From positions 53,090 to 117,089 of the forward strand of contig CAVSCC010000006.1 of the NCBI GenBank assembly GCA_963726345.1: a DNA stretch of 64,000 nucleotides. The letters are read 5' to 3'. This DNA comes from an uncultured Coriobacteriia bacterium. GTDB lineage: Bacteria; Actinomycetota; Coriobacteriia; Anaerosomatales; JAAXUF01. Positions within the stretch are counted from its first letter, which is position 1. The number at the start of each line of letters is the position of its first letter. Shown piece after piece: positions 1 through 64,000 of this stretch. Both the position numbers and the translations under genes were made by a program. Below the pieces are notes generated by a model, which was not told where the DNA came from, did not search any database, and saw nothing but the letters and a program-made list of their open reading frames with translations.

Positions 1-873
<873 letters not shown>

Positions 874-922
874 GAGTATCTACACCTCGAATGGTGGGTT
901 TTGACGGGGCTGAAGTAGCCCG

Positions 923-931
923 ATTCTAGCA
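923..931 (-). promoter_or_regulatory. Candidate extended -10 promoter element for secA (TGcTAGAAT)
   Basis: The reverse complement of 923-931 reads TGCTAGAAT, about 45 nt upstream of the secA ATG. I saw no convincing -35 element. Confidence 0.3.
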
Positions 932-1189
932 CAGGGGGTGCCGCTTCCCGCTCGAGCGAGGCACGCTCACACAATGCACAGAAGTGCCGATGCCTGGCCC
1001 GCGTGCGAGGACCTATCGGGCCCAGCCGACAGCTGTGGCGGCTCGTTTTCGGTGCCCCTCAGGAACTCCCGCTCCTCACCTCAATGAGCCTTGCAGCCGC
1101 CGCTTGCGACGCCCGGTTGTCCGGGAGCCCGACAAGCCCCGCACCGATCGGCAGAATCGAACCGACCTGCGAAGAGCGTAGGCCGCGGA

Positions 1190-1211
1190 CCTTACCGAGA
1201 CCTTACCGAGA
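1190..1211. repeat. Perfect 11-bp tandem duplication (ccttaccgaga x2)
   Basis: Read directly: 1190-1200 and 1201-1211 are identical. On the minus strand the stop codon of the ORF ending at 1192 lies inside the second copy. Confidence 0.9.
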
Positions 1212-4200
1212 GCGAACGCGCAAGCGGTGGCGACTCGACCCCAGTAGTTGGTCCGTCAGGATGTAGGCGGATGACGGCCTGGTCTCCATGGCGAGGATCT
1301 CGATCGTAGAGCGCTCGGGTCTCAGCTGACGGATCCAGACCCAGCTCCTCGGAGAGCAGGCGAACGCATGACGAAGTACGTGTCGATGGCGGAACTGCGC
1401 TGACACGCCAGGATCTGGCAACGCATCTGCATCTGGTAGAGATCCTCTCGCAGCTGATCCGCCTGTATCGCCCGACGCGCAAACACGAGGGCGTTCAGGC
1501 CATCGCCCTCCGACAGCATGAACGTCGCAGCCCGCTGCATGGCATCGATGTATGCGGATCGGTAGTGCGAGCGAATGCTGTCGAACCAGTCATCGTAGAG
1601 GTCGCCCGGCAGCAGATCCCCACGGTAGGTAGATGCAACCTGCTCGTATGCCGCCAAGACCGCGTCCACGTCATGAGCGGCCACGGCCTTGCGACCGCGA
1701 GCTAGACCTTCCTCGAAGTCATCGATGTCTGAACGCACCGTGCGATCTAGTGCCTTGCACACCCCATGCGCCGTCTCCACGTACGGGCTCCTTGCACCAG
1801 CAGAGCCCTCGCCTCCCAAGACGGACTTCATCGTGCTCCAAGCCACATACAGGTTGTTCCTCGCGCGGTCTTCATCCATGTCCGGCCAAAGGTGCTCGAG
1901 TATCTGCTCGCGAGGGATATCCTGCCCTCGTCGAATGACAAGCATCGCGAACAGCGTTCTGGCTTTCCGCTTGCTCCAGTCGCGCTCTCGCGGATTGTTC
2001 GGCCTCCGACGCTGACTTCCAGTCCGCCGAACACCCGCACATGACACGTCGGGCGTCCGCCGGTCTCGTCCAGTTGCCGGAGCGCCGTGTCATCAAGGAG
2101 TCGCCGCCCTAGCGCTTGCCAGGCCGATTCCTCCATGCTGGAACGAGAGCTCACAAGCGCCCGCTCGGCGTTCTCACGATGGAATCATTCGTAGCAGATG
2201 CCCAGGCAGCCTATCAACACCGACTGCTGACGGCAATCAGCGCAAGCAGATGCGGGAATGCCCGGCAGTACATCGCAACCTGCCAGTTCGAGCTACCCGA
2301 TTCGATGTATCGGCGTGACTCGGCAAGCCGCGACACCGCCCCTTCTGTGTTCCCGTCGATTCGCTCGATCTCCGCGAGAATCATGTCGGCCCGGAGTCGA
2401 TGATAGCGGTTCTCGTCCAAGCCCCTCATCGACTGCGACTTGGGCCCAAGCCGCTGACGTGGACACGTCGCCCAGCGCCAGGAAGTCGGCCGCGACTTCT
2501 AGCGCGGCGAGCCGTCGGCAACGGAAGACGTCGACAACCGAGAGATGCTCAAAAGCCCGCTCGGCTTGCATGAGCGACTCCTCGACTGCGCCGTGCGTCC
2601 TGAGAACTGTCGCCAGATAGATCCTGTTGACTTGGGCACTCTGCTCATCGCCTGCCTCTAGGCTGAGCCGGATTCCGTCTCTTATCAGAGTCAGTCCTTC
2701 CGCCACCGAGCCGAGGCCTGCCTCAACACTTCCAAGTGTCGGCAGGAAACAGCCGGAGATCGTCTTCAGACCCGGCGAGCGCCGCTTGGTCGAGCACCTC
2801 TCGAAGAATCAGCCGCGAGCGCTCCAGCTTGCCCGTCTCGCAGAGGCAGACTGCAAGATTCCCCCGAGCTCCCAGTCGGTCGGTGAGCCATAGGTGTTGG
2901 CAGTCGAGGAAGGGAGCGAGGAGAAGCGCCGACTGCGAGAAATCGCCTTGTGCCAAGCCGGGGAGAATCGATGCGAACAGACATGCCAGCATCCCTGTTC
3001 GCGAATCCCTTCCATCCCCTCCGACGAGCTCTCTGACGTGCGCGAGTGCCCTTTCGCTCTCTGAGAACTCACCCCGCGCAGCAGCCTGAATCCCCAGCGC
3101 AAGCAGCGCGGACGCAGAAGCCTCCTGAGCGATATCGTCCAAGGGCTGCCTCATCAGCTCGGCCGAGAGTTCCGACGCGCGATCAAACTGCCCCAGATTG
3201 CACAGGCAATGCACGGCCCTGGAGAGCGCCTCGATCTTGGTCTCCAGGTCACCGCCGTGTTCCGCCAACGAAAGCGCCGCTCTTGATCGTGCGAGCGCGT
3301 CTTCGTAGTGCTCGGCTTGCGCCGCCACGGCCGCAGACAGCAGCAGCAGCCTCGGTTGGGAGAACAGCACCGAGAGCGGAATCATGTCGAGTAGCGTATG
3401 CAGGGACTCAGCATGTGACTCGTCCAGAAGCGATGGGCCGTTCTCGAGCAGCCATGTCGCACTCAGATCGGCATCACCGATGCGTGCCAGCACCAGAGCC
3501 GCGCGCACGAGGCTTCGTCTGCCGGTCAAGACCGAGACGGACTTGCGAATCATCTCGTGCCCACAGGTCGAGATCCACTTGCCTTCATTGTGCATCCAGT
3601 ACTCGATGACTGAGTCATGAACGATGAACTCGGTTCTGGGATGCGATGGATCGCCAAACGCAATGAGAGGAAGTACTGTCGCTATACGCCGCACGTCCTT
3701 GTCCGTGAAGGTGATGCCGATGGCGTGTAGGTCTGTGCTGGTACCAGTCTTCAGCAACGCCATCCCGGCGGCGAGCGTCCTCTGCGTTTCGCTCAACTGG
3801 GTGTCCAGCAGATGCGCGAGCCAAAGCTCAAGACTCGCATTGGTGGCCGAACCCGAGTCGCGATCACCGCTCATCCCCGGGTTTCGCGACAGGACAGAAA
3901 ACAGAGCGACGTGCCCATTGCACTCAGAACGAAGCGCTAAGGCCCTGTCGAGCGCAGACCCTTCACGACGCGACGGGTCTAGCAGCTCGGCTGCCTCCGG
4001 CTCTGTGAGTCGAAGCTCATCTGCGCCGAGCACAGTGCAATCCCGAACAATCTCGGCTTCAGTGCCTCTCAACTTGGCGCGCCGTGAACACGAATCTGGC
4101 TCGCCCCCGTAGGGACGCCCCCATGCGCCGGGCCACGAGCACGGCATCGCCGATGCCGCCGGTGGGAACGTCATCGACAACGATGCAGATGCTTCCCTGA

Positions 4201-4634
4201 GGCAGCTCCGCAGCGGTCGACTCGATCGCGTCGAGCAGGTCCGGTAGCTGAATGGCTTCAAGCCCCTCAACGCCATTGGGCGGTGCGTCTGGCAGCGCCA
4301 GGCGGAGTGCCCTGAGGGCCTCTTGGGCAATGCTCCGGCCGTCTCGAATGGAACCGTTCGATGCGTCAATCCAAATACTGAACCGGCATCGGAGCGCGAA
4401 CTGCGCGGCGGCTACCGACTTGCCGTAGCCGGACGGAGCCACGAGCACGCAGACTCTGGAGCCGCCCTGCTGAATGAGCGCAGCAATCCGGCCGCGGTCT
4501 ACGCACTGGCTCACATCGGGTACCCCTCTGGCCCAAGACAATGCACACATAAGCGTGCCTCCAAGGAACAGGGACGAGGGGTGCCCAAGTCTTTGCGGAG
4601 CAAGACAATACCCAGAAAGCGCGACGGCATGCAA
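1192..4634 (-). CDS. Large STAND-type transcriptional regulator: N-terminal P-loop ATPase, long TPR/MalT-like helical region, C-terminal OmpR-type winged helix + BTAD (SARP) domain; at least 6 frame breaks as sequenced
   Basis: Consecutive minus-strand ORF fragments carry the conserved parts. 4059..4634 has the Walker A (VLVAPSGYGKSVAAAQF, then ICIVVDDV). 2723..4369 is a MalT-like segment (...DELRLTEPEAAELL...) followed by helical repeats. 2293..2706 and 2214..2429 are TPR-like. 1828..2154 has VRVFGGLEVSVGGRTI. 1322..2047 has WSKRKARTLFAMLVIRRGQDIPREQILEHLWPDMDEDRARNNLYVAWSTMKSVLGG followed by BTAD (YRGDLLPGDLYDDWF...REDLYQMQMRC). 1192..1482 has LLSEELGLDPSAETRALYDR. The exact start and stop are uncertain. 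Confidence 0.7.
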
Positions 4635-4752
4635 GCAACGCTGAGTTCAACGGGAGGCCGCGAACGTCGGCCTGCTCGCCAGCGAAGGCGAGCTGTTGCT
4701 CGCACGCTACACGCGCCGGCGCCGGCTCAGCTCGGGACTCGACCTGGCAAGT

Positions 4753-5235
4753 CTACTGCCTGGGAGACTCAGAGAGGAATCGTCGGCCCGCTGCTACTTG
4801 CGTCATGCCGAAGACGATTACAACTATCACCGCCACCATGAGTACAACATCGCCCGGACTCAGCAGCAGCACTGCACTACCCCAGGTGACCGGAATAGAA
4901 TCCCCGAGCATCTCCAAGAGATCGCCTTGCATGGCCACTCGGTAGAAGCCTCCAGTGCTCTTCGCGATTTCCATCGCCGAAGCGACAGACGCTAGTACGG
5001 ACGCCCTCTTGTCCAGGACAACAGGCATCCCGGCATTCAAGAGCACAACATTCACATTCATCAGAATCCCCACTGCGCCGAGCAGCATCCCGGGCGTGTC
5101 GGAGTTGAGTAGCATCACCGCGATTAGGACCACGGATGCCACCGTCCAGACAGGGAGTGACAATCTCGTTGCAGATAGCGCTCCCATCATGCGGCCGCGT
5201 GCAGCGGCCTGGACAACGAAGAGCAGGAGCACCAA
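4753..5235 (-). CDS. Multi-pass membrane protein, DUF5317-like
   Basis: The 160-aa ORF is hydrophobic throughout. The motifs ...NVNVVLLNAGMPVV... and ...LGDSIPV...LLLSPGDVVL resemble the DUF5317 family as I remember it. Hydrophobic fragments upstream in other frames (4877..5323, 5336..5608) could be a frame-shifted N-terminal extension reaching about 5590. Confidence 0.5.
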   Translation of the reverse strand: MVLLLFVVQAAARGRMMGALSATRLSLPVWTVASVVLIAVMLLNSDTPGMLLGAVGILMNVNVVLLNAGMPVVLDKRASVLASVASAMEIAKSTGGFYRVAMQGDLLEMLGDSIPVTWGSAVLLLSPGDVVLMVAVIVVIVFGMTQVAAGRRFLSESPRQ

Positions 5236-5635
5236 CCACTCCCATCGGAGCCTCAGGTGGGAGAGACTCCGTCAGGGATCCCCCAATTGCGAACCCCAAG
5301 AAGAACGCCGACCACGACTGCAACCAACGCTGGCACTATCTGACCGCCGGGATCCGGTACCCCAAGGCGAGGGCCGCACCGACAACCAACGACTTCACTG
5401 AGGCAGAAACCCACGGGGCGACACGGTCAACGGCGTTGCCCGCGTGCGCCGCGGCGACGTCGGCATGTCGAGCCGCATCCGCGTCGCTGGCAAGCGCGAC
5501 AATGAGCCCCGCGAGCAAGATCGTCCGCCGCAGGCGGTCCTCAGGCAGAGTAGCCGTCACAGATTCGAATGATAGGAAGAACATCGTCGAAGAAGTGGAC
5601 GCCCTCAAACACCGCGGATGAGGTTCCCACAGCGA

Positions 5636-6490
5636 TCACTGGGCCGCCACCGCCTTCCGGAAGTGCCAGTAGTCCGATGTGCTGCCGATGGCGTCGACAT
5701 CATGCAGCAGTGCAGCGTAGCTGATGCGCTCGACTCTCTGCGCCGAGAGGCCGATACGCATGGCGATGGCTCGCGCCGCTGCGGCGGTCCGCTCCGCATG
5801 ACCAACGCGTCCGTGCATCTTGGCCTCAGCGGCCTCGACGAGAACCTCCACCGTCGTGCGATAGAGCTCGCGAATGTCAAGCAGCATCGCGTACGACTGT
5901 CGCATCAGGAACAGCAGCGCAACGACGGGAATCAGACTCCAAGCTCCCATATCCGTTGAAGGTGATGAGCAGGAGCACTGAAGCGGACCACTGCGCCACC
6001 AGCAGCGGAGCCTGCCCGCGCAAGTTACCCCGAAGCAGCCGGCCAAACGGGCGTCCTGTTCCGACAGCCGCAACGAACTGCGCAGCGACAAGGTCGGTCA
6101 TCAGGATATGCCGCAGGCACCAGCGCGGCGCAGAGCAGAGCTGTTGTAGAGCCGCTCGGTCGAGGGACAAGACAACACGCGGTCAGTGCGCTGCGCACAA
6201 GGCCGCGCACCGCGCAACACGGCGCTAATGCACGCGTCGGCGCATGTCGGTGCCATGACGGGCCAAGATGAGTGACAAGGACGGATCCGATGCAAATCAC
6301 CGCTGCCCAAACCGGCCCCAGTATAACCACTGCAGCCGCAGTCAGCGCGCCACTGACTCCGATGCTGTCGCCGCGCGGCAGGGAGATGTCGAACGAGTCG
6401 AGCACGACAGATCGCCAAGAAGAACCAGAGCGTCCAGTAGGACCATCGTGAATCGGGGAGGAACTGCTGAGCGAGAGGCTCGAGGTCCAC
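5636..6490 (-). CDS. Membrane protein with C-terminal HD-domain fragment (short, no GYP part); about 2 frame breaks
   Basis: The fragments 6101..6490 (MDLEPLAQQFLPDSRWSYWTLWFFLAI...) and 6025..6405 (VLDSFDISLPRGDSIGVSGALTAAAVVILGPVWAAVICIG...) are hydrophobic. 5636..6091 ends with ...GHAERTAAAARAIAMRIGLSAQRVERISYAALLHDVDAIG, the H...HD part of an HD domain, and stops about 20 aa later. Confidence 0.55.
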
Positions 6491-6567
6491 TACGCCTCAC
6501 CCCCCTGAGCGTGCTCAGATACCGCAGGGCCTTGCCCAGTCTCGGGCGGCTTGCCTGTGGCTCTGGG

Positions 6568-7772
6568 TCACCAACCCCTCCCCCGATGAAGGCCGCTGAC
6601 CAGTTCCGGATCGAACTGGCTACCCGCTCCGCCGATGAGCTCGGCGATTGCCTGCTCGTGGGTGAGTGCGGGACGGTAGGAGCGAGTCGTAGTCATCGCG
6701 TCGTAGGAATCGGCCACGCACAGGATAGCGCGAGCTGAGGAATCGCCGGCGCCTTCTCCCCGAGCGGATAGCCGCCTCCGCCATACCACTCATGATGGTT
6801 GCCGACGAAGTCAGCCAGGTCCTTCAGCGGCGGGATCTTCGCAACCATCTCCGCACCACGAGTCGGATGAAGCCGAATCGAGTCCATTTCCTCGTCGGTG
6901 AGCGACCTGGCTTGGTGAGCAGCTGCACTCGGGCACGGCGAGCTTGCCCAGGTCGTGCAGGAGCGCTGCGTACTCCAGCCGCTCGAGCGTCCCTGGAGTC
7001 CAGCCCGACCGCCGCTCCGAGCTTCAGCGCATACCGGCAACACGCTCGGAATGACCACGCGTGTACGGGTCCTTGGCCTCAAGCGCGCCGATGAGCGAGC
7101 GAACCGTGTCCGCGTATGCCTCCTTGAGGGCCGCGTAGCGCTGGTACAGCTGCCGCGCGACCAGCAGGGGCGCGACGAAGAGCGGGAAGCGCGATGCGGA
7201 CTGACGGCGAGCACCTGGGCAATCAGGAAGCCAACGAATGCCAGCGCGAGCTGAGACGGCACCAGCCACAGCAAGCCGCGGACGCGATGCTGCGAAGTGA
7301 CTCTGCTCCCGATCGCAGCAATGGCCGAGCGCCGTGAGCAGCGACATTCCCGAGCGCGCAGATCAGCGCCACCGCCAGCAGCGGCACCAGCACGCGCGGG
7401 AAATCGCCGTACGCGAAGGGCGCGCCGTGACCAGCAGCCCACAGAAGCGAGTCGCGAGCCAGTACTTCGACAGGGCCAGGTAAGTCCAGCCGCCGGCCAG
7501 AGTGACCAAGGAGAAGCTCACCGAGGTTGAACAGCATGACGCTAGGGAAGGTCTTGTCTCGAATGTCAGCGATACTCACAGCGGTGAGGCGCAGCAACGA
7601 TCGCCGCGCTCGTGGGACCATCAAGAACCATCGCCGCCACGGTCAGCGGATACGCAAGCGAAATCGTGTACGTCGGCAAGTGCCAGCGCGTAGTTCTCGC
7701 TCGAGCACTGCCGCAACCGCCAGCAGCGCCAACGAGAATGACGGCTGCGGCGGCAACGTCACGCCATGACAA
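6568..7772 (-). CDS. Membrane-anchored HD-GYP domain phosphodiesterase (c-di-GMP type); at least 4 frame breaks
   Basis: The N-terminal fragments are hydrophobic (7566..7772, 7223..7624). The HD-GYP catalytic core is spread over three frames. 7024..7347 has EAKDPYTRGHSERVAG. 6693..7442 has LTDEEMDSIRLHPTRGAEMVAKIPPLKDLADFVGNHHEWYGGGGYPLG. 6568..6789 has ILCVADSYDAMTTTRSYRPALTHEQAIAELIGGAGSQFDPELV. Confidence 0.8.
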
Positions 7773-7900
7773 CGACCAGCGCGATCACGCCCAGGACGAG
7801 AGACCGCGTACGAGAGAATGCGGAAGGGGCGGGAGGCCGACTAGATTCGCTCCATGCGGCTCGCCCGCCCCTTCGCAATTTGGACCGAGCGCCATCGATA

Positions 7901-7978
7901 CTAACGAATCTTGATCCAGGCACCGCCCATAAGCACGACGGATGCGAGTGACGCGAGAACCAGGTAGATACGCTTCAT
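7901..7978 (-). CDS. Possible 25-aa hydrophobic small peptide (MKRIYLVLASLASVVLMGGAWIKIR)
   Basis: Found by manual translation; it is too short for the ORF track. The ATG at 7978 is preceded by GAAGGGGG about 10 nt upstream, and the TAG stop is at 7903..7901. It lies in a lower-GC 350-bp gap. There is no homology evidence. Confidence 0.25.
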   Translation of the reverse strand: MKRIYLVLASLASVVLMGGAWIKIR

Positions 7979-8122
7979 GGTGAGAAGACCCCCTTCGCAG
8001 TACAGGTTTGGTCTTCTCCCATCCCGCTAGTGATGGAAGAACGCTGTCCGCTCCGCTCATTTCAGTGCTGACAGTGTCTTTCGCACGGTGGTTCATGGCG
8101 CCGGTCCAAACTGAGGGATTCA

Positions 8123-8794
8123 TTATTCAGTTGTCAGGAAGTCCATTCGGCGGTTGATTGCGTCCAGTGTGGCGCGCACCACCGAGTCATTGTCATTTTG
8201 GCGCACCATCGCTGAACCCGAGAAAGTCTGCTCTCCCAGCCCGCTCACCAGGGCGATGCAGGAGACGGCCGCCTTCTCCCTCCCCAACTTCACGATTGCC
8301 ACGTCTTCCAGAGCGAACGACGTCTTGGCGTCGGAGTACTGGCTCACTGCATCGAGCGTTGCGGTCGCGACCAGCCGAAGCCGTCCGGTCTGACTCGCCG
8401 GGCCGCTCGCAGTTCCTGTGTACTCCGCCCCGCCGATCTCAAGCAAAACACTTGCCGACGCCTGCACGCCGCTCACGGTGGCGTTGATCGAGCAGATCCG
8501 CGGACGGATCGCCGAAGGGCGCCTGAGCGGCTCCCCCTCGGGCTTGACCGCGTCTCGGCCAAGAAGCGCGATGGAGATCTTCTTGTGGTCGACCGGGATT
8601 CCAAACGTGGCCATGAGACACGACTCGATGTCGCGCACCAGCTGCTTGGGGGCCTTGGTCGGAAGCGCGAGGACGTGAATCTCGGAGATGGCTCCGTCGG
8701 GCTCGACCACCACCCGGGCGGCCTTGATCTCGCCCACTTGCGACAGTGCGGCCTCAATGTCCTCGACTCGGACTTGGGATGCGTTGGGTTCCAC
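8123..8794 (-). CDS. Conserved-looking hypothetical cytoplasmic protein, two-domain, unknown function (intact)
   Basis: The ORF is an intact 223 aa with non-shadow-like composition. The N-terminal part reads VEDIEAALSQVGEIKAARVVVEPDGAISEIHVLALPTKAPKQLVRDIESCLMATFGIPVDHKKISIA. The C-terminal half (...LLEIGGAEYTGTASGPASQTGRLRLVATATLDAVSQY...) only vaguely recalls small-molecule-binding alpha/beta regulatory domains. I made no firm family assignment. Confidence 0.6.
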   Translation of the reverse strand: MEPNASQVRVEDIEAALSQVGEIKAARVVVEPDGAISEIHVLALPTKAPKQLVRDIESCLMATFGIPVDHKKISIALLGRDAVKPEGEPLRRPSAIRPRICSINATVSGVQASASVLLEIGGAEYTGTASGPASQTGRLRLVATATLDAVSQYSDAKTSFALEDVAIVKLGREKAAVSCIALVSGLGEQTFSGSAMVRQNDNDSVVRATLDAINRRMDFLTTE

Positions 8795-8993
8795 TTGGGA
8801 GCTCCCCTGCTACGACGATGGCTGCGACTACTCTACCAAGTGTACGGTGCGCAGAACCATCGCACCGCTATGTATCGTAGGCATCGCGCGAGAGCACTGT
8901 CAACAAGTGCGCTTCAAGCGTGATTGACGACACACCAAAGGACGAGGGGCGCACCGGGCGCCCCTCGACGAATTCGGCGTGTTGCCGGAGCGG

Positions 8994-9549
8994 CTAGACG
9001 CGCGGCTGAATCAGCCCGTAGTCGCCGTCGTTGCGACGGTATAGGACGTTCAGCACGTTGCTCTCGGCGTGCTGTGAACACGTAGAAGTCGTGCCCCAGC
9101 AGCTCGAGCTGCAGCATCGCTTCCTCTGCAGACATCGGCTCAACGTCGACCGTCTTGGTGCGAACGACCTCGCGCTCTTCCTCGGCCGGTTCGCTGATCT
9201 GCGAGTCGCCCGGCGCGGTCTTGACCACCAGGTGGCCGTGGTTGCGCTTGTCGATGATGCGCTTCTTGTACTTGCGCATCTGCCGCTCGGCCTTGTCGGC
9301 GGCCAAGTCGATCGCGGCGTACATGTCAGAGGCCGCCTCCTCGGCGCGCACCACAGCGCGCTTCATGTGCAGGGTGATCTCGGCGACAGCGGGTGTCGGG
9401 TTGGCAGGGTTCTTCTCGACGCGGATGACCAAGTCGGCGTTCATTGGCTCGGCATCGAATACTTTGGCGATGCGGCCGATCTTCTCCTCGGCGTAGGAGC
9501 GGATCGGGTCGGTGACATGCATGTGGCGTCCGGTGACGGTTACTTGCAT
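8994..9549 (-). CDS. hpf: Ribosome hibernation promoting factor, long form; 1 frame break near 9065-9075
   Basis: The sequence MQVTVTGRHMHVTDPIRSYAEEKIGRIAKVFD...ITLHMKRAVVRAEEAASDMYAAIDLAADKAERQMRKYKKR... is followed by the C-terminal dimerisation domain MSAEEAMLQLELLGHDFYVF. The conserved end AESNVLNVLYRRNDGDYGLIQPRV-stop is in the adjacent frame, with the stop at 8996..8994. Confidence 0.9.
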
Positions 9550-9645
9550 CGCGAACCTCCCTTGGATCGGGTGTAAGAAGAAGATACCCCCCGCCGCGCC
9601 GCGCTCACGCGATGAGGGGTATCGGTTCCGTGAATCTGGATGTGC

Positions 9646-10382
9646 CTACGTGATGTGGCCCAGGAAGTCCTTGGTGCGCTCGCTCTTGGGATGGTCGAAG
9701 ACTTCTTCCGGCGTGCCCTGCTCGTGGACCACGCCTTCGTCCATGAAGACGACGCGGTCGGCGACGTCACGAGCGAAACCCATCTCGTGAGTCACGACGA
9801 TCATGGTCATGCCGCCCTTGGCGAGATCCTTCATGACGTCGAGGACGCCGCGGACGAGCTCGGGGTCGAGCGCCGAGGTCGCCTCGTCGAACAGCATCAC
9901 GTGCGGGTCCATCGCCAGCGCACGCGCGATGGCGACGCGCTGCTGCTGGCCGCCGGAGAGCTGCGCCGGGAAGCAGTCGATCTTGTCGCCCAGGCCGACC
10001 TTGTCCAGCTGTACATCGGCGATCTCGCGCCGCCTCGGCCTTGGAGCGGCCCAGCACCTTCTGCTGGGCGAGCATGACGTTGCCCTTTGCCGTGAGGTGC
10101 GGGAACAGGTTGAAGCTCTGGAACACCATCCCGATGTTCTCGCGGATCTTGTTGATGTTGGTCGCGGGGTCGGTGATCTCGGTGTCCTCGAAGAAGATCT
10201 TGCCGCCAGTGGGTTCTTCAAGCTTGTTGATGCAGCGAAGCATCGTCGACTTGCCCGAGCCGGACGGGCCCAAGATGACGACCACCTCGCCCTTGTTGAC
10301 GTCGAGGTCGATGCCCTTGAGCACTTCGTTGGATCCGAAGTACTTGTGCAGCTGCTGGATGCGTACGATCGGCTGAGTCCAT
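9646..10382 (-). CDS. Polar amino-acid ABC transporter ATP-binding protein; frame breaks near 10040 and just after the start codon
   Basis: The recognisable motifs are [13 protein letters not shown], Walker [10 protein letters not shown], signature [15 protein letters not shown], Walker [14 protein letters not shown] and [18 protein letters not shown] precedes the ATG at 10382..10380, but the ATG is one base out of frame with the conserved sequence. The ORF track fuses this gene with the permease (9767..11209). Confidence 0.9.
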
Positions 10383-10392
10383 GGGTCGCCTC

Positions 10393-11209
10393 CTACTCTG
10401 ACTCGACTGGTGTGGACATCGGGTGTGCCGCCTCGGATAGCGAGGACTTCAGCTTCGAGCCCTTGGGCTTCTTGGGCTGGAGGCGTCGCTCCGCCCTCGG
10501 CCACCGCCAGGCGCTCCTCGAGCGTGCGGACGTAGTAGATGAGCGGTGTCGTGACGATCAGGTAGAAGCCGGCAGCCACCACGTACGGCGTGACGTTGCC
10601 GGTGATCGCCGAGAGGTTCTTCGAGTACATCATCAGCTCGAAGACGCCGACCGCCGACAGCATCGCCGTGTCCTTGTAGAGCAGGATGAACTCCGACGTC
10701 ATAGTCGGCAGAACGCGCTTGACGGTCTGCGGAACGATGACGTTCTGCATCGCCTGCCAGTACGTCATGCCGAGCGAAGAAGCGGCCTCGAACTGGCCGC
10801 GAGATATCGACTGGATGCCCGCGCGGAAGATCTCGGCCAGGTAGGCCGAGGAGTTCAGCGCGAGAACGATGATGCCCAGGACGTACTTGTTGCCTTGGAT
10901 ACCGATGAGCGGAAGACCGAAGAATGCGATGTAGATCTGCAGGAAGAGCGGCGTGCCGCGAATCACGTTGACGTAGGTCGAAGCGAGCCATCGGACGGGC
11001 GCGATCTTCGACATCTTCGCGAACGCGAGCGCGAGGCCGATGGGAATGGCGAGCGGGAAGCCGATCGCGACCAGCGCCATGGCCACAAGCCAGCCCTTGA
11101 ACTCGACGAAGATGCTCGCGACGATGATCTGCGGCTTGAAGAACATGTTCAGGAAGTTGACCGAGTTCCACGCCTGCACCCACGGCTGCTGGTCGAGCCA
11201 GAAGATCAT
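10393..11209 (-). CDS. Polar amino-acid ABC transporter permease (His/Glu/Gln/Arg family)
   Basis: Motifs include ...WLASTYVNVIRGTPLFLQIYIAFFGLP..., the EAA-type loop QFEAASSLGMTYWQAMQNVIVPQTVKRVLP, and multiple TM segments. As sequenced the frame reads through into the ATPase. A TAG at 10395..10393 in the neighbouring frame, just before the GGAGG RBS, is the likely true stop. Confidence 0.85.
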
Positions 11210-11742
11210 GCTCTCGGCGAACGGTCATCTTCTTGAAGACGAGCTCCGTGGGCGCCGGCGGAAGCGGCACGGTGCCGGTGGCGAGTCGTGGCGGTGCCGG
11301 TGATCTGGAAGGTCCCGCCCTCAGCCGGAAGCACCAGCTGCTCGACGGTGACGCGGATGTTCGCGGCGGGCTCGACCGGCTCCGAGAACGTGATGTCCAT
11401 CGTCTGACCGTCGATCTCGGTCTCCGACTTCACCGACGTGCGCTGCAGCCCCTTGAGCGTGATGACGGTGACGCCGGCCTTGGACAGGTCGGTCCCGTCG
11501 GGCATCACGAGCTCAAGCGCGCTCACGGCGGGATCGCCGTCCTTCAGGCGCAGCTCCCACGTCAGCCGAGTGGGCTTGCCGCCGTAGGTGTCCTGCCCGG
11601 CGAAGCCGTTGGGCCGCGTGGTCGACGCGGTGACGTCCATCGCCGAGGCGGCTGCAGGAATGATCGCGAGCGCGACCAGCATGAGCGCGACGATGGCCGC
11701 TACGCGGACACGGAGCCGGAGGTTCTTGGTCATCGTTCGCAT
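11206..11742 (-). CDS. Secreted or membrane-anchored protein of unknown function embedded in the ABC operon; C-terminus frame-shifted
   Basis: The N-terminus is signal-like (MRTMTKNLRLRVRVAAIVALMLVALAIIPAAASA). The beta-rich body reads ...LTWELRLKDGDPAVSALELVMPDGTDLSKAGVTVITLKGLQRTSVKSETEIDGQTMDITFSEPVEP.... The 3' end changes frame (GTVPLPPAPTELVFKKMTV...) and abuts the permease start. Confidence 0.55.
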   Translation of the reverse strand: MRTMTKNLRLRVRVAAIVALMLVALAIIPAAASAMDVTASTTRPNGFAGQDTYGGKPTRLTWELRLKDGDPAVSALELVMPDGTDLSKAGVTVITLKGLQRTSVKSETEIDGQTMDITFSEPVEPAANIRVTVEQLVLPAEGGTFQITGTATTRHRHRAASAGAHGARLQEDDRSPRA

Positions 11743-11853
11743 CCTTCACAGGTCGGCCGACTGCGAAGGCCCCCGGCGGGCGCCGGGGGCCTCGCTGTCG
11801 CTCGTGAGTCGCGCGCGCCAGGTTCGACGCCCGCGGTTTGCTCGGAAGGTCCT

Positions 11854-12705
11854 CTACTTGGTGGCGGGCTCCACGCCGAACCACTTCATGTAGATGGTCT
11901 TGTACTCGCCCGAGTCGGTGATCTTCTGAAGCGCCTCGTCGATGGCGGTCTTCAGCTCGGGGTTGGCCTTCGCGATACCGATGCCGTACTGCTCACCGGT
12001 CGGGAATCTCAGCGACAAGCTCGTCGCCCGTGTAGGAGGTCTTGACCAGGTAGGCCGAGACAGGCAGGTCGTTGACGACCGCGTCAACCTTGCCGGCGTT
12101 GAGCGCCGAGAAGGCGGCCAGGGTGTCGTCGAACGGGGTGATCTGCGCTGCGCCCTTGAGGTTCTCCTTGGCCCACGTCTCACCCGTGGTGCCGGACTGC
12201 ACGCCGATGATCTTGCCGGTGAAGGCGGTGTTGATCGCGGCAGGATCGTTGCCGTCGAGCTTGGGGAACTTGCCCTTGACGACCGCGATCGACTGGTTGG
12301 AGTCGATGTAGGGCTCGGAGAACAGGATCTCCTGCTTGCGCTCAGGCGTGATGGTCATGCCCGACATGATGACGTCGTACGTGCCGCCGGCGTTCAGCGT
12401 CGGGATGAGCGTGTCGAACTTCTGGCTGGTGAAGTTCATGCGTGTAGCCGAGCTCCTTGGCGATGGCGTCGGCCAGGTCGACGTCAAAGCCCTCGGCGAC
12501 CGCACCGTTCATCGACTCGAACGGCGGGAATGCCGTGTCGGAGCCGACGTCAGGACGCCTTCCTTGACCAGCTTGGGAGCGGCCGTTTCCGTCTTGGTCT
12601 CGTGGTGGTCTCCGTCTTGGTGCCGCCACAGCCAGCGAGTGCCACAACCGCGGCAACCATGGCTAGAGCGAGCAGCACCGCTGTGATTCTGCGAGCCTTC
12701 TGCAT
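11854..12705 (-). CDS. Amino-acid ABC transporter substrate-binding lipoprotein (family 3 SBP), copy 1; at least 3 frame breaks
   Basis: The ATG is at 12705. The lipoprotein signal is MQKARRITAVLLALAMVAAVVALAGCGG. SBP_bac_3-like fragments follow: GSDTAFPPFESMNGAVAEGFDVDLADAIAKELGY, FDTLIPTLNAGGTYDVIMSGMTITPERKQEILFSEPYIDSNQSIAV, and ...YGIGIAKANPELKTAIDEALQKITDSGEYKTIYMKWFG. Confidence 0.85.
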
Positions 12706-12886
12706 CGTTCCTCCTCGTCGTTTCCGACTTGACCCCGCGCCGAGACCTGAAGTCCCAGCGCTCCCGTTAACTACAGTGCATAATCATACACGGCTTCTGC
12801 AAACTTGCGAGTGAGTTCGAGCCTATTCAGTACTCGGACGCGCTCGTATGCAGAATCGTGCGCTCATCCACGAATAGCCGCCGAGT

Positions 12887-13798
12887 CTATGCGATGCAGA
12901 ACCGGCCGTCGGCTAGGGTTGTGGCACTTGCCTCGGCCGACGCGCTTGCGTCGAGGCTCTCGGCGAGCTTGAGCTTGGGGAACTCCCCCACCCACTTGGT
13001 CCGTATCGCTTCGAGGACGCCGTCCGCCGAGAGCCCGTCGAGCGTCGTGCGAACGAGCGTCGCCGAGCGCGACGTTGTCGAGCGCGACGGCGACACCGAG
13101 CGGCACCGCCGGCTCAAGCTGGCCGGCCAAGTGGACGGTCGGCATGTCGCGGATGATGTAGCCGCGCCACCAAGGCATCGCCGGCGGCGACCCGGACCTG
13201 CCCCTCGCGGAGGCTGTTGAGCGCGTCACGCAGGGTCGGGTAGCCCACCAGGCTCTCGGCGCCGAACTCCGACTGGAGCTTCCAGAAAGCAGCCGAGCCC
13301 TCCTGCGCGCCGATCTTGATCGCCGGAAGCGAGTCGAGCGTCATCGAAGGGACGACGGCGGCAGTGCTCTCGGTCGCGATGAAGAACGCGGGCCCGTCGG
13401 AGAGGTAGGAGCCGGCCAGGGTGGTGCGCGAGAGCGACTCCTGGTTGTACGGGACCGAGAAGACCACGTCGACCTTGCCCTCGGCGAGCGCCGTCGCCAT
13501 CTCGGACGGCTTCACGTCGACGAACGTGGCGGTCAATCCGAGCTTGGCTGCGAGCGCGGACGCGACGTCGAGGTCGATTCCGGCCTGCTTGCCGGCGTCG
13601 GTTCCACCAAAGGGCGGGTACGCGAGGTCCACGCCCACCTTCAGGGTTCCCGCCTCTTTGATCGCAGGCGGGGCGACCTTGGGCTCGAGCTTGGGCGACG
13701 GCGCGGCGCGTGCATCCGGCGAGGAGCAGCACGCACGTCGCGAGCACGGACGCACGCGGTCGCGATCCTGGCGAGTGCTGCCGAGAACGACCGCTCAT
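12887..13798 (-). CDS. Amino-acid ABC transporter substrate-binding lipoprotein, copy 2; at least 3 frame breaks
   Basis: The ATG is at 13798, with the lipobox in MSGRSRQHSPGSRPRASVLATCVLLLAGC. Later fragments read GTLKVGVDLAYPPFGGTDAGKQAGIDLDVASALAAKLGLTATFVDVKPSEMATALAEGKVDVVFS..., ...GYIIRDMPTVHLAGQ...VAVALD... and ...LDGLSADGVLEAIRTKWVGEFP. Confidence 0.8.
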
Positions 13799-14086
13799 GC
13801 TGCGCGCTGCCCCTCTCGGCGAAAGTGGGCGCTCCCGCCCGGCTGACCTGGTCTTTGACCCCACACTCGCATACGGGGGCTTCCGCTTGATGCAATCTCA
13901 CTACCGGCCCTCTCGCCCGAAGCCGCGGTATGCGGCTTACATCGGACGGTACGACTTACCCCTAAGACGCGCCATGCTCGCGCGACGGACGAATCCGCCG
14001 GCTTACGTGGATCCTTTCGGCCGCGTCTACCATGGACTAGGACGCTTTCGCGCCCGCAACCACAGACCCGAGCGGGAGCGAGGAAG
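13799..14086 (-). promoter_or_regulatory. Long (about 290 nt) GC-rich 5' leader upstream of SBP copy 2; candidate cis-regulatory RNA, class not identified
   Basis: This is the gap between the candidate promoter at 14087-14095 and the ATG at 13798. I saw no convincing ORF. It contains many self-complementary GC segments and a duplicated GUAAGCCG motif. Confidence 0.3.
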
Positions 14087-14095
14087 ATTCTATCA
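14087..14095 (-). promoter_or_regulatory. Candidate extended -10 promoter (TGaTAGAAT)
   Basis: The reverse complement of 14087-14095 is TGATAGAAT. It lies just downstream of the comF stop and its hairpin. Confidence 0.35.
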
Positions 14096-14120
14096 CGCAG
14101 GACAACGGCGCGCTGCGAAC

Positions 14121-14136
14121 CGCCCGTCGGCGGGCG
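14121..14136 (-). terminator. Short GC hairpin immediately after the comF stop (CGCCCG-ncgg-CGGGCG)
   Basis: A 6-bp perfect stem with a 4-nt loop, read directly. There is no U-tract. Confidence 0.3.
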
Positions 14137-14874
14137 TCACCACGCCCGCGCAACCGCCGCGACGCGGACCGCCTCCGCCCCCGCGGCGAGCAGCGCCGAG
14201 GCGGCTGCGTCCAGCGTCGCACCCGTCGTGAAGACGTCGTCGGTCAGGAGCACGCGATGCGGGCGGCTCGCCGCTCGCGCGGAAGGTGCCGGACGACGTT
14301 GGCCGCGCGCTCCGCTCGTCCGAGCGCGCGTTGGTCGCGGGCGGCGGTGCGCAGCAGGACGTCGAGCGAGCGGGACGCTCGAGCTCCGCAGCGAGCGCCA
14401 CGGCGATTCGCGCGGCCGTGGTCGAAGCCGCGGCGCTGCAGCGCAGCCCTGGTCGCAGGCACGTAGGCGACGCACTCCGCCCATCCGGGCCAGGCGGCGG
14501 CGACCTGCTCGGCCAGCAAGCAGACCGAACACGGCGGCAAGCCGTCGTTCGCCGGCGTCCTTGTGGAGCACGACCGCTCGTGCGAGCGGCGCCTCCAGCG
14601 ATCCGACGGCGAGGGCCGCCTCGAACGCCCACTCGCGCGACCAGCACTCCGTGCACACGAGGTAGCCGAACGGTGCCCCGCATCGCGGGCATGCGCCCGC
14701 CTTGTCGACTCGGGGCAGGCTGTCGCGGCAGCGCTCGCAGAGCACCGCCCCCGGCAGCTCGCATCCCGCGCATCGCGTCGGAAACAGCAGTTCGGCGAGT
14801 CCCTCGATGAGCCCCACAGCGCTCCCCGTTCGGTCGACGGCCCACGCAGCAGGCCATCGCGACGGGCGGCACAT
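14137..14874 (-). CDS. comF: ComF family protein (phosphoribosyltransferase-domain, zinc-ribbon N-terminus); at least 4 frame breaks
   Basis: The zinc ribbon reads LFPTRCAGCELPGAVLCERCRDSLPRV...CPRCGAPFGYLVCTECW. The middle part (LLAEQVAAAWPGWAECVAYVPATRAALQRRGFDH, AARIAVALAAELERP) is scattered over the other two frames. The PRTase end is VLLTDDVFTTGATLDAAASALLAAGAEAVRVAAVARAW. Confidence 0.85.
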   Translation of the reverse strand: MCRPSRWPAAWAVDRTGSAVGLIEGLAELLFPTRCAGCELPGAVLCERCRDSLPRVDKAGACPRCGAPFGYLVCTECWSREWAFEAALAVGSLEAPLARAVVLHKDAGERRLAAVFGLLAGRAGRRRLARMGGVRRLRACDQGCAAAPRLRPRPRESPWRSLRSSSVPLARRPAAHRRPRPTRARTSGARGQRRPAPSARAASRPHRVLLTDDVFTTGATLDAAASALLAAGAEAVRVAAVARAW

Positions 14875-14881
14875 CCGCCGG

Positions 14882-15804
14882 CTAGCCGAACGCCAGGAGC
14901 TGCAGGAGCGGCAGCGTCACGGCCGAGGCGGCCGTCGTCACGAAGATCGCCGACGCGATGAAGTCGGTGTCCAGGCCAAACCGCTCTCCCACGACCAGCG
15001 TCAGCATCATCGCCGGCATGCCGGCCTCCAAGGCGAGTACCCGCATCGCCGGGTCGGCAGCTCCGAACAGCACCCACCCGAGACCGATCGCGACCACCGG
15101 AGCCACGAGCAACCTCAGCGTCGCAAGCACCGCAAGCGGTCCGGCGGCCCGAACCATCGTGCTCGCCCGAAGGGACAGTCCCACCGACAACATGATCAGC
15201 GGCGCCACCATGCTGGCAAGAAGGCCTAACCCGCTGCTTACCAGAGTCGGAATCGGGACCGAACGCAGCACGAGAGCCACCAGTAGGGCGATGACCGCCG
15301 GGAACGTGAACAGCTCGCGCAGCGGGTTGACGCGCGCCTCGGCGTTGGTGCCGTAGTGCTGCGCGACGAGGAGTCCGACCAGGGCCAGCGCGCACACCGT
15401 CCCGAACACGTCGTAGAAGATCGCCTGAGGCAGACTCCCCTTGCCGAGAAACGCCTCCGTGATCGGATAGCCGATGTAGCCCGTGTTGCCGAGCGCCGTT
15501 GCGACGATGAAGCCGCCGGCCATCTCGGCGGGGAGCCTGAGCGCGCGCGCCGCCAGCCATCCGAGCAGCAGCATGACGCCGAACACGAGCCACGCGATGA
15601 GCACCACGCGCCAGAGGTCCGGCCTTGAGCGAGGCGCCGTGCACCGCGTTGAAGATGAATGCGGGCAAGCCCCACGTAGATGATGATCGCGTTGATCGGC
15701 CGAGCGTCTTCGCGGCGAAGTATCCCGAAACCACGCAGAGCCGCCCCCACTCCGACGATGGCCGTGAAGGTCAGGATCGTCGACGCGAGGGCGGATGCGT
15801 TCAT
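14882..15804 (-). CDS. Auxin-efflux-carrier (AEC) family permease; about 2 frame breaks near 15620-15670
   Basis: The N-terminus is [47 protein letters not shown]. The rest reads ...[39 protein letters not shown]...[48 protein letters not shown]. Its ATG overlaps the mtnA stop (ATGA at 15801-15804). Confidence 0.85.
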
Positions 15805-17192
15805 GCGTGAGAGCTAGGAGTCTTCGGGGGCAGGCCCGCCTGAGCGCCTCGTCCTCGAGTATCTCCTCGCCGAAGTTCTCGGGAGGCAGGTTCTTGGCGA
15901 CCGTGAAGCCATCGATCGTGAGTTCGTGCATGCCGCCGGACATCATGCACATCAGCGCGAGCGAAGTCTCGTAGTCGGGCTCCGGGCGGATCGGGCCACG
16001 CTCGGTGATGATCGCCGTGATCAGTTCGCCGGGGGTGACGTCGAACGCCGGGTTGAAGACCTGCACGTTTGGAGGCGTGATGCGGAACCACCCGTCGAAG
16101 CTGTAGCCGCCGCCCTTGCGCTCAAGGACCATCCGGTGGCCCTTGGTCAGCTTCATGTCGTACGAGCCGTCCTTCGTCAGCACGTCGAACGCCTTGCTCG
16201 CGTCGGCCGAGTCCGGCTCGAAGGTTCCCGACACCGTGAAGCCCATCATCTCGCGCGGGATCGCGCTCCTCGATGACGATGTCTTCGCCTGAGCCGATGG
16301 TGAGGTCGACCGTCGAGGTCGGCGCAGCGACGTAGAACGGGATTCCGTGATGCTTGGCGAGCACCGCGAGCGCGTAGGTGCCGATCTTGTTGGCGGTGTC
16401 GCCGTTGGCGGCGATCCTGTCGGCGCCGACGATGATCGCGTCGACCCAGCCCTTGCTCATGACGAAGCCGGCCATGCTGTCGGCGATAAGCGCCGATCGG
16501 AACGCCGGCCAGACCGAGCTCCCACGTGGTCAGACGCCCACCCTGGTTGACGGGGCGCGTCTCGTCGACCCAGACGTGAGCGATCTTGCCCTGCTCGTGC
16601 GCGGTGAAGATGACGCCCAGCGCGGTGCCGAAGTAGGCGGTGGCGAGCGAGCCGGCGTTGCAGTGCGTGAGCACCTTGGCCTCGTCGGGCAGGAGCGCCG
16701 CTCCGTGCTCGCCGATCAGGCGGTTGCGCTCCTCGTCCTCGGCCTCCATGTTGCGGGCCTCTTGGATGACGAGTGCCTTGAGTTCGATCGAGCGGCAAGT
16801 CGATGTTGTCCGCTGCCACACGGCGAATGCGCTCGGCGCCCCAGAAGAGGTTGACTGCCGTGGGACGAGTGGACATGACGGCCTGCGCGACCTCGGTCAA
16901 GCCCGGCGACGTAGTCCTCGCTGGTCTCGATGTCGTCCGTCTCGTTGGCGGTCCAGAGCGCGAGCGCCAGCGCCGCGGCCACGCCCAGCGCGGGCGCGCC
17001 GCGAACGCCGAGCGACTGGATCGCCAGACACACGCCTTCGGCGACGTTGCACATCAGCACGTCGCCCTGAAGCGGCAGCCGCGTCTGGTCGACCAGGAAG
17101 ACGGCCGGTCGGCCGCTCGCCTCGTCCTCGCCCCACCAGATGGTGCGGGGGATGTTGTCGACGCCCGAAGTCGGGGCCTTGTCGTCAGCCAT
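15801..17192 (-). CDS. mtnA: S-methyl-5-thioribose-1-phosphate isomerase with an unusual ~60-aa insertion and a C-terminal extension; about 4 frame breaks
   Basis: The fragments are [151 protein letters not shown]...IVIEERDP, and ...[22 protein letters not shown]. Together they match the eIF-2B/MtnA family. Confidence 0.85.
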
Positions 17193-17196
17193 GGCG

Positions 17197-18457
17197 CTAG
17201 ACCGTGCCTTCCTGCCAGCTCGCGAGGTACTTGGCCTGCTCGGCGGTCAGCGTGTCGATCTTGACGCCGAGGGTCTCGAGCTTGAGCTTGGCGATGCCTT
17301 CGTCGATGTCGGCGGGAACGTCGTAGACGCCCGGCGCCATGTCCTTGCAGTTGGCGACCATGTACTCCGCAGCGAGCGCCTGGTTGGCGAAGCTCATGTC
17401 CATGACGTTCGCCGGATGGCCCTCGGCACAGGAGAGGTTGACGAGTCGGCCGTCGGCGAGCAGGTAGATCACGCGGCCGTCGGCCATCGTGAACTCCTCG
17501 ACCAGCGGGCGCACCTCGCGCTCGGAGACGGAAAGCTCACGGAGCTTGGGGATGTTGATCTCGGCGTTGAAGTGGCCGGAGTTGCAGATGATGGCGCCGT
17601 CCTTCATCGCCTTGAACGAGTCCTCGTCGATGACGTTGAGGTCACCGGTGACCGTGACCCAGATGTCGCACTCCTTGGCGGCCTCGACGGCCGGCATCAC
17701 GCGGAAGCCGTCCATGACCGCCTCGAGCGCCTTCATCGGGTCGACCTCGAGGACGATGACGCTGGCGCCCATGCCGTCGGCACGGCTCGCGATGCCGCGA
17801 CCGCACCAGCCGTAGCCCGAGACGACCAGGGTGCGGCCGGCGAGCAGGCGGTTGGTCGCGCGGATGATGCCGTCGAGCGTCGACTGGCCCGTGCCGTAGC
17901 GGTTGTCGAAGAGGTGCTTGGTCTTGGCCTCGTTGACGGCCATGATCGGGTACTTCAGCGCGCCGTCGGCAGCCATCGCGGCGAGCCGGATGACGCCGGT
18001 CGTGGTCTCCTCGGTGCCGCCGATGATGTGCTCGAGCATCTCGGGCTGCTCGGCGTGGATGCGGCCGACGACGTCGGCGCCATCGTCCATCGTCATCTGC
18101 GGCTTGTGCGCGATGGCGGTGTCGATGTGGCTGTAGTAGGTGTCGGTGTCCTCGCCCTTGATGGCGTAGGTGCTGATCCCGTAGTGCTGGACGAGCGCGG
18201 CGGCGGTGTCGTCCTGCGTCGAGAGCGGGTTGCTCGCGCACAGCACGATGTCGGCGCCACCGGCCTTGAGGGTGCGCATGAGGTTCGCGGTCTCGGTGGT
18301 CACGTGCAGGCACGCCGAGATGCGAATGCCGTCGAGCGGCTTCTCGGCCTCGAAGCGCTCGCGGATGCTCGCGAGCACGGGCATGTCGACAGTCGGCCCA
18401 CTCGATGCGCGCCTTGCCGGCGTCGGCGAGTGCGAGGTCTTTGACGTCGTAGTTCAT
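17197..18457 (-). CDS. ahcY: Adenosylhomocysteinase (short, ~420-aa type); 1 frame break near 18390
   Basis: The N-terminus [21 protein letters not shown] continues in the next frame as [59 protein letters not shown]...[30 protein letters not shown]...GHFNAEI. Confidence 0.93.
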
Positions 18458-18513
18458 GGGTGACTCCTTCATCTTGAACTCAGGGCCTGACCGGGGCTAC
18501 TCCCCGCGAGGCG

Positions 18514-19326
18514 TTAGGGCAACCGTGGAAGTATAGCAAGTGCGAGCGCCCGCATGCCCTCGGCGGCACGGGCACCGGCCTCGAGGACCTCGGCGTGCGC
18601 GAGCCCGACACCCGCAGCAGCGTTCGTGACGAGCGAAAGCCCGAGTACCCGCATGCCCAGCGCTCGCGCCGCGATGACCTCGGGGACGGTGGACATGCCG
18701 ACGACGTCGGCGCCGAGCCCGCGGAACATCGCGACCTCGGCCGGCGTCTCGTAGCTCGGGCCGAGAAGCCCGAAGTAGACGCCCTGCGGCACGAGCGCGA
18801 CGCCGGTCTCGCGCGCCGCCTCAAGCGCGATCGCGCGCAGCTCGGGGTCGTAGGCGTCGCGCATGGGGATGAACGGGTTGCCGCCCTCGGGTCCGGGCCA
18901 GCCGACGAGCGCGTTGTCGCCCATCATGTTCACCTGGTCGCTGATCAGCACGAGGTCGCCGACCGCAAGCTCGGGGGCGATGCCGCCCGCGGCGTTGGTG
19001 ACGATGAGCGTGTCGGCGCCCATGGCCTTCGCGAGGCGCACCGGGAACGAAACCTCGCTCGCCGAGAATCCCTGGTAGCAGTGGATCCTGCCCTGGAACG
19101 CCACGACGCGCCTGCCGGCGAGCGTGCCGACCACCAGTCGGCCGCGGTGGCCGACCACGTTTCGCTCGGCGTGCGGGAAGCCCGGGATCTCGGTGAACGG
19201 GACGACCGTCGACGCTTCGATTCCGTCAGCGAGGTCGGAGAGACCGGAGCCCAGAATGAGCGCCACCTCGACCGGACCGAGCGCCTGAAGCGCCGCGGGG
19301 AGTACGACCTCGAACTCGTCGGTCAT
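18514..19326 (-). CDS. Purine nucleoside phosphorylase family I (PunA-like); possibly acting as MTA phosphorylase given context (intact)
   Basis: The ORF reads MTDEFEVVLPAALQALGPVEVALILGSGL...GHRGRLVVGTLAGRRVVAFQGRIHCYQGFSASEVSFPVRLAKAMGADTLIVTNAAGG...GPSYETPAEVAMFRGLGADVVGMSTVPEVIAA. It has PNP_UDP_1 / PunA-type motifs and sits next to mtnA and ahcY. Confidence 0.8.
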   Translation of the reverse strand: MTDEFEVVLPAALQALGPVEVALILGSGLSDLADGIEASTVVPFTEIPGFPHAERNVVGHRGRLVVGTLAGRRVVAFQGRIHCYQGFSASEVSFPVRLAKAMGADTLIVTNAAGGIAPELAVGDLVLISDQVNMMGDNALVGWPGPEGGNPFIPMRDAYDPELRAIALEAARETGVALVPQGVYFGLLGPSYETPAEVAMFRGLGADVVGMSTVPEVIAARALGMRVLGLSLVTNAAAGVGLAHAEVLEAGARAAEGMRALALAILPRLP

Positions 19327-19402
19327 GGATGGGTCCTCCTCGAGTCGTGGGATGCAGTTCCCTGTAGATACCCGCACCGAGACCCCGAGAGCGCCGAGCC
19401 CT

Positions 19403-20537
19403 CTAGCGCAGCGCCTCGTAGGCGGCGACGAGCCGACCGGCGGCTGCCTCCCAGTTCAGCGATGCCTCGACGATGGCGCGACCTCGCGCACCCATCGCCG
19501 CAGCTAGCGCCGGGTCGTCCTTCAGTCGCACGATCGCGGCCTCGACGGCAGATGCGTCCGCTGGGTCGACCGCGATGCCGATGCCCTCGCGCTCCACGTA
19601 TCCGGCGACCCACGTGCCCTCGCTCACGATCACCGGCAGTCCGCACGCCATGCCCTCCATCACCTTGACGGGCATGTGGATGCGCGCATTGCCCACCGCC
19701 GCGTCGTAGAGCGTGTACACGCAGTCACGACCCCGATAGAGCGCAGGTATCTCCTCGTAGAGCACTCGGCCGATCACGGTCGACGCGGTCCTTGCCCTCG
19801 GCGAAATCGGCGATGCGCTTCTCCCCCACGCCGCCGCCAGCGAGGAAGCACGAAAGGTCTTCGTGTCGCTGGACGATGTCGATCAGCAGCTCGAGCGACG
19901 CCACGTACCGCTTCTGGCCGATGTAGCACACGTCGAACGGACGGTTTCCTCGCGGCATAGGGTCCGGCGAGAACCGGTCGAGGTCGGGCGCGTTGTCAAC
20001 GACCACGACGGGACCGTCGAAACGAGCCTCGTAGCGCTCGGCCATGCCCGGCCACGCGAGCACGACCAAGTCAGCGCGGGCCATGCCGCGCGCCTCGACG
20101 CGGTCGACGCCCGCCGCGACCACGCTACCGACCACCGGTATCCGCGGCACGACGCGCGAGGCGCGATACAGCTCGTGGAAGTCGAGCACGAGCTTCGCGG
20201 AGGACCCCTTGACCGCCGAGAGCCCCGCGGGAACGGTGTCCATGTCGTGGCAGTGCACGACGCGCGGCTTCAGCGCGACCGCCCTGTTCGACGCAAGCCG
20301 CCAGAACTCGCGGTAGAGCGGCAGCGCCTTGGGCCCCGATCCGTGGGTAGCCCGCGGGCCGAGGCGTTCGATCGCGATTCCGGACCGGCGCTCGCGCTCA
20401 GGGGCGGTCCCGGCACGGTCCCACGCCAGCACGGTGACGTCCCAGCCGGCGCCGATCAGCGCGACTGCCTCCTTCTCCACCCTCGGGTCGGAGACGAAGT
20501 CGTTGGTGAGCAGCATGACGACGAGCGGGCGGCTCAC
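19403..20537 (-). CDS. Glycosyltransferase, GT4 family; 1 frame break near 19775
   Basis: The N-terminal Rossmann half (19725..20537) reads MSRPLVVMLLTNDFVSDPRVEKEAVALIGAGWDVTVLAWD. The C-terminal half (19403..19777) has ...HMPVKVMEGMACGLPVIVSE. Confidence 0.8.
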
Positions 20538-21718
20538 TCCGACACCCCCCGGGCGATGACATCCCGATAGAGCGCGATCAACCGGGGCGCCACGGCCGAA
20601 CGCCCGAATCGCGCGCGGGTGTCGTCGGCGATGACACGCGCATCGAACGCGCCAAGCCGGTCGAGAACGAAGCGCAACCCTTTGACAAGCGAACCGACGT
20701 CGTCAGGCTTGACAAGAATCCCCGACGACGGCAGTACGATGTCGGCCGGACCCCCGGAGTCAGTCGCGATCACGGGTAGGCCGGTTGCCAACGCCTCGAC
20801 GAGCGCCACGCCGAAGCCTTCGCGGCGGGACGGCTGAACGTAGACGTCCGCCTCGGCCATCTCGCGCGCCAGGGCCGCGGGCGAGCGCGCGCCAACCAAC
20901 TCGACGCGATCTGCGACCCCCTCGGCAACGGCCGCGTCCCGCAACACAGACGCCAGGGGACCCGATCCGACGAGACGAAGGGTGACGTCGACTCCGTCGC
21001 GCACAAGCGCCGCGAGAGCGCTGATGAGCACGTCGTAACCCTTCACCTCGACAAGGCGCCCCACGCTCAGCATACGAACCGGTCCGTCGTGGGGGACACG
21101 AGTCACGAGTGAGAACAGCTCGTCGTCAAAGACGTCAGGGATGACGTGCACGCGCGCGGGGTCGGCGCCGACAAGCGAAACGGCGTCGTCGGCAAGGCGC
21201 GAGCTGACGCATACCAGCGCATCAGCCGCGGCGACCACGTGCCGCAGCGCCTCAGCCCACGCGGGGCGAACGAGATTGGAGTACAGATCCGAGCCGTGGA
21301 TCGTCACGACGAGGGGCAGCCCGGCTTTGCCTGCGAGCGTCGCTGCTGCCGCGCCACTCGGGTAGAGCTCGTGGGCGTGAACGAACTGCGGCGACCGGTC
21401 TGCCAGCGCACGCGCGAACGCCGAGCGCGAGCCGCGCGCCATCGACGGGGCCACCGTGGTGTAGAGAACACGGCGCGGCAGAACGAGATACCGAGGCCAC
21501 TGCGCCGGCAATCCCGCAATCTCGCCAACGTGGGGCACGCGGGCACGGCGATGACGCAGGGGCCAAGCGACCGGCGCGATCACCGACCAGTCGACCTCCT
21601 CGGCGGTCGCACGCAACTGCTCGACCACGAAGGTTCCGCGCACGGGGTCGGCGGGGTTGGGCAGCTGCCGGGTGAACGTCAGCCCGCTGAGTCGGTCATC
21701 GTGTGGCAGCGTCGACAT
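20534..21718 (-). CDS. Glycosyltransferase, GT4 family (intact from the internal ATG at 21718)
   Basis: The sequence includes ...HAHELYPSGAAAATLAGKAGLPLVVTIHGSD... and the EX7E region VYVQPSRREGFGVALVEALATGLPVIATDSGGPADIV. There is a 4-nt overlap with the downstream GT. Confidence 0.85.
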   Translation of the reverse strand: MSTLPHDDRLSGLTFTRQLPNPADPVRGTFVVEQLRATAEEVDWSVIAPVAWPLRHRRARVPHVGEIAGLPAQWPRYLVLPRRVLYTTVAPSMARGSRSAFARALADRSPQFVHAHELYPSGAAAATLAGKAGLPLVVTIHGSDLYSNLVRPAWAEALRHVVAAADALVCVSSRLADDAVSLVGADPARVHVIPDVFDDELFSLVTRVPHDGPVRMLSVGRLVEVKGYDVLISALAALVRDGVDVTLRLVGSGPLASVLRDAAVAEGVADRVELVGARSPAALAREMAEADVYVQPSRREGFGVALVEALATGLPVIATDSGGPADIVLPSSGILVKPDDVGSLVKGLRFVLDRLGAFDARVIADDTRARFGRSAVAPRLIALYRDVIARGVSE

Positions 21719-21725
21719 TCCGACG

Positions 21726-22460
21726 CTACGCCGACGTGGTCGACCCGCGCCGCCGCGAGACGGTCTCGCGGACCGCAACGAGCGCGATGCCGAGGAAGAG
21801 TCCCGCGACAAGTCCCCCGGCTGCCGCCGAAATAGCCGCGTTGCGGCGGGAGCTCGAAGCGACCGTGACCGGTGCATCGAGCTGGTAGCCACTCTCGGCC
21901 AGCTTCAATGAGCCACGATCGGCGTAGAGGGTCCGGCGGATGCTCCACAGGTAGTACTGCTCCATCTGGGTCTTGGGCTTATCGAGCAGCGCGAGAGACT
22001 CCTCGTCGGCGGTCACTGAACCCTGCAGCTGCTCCATGAGCGCGCGACTGGACTCCGCGACGACCGTCTGCAGCTGCTCAGCAACGGCATTGGCCCCCTT
22101 CTCAGCGGCAGCCCGATCCGGCGAGGAGAAGGAGACCCACAGCTGATTCTGGGGGTTCCCGGTGCTGTAGACCCTGTACGCGCCGGCGACCTGCTTGGGC
22201 GACAGCCCAAGGCGTTTCGCGACGCCTTCAAGGAAGGCGGCGTCTCCTGACTGAGCGATCAACGTGTCCGGGCGCGGCATCTGCGGAAACGTGTTGACCG
22301 CCACGTTGTTGACCGTGAGATAGGTCTTCCCCGTATAGAGCGTCTTCGCTCCCAGGGTGGCGACCACGGCTATCGCCGCTCCAGCCAGCGCAGCGAGTAC
22401 CACGATCCACCAATTCCTGCGCACGACACCCCAGAAGTCGAATGTGGAGTCTGCCGTCAT
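21726..22460 (-). CDS. Wzz-like polysaccharide chain-length determinant / co-polymerase (short form, intact)
   Basis: The ORF reads MTADSTFDFWGVVRRNWWIVVLAALAGAAIAVVATL (N-terminal TM), then a coiled periplasmic-type region, then a C-terminal TM (AAISAAAGGLVAGLFLGIALVAV). The start overlaps the stop of the upstream Wzy-like gene (TGATG). Confidence 0.7.
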   Translation of the reverse strand: MTADSTFDFWGVVRRNWWIVVLAALAGAAIAVVATLGAKTLYTGKTYLTVNNVAVNTFPQMPRPDTLIAQSGDAAFLEGVAKRLGLSPKQVAGAYRVYSTGNPQNQLWVSFSSPDRAAAEKGANAVAEQLQTVVAESSRALMEQLQGSVTADEESLALLDKPKTQMEQYYLWSIRRTLYADRGSLKLAESGYQLDAPVTVASSSRRNAAISAAAGGLVAGLFLGIALVAVRETVSRRRGSTTSA

Positions 22461-23841
22461 CACCCTGCCTCCTCCTGCCGCGCGATACGGTTGGCCGCGA
22501 TCGCAAAAGCTATGAACAGCCACAAGTAGTCGAAGTAGAGATAGTACTGGAACAGAGACTGCACCCCGAGACTCAAGATACCTGCGAGCGCAAAGGCCTC
22601 GGTCACACTCCACCCTTTGGGCCTTCGTCGCCAGTACACCGCCACGAGTCCCCAGATCAACACGATCTGGGCGATGATGCCGGCCACGCCCGTCTCGGCC
22701 CAGAGTGCAAGCGGGATCTCATGTGGCTTCACCACCCGCGCAACCGCCTTCACGAGTCGGTATCCGGGTAGGCGTACCGGAATCCGCCAAGCCCCGTGCC
22801 GAACACCCAGTTGTCACGTGCCATCTGGTATGTCGCGGGCACCATGTAGACGCGTGTCGCGTTGGACTGATCCGTGGACACCTCACCAATCGAGCGAACG
22901 CGCTCGACAATGGCAGCGGGGCTGGAGAGCGCCGCGACCAGCACGATCGCCAAGGCCGCAGCGCCAAGAGCAAGGACACGTTTCCGAGGCGCCGTCACGA
23001 TAAGAACGAGCACCCCGACGGCGACGCCGACAAGCCCCGTGCGTGACAAGGTCGCGATCACTCCGAGTCCGATGACGCCGGCAGCACCGAGGCACAACAC
23101 GGTCCGCCGCCAGGATCGTGAGTGTACGACCAGCGCGAGCGCGAAAGCAGGGCCACGAGAGGAAACCGGCCAGGTAGTTGGGGTCGTAGAAGAACCCGCC
23201 TACGCGTGTGGTCAAGTCACCCTGGTCACTGACCACGCGAACGCTGCCGTAGTTGAATCCGGGAACGTACTTCTGCGCAAGGGCGAGCAGCGCTGTCGCA
23301 AAGCCGGTCGCCAGCAGCGTCCAGGTGACCCACTCGGTCAGCTTCCGCGAAGAGAGCACGTTGGCGTAGAGCAAGGTGAAGGCCCAGAGGAACACCAGGC
23401 GCACCGTCGCAAGGACGGTGGCCGAACGCGACAGCGAGAACGGCAGCGACCAGAGTGCCGCGAGGATCAGCGTTCCGATCCCCAGTCGACGGCCGAGAAC
23501 CGCAGCTGCGCATCGCGTCTGACCACCGCTAGACCCCACGACACGAGGGTCGAGACGAGCGCCAGATGGAATAGCGTTACGGAGACGGGCGACGAGAGCA
23601 CGCGCCCGAACTCGTCGAGAGGGAGCGTGAGCACGATGAGAACGGCCCCCACCTGGTAGCGCCAAAGCACGAGCGCGGCGGACACCAGGCCGACCGCCAG
23701 CACCAGCGTGCTCGTCGCGCTCACACCTGTTGCAGTCCACGCGCCGCCGATCGCGCCCAGCACGAGCGCCGCCAGTGCGTAAGGCCACGCCGAGTCGTGC
23801 GAAGGGACGAATCGTCGCGCCGCGCCGGTCAAGCTGGTCAC
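22460..23841 (-). CDS. O-antigen ligase/polymerase (Wzy-like, Wzy_C domain) membrane protein; about 3 frame breaks
   Basis: The fragments are hydrophobic and polytopic (23467..23841, the hydrophobic part of 22883..23905, 22750..23100, 22460..22753). They include the Wzy_C-like stretch ...GVIATLSRTGLVGVAVGVLVLIV...NWVFGTGLGGF.... Confidence 0.75.
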
Positions 23842-24003
23842 GCACTACCTCCCTCTGCTGCTCTGGGTCGCTTGGGCATACGCCGCGGGGGTCGAAGAAG
23901 CGCACGGTGAAGATTCTCGCTCATGCCGGTGGCCGCGGGTCATCTCGTAGTCCACCATCGCTTCCGATTCAGCTCGGACCCACCTCAAGACGCGTGAACT
24001 ACT

Positions 24004-25400
24004 TCACGTCCGCGTCACGGGCATGACTCCATGGAGGCCACGCTCATTATGACCCATGGGCTCCGTCGGGTGGCGGCGTGGACTCACCGCTGCGTCGAGC
24101 ACCTCGGCCAGTCGAGCGGTCAGCGATCTCCGTTCGAAGCGCGCCGCAACCGTCATGTCCGGGTGCGGCAGGGAGCCGGCGCCGGCCCTATCGGCAAGAA
24201 GAACGAGCGCGTCAGCGACTGCCTGGGGGTCGTCGGGATCCACCGACATGCCGGCGCGAGCCTCAGCAATCAGCTGGGCCGAGACTCCGTCGGTTGGTCC
24301 AACGAGCAGCGTCGGCATGCCCATTCCGAGATACTCGAAGAGCTTGCCGGGGTAGATCGCTTCCGTGCCCGCGACCGAGGCGAGCGTCACGAGGGCCACG
24401 TCACTGCGTGAGACGATCTCCAGCGCCTCCGTATGTGGCTTGTAGCCGAGGAACCGCACCGAATCGGACAACCCGAGGCTCTCGGCCAGCTGGCGAACCC
24501 ATGGGGCGTCGGGTCCGACCACGTCGAGCGTCACATCGACCCCGGCTTGGCGCGCCAGGGCGATTCCTCGAAGTGCCGTGCTTGGATTGTGGCTCGAGTA
24601 GAAGCGGCCCATGAATGCAAGCGCGAGGCGGCCCCTTTCGAGGGATGCACGCTCGGGAGGGCGAGGCGGCAGGTCGTCCGGATCGTATCCATTGAAGATC
24701 GCGACCGCGCTGCGGGCGCCCATCGACCGGGCCTCTTCGCTGATCGGCACCGATGTCGCAGTGGCCGCAAACGCGGCCGTCATCACCCTGCGCTCCAGCG
24801 CGCGCTGTCGGTGGCGGTGCACGGGGGTCGGCGTCGGGCGCGAGGGAGAATCGCGCCACGGGTCTCGCATATCGGCGATGAACGGCACGCCGAGGCTCTC
24901 GGCGGCGCGGGCACCGGCGACCAGCGTCGAGAACGGCGGGCCTGATGCGAGCACGGCGTCGACACCCGCAACCGGGGGTCGAGCGCGGTTCGGGCCGCCG
25001 ACTTCGCCCAGCGCGAGGCCCCGTCGGGAACGGCGATCCAGTGGGCGATGCGGGCGCTCATCGGCTGACGGACGTGATCGGGCGCCGCCCCCGCCCCGGT
25101 CACCCCTCCACCGCCCTTCGCGTCTCCACCGCGACGCTTCAGCGGTGCAAGGACCCGAGCGACACTGGTAGCGACGTCACGATGGGCGAGCCGCGTGACC
25201 GGCACGCCTTCCACGTCGGCAACCAGAGTAGGGTCCGTCGGTCGGCCCTCGATCATCTCGGTAGAAATGACCTCAGGCGACCAGCCGAACTCTGGAAGGT
25301 ACTTGCAGAACTTCGCGATTCGCTGAACCCCCGCACCACCTGCCGGTGGGAACTCATGCACGAGCACAAGGAGGCGCCTGGGGGTGGACTCTGATGTCAT
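24004..25400 (-). CDS. Glycosyltransferase, GT4-like; 1 frame break near 24950
   Basis: The N-terminus is MTSESTPRRLLVLVHEFPPAGGAGVQRIAKFCKYLPEFGWSPEVIS. It continues as ...LASGPPFSTLVAGARAAESLGVPFIADMRDPW... and ...YPGKLFEYLGMGMPTLLVGP. Confidence 0.75.
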
Positions 25401-25655
25401 GCGCTCAACTATACGAACCCCCCTACGCGCTGTCCAGACAGTCGGAAGGCGCCTCGCTGCGGCTCTTGCGTGCGTTTACGCGCTTAGGACCGAGTGCTAC
25501 GATTCTGCCTGCCGAACGCCTCGGCGGGCTCTTGGCGCGAAGGATCTCCGCACACTCCAGCAGTCCCGGCGCACTCGGTTCCGCCGATCCGGGCGAATCC
25601 TTTCGCGGTACTCCATCGCCCGGAAGGCCCTCAGCGAAGAAGCGAGCCACGCCAG

Positions 25656-26780
25656 ATGAGTACCCGGCGCCCGCGTGTCGTCAGTCGCGTCAACAACGCC
25701 TTCACCCACGACGCTCGAGTCAAGCGCGAAGCCGAAGCGCTGGTCGCCGCAGGTTACGAGGTCACGATTCTTGCCGACTTGAAGGGTGACCTACCCGCCG
25801 AGGAGATGGTCGGTGCCCTGACCGTCAAGCGGATCGCGAAATCGAGCTCGATTCCCTACTGGAGCATCATCAAGCCCCTTCTGGCCGAGCAGGCTGACTT
25901 CTACCACGCCAACGACATCGACTCGCTGTTCCCGTGCTTGGCCGCGGCACGTCTCGGCCGCCGAGGGGCGAAAGTCGTGTACGACAGCCATGAGCTGTGG
26001 AGCGGGCATGCCGCCGACAAGGTCCACCGGAAGCGCCGGATGCTCGTTCGCTTCGAAGGGCCCATGCTGCGCGCGGCTGACGCTCTCGTGACGGCCTCAC
26101 CCGCCTTCACCGAGCTGATGATCGAGAAGTACCGCTACAAGGGTCCGTTCGCGACCATCAACAACACTCCGAGAACCTACTCTGACACTGAGCTCGAGCC
26201 ATTCTGGGCGCAGCGCGACTCCGATCCGCTGACGCGCATCATGTCGCTCGGCGTCTTCCAGCACGGCCGCGGTGCGGTCAAGCTGATCGAGGCGCTCGCC
26301 TTCCTGCCGCAGAGCTTCATCGTGGAGCTCGTCGGCCCGATTCCTCAGCCCGACTATGAGAAGCACATGCGTGATGCCGCGGAGCCCTTCGGGAATCGAG
26401 TGCTGTTCACCGGACCGGTGCCCGCCGAACAGGTTGTGCCGCGACTCGCGACCGCTGACGTCTCGGCGATCCTGATCGAACCGCTCTCGCTGAGCTACGA
26501 ACTCACCAGCCCGAACAAGCTGTTCGACTCGATGATGGCGGGCACGCCGGCCATCGCGTCGAAGGGTAAGGTCATCAGCCAGATAACCGAATCCGAGAAG
26601 ACCGGCGTGGTTTGTGACGTGAGCGACCCGCGCGACATCGCTCGCGGCATCATGGAGATCGTCGGCCGAACGGCCGAGCTGCGCAAGAACGCGCGCGACG
26701 CAGCGATGCGCTACACGTGGGAAGTCGAGCAACAGAAGCTGGTTGCACTGTACGAGCGGCTGCGCACGACCTCGTCGTAG
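25656..26780 (+). CDS. Glycosyltransferase, GT4 family (intact)
   Basis: The ATG at 25656 opens MSTRRPRVVSRVNNAFTHDARVKREAEALVAAGYEVTILADL...YHANDIDSL...SHELWSGH...TSPNKLFDSMMAGTPAIAS. A local 100-nt GC sample (26101-26200) hand-counted at 57%. Confidence 0.8.
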   Translation: MSTRRPRVVSRVNNAFTHDARVKREAEALVAAGYEVTILADLKGDLPAEEMVGALTVKRIAKSSSIPYWSIIKPLLAEQADFYHANDIDSLFPCLAAARLGRRGAKVVYDSHELWSGHAADKVHRKRRMLVRFEGPMLRAADALVTASPAFTELMIEKYRYKGPFATINNTPRTYSDTELEPFWAQRDSDPLTRIMSLGVFQHGRGAVKLIEALAFLPQSFIVELVGPIPQPDYEKHMRDAAEPFGNRVLFTGPVPAEQVVPRLATADVSAILIEPLSLSYELTSPNKLFDSMMAGTPAIASKGKVISQITESEKTGVVCDVSDPRDIARGIMEIVGRTAELRKNARDAAMRYTWEVEQQKLVALYERLRTTSS

Positions 26781-26878
26781 CGAGCTCTTCACTGTCCCGC
26801 CGTCGCCCGTTCGGGACTACCTCGACCGGCCCTTTCCCCAGATTGCCCGTGCCCGAACGTGCTGATAAGGTGACCGGC

Positions 26879-28132
26879 ATGAGAATCCTTCAAATCGCCC
26901 CCGTCCCTCGCGCTCAGGGCGGTAACAGCACCGGCGGGGTCACCACTCACGCCTGGGGCCTTGCGGTGCGCCTCGCCGAATGCGGCCACGAGGTGGCGAT
27001 CCTCGCTCACAATCGCCCGTTCGGCGAGCCGTGGCCGGAGACCATATCCGGCGTGCAGGTCTTCGGCGGGTGGAGCTTCTCGGGTCCCCGCCGTCTCCGG
27101 CAGCTCACCGACCCCAAGACGGTCGGGGCGATCCGCGCCGCCCGACGCCGCCTCGGACCCGGTTGGAAACTGCGCTGGGTGATCAACTCGGTGTGCGCGG
27201 CCCGCGAAGTCATCGAGGAGTTCAAGCCGGACATCATCCACGTCCATGCGCTCGAGAGCCGTTTCTCGGTAACGTTTGAGGCGAACACTGAACACATCCC
27301 GATGGTCGGCATCCCGCACTCCACCCACTACGTGGAGTACGCGGAGGACGACGTGAAGGAGAACAACCGCGCGCACATGCTGCGCAACTTGGCGAGCGTC
27401 GAAAACGTCCTGTTCGGCGGCGAGTGGATCCGGCACCACCATGACGAGATCTTCCCCGGAGCGCTCGACCATGCCAGCGTGAAAGTGATCCCGTACCCGA
27501 TCGACACATCGCAGTACGTGCCGGTTCCGCGCGAAGATGCGCGACAGCGCCTCGGGGTCGCGCCCGAAGAGCGGCTACTCCTGACACTGGGCAACCTCGT
27601 CCCACGCAAGGACCCCACGAAGTTCGTGCGCGCTGTCGGCCTGCTCACCCAGTCGGGCGTGGCAGTCCGAGCGTTCATGGTCGGAGCGGGACCGGAGAGG
27701 GAGCGGGTCGAACAGCTGATTGCCGAGCTTGGCCTCGGAGACGTGATCGAGCTCAAGGGGCACGTCCCCCAAGAGAGCATCATGGACTACTACGCCGCGG
27801 CCGATGTCTACGTCTTCCCGAGCACGATGGAGACGTGGGGGCTCGCCGCCGTCGAGGCCATGCTCTCGGGCGATCCCGTCGTCGGCACCTTCGCGTGCAT
27901 GCCCGAGGTTGTTCCCGACTTCGCGGGCATTTACGTTCCCTCGCAGGATCCGGCTGACCTTGCCGAAGCGATACGCGAAGCCCTCAAGCGAGACTGGGAC
28001 CGGGACGCGATCAGGCAGCTCGCTCTGAGCTACGACTGGTCCGAGCGCATGGCCGACTACGAGGCCTTCTACGAGGCGCGCTCTCCCGGGCTCGCAACTA
28101 GTCGGACTTGGCGATACCGATTCGCCGCTTGA
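26879..28132 (+). CDS. Glycosyltransferase, GT4 family (intact)
   Basis: The ATG at 26879 opens MRILQIAPVPRAQGGNSTGGVTTHAWGLAVRLAECGHEVAILAH...VYVFPSTMETWGLAAVEAMLSGDPVVGT. Confidence 0.85.
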   Translation: MRILQIAPVPRAQGGNSTGGVTTHAWGLAVRLAECGHEVAILAHNRPFGEPWPETISGVQVFGGWSFSGPRRLRQLTDPKTVGAIRAARRRLGPGWKLRWVINSVCAAREVIEEFKPDIIHVHALESRFSVTFEANTEHIPMVGIPHSTHYVEYAEDDVKENNRAHMLRNLASVENVLFGGEWIRHHHDEIFPGALDHASVKVIPYPIDTSQYVPVPREDARQRLGVAPEERLLLTLGNLVPRKDPTKFVRAVGLLTQSGVAVRAFMVGAGPERERVEQLIAELGLGDVIELKGHVPQESIMDYYAAADVYVFPSTMETWGLAAVEAMLSGDPVVGTFACMPEVVPDFAGIYVPSQDPADLAEAIREALKRDWDRDAIRQLALSYDWSERMADYEAFYEARSPGLATSRTWRYRFAA

Positions 28133-29597
28133 GCCCGAGCCACATCTCGCCGAAGAACTCGATCTCATCCGGGCGCAGCTCGCGGACGAGCCTGAGCGCG
28201 ACCGCGTAGGCCACGATGCCGACGGCCACCTCGATGCCGAGAAGCCAGAAGACGCTCGAACCAGCTGAACCCAGCGATGAGGACCGCCGCCATGAGCCCC
28301 GCGGCAACGAGGATCCTCATGAGATCCGGCCATGGCAGGCGCCATTCCATGTACGGCCGGCTCCTCAGCCATGAAAGGACGAGCAACAGGAAGTACGATC
28401 CCAGCGTGTTCCATGCTGCGGCCGGGTACCCGAACTTCGGAACAGAAGCAGGTTCATGGTCACCTGAAACGCCGCCGCTATGGCGGTGTTCTGCATCATG
28501 ATCACGGTCTTCTTGTGCATCGCAAGACCGTTGCTCGCGATCTGCGACATTCCGTACAGAAGCACGCCGGCCGCCACTACCGGCAGCACCCGGTAGGCCG
28601 AACGGTACTGGGGCCCGGTGAAGACCTGCATGAACGGCTTGGCCAGCACCGCCAATCCGAAGGCGATCGGCACCGTGGCCATCGCGTAGTAGCGCGTGAG
28701 CTGCGTTTGGACCTGCTCGGCGAGCTTCTGCCCTTGCTTCTCGAAGGTGTGCACCATGACCGGCCCGATGGCCATGAGCAGCGGCAGGGTGACGAGGTTC
28801 ATGATCTTGTCGCCGAGGCTGTAGGCGGTTCCATACAAACCGACCTGGTCAGCACTCTGGCTCAGCCCGATGATGTAGCGGTCAGACAGGATGAGCACCC
28901 AGGACGACACGGCTGCGGGAATCATGGGCACGCCGTAGACGGCGAACTGGCGCGCCGTACCGCCGGAGAAGTGCCTGGGCGCGATGCTTCCCTCAGAGCG
29001 CATGAAGTACAGCGCAACCGGAACCAAGGCCAGGTTGCCCAGCGCGACGCCCGCGAGAATGCCGTAGGCGCCCCAACGCGGTACCGCCACGAAGTAGACG
29101 GAGAGGATCGTGGCCAGGATCGTCGAGGTCACCGAGAGAATCGCGAAACGGTTCGCGCGGTTCGCGGCCCGCAGCACCTGCTGTTGCACCGTGACGAACT
29201 GGCTGACCGCAAGGCCGGCGATGCCGATGGGCAACAGCCGCTGGACGCCGGGGGACAGCCAACTCCCAAACAGCAGCATCCCCGCCGCGAGCAGAACCGA
29301 ACCGATGAAGAGCGAGGCGATCGAGGACCAGACCACCGTGGCGACGTACTCGTCGAGCCGTCCCTGCTTCTCCTCGGCCCAGTAGAACCGGACGATAGAG
29401 GCGGTCAGCCACGACGTGAGTAGGGCCGCCGCAAGAGAAGTCGTGGAGCTGACAAGGTAGAAGTCGCCGTAGTCGGCTCGGCTGATCAGCCGCGTGAACA
29501 CCGGGACGGTGACAAGGGATGTGAGCGCTGGCACGAGCCGGACCGGGAAGTACTTGAAGGCGTCAGTCCCGGCGCTCCTGAGGATCTTCTTCAGCAT
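28098..29597 (-). CDS. Wzx-type flippase (MOP/polysaccharide biosynthesis protein family); about 2 frame breaks near the 3' end
   Basis: The ORF reads MLKKILRSAGTDAFKYFPVRLVPALTSLVTVPVFTRLISRADYGDFYLV... followed by 12-14 predicted TM stretches. The last helices continue in fragments 28165..28386 and 28098..28307. Confidence 0.8.
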
Positions 29598-29885
29598 GGA
29601 CCGCTCCCAACGAACCCGACACGTGCCGCGGGGAGTCGCCAAGCGCCCTCGCGAAAGAACATCATAGTCTCCTAGAACAGCGACAGCCGGGGACGTTCGG
29701 TCATCGTCAGCCGAGCCCAGCGGCTGGTAAGCATAGCATGCCGCGCACCCCGGAGCCTCCGTGCGGCAGGGCCCCGCAAGCGCTTGCAGCGGTCGCCGCC
29801 TGCGGCCTGAGCCTCCCCTGTGCTACCCTGTCGCAGGCGTTCGACACGCCTTTCGACCTGCTCAGACCGTCTCTAGGGGGCCCAC

Positions 29886-31200
29886 ATGGCCAGCGTCACC
29901 GTCGTCGGCACCGGCTACGTCGGACTCATCCAGGGCGTCTGCCTCGCCGACGTCGGCCACGATGTCACCTGCGTCGACGTCGATGCCGACAAGGTCGAGC
30001 GTCTCGGCCGGCGAGCCGACCATCTACGAGCCCGGCCTCGAGGAACTGCTGCAGCGCGACCATCGACTCGGGCCGCCTGACCTTCGCGACGCCCGACGAC
30101 GGCTGGGCCGACCTGATCGGCGACGTCGTGTTCGTCGCCGTGGGCACGCCCATGGCCGAGAACGGCGCCGCGGACCTCTCGTACGTGCGCGCCGTCGCCG
30201 ACACGCTCGCCGCGCAGGCCGACCGCCCGTTCACGCTGGTGATGAAGTCGACCGTCCCGCCGGGGACCGGCGCCGGCGCTGCGCGACCGGCACCTCGCCC
30301 ACGGCCGCGGTCGAGATCGGCTACGTCTCCAACCCCGAGTTCCTGCGCGAGGGCCACGCGATCCACGACTGGTACCACACCGACCGCGTCGTGATCGGCG
30401 GCGACGACGCGCGCGCGCTCGACGCGGTCGCCGCAGCTCTACTCCTGCCTCGACGCGCCGATCGTCGTCACCGACGTCGCGAGCGCCGAGACCATCAAGT
30501 ACGCGAGCAACGCGTTCCTCTCGACCAAGATCAGCTTCATCAACGAGATCGCGAACCTCTGCGACTGCGGTCGGCGCCGACATCGACGCCGTCGCCGACG
30601 GCATCGGGCTGGACACCCGCATCGGCCCGGCGTTCCTCAAGGCGGGCATCGGCTACGGCGGCTCGTGCTTCCCCAAGGACACGCGCGCGCTCGACTTCAT
30701 CGCGACGCTGAACGGCTACCAGTTCGACCTGCTCAAGGCCGTCATCGACGTCAACAACCGCCAGCGGCTGCTGCCGCTCATCCACCTGACGCGCGCGCTG
30801 CCGGACCTCTAGGACCGCAAGGTCGCCGTGCTGGGCCTGGCCTTCAAGCCGAACACCGACGACGTGCGCGAGTCTCCCGCGCTCGACATCATCCCGCTGC
30901 TGCTCGAGGAGGGCGCCGAGGTCGCCGCCTACGACCCGGTCGCGGCCGCCGGTCGACCTCCCGGGCGCGACGCGCGTGCGACGCGTGTGCGAGGCGCTCG
31001 ACGGCGCCTCGGCCGCCGTGCTGATCACCGAGTGGCCGGAGTTCATCGAGCTCGACTGGGCGCGCGTGCGCGCGGTCGATGGCCGAGCCCCGCGATCGTC
31101 TTCGACGGCCGCAACGCGCTGGACGCCACGGCCATCGAGGCCGCGGGACTCGACTACATGGCGCGTCGGCCGCCCCGGCGCACCACCGCGCAAGCGCTAG
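29886..31200 (+). pseudogene. ugd: UDP-glucose 6-dehydrogenase, disrupted as sequenced (at least 6 frame breaks plus an in-frame TAG at 30810-30812)
   Basis: Conserved pieces in three frames include [135 protein letters not shown] and [16 protein letters not shown]...VIDVNNRQR. The TAG follows directly in the same frame, and then comes [42 protein letters not shown]. Confidence 0.85.
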
Positions 31201-31214
31201 ACGGCGCAGCCGGA

Positions 31215-32512
31215 ATGCGCGATCCTCTACATCCACCAGTTCTTCGCCACGCGGGAGTCAGCGCTCGGGCTGATCCGCAGCTACGAGTTCTCGCGGCGCT
31301 GGGTCGAGCAGGGGCACGAGGTCACGGTCGTCACGAGCGTCGTCGCGCCTTCCCGAGGAGTTCTCGGCGAAGCGCGTTCGTCGACGGCGAGATCGACGGC
31401 ATCCGCGTGCGGTAGCGTGCGCGTCGCCTACAGCAACTACATGGGCTACGGCGCGGCGCATCTGGTCGTTCGTCGCGTTCATGTTCGGCGCGACCTGGCT
31501 CGCCGTCGACCGCCGGCAAGCCTGACGTCGTCTTCGCCACCTCGACGCCGCTCACGGTCGGCATCCCCGGGCTGCATCGCGCGCGAGCTGCGCCGGCGTG
31601 CCGTTCGTCTTCGAGGTGCGGGACCTGTGGCCCGAGGCCGCCATCCAGATGGGCGCGATCAGGCGCCACGGACTCATCGGCGGTCGCGCGAAGTGCGCTC
31701 GAGCGCTTCCTCTACCGCCGCGTCGCGCGAGGTCATCGCGCTCTCGCCGGGCATGGCCGACGGCGTCGTGGCCGAGGGCATCGCCCCCGAGCGCGTGCAC
31801 ATGGTGCCGAACTCGAGCGACCTCGACCTGTTCTACCCCGGGACGCAAGGACGCCGCACTGGTCGAGCGGTTCGGCCTGTCCGACAAGTTCGTCGTCGGC
31901 TACGCGGGGGCGATCGGCCCGTCCAACGAGGTCGAGGGCAACGTGCCCGCAAGCGGCGCGCATCCTGCTCGAGCGCGGCCGCGACGACATCGTGTTCCTC
32001 ATCGCCGGCGACGGCAAGTCGCTGCCCGCGCTCGAGGACGCGGTGCGAGGACCTGCCCAACGTCAGGCTCGCCGGCTGCGATGCCCAAGGCCGAGGTCCC
32101 GCGTTTCACGCGCACCGCCGACGCGCTCATGGTGCTCTTCGCCGACAAGCCCATCCTGGCCACGAACTCGCCCAACAAGTTCTTCGACGGGCTGGCCAGC
32201 GGCAAGCCGATGATCGTGAACTCCGCCGGCTGGACGCGCGAGCTCGTCGAGGAACACCGAGCGGGCCGCTACTTCCCGGCCGGCGACGGGGTCGCGCTCG
32301 CCGACAGCGATCGAGGGGCTGGCCGACGACCCCGCCGCTGCGTGCCAGATGGGCGCCAACGCCCTCGACGCTGGCCGAGAGCCGCTTCGCGCGCGACATC
32401 CTGGCCGAGCAGGTGCTCGGGTGCTCGAGAGCCGCCGCCGAGCAGGAGGGCACGGAACGGGACCGCCCAGACGGCCGCGTCGCGACCGGACGTCAAGGAT
32501 GTCGCCTCGTAG
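31215..32512 (+). CDS. Glycosyltransferase, GT4 WbuB-like; many frame breaks
   Basis: The ATG is at 31215. Removing one base gives [41 protein letters not shown]. Later fragments read [35 protein letters not shown] and [55 protein letters not shown]. Confidence 0.8.
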
Positions 32513-32527
32513 GTGACGCGTGAAGCG

Positions 32528-34070
32528 CTACTGCGTCTGAACGGGTGCCGCGGGCACCTTGCTCACGTCCCAGTCCTTGCCCACGATCACCAGCACGTCA
32601 GTGGTGAACGTGTACATTCCCCGACTCGCAACGAGCTTGGTTGCCCGGGGCATGTAGGTCCCCACGAGCTGCGCCGGCGCCGAGTCAGTCTTGTAGACGA
32701 TCATGGTCTTCTGGTAGACGTTCTGATTGGTGTTGCCCACCGAGGGCGCTCGGAAGCCCTGCGCCTTCAGGATCGCCGCAGCCTGCTTCGCCGCGCCCGA
32801 GATACCGGAGCCGTTCCGCACCGTCACGGTGACCTGGGCCGGCTTCTTGGCAGGGGCGGCGGCGGGAGTGCCCGCCGGGTCGGCCGTGGCGGTGGGGCTC
32901 ACACTCTTCGTCCCCTCGAAGGAGCGTCCTGCCTTGATGTCCGCGATGTAGTGCGCGAGCTTCTTCAGTGTCCGGATACACGAATGGGGACTTCCATGTG
33001 CCCGGAACCGTCGCAGTGTAGACGTTCGCGCTGCTCGCGCCCCGAAGAGACTGTGCCGTCCTGATCATGTCCATGAGCGACATGTCGGTCATCACGTGGG
33101 GAGCGACGGCGGAGATGGTACCGCGGGATCTTGGAGACACTGCTCGCCTTTGAGACCTGGTCGGCCAGCGCCTTGAAGAAGGCCTGCTGGTTCTTCATTC
33201 GAGTCCAGTCAGCGTCGGGGTAGTCTCGGCTGCGAACGAATGTCAGCGCGTGTTCACCGTCGAGCTTCTGGTAGCCGGCCGGCACCTTCGCCGCGCGATG
33301 ATGCGGGCTGCGGTCGGCCTTGCGGTCGTTGATGGCCTGCGGCACATCGACCCACACGCCACCCAGCGCATCGACGGCCTTCTCAAACGCCGTGAAGTCC
33401 ACTTCCATGTAGTGGTTGATCTTGAGCCCCGTGAACTTCTGGACCGTCTGGACCGTGAGCTTGGGCCCACCGTAGTAGTGCGCATCGTTGATCTTGCGCT
33501 CGCCATGACCCGGAATAGAGACCTTGGTATCGCGCGGAATAGACAGCAGCCAGACAGCCTTCTTCTGCGGGTCGACATGCGCCACGATCATGGTGTCGGT
33601 GCGGTAGGCCTTCTCTTTGGGACGCCTATCGACGCCCAGGAGCAGTAGATTGTACGGCTCCATCGGCTTGGCCGGGACCAGTACGACGTCGAGCTTCTCC
33701 TGCTTGACGATGGTGCCCTGCATCGTGTTCTGGATCTTCATCGCGAACGCGGCTACACCCACACCGGCCGTCACCAGGAGCACGGCTATCACGCCGAAGA
33801 CCACAAGCGCGATGCGCTTGCCTCGAGAGCGGCGTCTTCTCTCTCGACACGCAGCCGCTCGGGCGCGTGCTCAAGAGAACCGCGTCGGCGTGAGCCCGGG
33901 TCGGAAAGCACGTATGACTCGCCGCGTGCGTTCATTTTCGCCGCGGTCGAACGCTCGCCCGGCGTCCGGCGACGCTCCGCCGGGACCCGCCGCTTGGCGC
34001 CATCGCCCGAATCGCGGCGAGATGATCCACCGGATTCCCGTCGAGGCCGACCACTTGAGTGCTTGCCCAT
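32528..34070 (-). CDS. LytR-CpsA-Psr (LCP) family glycopolymer transferase with C-terminal LytR_C domain; at least 3 frame breaks
   Basis: A basic cytoplasmic N-terminus and TM segment (VVFGVIAVLLVTAGVGVAAFA) come first. The LCP core reads YNLLLLGVDRRPKEKAYRTDTMIVAHVDPQKKAVWLLSIPRDTKVSIPGHGERKINDAHYYGG...HYMEVDFTAFEKAVDALGGVWVDVP. The LytR_C domain reads VTVTVRNGSGISGAAKQAAAILKAQGF...VLVIVGKDW. Confidence 0.88.
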
Positions 34071-34255
34071 ACGCCTCCTGCGTTGTCTCTTACACCGTGA
34101 ACACTGCGGACCTCCGTGACGCACTCAGTCCAAGGATGCGTGGCCCGCGGCGCCTGCGCCATCGCGGAGCTTGTGCAAACGCCCTGCCAGCGCCCGCGGC
34201 GCAATCAAGCCGTCAACCTTTCGCAACCGCGGTTCCTTGCGAGTACACCCGTCAA

Positions 34256-34771
34256 TCAAGCCGTGACAACCGCGTCGTCTTCCACAACTGTGCCTGGACG
34301 GACCGTCGTGGCGTCACCGATCGACACGCCGGCACCAAGCCGCACCCCGTCACCCAGCACGACATCTACGCCGATCCGGCAGCGCTCGCGCACGATCACA
34401 CCGTGGCCTATGGTACTCCGCGCGCCGATGGTCCCATTGCCTTCGATGACCGTGTTGCTCCCTATGATGCACCACTCGCCTACTTCGAGGCCCGACCACT
34501 GCTCGTCGGAATCTCGAGTCCTGGAAACCGGACGCTTGCCAACCACCACTCCGTCGCCCAGAACACATCCTTCTCCCAGCACGGCGTCGTCATGCACCGT
34601 CACATGGTCTCCAAGAAGCACGTTGTCGCCGATTCGCGCGGCATGGCGCAGGTGGAGAAAGGGGCCTGCTATCACGTGCTCGCCGACGTGGACCTCATCA
34701 TCGATGAGAGTGAACGGCGCGGGCTTGAAGTTCTCGCCGACGACCGCCGTTGGGTGCACATATGCAGTCAC
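34256..34771 (-). CDS. Hexapeptide-repeat (left-handed beta-helix) sugar N-acyl/acetyltransferase (intact)
   Basis: The 171-aa ORF consists almost entirely of imperfect hexapeptide repeats ([LIV]-G-x4), for example [32 protein letters not shown]...[33 protein letters not shown]. It sits next to a UDP-sugar dehydrogenase. Confidence 0.8.
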
Positions 34772-34813
34772 AGGTCGCTACTTCCGTAGGTGGACAGAGG
34801 CCGCAGTGGCTGA

Positions 34814-36111
34814 CTACAGCGTTACGATTCGTTCGTCTTGGAACGCCTTGAGGGCGTTGCGGGTGTCCAGGACGAGCTGCGAGGAGTGCACGACGAGTTC
34901 GTAGTCGACGTTGGAGTGGTCGGTCACGACGAGTACCGCATCGGCGGCGGCGAGCTCTTCCTCGGTCAGCTCGACGCGCGGGAACGCGCTCGCCCTCGAC
35001 GATGAACTCGGAGACGAACGGATCGTGGTACACCACGTCCGCCTCCTTGGCGCGAAGCAGCTCGGCGATCTTGATCGCCGGAGACTCGCGCATGTCGTCG
35101 ATATTGGCCTTGTAGGCAACGCCGAGAATCAGGACCCTGCTGCCGGCGAGCGGCTTGCGATGCGTGTTCAGCGCGCTCATGAGCCGCTCGACCACGTAGT
35201 ACGGCATCGCCTCGTTGGTCTTGCCGGCCAGCTCGATGAACTCCGTGTGCATGTCGAACTGGCGGGCCTTCCATGACAGGTAGAACGGGTCGATCGGAAT
35301 GCAGTGACCGCCGAGACCCGGGCCGGGATAGAACGGCATGAAGCCGAACGGCTTGGTCTTGGCCGCGTCGACGACCTCCCAGATGTTGATGCCCATGCGC
35401 TCGCTGACCAGCAGGAGCTCGTTCATGAGCGCGATGTTGACGCAGCGGAAGATGTTCTCGAGCAGCTTGGTCATCTCGGCGGTGCGCGTCGAGGAGACCG
35501 GGACCACGGTGTCCAGGAAGCGCTCGTAGAAGGCGACGGCGACCTCCGTGCACTGTGCGGTCACGCCGCCAACGACCTTGGGCGTGTTCTTGGTCTGGTA
35601 GACCGGGTTGCCCGGGTCGACGCGCTCCGGCGAGAAGGCGAGGTGCAGGTCGGTCCCGACCTTGAGATCGAAGCTCTCGAGGATCGGCTGGACGATCTCC
35701 TCGGTGGTGCCGGGATACGTGGTCGATTCGAGCGTGACCAGCATCTCCGGGACGCAGGAACGGGGCGATCTGCCGAGCAGCGGACTCCATGAACGAGGTG
35801 TCCGGCTCCTTCATCGAATCGAGCGGAGTCGGGACGCAGATCACGACGACGTCGCACTCGCCTGCTCGCGAGAAGTCGGTCGTGGCCTCGATGAGGCCCG
35901 CCGAGACCATCCCGGCGAGCTCGTCGGACGGCACGTCCGGAATGTAGCTGCGCCCGGCCGTGATCTCGGCGCACTTGTCGGCGGCGATGTCGATGCCGAT
36001 CACGTGGTGCTCCGATCGGGCCATCTCGACCACCAACGGCAGGCCGACGTAGCCCAAGCCGACTACACCGAACACGGCCGTGCCATCACTGAGACGCTGA
36101 AGAAGGGTCAT
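34814..36111 (-). CDS. Nucleotide-sugar dehydrogenase, UDP-N-acetyl-D-mannosamine/glucosamine dehydrogenase type (WecC/WbpA/Cap5O-like); 2 frame breaks
   Basis: The recognisable pieces are [73 protein letters not shown] (catalytic Cys) and [20 protein letters not shown]. The C-terminus is in fragment 34814..35119. Confidence 0.88.
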
Positions 36112-36197
36112 GTCCGACGTACTCCCTATCAGTCACTGCTGCCGATGCCGACGATTGCCGGCGCTCGCCGCGCGGAAGTGCCGCATCACAAATCCCG

Positions 36198-36620
36198 CTA
36201 TTTTATCGCAAACATGAGCTCGCCCGAGCAGGCGAGTTCTCCACCTACGCTCGCCCGCGCTTCGCCGAAGCCGATGGGCCCTCGCATGCGGGTGATCGTG
36301 CATTCGAGCCGCAGCGTCTCGCCCGGAACCACCTGTCGCTTGAACCGAACCTTGTCGATGCCGGCGAAGAACGCGAGCTTGCCTCGGTTCTCCGGCAGCG
36401 AGAGCAGGGCGACGGCGCCGACCTGCGCAAGCGCCTCGACGATCAGAACGCCGGGCATGACGGCGTACTCGGGGAAGTGGCCGGGGACCCAGAACGCGGA
36501 CTCCACGACGTCGAGTTCGCCCACCGCCGAGACACCCTGCTCCATCTCAAGCACGCGGTCAACGAGCAGGAACGGTGCGCGGTGCGGGATGATGGCTTCG
36601 ATTCCCTTGCGATCAAGCAT
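36198..36620 (-). CDS. fabZ: 3-hydroxyacyl-ACP dehydratase FabZ (intact)
   Basis: The ORF reads [18 protein letters not shown]...[24 protein letters not shown]...[22 protein letters not shown]. Confidence 0.93.
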
Positions 36621-36659
36621 GTCGCTCGTGTCCCCTCTCCGGACCAGACGCGCTGAAGT

Positions 36660-37920
36660 CTAGGATCGTGTGCGCTTGATGTCGGCGCCGAGTGACGAGA
36701 GCTTGTCGACAAAGCACTCGTAGCCACGATCGATGTGGTAGATGTCCCCGATGACCGTCTCTCCGTCGGCCACGAGTGCGGCGAGGACAAGCGCCGCGCC
36801 GCCACGAAGGTCGGGGCACTTCACGGGCGCCGCCGAGAGCCGTGCAACGCCCTTGACCAAGGCGTGATGCCCCTCGATCCGGATGTCGGCCCCCATGCGG
36901 CTGAGTTCATCGGCGAACATGAAGCGGTTCTCGAACACGTTCTCGGTGATGATGCTGTTGCCGTCCGCGATCGCCATGAGCGCCATGAACTGCGCCTGCA
37001 TGTCGGTCGGGAACCCCGGGTACGGAAGCGTCTGGATGTCTACAGGCCTGGCGGTCGCACTCCGTTGCACGGTCACGCCGTCCGCCACTGATGTCGATGC
37101 GACATCCGGCCTGCTCCAGTTTGGCGAGCAAGAGCTCAAGGTGGGCCGGGTCGAATCCGGTCACGGTCACCGGACCCCCCGCAATCGCACCCGCGACGAC
37201 GAACGTGCCGGCCTCGATGCGGTCGCCGACTACGCGGTGCTCGACGGCGTGAAGCGCCTCAACACCCTCGACGGTCACCGTCGAGGTACCGCCCCCGCTG
37301 ATGCGCGCACCCATACCATTGAGGAAGTCGATGAGATCGACGATCTCGGGTTCGCGCGCCGCGTTCTCGATCACGGTCGTCCCGCGAGCTACGCTCGACG
37401 CAGTGAGCAGATTCTCTGTGGCGCCGACGCTCGGGAAGTCCAGGACGACGTGTGCGCCGTGCAGTCCGCCCTTGGGGGCGACGGCGTCGATGAAGCCGTG
37501 ACCGGTCCGAATCTCGACTCCGAGCTCGGCGAGCCCGCGGATGTGCATGTCGATCTTGCGCGACCCGATGTTGCATCCGCCGGGCATCGCGACGTGCGCC
37601 TGCCCATAGCGTGCGACGAGCGGTCCGAGCACCGAGATCGAAGCGCGCATCTTGGCCACCATCTCGTACGGCGCCTCGAAGCTCGTGATCTCGGTGGCGT
37701 CCACGGTCAGCGAATGGTCGCTGCGCACTACGGTCGCGCCAAGGCCGGACAGCACCTCGGACATCACCTCGACGTCGGCGATGTCGGGAACGTTTGTGAT
37801 CCGCGATACCCCCGGAGCAAGCAGGGCCGCGGCCATGAGTTTGAGTGCGGAGTTCTTCGCACCCTCGACGCGGACTTGGCCGGAGAGTGCGCGGCCTCCG
37901 CGGACTGTGATGGATTCCAT
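36660..37920 (-). CDS. murA: UDP-N-acetylglucosamine 1-carboxyvinyltransferase MurA; 1 frame break near 37090-37100
   Basis: The N-terminal part reads [35 protein letters not shown]...[19 protein letters not shown].... The C-terminal fragment reads ...[49 protein letters not shown]...[13 protein letters not shown]. Confidence 0.93.
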
Positions 37921-38003
37921 GGGTGTCAGGATAGCGCACCTCTCCGTGGCGGACGCTGCTCCGTCACGTTCCCGTGAACCGGGAGCGGCAACCGGACGCA
38001 GCA

Positions 38004-38035
38004 GGGGCGGACCCGCTTTCCGCGAGTCCGCCCCC
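38004..38035 (-). terminator. Strong GC hairpin downstream of atpC (GGGGCGGAC...GTCCGCCCC)
   Basis: A 9-bp perfect outer stem with additional inner pairing, 25 nt after the atpC stop. There is no clear U-tract on the minus-sense RNA. Confidence 0.5.
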
Positions 38036-38059
38036 GGTTGAAAACGATTGAAGCTCGAG

Positions 38060-38479
38060 CTAGCCGCGCTTCTCGGCGACGCGGAGCTGGACCTCGGTCC
38101 AGTTCAGGTCGCGCAGGAGATTGTCGCGCTCCTCGCACTCGGCAGGAAGCTCGCCGAGGCGTTCCTTGATCAGGTCGGCCGACTCCTTGGCGCGATCCGC
38201 GTCGATCTGCGAGACCGGCACGGCGGCGTCAGCAAGGACGATGACCTTGTCCTCGTGCACCTGCAGGTAGCCGCCGTTGATCGAGAAGAACTCCCAGTCG
38301 GCGGCGGAGTCACCAAAGCGCAGACGGACCTCTCCAGGCGCGAGCGTCGTGACGATCGGGGCGTGGAGCGGCAGGATGCCGATCTCGCCCTCGGGCGTCG
38401 TTGCGACGACCATCTGCACCTCGTTGGTGTAGAGGATCGACTCGGGGGTGACTATCTCGCAGAGGAGTGTGCGGGCCAT
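38060..38479 (-). CDS. atpC: F0F1 ATP synthase subunit epsilon (intact)
   Basis: The 139-aa ORF reads ...EIVTPESILYTNEVQMVVATTPEGEIGILPLHAPIVTTLAPGEV.... It is the last gene of the atp operon. Confidence 0.92.
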   Translation of the reverse strand: MARTLLCEIVTPESILYTNEVQMVVATTPEGEIGILPLHAPIVTTLAPGEVRLRFGDSAADWEFFSINGGYLQVHEDKVIVLADAAVPVSQIDADRAKESADLIKERLGELPAECEERDNLLRDLNWTEVQLRVAEKRG

Positions 38480-38491
38480 ATGTCGACTCCC

Positions 38492-39922
<1,431 letters not shown>

Positions 39923-40819
39923 CTAGCCCTTGTCCTCCTGCGCTGCCGCACCGCCGACGATCTCGGCGATCTCGGTGGAGATCGCGTCCTGGCGAGCGCG
40001 GTTGTAGCTGCGCGTCAGGGTCGTGATCATCTCGGAGGCGTTGTCGGTGGCCGACTTCATAGCGGTACGACGCGCGCCCTGCTCGGCCGCGGCCGACTCA
40101 AGCATCGAGCGGTAGATGAGTGCCTCGACGTACGTCGGGAGCAGGTCAGCGAGCACCTGCTTGCTCGACGGCTCGAAGAGGTACTCGAGGTTGCGACCGG
40201 CGGCCTCGACGCCCGCCTCGGCAGAGTCGAGCACCTCGTGCTCGATCGGCAGAAGCTGGTGCATCTCGGGAACCTGGTCGGCGATGTTCTTGAAGCGGTT
40301 GAAGAGGACGTAGACCGCATCGAGCTCGCCGTCCTCGTACTCCTTCATGACGTGCGCCGCAATCGAGCGAGCCTCCTCGTAGGAGGGCTTGTCGGAGTTG
40401 CCGACGAGCGAGACGGACGGCTCAACACCGCGATAGCGGAAGTAGCCGAGCGCCTTCTTGCCCGCGAGGATCATCTCGACCTCGACACCATCGGCGGCGA
40501 ACTCGGCCATGGTGCGCTCGGTCAGGCGGATGATGTTGCTGTTGAACGCGCCCGCGAAGCCGCGGTCGGAGACGATGGAGATCAAGGCGACGCGCCTGCG
40601 CTCAGGGTGCACCTCGAGCAGCGGGTGACTCACGTCTTCGACGTAGCGGACGACGTTGCCGAGCACCTCGGCCATCGCCAGGGCGTACGGCCGTGCGTTC
40701 TCGATGCGCGTCTGCGCCTTCTTCAGCTTGGCGGTCGAGACCATCTCCATGGTGCGGGTGATCTGACGCGTCGACTGGACGCTCCCTATGCGGTTCTTGA
40801 TATCGCGCAGAGTCGCCAT
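39923..40819 (-). CDS. atpG: F0F1 ATP synthase subunit gamma (intact)
   Basis: The ORF reads MATLRDIKNRIGSVQSTRQITRTMEMVSTAKLKKAQ...ARQDAISTEIAEIVGGAAA. Confidence 0.95.
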   Translation of the reverse strand: MATLRDIKNRIGSVQSTRQITRTMEMVSTAKLKKAQTRIENARPYALAMAEVLGNVVRYVEDVSHPLLEVHPERRRVALISIVSDRGFAGAFNSNIIRLTERTMAEFAADGVEVEMILAGKKALGYFRYRGVEPSVSLVGNSDKPSYEEARSIAAHVMKEYEDGELDAVYVLFNRFKNIADQVPEMHQLLPIEHEVLDSAEAGVEAAGRNLEYLFEPSSKQVLADLLPTYVEALIYRSMLESAAAEQGARRTAMKSATDNASEMITTLTRSYNRARQDAISTEIAEIVGGAAAQEDKG

Positions 40820-40828
40820 CTAGTTCCC

Positions 40829-42451
<1,623 letters not shown>

Positions 42452-43018
42452 CTACGCTTCACCTCCAGTATGTGCACTGAGCACCAGACGGGCGTTCTCC
42501 AGCTGCGACGCCAGACTGGCGTCGATACGGTGCCCGTGCGTGCTGATGACGATTCCGCCGATGATCGACGGGTCGACCGTCTCCCGAAGGACGACGCCCT
42601 TCCCAAGATCCGCGGCGAGCTTTGCCGAGATTGACTCGCGCAGTGCATCCGAGAGCTCGACAGCGGTGGTCACGTCGACCGCAACCACGCCGCGCCGTTC
42701 CTCGGAGATCTCGTCGAACGCCTCGACAAGATTGGCGAGCAGTCCGAAGTCATTGCGCTCGACCATGACCGCGAGCGTGGAGACGAGCGATGGCTGCAGG
42801 CCTGCGAAGACCTCGCGGGCGACACCTGCGCGGCGCGCGCCGGGAACGCTGTCGTCTGCCATCGCGTCGCGCAGAGGAGCGTGACTGCGTACCAGCCGCA
42901 GCGCAGCGTCGAGCTGCGTGTAGACGTCATCCACGGCGCCCGCGGAGTCCGCTGCGTCAAAGAGCACGCCTGCGTACGTCGCGACGACCTGCTTTGCGAG
43001 CATCCTGCTAGTTGGCAT
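42452..43018 (-). CDS. atpH: F0F1 ATP synthase subunit delta (intact)
   Basis: The 188-aa ORF is OSCP-like (...VDPSIIGGIVISTHGHRIDASLASQLENA...). It sits between atpF and atpA. Confidence 0.88.
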   Translation of the reverse strand: MPTSRMLAKQVVATYAGVLFDAADSAGAVDDVYTQLDAALRLVRSHAPLRDAMADDSVPGARRAGVAREVFAGLQPSLVSTLAVMVERNDFGLLANLVEAFDEISEERRGVVAVDVTTAVELSDALRESISAKLAADLGKGVVLRETVDPSIIGGIVISTHGHRIDASLASQLENARLVLSAHTGGEA

Positions 43019-43508
43019 TCAGGCTGCCCGCCTCGCTGACGTACTTCTCGATGACTTTGAGCTGGTCATCTCGCGAGAGTTCACCGGCGATGAGCCTGCC
43101 GGCCACGGCGATCGACAGGTCCGCGACGGACTTCTGCAGATCGGCGATCGCAGCACGCTTCTCGCCCTCGATCGCCTCACGCGCCTTGGCGATCAGCTCG
43201 TCGGCATCCGCAAGGGCCTTGGCCTGGGCCTCGGACCGGGTCGACTCGGCAGACTGCTTGGCCTGCTGCAGGATCGTGCCGGCCTCTTTGCGCGCCTCAG
43301 ACATGGTGTGCTTGTACTCCTCGAGCAGACGCTCGGCCTCGACCTTGGCGGCCTCGGCGCGCTCGAGCGACTCGCGGATGTTGACCGCGCGCTCGTCGAG
43401 GATGCTCGTGATCGGCGGCCAGACGAACTTGGCCGAGATGAAGAGAATGATCAGGAACGATATGAGAGCCGGGATCAGCTCATTAAGCTTGGGTATGAGT
43501 AGCTCCAC
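43008..43508 (-). CDS. atpF: F0F1 ATP synthase subunit b (intact)
   Basis: An N-terminal TM segment (LIPALISFLIILFISAKFVWPPI) is followed by a long charged helix. Confidence 0.88.
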   Translation of the reverse strand: MELLIPKLNELIPALISFLIILFISAKFVWPPITSILDERAVNIRESLERAEAAKVEAERLLEEYKHTMSEARKEAGTILQQAKQSAESTRSEAQAKALADADELIAKAREAIEGEKRAAIADLQKSVADLSIAVAGRLIAGELSRDDQLKVIEKYVSEAGSLNAN

Positions 43509-43542
43509 GCCTGGTACCTCCGATTCGGCTTAGCGAAGCGAA

Positions 43543-43764
43543 CTAGCCGCCGATCTTGGTCCAGAGCAGGATCGCCATAACGAAACCGAGGATACCGAGC
43601 GCCTCAGCCATACCGGCGCCGACGAAGAAGATCGTCTGGACCTTGCCGGCGACCTCAGGCTGACGAGCCATGGCCTCGGTGGTGCCACGGGCAACCATGG
43701 CGATCGCGAGGGTCGCGCCGACGACGACGACCGCGTACATGAGACCGATACCGATAAACTCCAC
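43543..43764 (-). CDS. atpE: F0F1 ATP synthase subunit c (intact)
   Basis: The 73-aa ORF forms a two-helix hairpin, ...ARQPEVAGK...FFVGAGMAEALGILGFVMAILL, with the conserved carboxylate. Confidence 0.93.
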   Translation of the reverse strand: MEFIGIGLMYAVVVVGATLAIAMVARGTTEAMARQPEVAGKVQTIFFVGAGMAEALGILGFVMAILLWTKIGG

Positions 43765-43853
43765 TTTAGTCCTCCTTGGTTGTGGTGGGCCCCACTCTTG
43801 GGGACCGCGCCTGCAACTTCAGCCGGCGATTGTTCGCCGGGCAGAAACCGTGT

Positions 43854-44654
43854 CTAGTGCTCCGCGACGGCGAGCGAGATGTAGACCGTCGTCAGCAGCG
43901 TGAAGATGTACGCCTGCAGGATCGCGACGCCGATCTCCAGGACGTATAGGGCCGTGAGCAGAAGCATCCACGCCAACATTCCGATTCCGCCGATAGCGAT
44001 GTTCGCGACGCCGGAGCCTTCGATGCCGTGGATGATCTGCTCCACGGCGATCGAGGTCAGAATCGAGAAGATGCCGAGCACGATGTGCCCGGCATACATG
44101 TTGGCGAAGAGACGAATCGAGAGCGTGAACGGGCGCACGAAGAGCGAGATGACTTCGATGACCCAGATGACCGGCCACAGGACCCCGGGAACGCCATGCG
44201 GCACGATGCCCTTGATGTAGCCGCCGACGCCCTTCTTCTGCATGCCCGCTGCGTTGAACATGACGAACGCGACGAGCGCGAGCGCCACGGTGACGCCCAT
44301 CGTGCCGGTGCCGGGCTTGCCGCCCGGAAGGGTTCCGATGATGTTGTTGATGAGGATGAAGAAGAACACCGTGCCCAGGAAAGGAAAGTACTTGGTGCCC
44401 TCGGGGCCGATGTTGGCGACCGCGACATCGTTGCGAACGAACTCGACCAGCAGCTCGATCAGGTTGTAGAAGCGGCCCTTGGGGATGAGGCCTGCCTTCG
44501 TGCGGGCGACGAGGGTGATGACAAGCATCACGGCGACGGCGATGAAGAGGAAGACCAGGTAGTTGGTGAGGTGCCAGCTGGCGATGCCGGTCTCAAGATC
44601 GTTGGAAGCCAGGAAATGAAGTAGGTGTTCGATCTCTGCGCCGAAATTCTCCAC
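43854..44654 (-). CDS. atpB: F0F1 ATP synthase subunit a (intact)
   Basis: The ORF is polytopic and carries the conserved ...FTLSIRLFANMYAGHIVLGIF.... Confidence 0.93.
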   Translation of the reverse strand: MENFGAEIEHLLHFLASNDLETGIASWHLTNYLVFLFIAVAVMLVITLVARTKAGLIPKGRFYNLIELLVEFVRNDVAVANIGPEGTKYFPFLGTVFFFILINNIIGTLPGGKPGTGTMGVTVALALVAFVMFNAAGMQKKGVGGYIKGIVPHGVPGVLWPVIWVIEVISLFVRPFTLSIRLFANMYAGHIVLGIFSILTSIAVEQIIHGIEGSGVANIAIGGIGMLAWMLLLTALYVLEIGVAILQAYIFTLLTTVYISLAVAEH

Positions 44655-44681
44655 CCTCAGATCTCCCTTGCTAGTCGCGTG

Positions 44682-44981
44682 CTACTGCCGCCACAAGACG
44701 ATGCTGATGACGCCGAGCCCGATCACAAAACCAGCCGAGAGCGCCAGCCCGAAGTACAGGAACGCGCTCGGTGCAATGAACACATAGGCAATCAGAATCC
44801 CGGACGAGAGCAGCATTCCGCCCATCATGAACATCATCATGACGGCGATGCTGTCACTCGCATCGCGGGACGCGGAGATGGTTCTGCTCCACGCGGTGGC
44901 CGCTATCAGGCCTGCACCGATCAAGAAGCCGAGCACAGACTGCGACTGCCGGTGTCGCAAGAATCTCTCGCAGAGCTGCAC
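44682..44981 (-). CDS. Small membrane protein at the head of the atp operon (AtpI/AtpZ-like)
   Basis: The 99-aa ORF has a GTG start and 3 hydrophobic segments. Its position is equivalent to atpI / Rv1303. Confidence 0.6.
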   Translation of the reverse strand: MQLCERFLRHRQSQSVLGFLIGAGLIAATAWSRTISASRDASDSIAVMMMFMMGGMLLSSGILIAYVFIAPSAFLYFGLALSAGFVIGLGVISIVLWRQ

Positions 44982-45015
44982 GGTTCTTGCGGTCCCCGTT
45001 CCTTACCCTCGTCCC

Positions 45016-45033
45016 CTGACCCCTCGGGGTCAG
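45016..45033 (-). terminator. Hairpin downstream of wecA (CTGACCCC-tc-GGGGTCAG)
   Basis: An inverted repeat read directly, located between the wecA stop and the atp operon. Confidence 0.35.
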
Positions 45034-45106
45034 AACCAGCCTACTGCGGCTGACAAGCACGGTCATCGTACACGACCGCTCGGAGGGCAACAACCTACAT
45101 TCAGGT

Positions 45107-46237
45107 TTATTTCGACGACCGTCGTCGTCTCCCTTCTCTGGACTTGGGCTCAGGGAGCTCCTCGGGACGGTGCACGGCCTCGAAGAGCCCCAGCCAGTAG
45201 GCCATGAATCCGGTGATGACGAAGAGCGACAGCGAACGCCACGACCTTGAACGGGCCGCCGACCCACCTCACCGTGTAGCCGCCGACCGCGAGCGCGGCG
45301 CACCACACGTAGATGATGAGCACCGTCTGCGTCTGGTCGAATCCGCGGCCGAGCAGCCGATGGTGGATGTGGCCCCGGTCGGCCTCCTGGATGGGTCGCC
45401 TGTGCAGCACGCGCCGCACGATCGCCGATGCGGTGTCGAAGATGGGAACCCCGACGATGAGCAGCGGAACGGCCAGCGCGATGGTCGCTGTGGACTTCAT
45501 CACGCCCATGAGCGAGATCGCCGCGAGCGTGAATCCGAGGAACAGCGCGCCCGAGTCCCCCATGAAGATCGAGGCCGGGTGGAAGTTGTAGCGCAGGAAC
45601 GCCGCGCAGACGCCGATGACCGCCGCCGCGAGCGCCGCCGCATCGAGCCGGTTCGCCTGCGCGGCGAGCAGCAGCAGGCTCATGGCCGCGATGCGGTGAC
45701 ACCGGCTGCGAGCCCGTCCAGCCCGTCAATCAGGTTGATGACGTTGGTGAACCCCACGATGTAGATCGAGCGTGACGGGCGCGGCGAGCAGGCCCAGCGA
45801 CACGAGCCCCCCGCCGAACGGGGTTCCCCACGTAGGCGATCTTGAGCCCGGAGGCGATCGCGATTCGCAGCCGCCACGACCTGGCCGAGAAGCTTGAACC
45901 CGGGCGAGAGCGTCATGAGGTCGTCGACGAGGCCGACCAGGAAGATGACGGTCATCGCGAGCCAGCACGCCGAGGACCCGAACGCGCGCGGTCCCGCCGC
46001 CGACGAGCGTCCCTCCCCAGCCCAGGTAGTACTCGCCCGCCGCCTGGACCGCCATCGCCGTCATCACACCCGCGAAGATGGCAACGCCGCCCAGGCGCGG
46101 AATCGGCGTGCTGTGGACCTTGCGGCCGCCGGGCGTGTCGACCAGCCCGTACGCGATGGCGATCCGGCGCACCAGCGGGGTCACGATGTAGGTCACGAGC
46201 GCACCGACCGCCGCGATGAGCAGGTAGTGGCGCAGGC

Positions 46238-46241
<4 letters not shown>
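45107..46241 (-). CDS. wecA: Undecaprenyl-phosphate GlcNAc-1-phosphate transferase (WecA/Rfe/TagO family, MraY-like); at least 4 frame breaks
   Basis: The GTG at 46241 overlaps the upstream stop (GTGA). Conserved fragments are VTPLVRRIAIAYGLVDTPGGRKVHSTPIPRLGGVAIF, FLVGLVDDL, IVGFTNVINLIDGLDGLAAG, NFHPASIFMGDSGALFLGF and VPIFDTASAIVRR. The probable true stop is the TAA at 45109..45107. Confidence 0.85.
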
Positions 46242-48667
<2,426 letters not shown>

Positions 48668-48763
48668 GCGCTTGTGCGTCCTTCCGTCTGATGCCGCGCG
48701 GATGCGGCTCCTGCCGATCATGCTGTGCGCGGCCGAAGCCGCCGTGTCAGCGAATACCACTGG

Positions 48764-49226
48764 CTACTCGTCAGAACTGCCAATCGCGTCTTCCGCCGCC
48801 GAGATCTTGGCGACCCGATCGGCGTGGCGCCCCTGCGCGAACGGGGTGGCGAGGAACACGTCGACGATCTCCTCGTTGACCTGCTCGGGCACGAAGCGCG
48901 CCGAGACGGTCACCATGTTGGCGTTGTTGTGCTCGCGGGCGAGCCGCGCGAACTCCGGCGTGGTGACGTTGGCCGCGCGGACGCCGTGAACCTTGTTGGC
49001 GGCGATGGCCATGCCGATGCCCGTTCCGCACACGAGAACGCCGAGGTCAGCCTCACCGGCGGCTACGAGTCGCGCCGCGGCGATCGCGAAATCCGGGTAG
49101 TCGACAGAGTCCTCGCCGTTGAGCGTGCCGACGTCGGTGACGGTCATCCCGGCTTCAGTGAGGTGCTGCGCCAAGTCGCTGCTTCTGGTCGAATCCCGCG
49201 TGATCGCTACCGATGACGACGCGCAT
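48764..49226 (-). CDS. rpiB: Ribose-5-phosphate isomerase B; 1 frame break near 49175
   Basis: The ATG at 49226 opens MRVVIGSDHAGFDQKQ. The next frame reads ...LAQHLTEAGMTVTDVG...GVLVCGTGIGMAIAANKVHGVRAA. Confidence 0.88.
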
Positions 49227-49278
49227 GAAGTCAGCCCCTCGGGTCTTGGGTGGCGGTGAATGTCGTGATTGTACCGCA

Positions 49279-49314
49279 CTCGTGCCCGGCCCCCGCAGGG
49301 GGTCCGGGCACGAG
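49279..49314 (-). terminator. Strong nested GC hairpin downstream of tsaC
   Basis: CTCGTGCCCGG pairs with CCGGGCACGAG (11 bp) and encloses CCCCC-gca-GGGGG. It lies about 40 nt after the tsaC stop. Confidence 0.5.
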
Positions 49315-49355
49315 TCATGAGCCAGTTGGAGATGAGGTTCGTGGTGCTCGGAATG

Positions 49356-49998
49356 CTAGTTGCCGCCGGCCACAGTCGCCGTGATCTGATCGGCAGGGAT
49401 CGCTCCTTCGCGCACGATCACGGGCTCGTCACCCGTGCACAGCACCACCGTGGATGCCTGCTGGTGCGCGGTCTCGCCGCCGTCGAGGGACAGGTCGGCC
49501 GCGTGCAGGATGCGGGTCTCGACCTCTTCGAACGAGCCGGGCGCCGGGTTGCCGTGGGTGTTCGCACTGGTGGCGATGATCGGCCCGCCCGATGACTGGA
49601 TGAGCTCGATGATGACTTCATGGTCCGGGGAGCGCAGCGCGACGGTTCCGTCGGGCGCGCGGAAGTCCCGGCCGACCCGCTCCGAGGCGCGTGACCACCA
49701 GCGTGAGCGGCCCCGGCCAGTAGGCGTGCGCCAGTCGGTGTGCATAGTCGGGAATCTCGACACCGTAGGTGTCGAGCGCGTCTTCGTTCTCGACGAGCCA
49801 GGGCAGCGGCTTGTCGAGCGGTCGGACCTTGACCTCGAAGATCTCCTGAGCACCGAACTTCGAGTCAGCGAGCGCGCCGATTCCGTAGACCGTCTCGGTG
49901 GGAAACACGACGAGTCCGCCGTCACGGAGTACCGTGGCGGCAAGGTTTATCACTTCTGCGTTGGGGCTCTCCGAATCGATGTGGTACGTCTTTGACAT
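49356..49998 (-). CDS. tsaC: L-threonylcarbamoyladenylate synthase (YrdC/Sua5 domain, TsaC type); 1 frame break near 49680
   Basis: The ORF reads LRDGGLVVFPTETVYGIGALA...YWPGPLTLVV.... The next frame reads ...VALRSPDHEVIIELIQSSGGPIIATSANTHGNP. Confidence 0.88.
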
Positions 49999-50036
49999 GG
50001 CGAACGCCTCCCTGTTCATCCCTGCCCGGATGGTTG

Positions 50037-50935
50037 TCAGAGTCGTCCGCCGAGCCGAGCGCTGAGGATACGGTCGCGACCGGTGAGGTCTGAGACGACT
50101 GTGACATCTTCATACCACTCTACCGCTTCCTCGGCCGCTTTCCGCACCATTCTTTCGTCGAGTTCGACCGCCAAAAGCCCGCCCGGCCGCAGCCACCCGC
50201 GTCCACCTGCGAGAATCCGCCGGTAGACGTCGAGGCCGTCGGTTCCGCCGTCCAATGCGAGGCGCGGCTCAAAGCCCGACAACCTCGGCACGGCAGCGTC
50301 GGGACGTCGGCCGAAGGGATGTACGGCGGGTTGGAGACGATGACGTCCAGCGTCCCCCGCTCGCCTTCCGGCAGCGCCGAGAAGAGGTCGCCCGGCAGCG
50401 TGGTGACGACATCGTCCAAGCCGAGACGGGCGGCGTTCTCGGCGGTCGACTGCGACGGCTGTCGGCGAGATGTCGGTCGCGAAGACCGTCGCTGCCCGGA
50501 CACTCCGAGGCGATCGAAAGTGCGACGCAGCCCGAACCCGTGCACAGGTCGGCCACGACCGCCGCTCCGCGCTCCGTCGACCGCGCGGCGAACCGCCGGG
50601 AGGACGGTGTCGACGAGCACCTCGGTCTCGGGTCGCGGGATGAGCACACCGGGCCGCACCTTGAGCACCAGGTGGCGGAAGGCGACCTCGCCCGTGACGT
50701 ACTGGAGCGGCTCGCCGCGCGGCCCGCCGTGCGGACGCCCTCGCGCAGCGTCGCGCGCTCGGTAGTCCGAGAGCGGACGATCGTGGAAGGCGTAGAGCTC
50801 GACTCGCGAGAGCCCGGTCGCCGCCGAGAGCAGCCACTCGGCGCTGCGGCGCGGGTGCTCGTCGGCCTTCTCGGCGAGGAACGTGGTGGTCCAGTCGAGC
50901 GCGGCTTTCACGCTCCAGACCTGCTCGGCGGCCAT
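50037..50935 (-). CDS. prmC: Release-factor glutamine N5-methyltransferase PrmC/HemK; at least 3 frame breaks
   Basis: The fragments are PRRSAEWLLSAATGLSRVELYAFHDRPL, EPLQYVTGEVAFRHLVLKVRPGVLIPRPETEVLV, the catalytic DVIVSNPPYIPS, and ...LALDGGTDGLDVYRRIL...LRPGGLLAVEL. Confidence 0.88.
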
Positions 50936-50954
50936 CGCGTCCCGCTGCCGGCCG

Positions 50955-52023
50955 CTAGACGGCGGCCGCGAGGCGCTCGGCGCGGTCGGCGGCGACAAGG
51001 CCGTCGACGAGCGAGTCGATCTCGCCGGCCATGACCGCCGGGATGTTGTGGACGGTCAGGCCGATGCGGTGATCGGTGATCCGGTCCTGAGGGTAGTTGT
51101 AGGTGCGGATCTTCTCCGAGCGGTCGCCCGAGCCGATCTGGCTGCGTCGCTGGTCGCCGAGCTCGGCCTGCTGCTTCTCGAGCTCGAACTCGTAGAGCCG
51201 GGCGCGCAAGACGCGCATCGCCGCTTCGCGGTTCTGGAGCTGCGACTTCTGGTTCTGCGACTGAACCACGACGCCGGAGGGCAGGTGCGTGATGCGCACC
51301 GCCGAGTCGGTCGTGTTGACCGACTGGCCGCCCGGGCCGCTCGAGCGGTAGACGTCGATGCGGATCTCGTTCTGCTTGATCTCGATCTCGACGTCCTCGA
51401 CCTCAGGCAGCACGGCGACGGTTGCCGTCGAGGTGTGGATGCGTCCCTGCGCCTCGGTAGCGGGAACGCGCTGCACGCGGTGGACGCCGGACTCGAACTT
51501 CATCTTGGAGAACACCTTGGCGCCGCGAATACGGAACGAGACTTCCTTGAAGCCGCCGGAATCGCTCTCGGCTCGAGTCGATCTCGTCGACCTTCCACTT
51601 CTGCAGCTCGGCGTAGCGGGTGTACATGCGGTAGAGGTCGCCCGCAAAGATCGCGGCCTCGTCGCCCCCGGCTCCGGCTCGGATCTCGACGATGATGTCC
51701 TTGTCGTCGTTGGGGTCGCCGGGAAGAAGCATGACCTTGAGCTCGTCTTCGAGCAGCGGGAGCTGAGCCTCCAGCTCCTTGATCTCCTCGGCGGCGAACT
51801 CCTTCATCTCAGGGTCGCTCTCCTGCTTGAGGAGCTCTCTGGCCTCGTCAAGCTGGGCCGAGGCGGTGAGGAACTCGCGTGCCTTCTCGGCGAGAGGCGC
51901 CTGAGCTGCCTGCTCCTTGGCGAGCCGCGTGTACTCCTTCTGGTCGGCAAGGACCGCCGGATCGCCGAGCTTGGCGGTCAGCTCGGTGTAGGTGTCGAGC
52001 ATGTTCTGAAGCTTGGATCGCAT
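50955..52023 (-). CDS. prfA: Peptide chain release factor 1; 1 frame break near 51560
   Basis: The N-terminal half is in 51403..52023. The C-terminal half reads ...[29 protein letters not shown]...[26 protein letters not shown], carrying the PxT and GGQ motifs. Confidence 0.95.
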
Positions 52024-52067
52024 GGAGGTAACGCGTCCTTACGTCGGTGGTGTCTCAAACGAGGAGT

Positions 52068-53151
52068 CTAGCTTACGGTCTCCTCGACGGGCATGTCAGG
52101 TACCTCGAGAACGTCTCCGGGAAGGTCGCCGGGGTGCGGCTCACCCTTGGCGATGCGCTCCTCGCGCTCCTCGCGGGCGATGATCGGAACCATGGCCGCC
52201 ACGGCGACCTCGACCATGTCGTCGGTCGGCTCGCGCGTGGTCATGCGCTGCAGCTGCATCCCCGGCCACAGGAGGACCTTCACGAACGGGTTGGTCCGAG
52301 TGGTTGCCGGCCCACTTCACGGTGACCTCGTAGGCGAGGCCAGCGACGAGCGGCAGGAAGATCAGCCGAGCGAGGATGGCGATCATGGTGATGCCGATTC
52401 GGCTGGTCACGCCGAGGTTCTCGGCGATGAGCCTGACCGGCACGAGCGAGAAGACCAGGATCGCGAGGATCATGACCATCAGCAGGAATGACGTCCCGCA
52501 CCGCACGTGGAGCGTCTCGTAGCGCTGGATGAGCTCGGGCTCGAGCGGAAGGTTGTGCTCGTAGGCGTGGATGGTCTTGTGCTCGGCGCCGTGGTAGCCG
52601 AACACGCGCTTGATGTCTTCCATGCGCCCGATCGCCCAGATGTAGCCGAAGAACGCCACTACGCGCAGGATGCCGTCGACCATGTTCCAGGCGAACGGCT
52701 GCTCGGTGGCCTTGATGCGGAAGCCGTAGGTCGTGAGCACCGCCGGCAGGACGATGAAGAACAGGATCGCGAGTCCGGCCCCCAGCACCATGGTGATGCT
52801 GATCTCCTTGGCGGACAGCTGCTCCTCCTCGGTGTCGCCGGCAAGTGACGCGGACACCGAGAAGGCCTTCATGGCCAGCGAGAGCGTCTCGACCATCGCG
52901 ACGCAGCCTCGCACGATCGGCCAGCGCATCCAGCTCTTCTTCGCCTTGCCGGACTCCAGGTCATGCTCTTCGAAGTGGATGCTTCCGTCAGGCGTGCGGA
53001 CCGCGACGGCCCAGTTGTACCTGCCGCGCATCATGATGCCCTCGAGCACCGCCTGACCGCCGATGTGCGTGTGCGTGATCGGGCCGTCGATCGCGGGCAG
53101 CTTGGCAGTTGCGTCAGTCACGTTTGGGTGCCTTCTCGTAGGGTTCGCCAC
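52068..53151 (-). CDS. DUF1385 family membrane protein; 1 frame break near 52300
   Basis: The ORF reads IGGQAVLEGIMMRGRYNWAVAVRTPDGSI...VFGYHGAEHKTIHAYE...HVRCGTSFLL. This family typically sits next to prfA/prmC. The annotated start overlaps thyX by 38 nt, so the true start may be internal. Confidence 0.8.
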
Positions 53152-53797
53152 AGGTCATCTTGCCTTCTCGGCAGGGGCCCCGCCGACAGGATGCTCCAGC
53201 GTCCATGAAGATGTACGGGGCCACCGGCTCGATGAGGTCCAGCATCACGAGTGCCAGCTCGCGGATCTCCCACTGCGCGCGCTTGCAGCAGCGCAGCTCG
53301 AAGAAGTGCAGAAGCTCGCGGATGTTCATGGTGACGACGATCTTGGTCTCCATCGCGTTGGGCAGCAGGTAGCGCGCGTCCTCGGGCGCGACACCCGAGT
53401 CAAGGAGCTGCCGGTAGGCGATGAACGACGCCGCGCACGAGTCGAGGAACGCCGAGGCGGCCTGTTCGTCGGCGGCCACCTCGGGAGGCACGATGAACGC
53501 GGGCTCATCGGTGTAGGACACGTAGCGCTGGGACTGCTGGTTGTAGCTCGCGAGCCGATGCCTGACCAGCTGGTGCGTGAGCGCTCGCGACACGCCGTCG
53601 ATGGCGAAGGTGAAGCTCGCATGCTCCAGCGCCGAGGTATGGCCGCTGGTGATGATGACCTTGAGGACCTTGCGGACGGCCTCGTCGCTCATCGTCTCCA
53701 TGAGCTCGGCCGCGCCGACCGGCGCGTAGCACAGACGCGCCGCAGCAGCGATCGCGCGCTCCGGATCAGGCGTGCATGAGAGCAGTTTGACGTCCAC
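53114..53797 (-). CDS. thyX: FAD-dependent thymidylate synthase ThyX (intact)
   Basis: The ThyX motif is present in ...SALEHASFTFAIDGVSRALTHQLVRHRLASYNQQSQRY.... A GTG start is preceded by AGGAGG. Confidence 0.93.
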   Translation of the reverse strand: MDVKLLSCTPDPERAIAAAARLCYAPVGAAELMETMSDEAVRKVLKVIITSGHTSALEHASFTFAIDGVSRALTHQLVRHRLASYNQQSQRYVSYTDEPAFIVPPEVAADEQAASAFLDSCAASFIAYRQLLDSGVAPEDARYLLPNAMETKIVVTMNIRELLHFFELRCCKRAQWEIRELALVMLDLIEPVAPYIFMDAGASCRRGPCREGKMTCGEPYEKAPKRD

Positions 53798-53852
53798 GTA
53801 CGAGCTGCCTCCTAGGGGCTGGGCGACACGCGAGCTGCGCGAGAAAGAAGAC

Positions 53853-53878
53853 GGGGAGACGAGTCGCCTCGTCTCCCC
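53853..53878 (-). terminator. Intrinsic terminator downstream of rpmE
   Basis: An 11-bp perfect stem (GGGGAGACGAG-tcgc-CTCGTCTCCCC) is followed on the minus-sense RNA by GUCUUCUUUCUC. Confidence 0.65.
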
Positions 53879-53909
53879 ATTCTAGACAGCGTGTAGGCGA
53901 TGCGCGAAC

Positions 53910-54515
53910 TTACTCGGCGGCCTCGATGTCGGTCTCTTCGATGATCTCGGCCACGACCTCGCCGGTCTCTTCGTCGGTGATGACCGTGTCGGTGACGATG
54001 ATCTCCTCGACGACCTCGCCGGTCGCCTCGTCGGTGACAACGACGTCGTCGATGACGGTGTCGGCGACGAGCCCGTCGGCCTCGTCAACCTCGATGACCT
54101 CACTGACGGTCTCCTCGGCATCGAACTTGTCGGCGCGCGCCTCACGCTGCGCGGCCTTCTCCTCGCGAGTCGCCTTGACCTTCTCGGCTTCCTTGGCCTT
54201 GGCGGCCTTCTCGGCTTCCTTGGCCTCCTTGGCGACCTTCGCAGCGGCAGCGGCCTCGTCGGCGGCCTTCACGCGGGCGACCTTGTCGGCGGCTTCCTTC
54301 TCGCGAACCGTCGCGGCAGCGTTGCCGAACTTGTCGCTGAAGCGCTGGACACGGCCACCGGTGTCGACGAACTTCTGCTTGCCGGTGTAGAACGGGTGGC
54401 ACTCCGAGCACAGCTCGACGTGCAGGTCCGACTTGGTCGAACGCGTCTTGAACGTGTTACCGCACGAGCAGTGGACGGTTGCTTCCACGTACTCCGGGTG
54501 GATTCCCTGCTTCAC
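53910..54515 (-). CDS. rpmE: Ribosomal protein L31 (zinc-ribbon type A) with a ~130-aa C-terminal extension (intact, 201 aa)
   Basis: The first ~70 aa are canonical L31: [64 protein letters not shown]. An A/K/E-rich tract follows, and then acidic repeats ([14 protein letters not shown] / [14 protein letters not shown]). A GTG start is preceded by GGAGG. Confidence 0.9.
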
Positions 54516-54758
54516 TTACAAACACCTCCGATAACGGCCTGGTTTCCGACCAGGCCTGAGGACAGCCGAGCTAGTGTATCACCGCACCAGCCGACCAGCA
54601 AAGGAAATCTGGACGGGTTTGAGGGTCTTCGCAACGGGGTCGAGCTGTGCGAGCGGCATCCCTTGGGGGTGCCGCGCGCAGTTACGCAGCAGAGCCGCCC
54701 ACACGGGCGGCTCTGCGAGTATGTCTGAGCACGGCGCCCCCGAGGGATGCCGCGCCTG
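54516..54758 (-). promoter_or_regulatory. Structured rho-rpmE intergenic region (rho terminator and/or candidate L31 leader)
   Basis: There is an 8-bp hairpin at 54536-54556 next to the rpmE RBS. A 12-bp perfect hairpin at 54689-54716 is nested inside 25-nt inverted-repeat arms at 54653-54677 and 54728-54752 (22/25 complementary). Confidence 0.35.
54689..54716 (-). terminator. 12-bp perfect GC hairpin about 40 nt downstream of the rho stop
   Basis: GCAGAGCCGCCC-acac-GGGCGGCTCTGC, read directly. Confidence 0.5.
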
Positions 54759-56114
<1,356 letters not shown>

Positions 56115-56118
<4 letters not shown>

Positions 56119-56777
56119 GCGTTCTTCACTTTCTCCCAGTCGGCCAGGAATGACTCCAGGCCCCTATCGGTGAGCGGATGCTTCACCAGGTTCTTGAGCA
56201 CGGAGAACGGGACCGTCGCGATGTCGGCGCCCATGAGGGCCGCCTGCGTGACGTGGTTCGCCGAGCGAATCGAGGCCGCGATGACCTCGACTTCGTGACC
56301 GAAGTCGTAGTTGCCCAGCGCGACGACCACGTCGGCGAGCTGGGCGATACCGTCTTCGCTGATGTCGTCGAACCTGCCGACGAACGGCGATATGTACGAA
56401 GCTCCCGAACGGGCCGCCAGCATCGCCTGCGGCACCGTGAAGCACAGCGTCATGTTCACCTTGATGCCGCGCTCGTGAAGGATCTTGGTGGCGGCCAGGC
56501 CCTCGGGCATGGTCGGGACCTTCACGATGAGGTTCGGCGCGATGGCTGCGAGCTCCTCGCCCTCGCGCACGATCTCGTCACGCTTCAGGCCGACGGTCTC
56601 GCCGCTCACCGGGCCGTCGACGATGTCGCAGATGCGCTTCAGGTGGTCGTGGAAGCCCGCGAGCGTACCGCCGACCCGCGAGTACAGCGTGGGGTTGGTC
56701 GTGACTCCGGAGAGCACACCCCAACTCGCCGCCTCTTCGATCTCGGCGATGTCCGCCGTGTCCAGAAAGAACTTCAC
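56115..56777 (-). CDS. tal: Short-type transaldolase / fructose-6-phosphate aldolase family (intact, ~220 aa)
   Basis: A GTG at 56777 is preceded by GGGAGGAAAG. The ORF reads VKFFLDTADIAEIEEAASWGVLSGVTTNPTLY...LIVKVPTMPEGLAATKILHERGIKVNMTLCFTVPQAMLAA...ASYISPFVGRFDD. The ORF track fuses it to the upstream gene (56115..58130). Confidence 0.9.
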
Positions 56778-56820
56778 GTCGTCTTTCCTCCCACCTTCTC
56801 TGTGCGCCGAGTATCCGGCT

Positions 56821-57728
56821 CTAGTCGGTATCGAGAGCGCTTGCCACCACGATGCTCGAGCACTTCTGCCACCGTGCGGTCGAGCTGGTGGCTGTAGATG
56901 CACCGGGATGTCGTGTTCCTGCGCAAGGTCCTCGATGTATCCACCCAGCGTGCGGATGTTTGCGAAGTTGTCGCGGTAGCGCGCGTGCGGCCGATTGCCG
57001 TCTGTCTGGGCTTCTCGGATGTAGAAGTGGCTCAGATGGGATTCCTCGTCATCCACCCCGATGACGAGCTGGACCACCCGAGCGGTGCCGAACTTTCGGG
57101 GGTCAAGGTATCCCGGGACGATGTGGATGCCCTCCACCACCATCGACATGCCTTCGAGCACCGCGCGCTTGATCAGCGCGTTGACTCCGGTGCTTACGAC
57201 GGCGGTCTGCTCGCGAAAGCCGACGATCACGGGATTGGCGCCTTGCGGCACCGGGACTCGCAGACCTCGCCACGCGTTGAACGCACTCTGATGAATCGCG
57301 GGCATGAGGTCCTTGGTGAATATACCACGCATGACTTCTCGGATGGAATCCGTCGACGAAATGCGGTTGATGCCCAGCCGGTGGGCGACCTCGGTGGCGA
57401 TCGTCGACTTGCCCACGCCGGTCGTTCCGCCGATCAGCACGATGAGCGGGCGGTCGCTGGCGAGACACCTCGCGAAGCTTCCGGTAGCGCGTCGCGTACC
57501 GCTCCCCCGCCGAGCGCTCCAGATGCTCCATCGGCGATCGTGCGAACCCTCTCCGAGGAGATCCTGTGTCTCGTCGTGCTCGAGCAGCTCGTCTTCGATG
57601 GCTTGGGCGATCGTCCAGGCCTTGTTGGGCACCAGCCCGGTCGCCGTGAACGACTGGGCGAGCAGGCCCTTGGAGAACGGCAGGCCGTGCGCCTTGTCGG
57701 TGATGATGATCGTCTTGGAGTCTGTCAC
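56821..57728 (-). CDS. 2-phosphoglycerate kinase homologue (COG2074-type); about 4 frame breaks
   Basis: A GTG at 57728 is preceded by GGGGAGGGGG. The N-terminal domain reads VTDSKTIIITDKAHGLPFSKGLLAQSFTATGLVPNKAWTIAQAIEDELLEH. The P-loop kinase core reads DRPLIVLIGGTTGVGKSTIATEVAHRLGINRISSTDSIREVMRGIF...AIHQSAFNAW...MVVEGIHIVPGYLD. As far as I remember it, this matches the archaeal 2PGK family. The probable stop is the TAG at 56823..56821. Confidence 0.75.
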
Positions 57729-59084
57729 GTCGCCCCCTCCCCACGCGTCCGCCCGCGAGCTAGCGCGGTTCGGGCAACCGAGCTCGATAGCTGCTTCCAG
57801 GTCCGCGCCGTCGACGGCGACCGGCACGTTGTCGCAGAGCACCGTCGGCACACCCCACTCCTCGCCCGCGGCCGCCACCACGTCGATCGCGGCCGCCTTG
57901 AGCTCGGTCAGCAGCAGGTCGAACCTGCCTGCCGACGGCGGCCATGTCCGCGCGCAGCAGCGAGCGGTCCGAGAGGTTGCGCGCTCGACGCGACGACCTC
58001 GCAGCCGTACTCGCTCCTCGAGGTGCGCCGCGAGCGTCGGCAGCATCGCAGCGGGCGCGGTCGTCGCGAAGAAGACGCGCTTGCCCGCGACCGGCTCGAT
58101 GGGCGCCGGGCGAAACGTCGTGGCGACCACCGGCAGGTCCGGCCGCGCCGAGGCGATCGCAGCGCGGATGGCCGTCGATCTCGGCGGGCGTGGCGACGGG
58201 CTCCTCGGCGGTGGCGATGATCGCGAGGTCCGCGCGCGCGAGGCGGTACGGGCCGAAGTAGTCGCGCACGTACGTCTCGCCGCGGCCGGCGCCGATCACG
58301 AGCACGGTCGCGTCGGCCGCGACCGGCGGAATCGCCGAGCCGGAGCCCTCGAGGATGAGGAGCTCCTTGCCGAGCGTGTCGGCGAGCAGCGCGCCTTCGG
58401 GCACGTTGCTGAAGAACGTCTCGCCGGCCATGCCGCCGCCGCACCGCCGGCAGCCGACGGTCGTGACGCGGCTCATCACCGCGTCCTCGTAGTTGTCGCT
58501 CGACGCGTGCACGCCCTCGCGCGCGAGCGCGAGCAGGTCGGGGGTGGTGAGCGCGACGCGCTCGCCGAAGATCAGCTCGGGCTCGGCGGGACCTCCTCGG
58601 CCCATCGCCAGCACCGCGACGTCGATCCCTGCGGCCTTGAGCTGCCGAGCGATGTAGGCGCTGACGGCGGTCTTGCCCACGCGCTTGCCGGTGCCGATGA
58701 TCCCGAGCGCCGGCGTCACGGTGACCACCTGCGCGCGGGGCGGCGTGAAGACGAAGTCCGCGCCGCGGTACTCGGCACCCGGCGGCCAGCGCGATGGACG
58801 CGAGTTCGAAGCGCTCGGCCGAGGTCAGCACCGGCTCGTCGGACAGGTCGACCACGGCGTCGGGCAGGTAGCGTTCAAGCGCCGTCGACAGCGCCTCGGC
58901 GGCGGTGGGTGCGGTCACGAGCGGCACGCCGTAGGCGCCGAACCCCGCGTCGAGGTCGATCTTCTCGGTCCCGCCGAGAAACGCCGCCGCGACGCACCTC
59001 GTGCTCGCGCGCGAGCTCCCCGAGCGCGAAGCGAACGACGGGCGGGTAGTGCTCGCCGTCGATGAGCGCGACGACGCGGCTCAT
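57725..59084 (-). CDS. Cyclic 2,3-diphosphoglycerate synthetase (cDPGS) homologue; at least 5 frame breaks
   Basis: The ATG at 59084 overlaps the upstream stop (ATGA). The reconstructed protein reads MSRVVALIDGEHYPPVVRFALGELAREHEV / VAAAFLGGTEKIDLDAGFGAYGVPLVTAPTAAEALSTALERYLPDAVVDLSDEPVLTSAERFELASIALAAGC / YRGADFVF...VTPALGIIGTGKRVGKTAVSAYIARQLKAAGIDVAVLAMGRGGPAEPE...LILEGSGSAIPPV...VVATTFRPAPIEPVAGKRVFFATT...FDLLLTELKAAAIDVV. The LIDGEHYPP start, the GTGKRVGKT P-loop and the ~440-aa length fit the cDPGS family as I recall it from Methanothermus. The 3' end is ambiguous (57725 or 57760). Confidence 0.7.
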
Positions 59085-59930
59085 GCCTCGGCCTCGGCGA
59101 TCCGCACGTCCTCGGCGGTCACGTCCGGCGCGACGGGGTCGGAAACGCTCGCGCCCGGCCGCCAGCCGCAGACGTGCTGGTGAAGGCCCCGGTAGTCGCC
59201 GACGATCTCGGCGTCCACGTAGGGCTCCTTGCGAAGGATGCGGACGTTGGTGTTGTCGCGGATCTCGATGATGTTGTACGAAGGCCGCACCTTGCCGCGC
59301 AGCCGGTGCGTGCAGCAGGTCCCGGCGTTGACGATGAGCATGTCCTCCAGGCGCCAGACGTTGGGGACGTGCTTGTGGCCGCAGAGCACGAGGTCCACGC
59401 CGTTGTCGGCGAGCACGCGGAGCAGGTCGCCCGCGTCGTGGACGATGTTGCGCTCGCGCCCGGTGCCCGGCACCGGCACCAGGTGGTGGTGCATCGCGAC
59501 GATCTTGAACTCCTCCTGGTCGATCGCGAACCGCTCCTCGAGCCAGCGGTACAGGTTGCGCCCGATGCGCCCGGAGTCGAGGTCGGGCTCGCTCGAGTCC
59601 AGCCCGATGACGCGCAACCCCGGCGAGTTCGAGTTCGATGCGTCGCGCGCCGAAGAGCTCCTCGAAGTGCACGTCGCCCACGTTGCGGGCGTCATGGTTG
59701 CCGATGAGAACCACCTGGCGCGCGCACTCGATGCGCTGCAGCAGGCGGTGGGCCTGCCGGAACTCGGCGCGAAAGCCCATGTCGGTCAGGTCGCCGGTCA
59801 CGATCACGATGTCGGGCGCAAGCTCGTTGAGCTCGTCGACCACGCGGTTCGCAAGACTGGGGATGTGGTACTGGCGACCCGCAGTGCAGGTCCGAGATCT
59901 GCGCGATCACGAGGGGATTGCTCATGCCCA
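59081..59930 (-). CDS. Calcineurin-like metallophosphoesterase (CpdA/Icc-like); 2 frame breaks
   Basis: The ORF reads M(G)MSNPLVIAQISDLHCG (DxH), DIVIVTGDLTD (GD), VVLIGNHDARN (GNHD), KIVAMHHHLVP (H) and DLVLCGHKHVPNV (GHxH). The stop overlaps the cDPGS start. Confidence 0.85.
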
Positions 59931-59960
59931 TCGACCACCCTTGTTCAGAGGACCATCGGC

Positions 59961-60953
59961 CTACTTGGGGACCGCGACGCCCCCGCCTTGCCCCGTCAGC
60001 TTGCCCGCCGCATCGAGATTGCCAAGCTGCCTCTCGATACCGAGCAGCGTGTTCAGGATCGTGTCGAAGCGCGCTTCGTCGTAGCGGACCACCTGCGTAG
60101 TCGCCCTTGATCCCGCCGAGCTTGGCCGCCGCTTTGAGCGCGTCCTCATACGTGCCGAGCTCGTCGACCAGACCGAGCTTCTTGGCCTCCGAGCCGTTCC
60201 AGGCCCAGCCGGTGGCCAGGCTCTCGACCTCGGAGCGCTCCATCTTGCGGCCCTCGGCGACGATGTCGATGAACTGGGCGTAGACCTCGTCGACCGACGT
60301 CTGGATGAGCGCCGTCTCGGTCGCGGTGAGCGCCTCGAACGGGCTGCCCGCGCCCTTGTACTCGCCCGCGGTGATCGTCACGAACTTGATGCCGAGCTTC
60401 TCGAGCAGCCCGTTGACGTTGGGGATCTCGGTGATGACGCCGATGCTGCCCACCGCCGAGCCGGGCAGCGCGATGATCGTGTCGGCCTGCGAAGAGACCA
60501 TGTAGGCGCCCGACGCGTCGACGTCGCCCACCGAGACGACGACCGGCTTCTTGGCGGCCTTCACGTACGCCGAGATCTCCTCGCTCGCGGCGACGGTGCC
60601 GCCGGGCGAGTTGACGCGCAGCACGATCGCCTTGACGTCGGAGTCATCCTCGGCACGGTTGAGCTTGTCGAGGAACTCCTCGGGCGTGATGATGCCGCCT
60701 GCCGCCGAACCGCTCCCCGCGATCGCTCCGTCCATCGGGATGACGGCGATACCGTTGCCGGAGATCAGCCGATCGGGGTTACCACTGCCGAGAAGCGACA
60801 CCGACCAGCCGCAGCTGCCGATGATGGCGGCAAGGCTGAGCGAGATCACGAGCACCCATATCCACGCACGTGACTTGCGAGCGGAGCTGCACGGTGCGGC
60901 GGGCGCGACGAGCGCGGGATGGCCGGGCGGAGTTGCGGGTCTTCGAAGGACAT
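59961..60953 (-). CDS. sppA: Signal peptide peptidase SppA, 36K type (peptidase S49); about 2 frame breaks
   Basis: The ATG at 60953 follows a GGAGG RBS. A TM anchor (WIWVLVISLSLAAIIGS) comes first. The S49 core reads IVLRVNSPGGTVAASEEISAYVKAAKKPVVVSVGDVDASGAYMVSSQADTIIALPGSAVGSIGV...GEYKGAGSPF. Confidence 0.88.
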
Positions 60954-61089
60954 GCGTGCCTCCGTGCGTTGAGGGTGAGATGCGGAAAGCGGAAAGCGAG
61001 GGATTGAGAGGTATCTTCCCCTCGCGAGGCCAAGTCGGTCAAACATGCAGAGTACTCGCTGCTCGCCGGCTGCGGCAGAGCGTTCGGCG

Positions 61090-62009
61090 TCAGAGGAGTC
61101 GGGCGCCCTCGCCGATCGATGCGGACCGCCTGCGGGGCGCGGCGCGTCGGGAGCGCACGCGCGCCCACGGCCGCGCGCTCTGCGACCTCGACCGCGAGCG
61201 CGTAGGCGGCCTCGTCGGTGTCGGCGGCGACCAGGCCGATGACCGTCGGCCCGGCACCGGAGAGCGCCACGCCGGCGGCGCCCGCGCTGCGCAGGATGTC
61301 GTGGACGGCCCGCAGGTCGCCGACGGCCGAGGCGCGGTACGGCTCGTGCAGGCGGTCGGCGAGCGCCGCGCCGAGAAGCTCGGGCCGGCCGGTCGCGATC
61401 GACGCCGCCAGCAGTCCGGCGTGCGCGACGTTGAAGGCGGCGTCCGCGTGCGGAACGTCCGTCGGCAGCATCGCGCGAGCCTTCGAGGTCGCGAGCTCGC
61501 CGGTCGCCGACGACCACGACCGCAGCCAGTCCGCGAGCCGGCTCGAAGCGAGCGGTTCTCGGCCGACCGGCGTCGGTCCAGCACACCGTGAAGCCGCCGA
61601 GAATCGCCGCGGCGGCGTTGTCGGGATGGCCCTCGATGCCCGCGGCGAGCTCCAGCACGCGATCGCTCCCGGGGTCCTCGGCGAGCAGCCGGAACCCCAG
61701 CAGCAGCCCGCCGACGATCGCCGAGGACGACGAGCCGAGCCCGTTGCCGAGCGGGATGCGGTTGACGCACTTCACGCGCGCAGCTGCGTCCGGCTGACCG
61801 GCGACCTCGAAGGCGACCTTCATCGCGCGGACGACCTGGTTGCGCTCGTCGGTGGCGAGCACGCCCGCGCCCTCGCCCTCGACCTCGACGCTCCAGCGCT
61901 CGGCCAGCTCGGCCTCGAACTCGTTGTGGAGGTCGAGCGCCAGGCCGAAGGAGTCGAAGCCCGGGCCGAGGTTCGCCGAGGTGGCGGGTACTGAGACGCC
62001 GGCTCCCAC
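61090..62009 (-). CDS. thrB: Homoserine kinase; at least 3 frame breaks
   Basis: The ORF reads VSVPATSANLGPGFDSFGLALD, then the GHMP motif NRIPLGNGLGSSSSAIVGG, then GIEGHPDNAAAAILGG. The next frame reads MLPTDVPHADAAFNVAHAGLLAASI...LHEPYRA...SGAGPTVIGL. The ORF track fuses it with hom (61090..63300). Confidence 0.9.
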
Positions 62010-62012
62010 GGA

Positions 62013-63300
62013 CTAGAGCTCCTCGACGCGGATGACCGCGGCGATGCTCGTCACCACGTCGAGCGACTCGATCTCGGCCAGCGCCGAGCGCACGTCGGCC
62101 TCGCGAGCGGTGTGCGTCACGTAGACGATCTGCGCGACGCCGCCCTCGGCGCGCTTCTGGATGACGGAGCCGATCGAGACGCCGTGCGCGCCGAACACCG
62201 TGGCGACCGCGGCGAGCACGCCGGGCTGGTCGGCGACGGCGAGGCGCACGTAGTACTCGGTCTCGAGCTGCGCGATGTCGCGGACCGGCGAGCGTCTCGG
62301 TGCAGGTGCAGCCGACGAGCGGCGCGCACCCGGTCTGGATGCGGCGCGCCTCCTCGATCAGGTCGCCGACGACCGCCGAGGCGGCCGGCAGCGAGCCGGC
62401 GCCCTCGCCGAAGAACATCGTCTCGCCCACCGCGTCGCCGACCACGTAGATGGCGTTGTAGACGCCGTTGACGCTGGCGAGCGGGTGGGCGTTGGGGATC
62501 ATGGTGGGATGCACGCGCACGTCGATGCCCTCGGGAGTGCGACGCCCGATCGCGAGAAGCTTGATGGTGTAGCCCATCTCGGCGGCGTAGGCGATGTCCT
62601 CGGGAGCGAGTCCGCGGATTCCCTCGGCGGGGACCTGGCTCATCACCACGCGGCTGTTGAACGCGATGGAGCACAGGATCGCGATCTTGGCGGCGGCGTC
62701 GAGGCCGTCGACGTCGGCGGTCGGGTCGGCCTCCGCGAAGCCCTTGGCCTGCGCCTCGGCGAGCGCGGTCGCGTAGTCGAGACCGTCGGAGGCCATGCGC
62801 GTGAGCATGTAGTTGGTGGTGCCGTTCACGATGCCCATGACCGTCTGGATCTCGTTGCTGGTCAGCGAGTGCTTGAGCGGGCCGATGATCGGGATGCCGC
62901 CGCCGACGCTCGCCTCGAAGAGGACGTCGACGCCGTTGGCCTCGGCCGCCTGCATGACCTCTTCGCCGTGGCTCGCGAGCAGCGCCTTGTTGGCGGTGAC
63001 GACGCTCTTGCCGGAGTTCAGCGCCGCAAGCACGACCTCGCGCGCGACACCGGTCCCGCCGATGAGCTCGATGACGATGTCGAGCGAGTCGTCGGCGATC
63101 ACGTCGTGCCAGTCGTCCGAGCACTTCTCGGCGGGAAGGCCGAGATCGGCGAAGCGCTCGGTGGTGCGGTCGGCGAAGCGCGCCAGCTCGATGTCGACGC
63201 CCGCGCGGCTGCGGAAGTCCTCGCCGTGGCGCGTCAGAATCTCGACGACGCCGGATCCAACGGTTCCCAGTCCGACCAGGCCGACTCTGATGGTGCGCAT
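62013..63300 (-). CDS. hom: Homoserine dehydrogenase with C-terminal ACT domain; 1 frame break near 62285
   Basis: The ORF reads MRTIRVGLVGLGTVGSGVVEIL...VVTANKALLA...LFEASVGGGIPII...GIVNGTTNYMLT...DPTADVDGLDAAAKIAIL.... The ACT fragment (62013..62249) reads YVRLAVADQPGVLAAVATVFGAHGVSIGSVIQ. A GGAGGA RBS precedes the ATG. Confidence 0.93.
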
Positions 63301-63563
63301 GACGATTCCTCCGCGTTCCGTGGCCGCGCACGGAGCGCGCAGCTGCCGGCGACCATTGTAGCCGAGAAGCCCAGACCGCCCGGCGGCGCGCGACCGGACA
63401 CCGTCTCGCGGCTAGTCCGAGACCGCGCCGGGCATGAGAGAAGCCTTACGCCGCTCTCACCCCCGCTCACGTTCGGTGCCGATGGTATGCAAGACAAACG
63501 GCGGGCAGAACGATCACCCACAACAGAGCACGACCCGCCATGACGCACTCTCGGAGGTGCTGC

Positions 63564-64000
63564 ATGAAGAGACGCATCATCGTCCCTGTAGTTGCCGTAG
63601 CGGTATTCGGCCTCATGGTCGGATTCGCTACCGTCGCACAGGCATTCCCCTCGAAGACGGTTGCGTGTGACAACTGCCACAGCGGGGCGAACATCCCCGT
63701 CACCGCGACGGCCGGCGCCACCGTCGGCACGACGGTCACGTACGCGCTTAGCGCCCCAGGTGCAGACGCCATCGCCGTGTTCGACGGCGCCACCAAGGTC
63801 GCCACGCTCGGCGCGTCCGGGCGTTCTCGGCCACGGTCGGCAAGCCCTACGCCGTCTACGCGGTCGCCGGCCCGTCGACGGGTGACGGCATCGGAAGCAC
63901 CCTGTTCACGCCGACCGCTCCCGTCGTCGCCCCCGCGGCCCCCGCTCTCAACGCCACCTACAACACGACCACCGGCAACGTGACCATCACGTGGGCCGCC
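63564..64000 (+). CDS. Secreted protein with an N-terminal CxxCH motif and Ig/FN3-like beta-rich region (partial; runs off the right edge; 1 frame break near 63820)
   Basis: The signal peptide is MKRRIIVPVVAVAVFGLMVGFATVAQA. It is followed by FPSKTVACDNCHSG (a single heme-c type CxxCH), then TATAGATVGTTVTYALSAPGADAIAVFDG.... In the next frame the sequence continues FSATVGKPYAVYAVAGPSTGDGIGSTLFTPTAPVVAPAAPALNATYNTTTGNVTITWAA. Confidence 0.55.

Follow-up and report, generated by a model that had tools for sequence, protein, structure and literature searches.

A probable bacterial pathway to cyclic 2,3-diphosphoglycerate encoded between thrB and rho in an uncultured Coriobacteriia bacterium

Cyclic 2,3-diphosphoglycerate (cDPG) is said to occur exclusively in hyperthermophilic methanogens (PMC10690619), and the gene of its synthetase, cpgS, has served as a genomic sign of thermophily, for instance where the ancestors of ammonia-oxidising archaea were reconstructed (PMC7554672). 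The locus described here raises the question of whether a bacterium can encode the same route. It lies in a stretch of 64,000 nucleotides of contig CAVSCC010000006.1, from an uncultured Coriobacteriia bacterium, which we call the window. A preliminary description of this DNA held that no bacterium has been shown to make cDPG, and the literature that we searched agrees with it, as it contains no report of cDPG or of these enzymes in any bacterium. The finding is not new at the level of the genes, relatives of which are already automatically annotated by NCBI and JGI as cDPG synthetase (cDPGS) and 2-phosphoglycerate kinase (2PGK).

The two genes belong to a co-directional run with the order hom-thrB-sppA-mpe-cpgS-2pgk-fsa-rho (Table 1). 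The peptide strings MSRVVALIDGEHYPPV, GTGKRVGKTAVS, LLLTELKAAAIDVV and HGLPFSKGLLAQSFTATGL and the kinase core LIGGTTGVGKSTIA...SSTDSIREVMR, from which the pair was first recognized, were all found on the minus strand by three-frame translation, and frameshift-aware alignment to intact orthologues gives both adjacent genes once the frame breaks are bridged. The size of the second protein had been estimated correctly (~300 aa), while the first is 450 aa and not ~440 aa. The interval between thrB and rho had been described as holding the pair and tal. It actually holds five genes, namely a sppA-like gene, the metallophosphoesterase gene mpe, cpgS, 2pgk and fsa/tal. The true start of the sppA-like gene may be placed further upstream, up to ~61008. 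Orthologues of hom carry ACT and Homoserine_dh Pfam matches.

Table 1. Features of the hom-rho run, in the order of transcription (positions in the window)
Feature	Position	Strand	Description
hom	62013..63300	-	homoserine dehydrogenase; several frame breaks; opens the run; ORF fragments
thrB	61090..62009	-	homoserine kinase; 2 frame breaks; GHMP_kinases Pfam matches on the L001 orthologue
sppA-like	59961..60855	-	S49 signal-peptide peptidase; 1 frame break; Pfam Peptidase_S49 on orthologues
mpe	59081..59925	-	calcineurin-like metallophosphoesterase; 2 frame breaks; gene span 845 nt
cpgS	57725..59084	-	cyclic 2,3-diphosphoglycerate synthetase orthologue; 450 aa after removing 7 single-base insertions
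cpgS insertion sites	near 58994, 58780, 58174, 58015, 57980, 57936, 57782	-
2pgk	56821..57728	-	2-phosphoglycerate kinase family; 300 aa after removing 5 single-base insertions
2pgk insertion sites	near 57566, 57533, 57457, 56900, 56851	-
fsa/tal	56115..56777	-	short transaldolase / fructose-6-phosphate aldolase family; 220 aa; frame unbroken
rho	54759..56118	-	transcription termination factor; 1 frame break near 55464; ends the co-directional run

Three pairs of neighbours share a 4-nt overlap, and all three were confirmed in the nucleotide sequence as they had been described: ATGA at 59081-59084 joins the mpe stop and the cpgS start, GTGA at 57725-57728 the cpgS stop and the GTG start of 2pgk, and ATGA at 56115-56118 the fsa stop and the rho start. 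These overlapping stop and start codons suggest translational coupling. Shine-Dalgarno motifs (GGAGG/GAGG-like) are present 5' of the cpgS, 2pgk and fsa starts. A consensus scan found no promoter- or terminator-like site inside the run, which is weak evidence as actinobacterial signals fit the consensus poorly. The genes from hom to rho would be expressed together, in a single co-directional run.

The first protein was reconstructed by frameshift-aware alignment to two intact orthologues, P0001 (403 of 449 residues identical) and L001. When searched against the PDB with phmmer, it matched the cDPG synthetase of Methanothermus fervidus (PDB 8ORK, apo, and 8ORU, with ADP, Mg and 2,3-diphosphoglycerate; PMC10690619) with E=1.2e-119, its residues 3-434 aligning with chain residues 6-448 at 47% identity. 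This full-length similarity spans the unique N-terminal domain of ~127 aa as well as the P-loop core of cDPGS, the two-domain arrangement being common to both proteins. The Walker A motif of the window protein, GTGKRVGKT, follows the pattern GTGKRxGKT that it shares with the M. fervidus enzyme, and K133, R134, K137 and T138, invariant in a six-sequence alignment, correspond to K145, R146, K149 and T150, whose roles, together with those of the other ligand residues, were described for M. fervidus (PMC10690619). Also invariant in this alignment are E40 and K41, located in a GGTEK motif found in both enzymes and equivalent to E45 and K46, which contact the 2,3-diphosphoglycerate (2,3-DPG) of the partner subunit; D196, equivalent to the Mg2+ ligand D208; and T341, E392 and K394, equivalent to the ADP contacts T353, E404 and K406. 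A further ADP contact, E305, is kept in the window protein as E293. In this way 11 of the 12 residues named for the binding of 2,3-DPG, Mg2+ and ADP (PMC10690619) are conserved. The twelfth, P335, is not placeable in the alignment register, and the FRP.P motif around it is conserved.

The comparison of an AlphaFold model with the M. fervidus structure, which had been proposed as a check, was made with P0001, an orthologue 90% identical to the window protein. Its AF2 model (pLDDT 83.9) gave a Foldseek TM of 0.86 to 8ORK and of ~0.4 to the runner-up fold, LpxK, which predicts a shared fold. The Pfam family CpgS_N (PF27272) has a precomputed match on all of the 120 closest homologues. The window protein itself received no family in our Pfam scan, for which the set used was presumably without the PF27272 model, and just a 19-bit KamB P-loop match in the NCBIfam scan. 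Since the profile sets used appear to be without a cDPGS model, the identification rests on the PDB sequence and fold matches. By these, and with its ligand residues kept, the first protein is a cDPG-synthetase orthologue, in line with the preliminary description. The PDB also holds a 436-aa protein named cDPGS, 9SXB, which is 43% identical.

The second protein was similarly recognized as a kinase of the 2PGK family. It matched the archaeal 2PGK profile NF003259 (PRK04220; COG2074) with 305.7 bits (E=3.6e-91) over profile positions 4-290 of 306, a score which is lower than the curated equivalog cutoff of 343 bits; two intact orthologues are also below it, with 307.1 and 309.4 bits. Against NF008994 the score was 320.6 bits (cutoff 603), and other NCBIfam families followed with 157 bits (PRK12338) and 90 bits (mevalonate-3-phosphate 5-kinase). 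The earlier assignment to 2-phosphoglycerate kinase is thus borne out, as this family leads all others in NCBIfam clearly and matches from end to end, though under the equivalog cutoff, and, judged from sequence, the protein is a 2PGK-family kinase. Its P-loop reads GGTTGVGKST. Like the archaeal proteins it has ~300 aa, and it may share their ATP-cone-like N-terminal region, for which PF03477 scored 21.3 bits, below its gathering score of 25.8, and is precomputed on several orthologues; unlike them it is start/stop-overlapped with cpgS. A sequence search of the PDB gave generic P-loop matches only (E>0.02) and no solved 2PGK structure. The orthologues are named 2-phosphoglycerate kinase by both NCBI and JGI. 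Other roles exist within the 2PGK family, such as those of plant LPA1 and mevalonate-3-phosphate 5-kinase. The 2PGK of M. fervidus is the subject of Lehmacher & Hensel 1994, as cited in PMC12136491.

The order (thrB)-(sppA)-metallophosphoesterase-cpgS-2pgk-fsa-rho is shared by 68 other actinobacterial loci, in genomes of the Coriobacteriia, Aquicultor and Rubrobacter lineages chosen as species representatives. In these actinobacterial loci 2pgk is directly 3' of cpgS in 57 of 63, mpe is directly 5' of it in 58 of 65, and rho lies within 3.3 kb in all except one of 52 (51/52). The synteny is kept down to a cpgS identity of 47-52%. In the Rubrobacter clade mpe-cpgS-rho is kept and 2pgk is not adjacent. 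Relatives are present in Bacillota, Bipolaricaulota and Cloacimonadota MAGs as well, and the Bacillota homologues have an unrelated context, with a GntR regulator and an ABC transporter. The neighbours of the window cpgS, that is the thrB...rho run, 2pgk and the metallophosphoesterase, are absent from the 10 Methanobacteriales loci examined. In a rough tree the actinobacterial cpgS sequences form a clade of their own, the window sequence being placed inside the Coriobacteriia clade and apart from Methanobacteriales. The preliminary description had seen here an archaeal-type block inserted between thrB and rho. The homology to archaeal enzymes stands, whereas the archaeal label reflects the history of discovery, bacterial carriers outnumbering archaeal ones among the best 80 genome matches. 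The one-off insertion has to be abandoned, as several classes of Actinomycetota have kept this block, with their own clade in the tree.

We consider it likely that a working bacterial form of the two-step cDPG pathway is encoded here. In the first step the 2PGK-family kinase would convert 2-phosphoglycerate and ATP to 2,3-DPG. In the second, the 3-phosphate would attack, Pi would be released and the cyclic pyrophosphate would be closed, giving cDPG.

It is also conceivable, albeit unlikely, that both enzymes are active with another substrate, product or direction and that cDPG is not accumulated. The kinase could just supply 2,3-DPG, the synthetase could cyclise another bisphosphate, or the reaction could run in reverse and yield ATP from an imported compound. 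The 2PGK score under the equivalog cutoff is compatible with such chemistry, and so are the Rubrobacter and Bacillota loci in which cpgS has no adjacent 2pgk. Moreover the M. fervidus synthetase is reportedly reversible (PMC1224877), and in ArcE the same fold was recruited to quite different chemistry (PMC11032458). On the other hand, the equivalents of the 2,3-DPG contacts E45, K46, K145 and R146 and the Mg2+ residues are invariant relative to the characterised enzyme, and the start/stop-overlapping linkage of cpgS and 2pgk is tight in the great majority of loci. Adjacent cDPGS and 2PGK genes are also known outside the cDPG-accumulating methanogens, in Thermococcales (Pyrococcus yayanosii PYCH_14390-400, PMC4890121; see also Thermococcus kodakarensis TK1039, PMC5663688). 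As for the window pair, their function is assigned by annotation only. These carriers differ in being archaeal and hyperthermophilic, and the P. yayanosii site is rich in mobile elements and CRISPR whereas that of the window is a housekeeping operon. As far as we know, the solutes reported for Thermococcales do not include cDPG, so the gene pair does not guarantee cDPG accumulation.

If the frame breaks were real, cpgS and 2pgk would be decaying pseudogenes in this genome, a reading that we regard as very improbable. The pair does contain 12 breaks in 2.27 kb, a density roughly double the mean over 13 genes (binomial p=0.006). However, +1 C/G insertions of the same type also break rho, prfA, thrB, prmC and DUF1385, prmC being more densely affected (7.9 per kb) than the pair. 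Of all events, 30 out of 32 are +1 insertions, and the corrected frames are free of in-frame stops. Contig L002, from a similar kind of assembly, has fragmented housekeeping genes too. The dN/dS values of 0.185 for cpgS and 0.174 for 2pgk (0.03-0.17 for the neighbouring genes) show that both are under purifying selection, and the breaks are sequencing or assembly errors and not decay. This selection and the tight co-directional cluster from hom to rho agree with the integrated module that had been proposed. Given the twofold density, a real lesion may be hidden among the 12 breaks. GC content was considered as a cause of the uneven density and discarded (Spearman rho 0.29, p=0.33); our guess is that the excess in cpgS, 2pgk and prmC comes from strain heterogeneity in less conserved genes.

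The 450-aa protein is most improbably an arginine synthetase of the ArcE family (T. kodakarensis TK2200), a distant paralogue of cDPGS with ADP-forming, reversible ligase chemistry. ArcE shares the P-loop fold and its homologues are widespread in bacteria (PMC11032458), which would favour this assignment. Nevertheless its similarity to cDPGS was described as low (PMC11032458), whereas the window protein is similar to the characterised cDPGS over its full length at the identity given above. ArcE is associated with arcB and arcC; no arcB (OTC) or arcC (carbamate kinase) was found in the local neighbourhood of cpgS in the window or its relatives, the neighbours being 2pgk, mpe, fsa and rho. An assembly chimera joining archaeal DNA to a bacterial contig, for which nothing speaks except the historical label of the family, is for practical purposes already refuted by the same gene order in 68 other loci of Actinomycetota, spread over many MAG records, the 4-nt overlaps with bacterial neighbours and the position of the sequence in the tree.

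Returning to the cDPG pathway, the gene directly upstream of the pair could provide its third component. By joining the frame pieces by hand we recovered ~274 residues of Mpe, incomplete around the first break (288 aa in an intact orthologue). The reconstruction matches PF00149 (E=6.4e-17) and has intact metal-binding motifs, DLH, GD, GNHD, HH and GHKH, for the pattern DxH, GD, GNH[DE], H and GHxH. With the L002 orthologue as query, the closest solved relatives are the class III metallophosphodiesterases GpdQ of Enterobacter aerogenes and Rv0805 of Mycobacterium tuberculosis, which have the same binuclear motifs and a size of ~270-290 aa. The similarity amounts to just E~1e-11 and neither of them is linked to cpgS. 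A homologue search returned only close Coriobacteriia relatives, generically annotated as CpdA/Icc. Activities hydrolysing cDPG and 2,3-DPG were reportedly described in Methanobacterium thermoautotrophicum in 1992-94, and we know of no gene ever identified for them. We are inclined to propose Mpe as a candidate cDPG or 2,3-DPG hydrolase. It might reopen or dephosphorylate the product, from cDPG to 2,3-DPG and to 2-PG/3-PG, in which case mpe, cpgS and 2pgk would together make up a cycle of synthesis and turnover.

The chemistry of cDPG and a turnover or storage role in methanogens have been described (PMC12136491, PMC1224877). In contrast to M. fervidus, the host of the window is a high-GC uncultured bacterium and probably no thermophile, and the activity of its synthetase is predicted. 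Many of the carrier MAGs appear, by their record titles, to come from non-thermal anoxic habitats such as peat, lakes, groundwater and soils; the hosts are probably not thermophiles. Because these titles point to non-thermal habitats, thermoprotection is unlikely, and the most likely role would be that of a reserve of phosphate, energy or carbon, or of an anionic solute balancing K+. An estimate of growth temperature from IVYWREL in six proteins (pooled ~45 C) was set aside as uninformative, since for the enzyme of M. fervidus, which grows at ~83 C, the formula gives 54 C.

A broader proposal, which we put forward tentatively and hold to be doubtful in its entirety, is that cDPG, far from being special to hyperthermophilic methanogens, is a common metabolite among anaerobic and mostly mesophilic Actinomycetota and in other uncultured bacterial phyla. 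Mpe would be the cDPG or 2,3-DPG hydrolase, the three genes mpe-cpgS-2pgk would constitute a self-contained buffer of phosphate and energy with a connection to glycolysis, and the site just 5' of rho would tie its expression to a core housekeeping transcript.

Well-conserved, selected and operon-embedded cpgS-2pgk pairs are thus present among anaerobic Actinomycetota, in dozens of genomes at the species level. Should these bacteria produce cDPG, its distribution and presumed thermoprotective role would need revision and cpgS would no longer be a safe marker of thermophily. They would also offer mesophilic enzymes for producing an extremolyte of commercial interest (PMC12136491), and the linked phosphoesterase would be a concrete candidate for the enzyme that degrades cDPG. 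Should they not produce it, the pair would stand for a variant of phosphoglycerate chemistry not described so far.

At the downstream end of the run, the product of fsa scored 251.6 bits against TIGR00875, above the cutoff of 245.95, with a PF00923 match and 98% identity to the L001 orthologue. The rho gene is followed, ~50 nt downstream, by a perfect 12-bp hairpin.

The preliminary description had noticed, among housekeeping genes, a pair of genes for a route to cyclic 2,3-diphosphoglycerate (cDPG), an observation that was confirmed, and its interpretation is supported with the corrections given below. The gene cpgS encodes a 450-aa protein which in a PDB search matched the cDPG synthetase (cDPGS) of Methanothermus fervidus (8ORK, 8ORU) over essentially its whole length (E=1.2e-119, 47% identity). 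In the M. fervidus enzyme 2,3-diphosphoglycerate (2,3-DPG) is bound by E45 and K46 of the partner subunit and by K145 and R146, Mg2+ by T150 and D208, and ADP by E305, P335, T353 and E404, with K149 and K406 shielding the phosphate charges (PMC10690619). Eleven of these 12 residues are matched in the alignment (E40, K41, K133, R134, K137, T138, D196, E293, T341, E392 and K394 of the window protein), which agrees with the synthetase identity first proposed; the twelfth, P335, had no unambiguous placement in the alignment register, and the FRP.P motif around the site is conserved. Another solved "cyclic 2,3-diphosphoglycerate synthetase", 9SXB chain A (436 aa, Lys/Ile-rich), is 43% identical to the window protein and has no equivalent of E305, showing AD-- in place of AEEP.

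The product of the adjoining gene, 2pgk (300 aa), matches NCBIfam NF003259 (2-phosphoglycerate kinase, 2PGK) end to end with 306 bits, far higher than other families and yet below the curated cutoff of 343, as is also the case for intact orthologues (307-309 bits). The P-loop is present, the ATP-cone N-terminus is weak, and a PDB sequence search found no solved 2PGK structure.

[quoted passage not shown] Residues and linkage are conserved and the two genes are under purifying selection; the window pair probably has both activities. It is rather improbable, though conceivable, that these proteins use a different substrate or work in a different direction, a reading favoured by the 2PGK score below threshold, by the loci with cpgS only and by the distant paralogy of cDPGS with the arginine synthetase ArcE (PMC11032458). 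That the 450-aa protein is ArcE itself is very unlikely given its degree of identity to true cDPGS and the lack of arc genes in the local neighbourhood.

Both genes are broken in frame as deposited. They were rebuilt with a frameshift-tolerant protein-to-DNA alignment, written for the purpose and using intact orthologues as references, and repair of the breaks that the preliminary description had pointed out gave full products with no in-frame stops, each break being one extra base. In 13 neighbourhood genes (window 49359-62009) the breaks number 32, of which 30 are +1 insertions, and DNA alignment with relatives places the extra bases, C or G, outside homopolymers. Since an organism with broken rho and prfA would not be viable, the insertions are artefacts of error-prone assembly; on the related contig L002 housekeeping genes are fragmented in similar fashion. 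In the cpgS/2pgk pair breaks are about twice as dense as on average (p=0.006, binomial, based on 30 breaks and not 32), and GC content does not explain the uneven density (Spearman 0.29, 13 genes). In these 13 genes the breaks seem heaviest in the least conserved ones. Relative to the orthologues on L001, another related contig, cpgS has a dN/dS of 0.185 and 2pgk one of 0.174 (0.03-0.17 in neighbouring genes), and both are under purifying selection. That they are pseudogenes is highly improbable, because +1 insertions likewise break rho, prfA, thrB and prmC and because dN/dS is low.

Features of the window, with frame breaks and break density of the genes
Feature	Position	Strand	Frame breaks	Breaks per kb
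hom	63300-62013	-		
thrB	62009-61090	-	2	
sppA-like S49 peptidase	~60855-59961	-		
mpe, calcineurin-like metallophosphoesterase	59925-59081	-	2	
cpgS	59084-57725	-	7	5.2
2pgk	57728-56821	-	5	5.5
fsa/tal, short transaldolase / F6P-aldolase family	56777-56115	-		0
rho	56118-54759	-	1	
GC-rich hairpin	~54716-54689	-		
rpmE	53910-54515	-		0
thyX and DUF1385 gene	51972-53797	-	3 (DUF1385)	0 (thyX)
prfA			1	
prmC			7	7.9 (highest)
apparent F-type ATP synthase operon	~36900-44650	-		
raiA motif RNA	13834-14076	-		

The genes from hom to rho form an uninterrupted co-directional run. All peptide strings quoted in the preliminary description were found in the three-frame translation, and its three 4-nt overlaps were read directly (ATGA at 59081-59084, GTGA at 57725-57728, ATGA at 56115-56118). 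GAGG/GGAGG-like ribosome-binding motifs precede the starts of cpgS, 2pgk and fsa, and a consensus scan, which is weak evidence, found no promoter- or terminator-like consensus inside the run. We infer that the genes of the run, the pair among them, are co-transcribed. About 50 nt 3' of the rho stop lies a perfect 12-bp hairpin with a 4-nt loop and no T-run, where transcription of hom...rho likely ends.

All of the closest cpgS homologues, which share 71-91% identity, derive from MAGs and metagenomes of uncultured Coriobacteriia/Actinomycetota. When each GTDB species was represented by one genome, at least 509 genomes with a cpgS relative were found, the best 80 comprising 68 Actinomycetota-type loci (Coriobacteriia, Candidatus Aquicultor, Subteraquimicrobiales and Rubrobacter MAGs included), 2 Bacillota and 10 Methanobacteriales, among them Methanobrevibacter; further clusters at 50% identity have named members that stem from Bipolaricaulota and Cloacimonadota MAGs. 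Synteny was counted in 68 actinobacterial loci drawn from the 80 scan loci, L001 and L002, after removal of the duplicate L003. Here mpe is immediately upstream of cpgS in 58/65, 2pgk immediately downstream in 57/63, and rho no more than 3.3 kb downstream in 51/52. The cpgS-rho linkage is strikingly stable, spanning several classes and being kept even without thrB, sppA, fsa or 2pgk. All six loci without adjoining 2pgk belong to the Rubrobacter clade and have the order mpe-cpgS-rho, preceded by argS and with a gap of ~370 nt (L077 5192-9260; also L066, L067, L074, L078 and L081). Beside cpgS in the Methanobacteriales and Bacillota loci examined, mpe, 2pgk and rho were not found. In one Bacillota MAG (L055, 5041-11219) the 459-aa homologue, with GGTEK and Walker A intact, has a GntR-type regulator on one side and on the other an ABC transporter made up of binding protein, permease and ATPase, a context that hints at a different use, possibly catabolic or uptake-linked.

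In a rough, midpoint-rooted neighbour-joining tree the actinobacterial sequences form one group that tracks taxonomy internally, apart from Methanobacteriales, Bacillota and 9SXB, with the window inside the Coriobacteriia clade. As the synteny recurs and the tree follows taxonomy, the block has long been conserved in these lineages. In other Actinomycetota thrB adjoins rho, the mycobacterial order being hom-thrC-thrB-rho-rpmE-prfA. The block lies between thrB and rho, as had been described, and is not a recent private insertion. An assembly chimera is practically excluded by the recurrent gene order and the nesting of the window in the Coriobacteriia clade.

The linkage of mpe to cpgS is at least as faithful as that of 2pgk; the reconstructed window gene shares 4 nt with cpgS and has five of five metallophosphoesterase motifs. 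From this linkage we propose mpe as a candidate hydrolase that may reopen cDPG or dephosphorylate 2,3-DPG. The obvious alternative is that it acts on cyclic nucleotides; its database names are generic (CpdA/Icc), and among solved structures GpdQ and Rv0805 come closest to it. The cDPG of methanogens is also viewed as storing carbon, phosphate and possibly energy. The M. fervidus synthetase is reported to work in both directions, and hydrolase activities distinct from it are on record (PMC1224877). Many carrier MAGs have record titles (palsa, nzgw, HGW, MFD, ELA, lake and sediment bins) which, as we read these labels, suggest non-thermal habitats, and for this reason a role as reserve or anionic solute would be favoured over thermoprotection.

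The literature found that mentions the synthetase or 2PGK does not treat a bacterial cDPG pathway, in line with the earlier statement that no bacterium had been shown to make cDPG; its sole bacterial mention is of COG2074 in Thermus/Deinococcus. cDPG is stated to be exclusive to hyperthermophilic methanogens (PMC10690619), cpgS has been employed as a thermophily marker (PMC7554672), and adjoining cDPGS/2PGK pairs were noted in Thermococcales without metabolite evidence (PMC4890121). At the gene level public records already give relatives of the pair their correct names, cpgS as "2,3-diphosphoglycerate synthetase" (NCBI) or "cyclic 2,3-diphosphoglycerate synthetase" (JGI) and its partner as "2-phosphoglycerate kinase" by both. 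What is surprising is less this window than the wide range of bacterial carriers, which appear to be mesophilic, together with the candidate cDPG hydrolase.

Rfam gives a single match in the window, a raiA motif RNA (RF03072) that is full-length and scores 160 bits, where the gathering score is 101. The rpmE product (201 aa) consists of a ribosomal protein L31 core and a Lys/Glu/Ala-rich low-complexity tail of ~130 aa; its orthologue on L002 has 158 aa, and the extension is lineage-typical and variable in length. Between rpmE and prfA lie thyX and the DUF1385 gene, an order kept in L001 and L002. The apparent ATP synthase operon has ORFs of 476, 298 and 540 aa and is cross-matched by the rho query at 38843-39493 (23% identity); its position fits the order that is usual in actinobacteria, prfA-prmC-sua5-...-atp.

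Follow-up and report, generated by a model that had tools for sequence, protein, structure and literature searches.

A metallophosphoesterase gene overlapping the cDPG synthetase gene of an uncultured Coriobacteriia bacterium: a tentative candidate for a hydrolase of the cDPG pathway

The stress solute cyclic 2,3-diphosphoglycerate (cDPG) has been studied as a thermoprotectant and is a commercial "extremolyte". The literature that we searched contains no paper linking cDPG with a metallophosphoesterase and none assigning a gene to cDPG hydrolase, in line with an earlier note on this DNA, which had held that the enzyme opening the cDPG ring has no assigned gene. In archaea, 2-phosphoglycerate kinase (2PGK) and cDPG synthetase (cDPGS) suffice for the production of cDPG (PMC10690619, PMC12136491), the occurrence of which is stated to be confined to hyperthermophilic methanogens (PMC10690619). 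A hydrolase activity on cDPG has also been described (Sastry et al., 1992, as cited by PMC10690619 and PMC1224877). In Methanothermobacter thermautotrophicus, the latter source describes a membrane-bound activity, inhibited by K+ and Pi, to which no gene is attached.

Here we describe a metallophosphoesterase (MPE) gene that adjoins the cDPG synthetase gene cpgS in a stretch of 64,000 nucleotides from an uncultured Coriobacteriia bacterium (contig CAVSCC010000006.1), referred to below as the window. The features of interest, in window positions, are as follows.

59961..60927, minus strand: SppA-type S49 peptidase gene upstream of MPE (aligned part plus ORF end; tblastn)
59081..59925, minus strand: MPE coding sequence, 280 aa once two 1-nt insertions are removed; alternative ATG at 59931
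59873..59874, minus strand: frameshift site 1 in MPE, an inserted C in a CC run, by comparison with the intact orthologue of L001 (DNA alignment)
59618..59621, minus strand: frameshift site 2 in MPE, an inserted G in a GGGG run, by comparison with the same orthologue (DNA alignment)
59081..59084, minus strand: ATGA junction shared by the MPE stop codon TGA (59083..59081) and the cpgS start codon ATG (59084..59082); read directly
57732..59084, minus strand: cDPG synthetase gene (cpgS) with at least three frameshifts (tblastn pieces in three frames)
56852..57713, minus strand: 2-phosphoglycerate kinase-like gene (2pgk; aligned part only), one frameshift (tblastn)
56115..56777, minus strand: fructose-6-phosphate aldolase/transaldolase-like gene (fsa; tblastn, 87% identity to the L002 FSA), followed by rho

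Reference orthologues of the neighbouring genes were taken from L002, in which the whole block is syntenic with the window. In the window itself MPE spans three reading frames and is not one ORF; removal of both single-base insertions gives a clean ORF of 280 aa. The earlier note had recognised a real gene, but had missed its split over three frames by the two 1-nt homopolymer insertions.

The reconstructed protein matches Pfam PF00149 in a profile search with 70.8 bits (cutoff 21.5, E = 2.6e-19), and a sequence search found 5481 homologues, the best of which are 280 aa long and 87–89% identical. All five metal-binding motifs that had been read from the DNA are present (D12-x-H14, G44-D45, G75-N76-H77-D78, H145-H147 and G182-H183-x-H185); they are invariant among 45 orthologues and 33 diverse subfamily members, and the metal ligands of GpdQ line up with them in a profile alignment. 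The subfamily, which comprises 179 clusters at E ≤ 1e-30, carries the signature HHHLxPxPxTGRERN. Four arginines outside the metal site are also conserved across its wider membership, namely R209 (33/33), R156 (32/33), R158 (31/33) and R80 (30/33), which would fit a small polyanionic substrate.

The structure of MPE was predicted as a monomer using AF2 (pLDDT 81.3, pTM 0.83). With regard to the C-terminal cap/dimerisation domain of the GpdQ/Rv0805 group, β strands at residues 216–244 follow the catalytic core in the model, and residues 261–280 are disordered. Foldseek returned 125 PDB matches at E ≤ 0.001; the 50 best listed are all MPE-fold proteins, and the top seven are GpdQ and Rv0805 (E from 8e-16 to 4e-14). 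Neither an N-terminal signal nor a hydrophobic or membrane segment was found in the protein, the first β strand of the fold beginning at residue 5. As judged from sequence and model, MPE belongs to the GpdQ/Rv0805 structural type of phosphoesterases and is soluble and cytoplasmic, with a binuclear metal site.

We note that the label previously given to the gene, a CpdA/Icc-like calcineurin-fold enzyme, is correct as to the fold, given the PF00149 score, and only loosely right as to CpdA/Icc: the NCBIfam CpdA model (NF008359) gives 38 bits against a cutoff of 225, below the equivalog threshold, and membership of that family was rejected. Other curated diesterase models also score under their cutoffs (SpdA, 40 against 400 bits; YfcE, 46 against 56 bits). 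The top NCBIfam match, the anti-phage "DS9_1" phosphoesterase, was rejected as a partial match with 69 against 420 bits.

The gene directly downstream of MPE is, by its sequence, a genuine member of the cDPG synthetase family. The L002 cpgS product matches the M. fervidus cDPG synthetase (PDB 8ORU/8ORK) over its full length (residues 2–440, E = 6e-126), and the window cpgS is 52–77% identical to this intact orthologue in four tblastn pieces. The P-loop and the CRRCGGGM motif are conserved, and 154 positions are invariant among three sequences, two archaeal from the PDB and one bacterial. The L002 orthologue of the 2PGK-like gene scores 303 bits over its full length against NCBIfam NF003259 (cutoff 343), the fsa product of the same locus 258 bits against TIGR00875 (cutoff 246) and its sppA product 225 bits against TIGR00706.

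The ATGA overlap between MPE and cpgS described in the earlier note is confirmed by direct reading. On the other side of MPE, the gap to sppA is about 33 nt and holds a ribosome-binding-like motif, AAGGGTGG, also read directly. A scan of positions 55900–61200 found no promoter or terminator on either strand, which fits one long transcription unit, although this is weak evidence in a genome with 66% GC. The block also keeps together hom, thrB, sppA, fsa, rho, rpmE and thyX.

The linkage between MPE and cpgS, the conservation of which had been raised for checking, is well maintained within one phylum. Of the 52 informative cpgS loci in Actinomycetota, 47 have MPE as the gene directly preceding cpgS-2pgk, and adjacency persists down to about 50% identity in MPE and 46% in cDPGS. 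The stop and start codons overlap by 4 or 1 nt, usually 4, in 35 of 42 related loci. As a control, the fsa-rho junction of the same block overlaps by 4 nt in 36 of 45 loci, that is, as often; translational coupling of MPE and cpgS is therefore not specific evidence of a shared function. The gene upstream of MPE varies among loci, and may be sppA, a folP-like gene or another gene. In Thermoleophilaceae, where the upstream context is wholly different (glpD, folP-like), MPE is found 0.6–1.8 kb from cpgS-2pgk, and its translational coupling is to a DHPS paralogue instead of cpgS. The 544-aa protein encoded between MPE and cpgS in Thermoleophilaceae (L090) shows no similarity to the 523-aa membrane protein encoded after MPE in L095.

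Outside the Actinomycetota the linkage was not found: the loci of 22 Methanobacteriaceae, 2 Bacillota and 1 Bipolaricaulota have no MPE at a distance of up to 8 kb from cpgS. Within the phylum, MPE is absent and cpgS-2pgk retained in L011, L012 and L015 (one clade), L021 and L066, so that at least two actinobacterial lineages have lost MPE but kept the pair. At least 510 species have a cpgS homologue, and the complete cpgS-2pgk pair is widely distributed among uncultured Actinomycetota.

Homologues of MPE at 46% identity or less are not linked to cpgS in the contexts examined. Methanobrevibacter sp. DSM 116169 has a single-domain homologue at 46% identity, located after a NAC gene and far from cpgS; other members of the genus, and other Methanobacteriaceae genomes in the data set, carry cpgS. 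A metagenome scan with this homologue yielded a single truncated locus, which was uninformative. In a high-GC bacterium the order is CpsB-MPE-membrane protein, and cpgS was not found near this peripheral representative of the subfamily (P0161); two others, P0142 and P0147, lie on contigs of 3.2 kb and 1.5 kb and gave no information on context. A tandem form of MPE is present in many Thermococcales genera and does not adjoin cpgS in P. yayanosii, the one genome examined. Desulfurobacterium has a tandem MPE of the same subfamily directly downstream of an ABC importer, in an apparent organophosphate uptake locus, and a Bacillota cpgS homologue adjoins a PhnS2-like ABC importer that is 39/38/50% identical to that of Desulfurobacterium.

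Using the gene, its fold, its metal ligands, its operon position and its conservation as described above, we infer a substrate, a direction and a mode of regulation as follows. MPE would head a compact transcription unit, MPE-cpgS-2pgk, which lies between thrB/sppA and fsa-rho in a large group of mostly uncultured Actinomycetota. Its product may hydrolyse a phosphorylated glycerate of the cDPG pathway. The leading candidate reaction is the opening of the cyclic pyrophosphate of cDPG to give 2,3-DPG, and the second is phosphomonoesterase action on 2,3-DPG; by either, the cell could draw down its cDPG pool as a store of phosphate, carbon or energy. The activity would presumably be restrained post-translationally; inhibition by the product phosphate, a typical trait of the MPE superfamily, is one example of how. 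From gene context we tentatively favour a hydrolase function linked to the cDPG pathway, while stopping short of calling it probable; the same context makes MPE a candidate for the ring-opening enzyme specifically, an assignment that we regard as rather unlikely.

Several observations favour the cDPG-linked role. The adjoining cpgS is genuine, the next gene is 2PGK-like, and the position of MPE is conserved in the great majority of actinobacterial loci, MPE remaining near cpgS-2pgk in Thermoleophilaceae despite the different upstream context. The fold and ligands match broad-specificity diesterases, and cleavage of phosphoanhydrides is also known in the superfamily, from LpxH, ApaH and ADP-ribose/CDP-alcohol diphosphatase. 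The 46%-identical homologue in Methanobrevibacter, a genus in which other members carry cpgS, points the same way, as does, indirectly, the triangle formed by the related importers, the Bacillota cpgS and the Desulfurobacterium tandem MPE. Finally, there is a K+- and Pi-inhibited hydrolase activity in need of a gene, as reported in PMC1224877.

Against this role, the evidence is all gene context from one phylum, and a single ancestral insertion followed by conservative gene order could suffice to explain it. The block also holds unrelated genes together (hom-thrB to rho-rpmE). A hydrolase co-expressed stoichiometrically with the synthetase would constitute an ATP-wasting cycle unless tightly regulated. 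The M. thermautotrophicus hydrolase is membrane-bound according to PMC1224877, and MPE has neither signal peptide nor membrane segment. In Thermoleophilaceae the coupling partner of MPE is the DHPS paralogue. Lastly, there are the cpgS loci of other phyla that have no MPE, the losses of MPE within Actinomycetota, and the unlinked homologues at 46% identity or below.

The alternative that survives best is that MPE is a housekeeping phosphodiesterase unrelated to cDPG, either a cyclic-nucleotide or 2',3'-cNMP/oligonucleotide diesterase resembling Rv0805 or an organophosphate scavenger resembling GpdQ, and that its adjacency to cpgS is gene order inherited in a compact block. We consider this quite possible, if somewhat doubtful. 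Rv0805 and GpdQ are the closest solved relatives of MPE, but at only 20–24% identity, and every curated equivalog model for known diesterases failed (CpdA, SpdA and YfcE). In the same block hom, thrB, sppA, fsa, rho, rpmE and thyX stay together too, and the fsa-rho overlap is as frequent; however, the adjacency of MPE and cpgS outlasts both class-level divergence and a complete turnover of the upstream genes. A function independent of cDPG would also agree with the wide distribution of the subfamily in organisms and contexts that lack a nearby cpgS, with the apparent organophosphate uptake locus that houses MPE in Desulfurobacterium, and with the loss of MPE on at least two occasions without loss of cpgS-2pgk.

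A second alternative, which strikes us as quite improbable, makes MPE a biosynthetic or corrective phosphatase and not a ring-opener. It might take one phosphate off 2,3-DPG or a side product; or, by analogy with the pairs of synthase and phosphatase in other compatible-solute pathways (OtsA/OtsB, MpgS/MpgP and GpgS/GpgP), it might yield a dephosphorylated compound as the actual end product in these bacteria. The operon evidence for this reading is identical to that for a cDPG hydrolase, and co-expression with synthetic enzymes would be natural, avoiding the objection of a futile cycle; the structural matches of MPE include monoesterases, namely purple acid phosphatases. Such a product or step is, however, not known in cDPG metabolism, MPE is dispensable in several lineages that have cpgS-2pgk, and archaea make cDPG with 2PGK and cDPGS and need nothing further (PMC10690619, PMC12136491).

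We rejected the reading of the window MPE as a true pseudogene, inactivated by its two frameshifts and devoid of current function, as very improbable. The sequence as given does carry two frame breaks, but each is a one-base insertion within a homopolymer, and tblastn shows hom, thrB, cpgS (at least three breaks), 2pgk and rho to be frameshifted in the same 10 kb. The break rate, about one per kb, is similar in the essential genes rho, hom and thrB and in cpgS and 2pgk. Related long-read assemblies (L001, L050) have similar damage. Outside the indels MPE keeps every catalytic residue and is 87–89% identical to intact orthologues; given this identity and the frameshifts in most of its neighbours, the two frameshifts are most probably errors of an error-prone assembly and the gene is probably intact in the organism. 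That MPE is a protein phosphatase regulating cDPGS or 2PGK, the "regulatory phosphatase" option of the earlier note, is scarcely credible and was dropped: operon position speaks for it, but its motifs (SDLHCG, TGDLTDMG, GNHD) are of the GpdQ/Rv0805 diesterase type and not of the PPP type (GDxHG / GDxVDRG / GNHE), and its structural neighbours are small-molecule diesterases and acid phosphatases.

Two of the present results would, if confirmed, change the picture of cDPG as a compound confined to hyperthermophilic methanogens: the wide distribution of cpgS (and of full cpgS-2pgk pairs in uncultured Actinomycetota), and the third conserved gene, a putative hydrolase, that accompanies the pair in Actinomycetota. 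MPE is a concrete and clonable candidate for the cDPG-degrading enzyme described in 1992. Identification of the hydrolase would help to explain the use of cDPG as a phosphate or energy reserve, would help to avoid loss of cDPG product in production strains, and would provide the first substrate assignment for a large MPE subfamily. A more far-reaching proposal, unlikely in our estimation, is that the subfamily defined by HHHLxPxPxTGRERN and R80/R156/R158/R209 is the long-missing cDPG hydrolase, including the unlinked orthologues of Methanobacteriales, and that a broad range of Actinomycetota, most of them not thermophiles, both synthesise cDPG and turn it over as a regulated store of phosphate, carbon or energy; the compound would then extend beyond hyperthermophilic methanogens. 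Since the basis of the whole case is gene order within a single phylum, we present it as a lead and not as a discovery.

Among characterised enzymes, the glycerophosphodiesterase GpdQ of Enterobacter aerogenes (PDB 2DXL/2ZO9/3D03) is the best structural and profile match to MPE (Foldseek E = 8e-16, TM about 0.65; profile E = 3e-13). Its binuclear metal ligands all align with those of MPE, and it too is a cytoplasmic protein, with a comparable length of about 270 aa. It differs in its genomic context and is only about 20% identical, and its aligned sequence shows neither the signature nor the conserved arginines of the MPE subfamily. Rv0805, of the class III cyclic-nucleotide phosphodiesterases, is the best single-sequence PDB match (E = 1e-15) and superposes best locally, with an rmsd of about 3 Å and a target-normalised TM of 0.79. 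Some MPE orthologues are labelled Icc/CpdA in their source annotations; however, MPE is 23–24% identical to Rv0805, and the CpdA score falls far short of its cutoff, as noted above.

The cDPG hydrolase activity of M. thermautotrophicus resembles the candidate role of MPE, conversion of cDPG to 2,3-DPG, and its inhibition by Pi, reported in PMC1224877, would be expected of a binuclear MPE. It differs in being membrane-bound (same source), whereas MPE has no membrane segment, and the methanogen homologue of MPE is not near cpgS or 2pgk, unlike the actinobacterial MPE. At the methanogen loci examined, cpgS is accompanied by neither 2pgk nor MPE. The archaeal cDPG pathway, represented by 2PGK and cDPGS of Methanothermus fervidus, has clear homologues in the two genes downstream of MPE. 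The setting is different here: the genes are bacterial, they occur in MAGs mostly without an obviously hot habitat, and in the window they lie in one operon with a third gene, MPE.

The metallophosphoesterase (MPE) gene lies immediately upstream of cpgS, the gene for cyclic 2,3-diphosphoglycerate (cDPG) synthetase. Its features in the window are listed here, the first two by direct reading and the last two by DNA alignment with the intact orthologue from the related locus L001.

59925 (ATG; alternative ATG 59931) to 59083..59081 (TGA), minus strand: MPE gene
59083..59081 (MPE TGA) over 59084..59082 (next-gene ATG), minus strand: ATGA junction
59873/4, minus strand: MPE frameshift 1, an extra C
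59618-59621, minus strand: MPE frameshift 2, an extra G in this run

The gene is not a single open reading frame. The first frame encodes the N-terminus (MSNPLVIAQISDLHCGS), the second the middle (…TGDLTD…GNHD…), and the third the C-terminal two thirds (…HHHLVPVPGTGRERN…CGHKH…). Deletion of the two single-base homopolymer insertions gives a clean 280-aa ORF with an unchanged end (…AEAEA, then stop). The ATGA overlap with the synthetase start claimed in the earlier note is real, though the frameshifts had gone unreported. Neighbouring genes in the same 10 kb are similarly damaged (hom 1 break, thrB 1, cpgS at least 3, the 2-phosphoglycerate kinase gene 2pgk 1, rho 1), several of them being essential, and similar breaks occur in the related long-read assemblies L001 and L050. 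We therefore read the MPE frameshifts as assembly errors, and MPE as a real gene that is probably intact.

All genes between 53000 and 63400 were checked; there is about one frameshift per kb, with hom, thrB, MPE, cpgS, 2pgk and rho split. The two breaks examined closely are homopolymer single-base insertions. This suggests an unpolished long-read assembly, so ORF-based readings of the window need frameshift-tolerant translation.

The reconstructed MPE passes the Pfam Metallophos model (70.8 bits, cutoff 21.5) and reaches no cutoff among the curated NCBIfam models: SpdA scores 40 bits against 400, YfcE 46 against 56, and the nominal top match, an anti-phage phosphoesterase, 69 against 420. The CpdA/Icc-like label proposed earlier fares no better, at 38 bits against 225. 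At E≤1e-5 there are 5481 homologues, the closest being 280 aa long, 87–89% identical, and from Actinomycetota/Coriobacteriia MAGs. The five metal-binding motifs, already noticed in the first reading, are present and invariant in orthologue and subfamily alignments. Across 33 diverse members the subfamily signature is GNHDxRxVG, DSxxPD, HHHLxPxPxTGRERN, AGD and GHxHV, and arginines are kept outside the metal site (R209 in 33/33, R156 in 32/33, R158 in 31/33, R80 in 30/33). For an AlphaFold model based on an alignment of 45 orthologues (pLDDT 81, pTM 0.83) the top PDB matches are the glycerophosphodiesterase GpdQ and the class III cyclic-nucleotide phosphodiesterase Rv0805 (E 8e-16 to 4e-14, 20–24% identity), and the metal ligands correspond one-to-one by profile alignment. 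MPE has no signal peptide or membrane segment. It is thus a GpdQ/Rv0805-like metallophosphoesterase of an uncharacterised subfamily.

In the block, hom, thrB and sppA precede MPE, and fsa (fructose-6-phosphate aldolase-like) and rho follow cpgS-2pgk. The assignment of the downstream gene to cDPG synthetase is borne out by its intact orthologue in L002, a 2.5-Mb MAG chromosome: this orthologue matches the solved Methanothermus fervidus enzyme over its full length (E=6e-126). The 2pgk-like gene scores 303 bits against the 2-phosphoglycerate kinase cutoff of 343. A scan of 55900-61200 found no promoter-like or terminator-like sites.

Conservation of the linkage was analysed by a profile scan of the GTDB set, each species represented by a single genome, with an alignment of three cDPG synthetases as query. 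Relatives occur in at least 510 species, of which the best 80 loci were retained and then queried with ten of the block's proteins. Actinomycetota contribute 53 loci (Coriobacteriia-type MAGs, Candidatus Aquicultor, Subteraquimicrobiales and one 'Acidimicrobiia' MAG), one of them too short. MPE is immediately upstream of cpgS in 47 of the 52 informative loci, and the two genes overlap by 4 or 1 nt at 35 of 42 measurable junctions. The gene 5' of MPE is variable (sppA in many loci, elsewhere other genes or a gap), and cpgS-2pgk downstream is near-constant. MPE thus heads an MPE-cpgS-2pgk unit that most Actinomycetota with cpgS have kept. The linkage proposed in the earlier note holds to this extent; it fails in five Actinomycetota loci with cpgS-2pgk (L011, L012 and L015, a single clade; L021, separate; and the deep-branching L066, with thrC-thrB-cupredoxin-cpgS), in 22 Methanobacteriaceae loci (no MPE within 8 kb, and no 2pgk), and in two Bacillota loci and one Bipolaricaulota locus.

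In the Bacillota loci (L077:7041-13219, L080:34-4516) cpgS has no 2pgk and is flanked on one side by a GntR/PhnF-like regulator and on the other by a PhnS2/PhnU2-like ABC importer; in Bipolaricaulota (L062:154-2590) the ATPase gene of a similar importer is directly upstream. These loci may serve to import or catabolise a cDPG-like compound, the synthetase acting in reverse. Both Methanobacteriaceae loci with ORFs listed have a similar small ORF just upstream of cpgS (L054:7418-7747, L069:7627-7914; 95–109 aa, starting MYKDE[LM]IQ[IL]HQFLVYVLK).

An MPE search run exhaustively over 1.84 billion cluster representatives yielded 179 clusters at E≤1e-30 (identities below are relative to the homologue P0003 or the L002 MPE). 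In Thermoleophilaceae (53–56%) MPE follows glpD and a DHPS/FolP paralogue, which it overlaps by 4 nt, and cpgS-2pgk-(fsa)-rho lies 0.6–1.8 kb downstream, past one or two unrelated ORFs. MPE thus stays near cpgS despite complete turnover upstream, with the rho anchor retained. The paralogue is full-length (TIGR01496, 273 bits) and follows a glpD-like gene (L083:7120-8789, L090:6129-7789); DHPS::MPE fusions in some gene calls (P0275, P0278, P0279, P0286) possibly stem from frameshifted assemblies. A 531-aa ORF at L083:10636-12231 joins 2-phosphoglycerate kinase (residues 5–267) to fructose-6-phosphate aldolase (300–510), which, if real, hints that fsa is functionally paired with 2pgk; in L090 2pgk is unfused and fsa absent.

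Other relatives lie elsewhere: in Methanobrevibacter sp. DSM 116169 (46%) in a housekeeping context (egsA, rpiA, NAC) far from cpgS, and in the high-GC bacterium L095 (42–45%) among genes for a CpsB-like phosphoesterase, a membrane protein and PhoU, with no cpgS. Thermococcales, Theionarchaea, Methanofastidiosa and Desulfurobacterium have tandem-duplicated forms of about 500 aa (30–39%). In P0131, the sole one examined of P0127, P0130 and P0131, the second domain lacks DxH and has other ligands altered, and is likely a non-catalytic duplicate. In Pyrococcus yayanosii (L085, CP002779.1:1271674-1287185) the tandem MPE follows a type I cas cluster and a CBS-domain gene; according to PMC4890121, the cDPG genes PYCH_14390-400 directly precede this cas cluster, which puts the tandem MPE within roughly 10–15 kb of them, not adjacent. 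In Desulfurobacterium atlanticum (L087:3175-8452) it directly follows an ABC importer resembling that of Bacillota L077 (39/38/50% identity for binding protein, permease and ATPase); further upstream are a gene of the Phosphodiest/alkaline-phosphatase family and another ABC system. MPE-cpgS, cpgS-importer and importer-MPE thereby form a weak triangular association.

We consider it quite conceivable, if doubtful, that MPE is an unrelated housekeeping diesterase. The hom-thr-rho-rpmE-prfA set is a well-known example in actinobacteria of unrelated genes kept together as a cluster, and at the same loci the 4-nt fsa-rho overlap is as frequent as that of MPE and cpgS (36/45; cpgS-2pgk 34/52), so tight packing is no specific sign of a common pathway. 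The same picture would arise if MPE-cpgS-2pgk(-fsa) had been inserted once, in an ancestor, ahead of rho and then passed on vertically. Moreover, the linkage is limited to one phylum, and none of the methanogen cpgS loci examined, which all come from Methanobacteriaceae MAGs, shows it; MPE is dispensable in some lineages, has relatives in unrelated contexts, and if co-expressed with the synthetase would pose a futile-cycle problem. The regulatory phosphatase suggested earlier is unlikely, the motifs being of diesterase rather than PPP protein-phosphatase type.

That MPE is a hydrolase tied to the cDPG pathway, whatever its substrate, we put at slightly short of an even chance; it would act on a phosphorylated glycerate of that pathway. 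That it specifically opens the cDPG ring makes up roughly half of this chance, and is by itself rather unlikely. Such ring-opening would be chemically reasonable, since enzymes of the superfamily (LpxH, ApaH) cleave phosphoanhydrides as well as diesters, and the conserved arginines would suit a trianionic substrate. Inhibition by phosphate, which the native enzyme reportedly shows, is a general trait of the MPE fold.

In the literature searched, cDPG and metallophosphoesterase were not found together, none of the papers listed for 2,3-diphosphoglycerate with actinobacterial taxon names carried the diphosphoglycerate term, and the description of cultured Anaerosomatales makes no mention of a cDPG-type pathway. 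Enzymes of this class are already known; this literature describes neither the bacterial three-gene arrangement nor the candidate assignment. Support for the candidate is circumstantial and the field small, but MPE offers a definite candidate, inexpensive to test, for an activity without a gene for more than 30 years (the 1992 hydrolase paper is cited by PMC10690619). The unit suggests, too, that cDPG metabolism extends far beyond the hyperthermophilic archaea. cDPG is described as exclusive to hyperthermophilic methanogens (PMC10690619), and the scan (L003-L082) found synthetase homologues in many Actinomycetota, in Bacillota and Bipolaricaulota, and in mesophilic Methanobrevibacter/Methanobacterium.

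A review (PMC1224877) describes the M. fervidus synthetase as reversible. It gives the cDPG hydrolase activity of M. thermautotrophicus as membrane-bound and inhibited by K+ and Pi, whereas MPE is soluble, which weighs against its being the cDPG hydrolase. With GpdQ and Rv0805 MPE has like metal ligands, but an identity of 20–24%.
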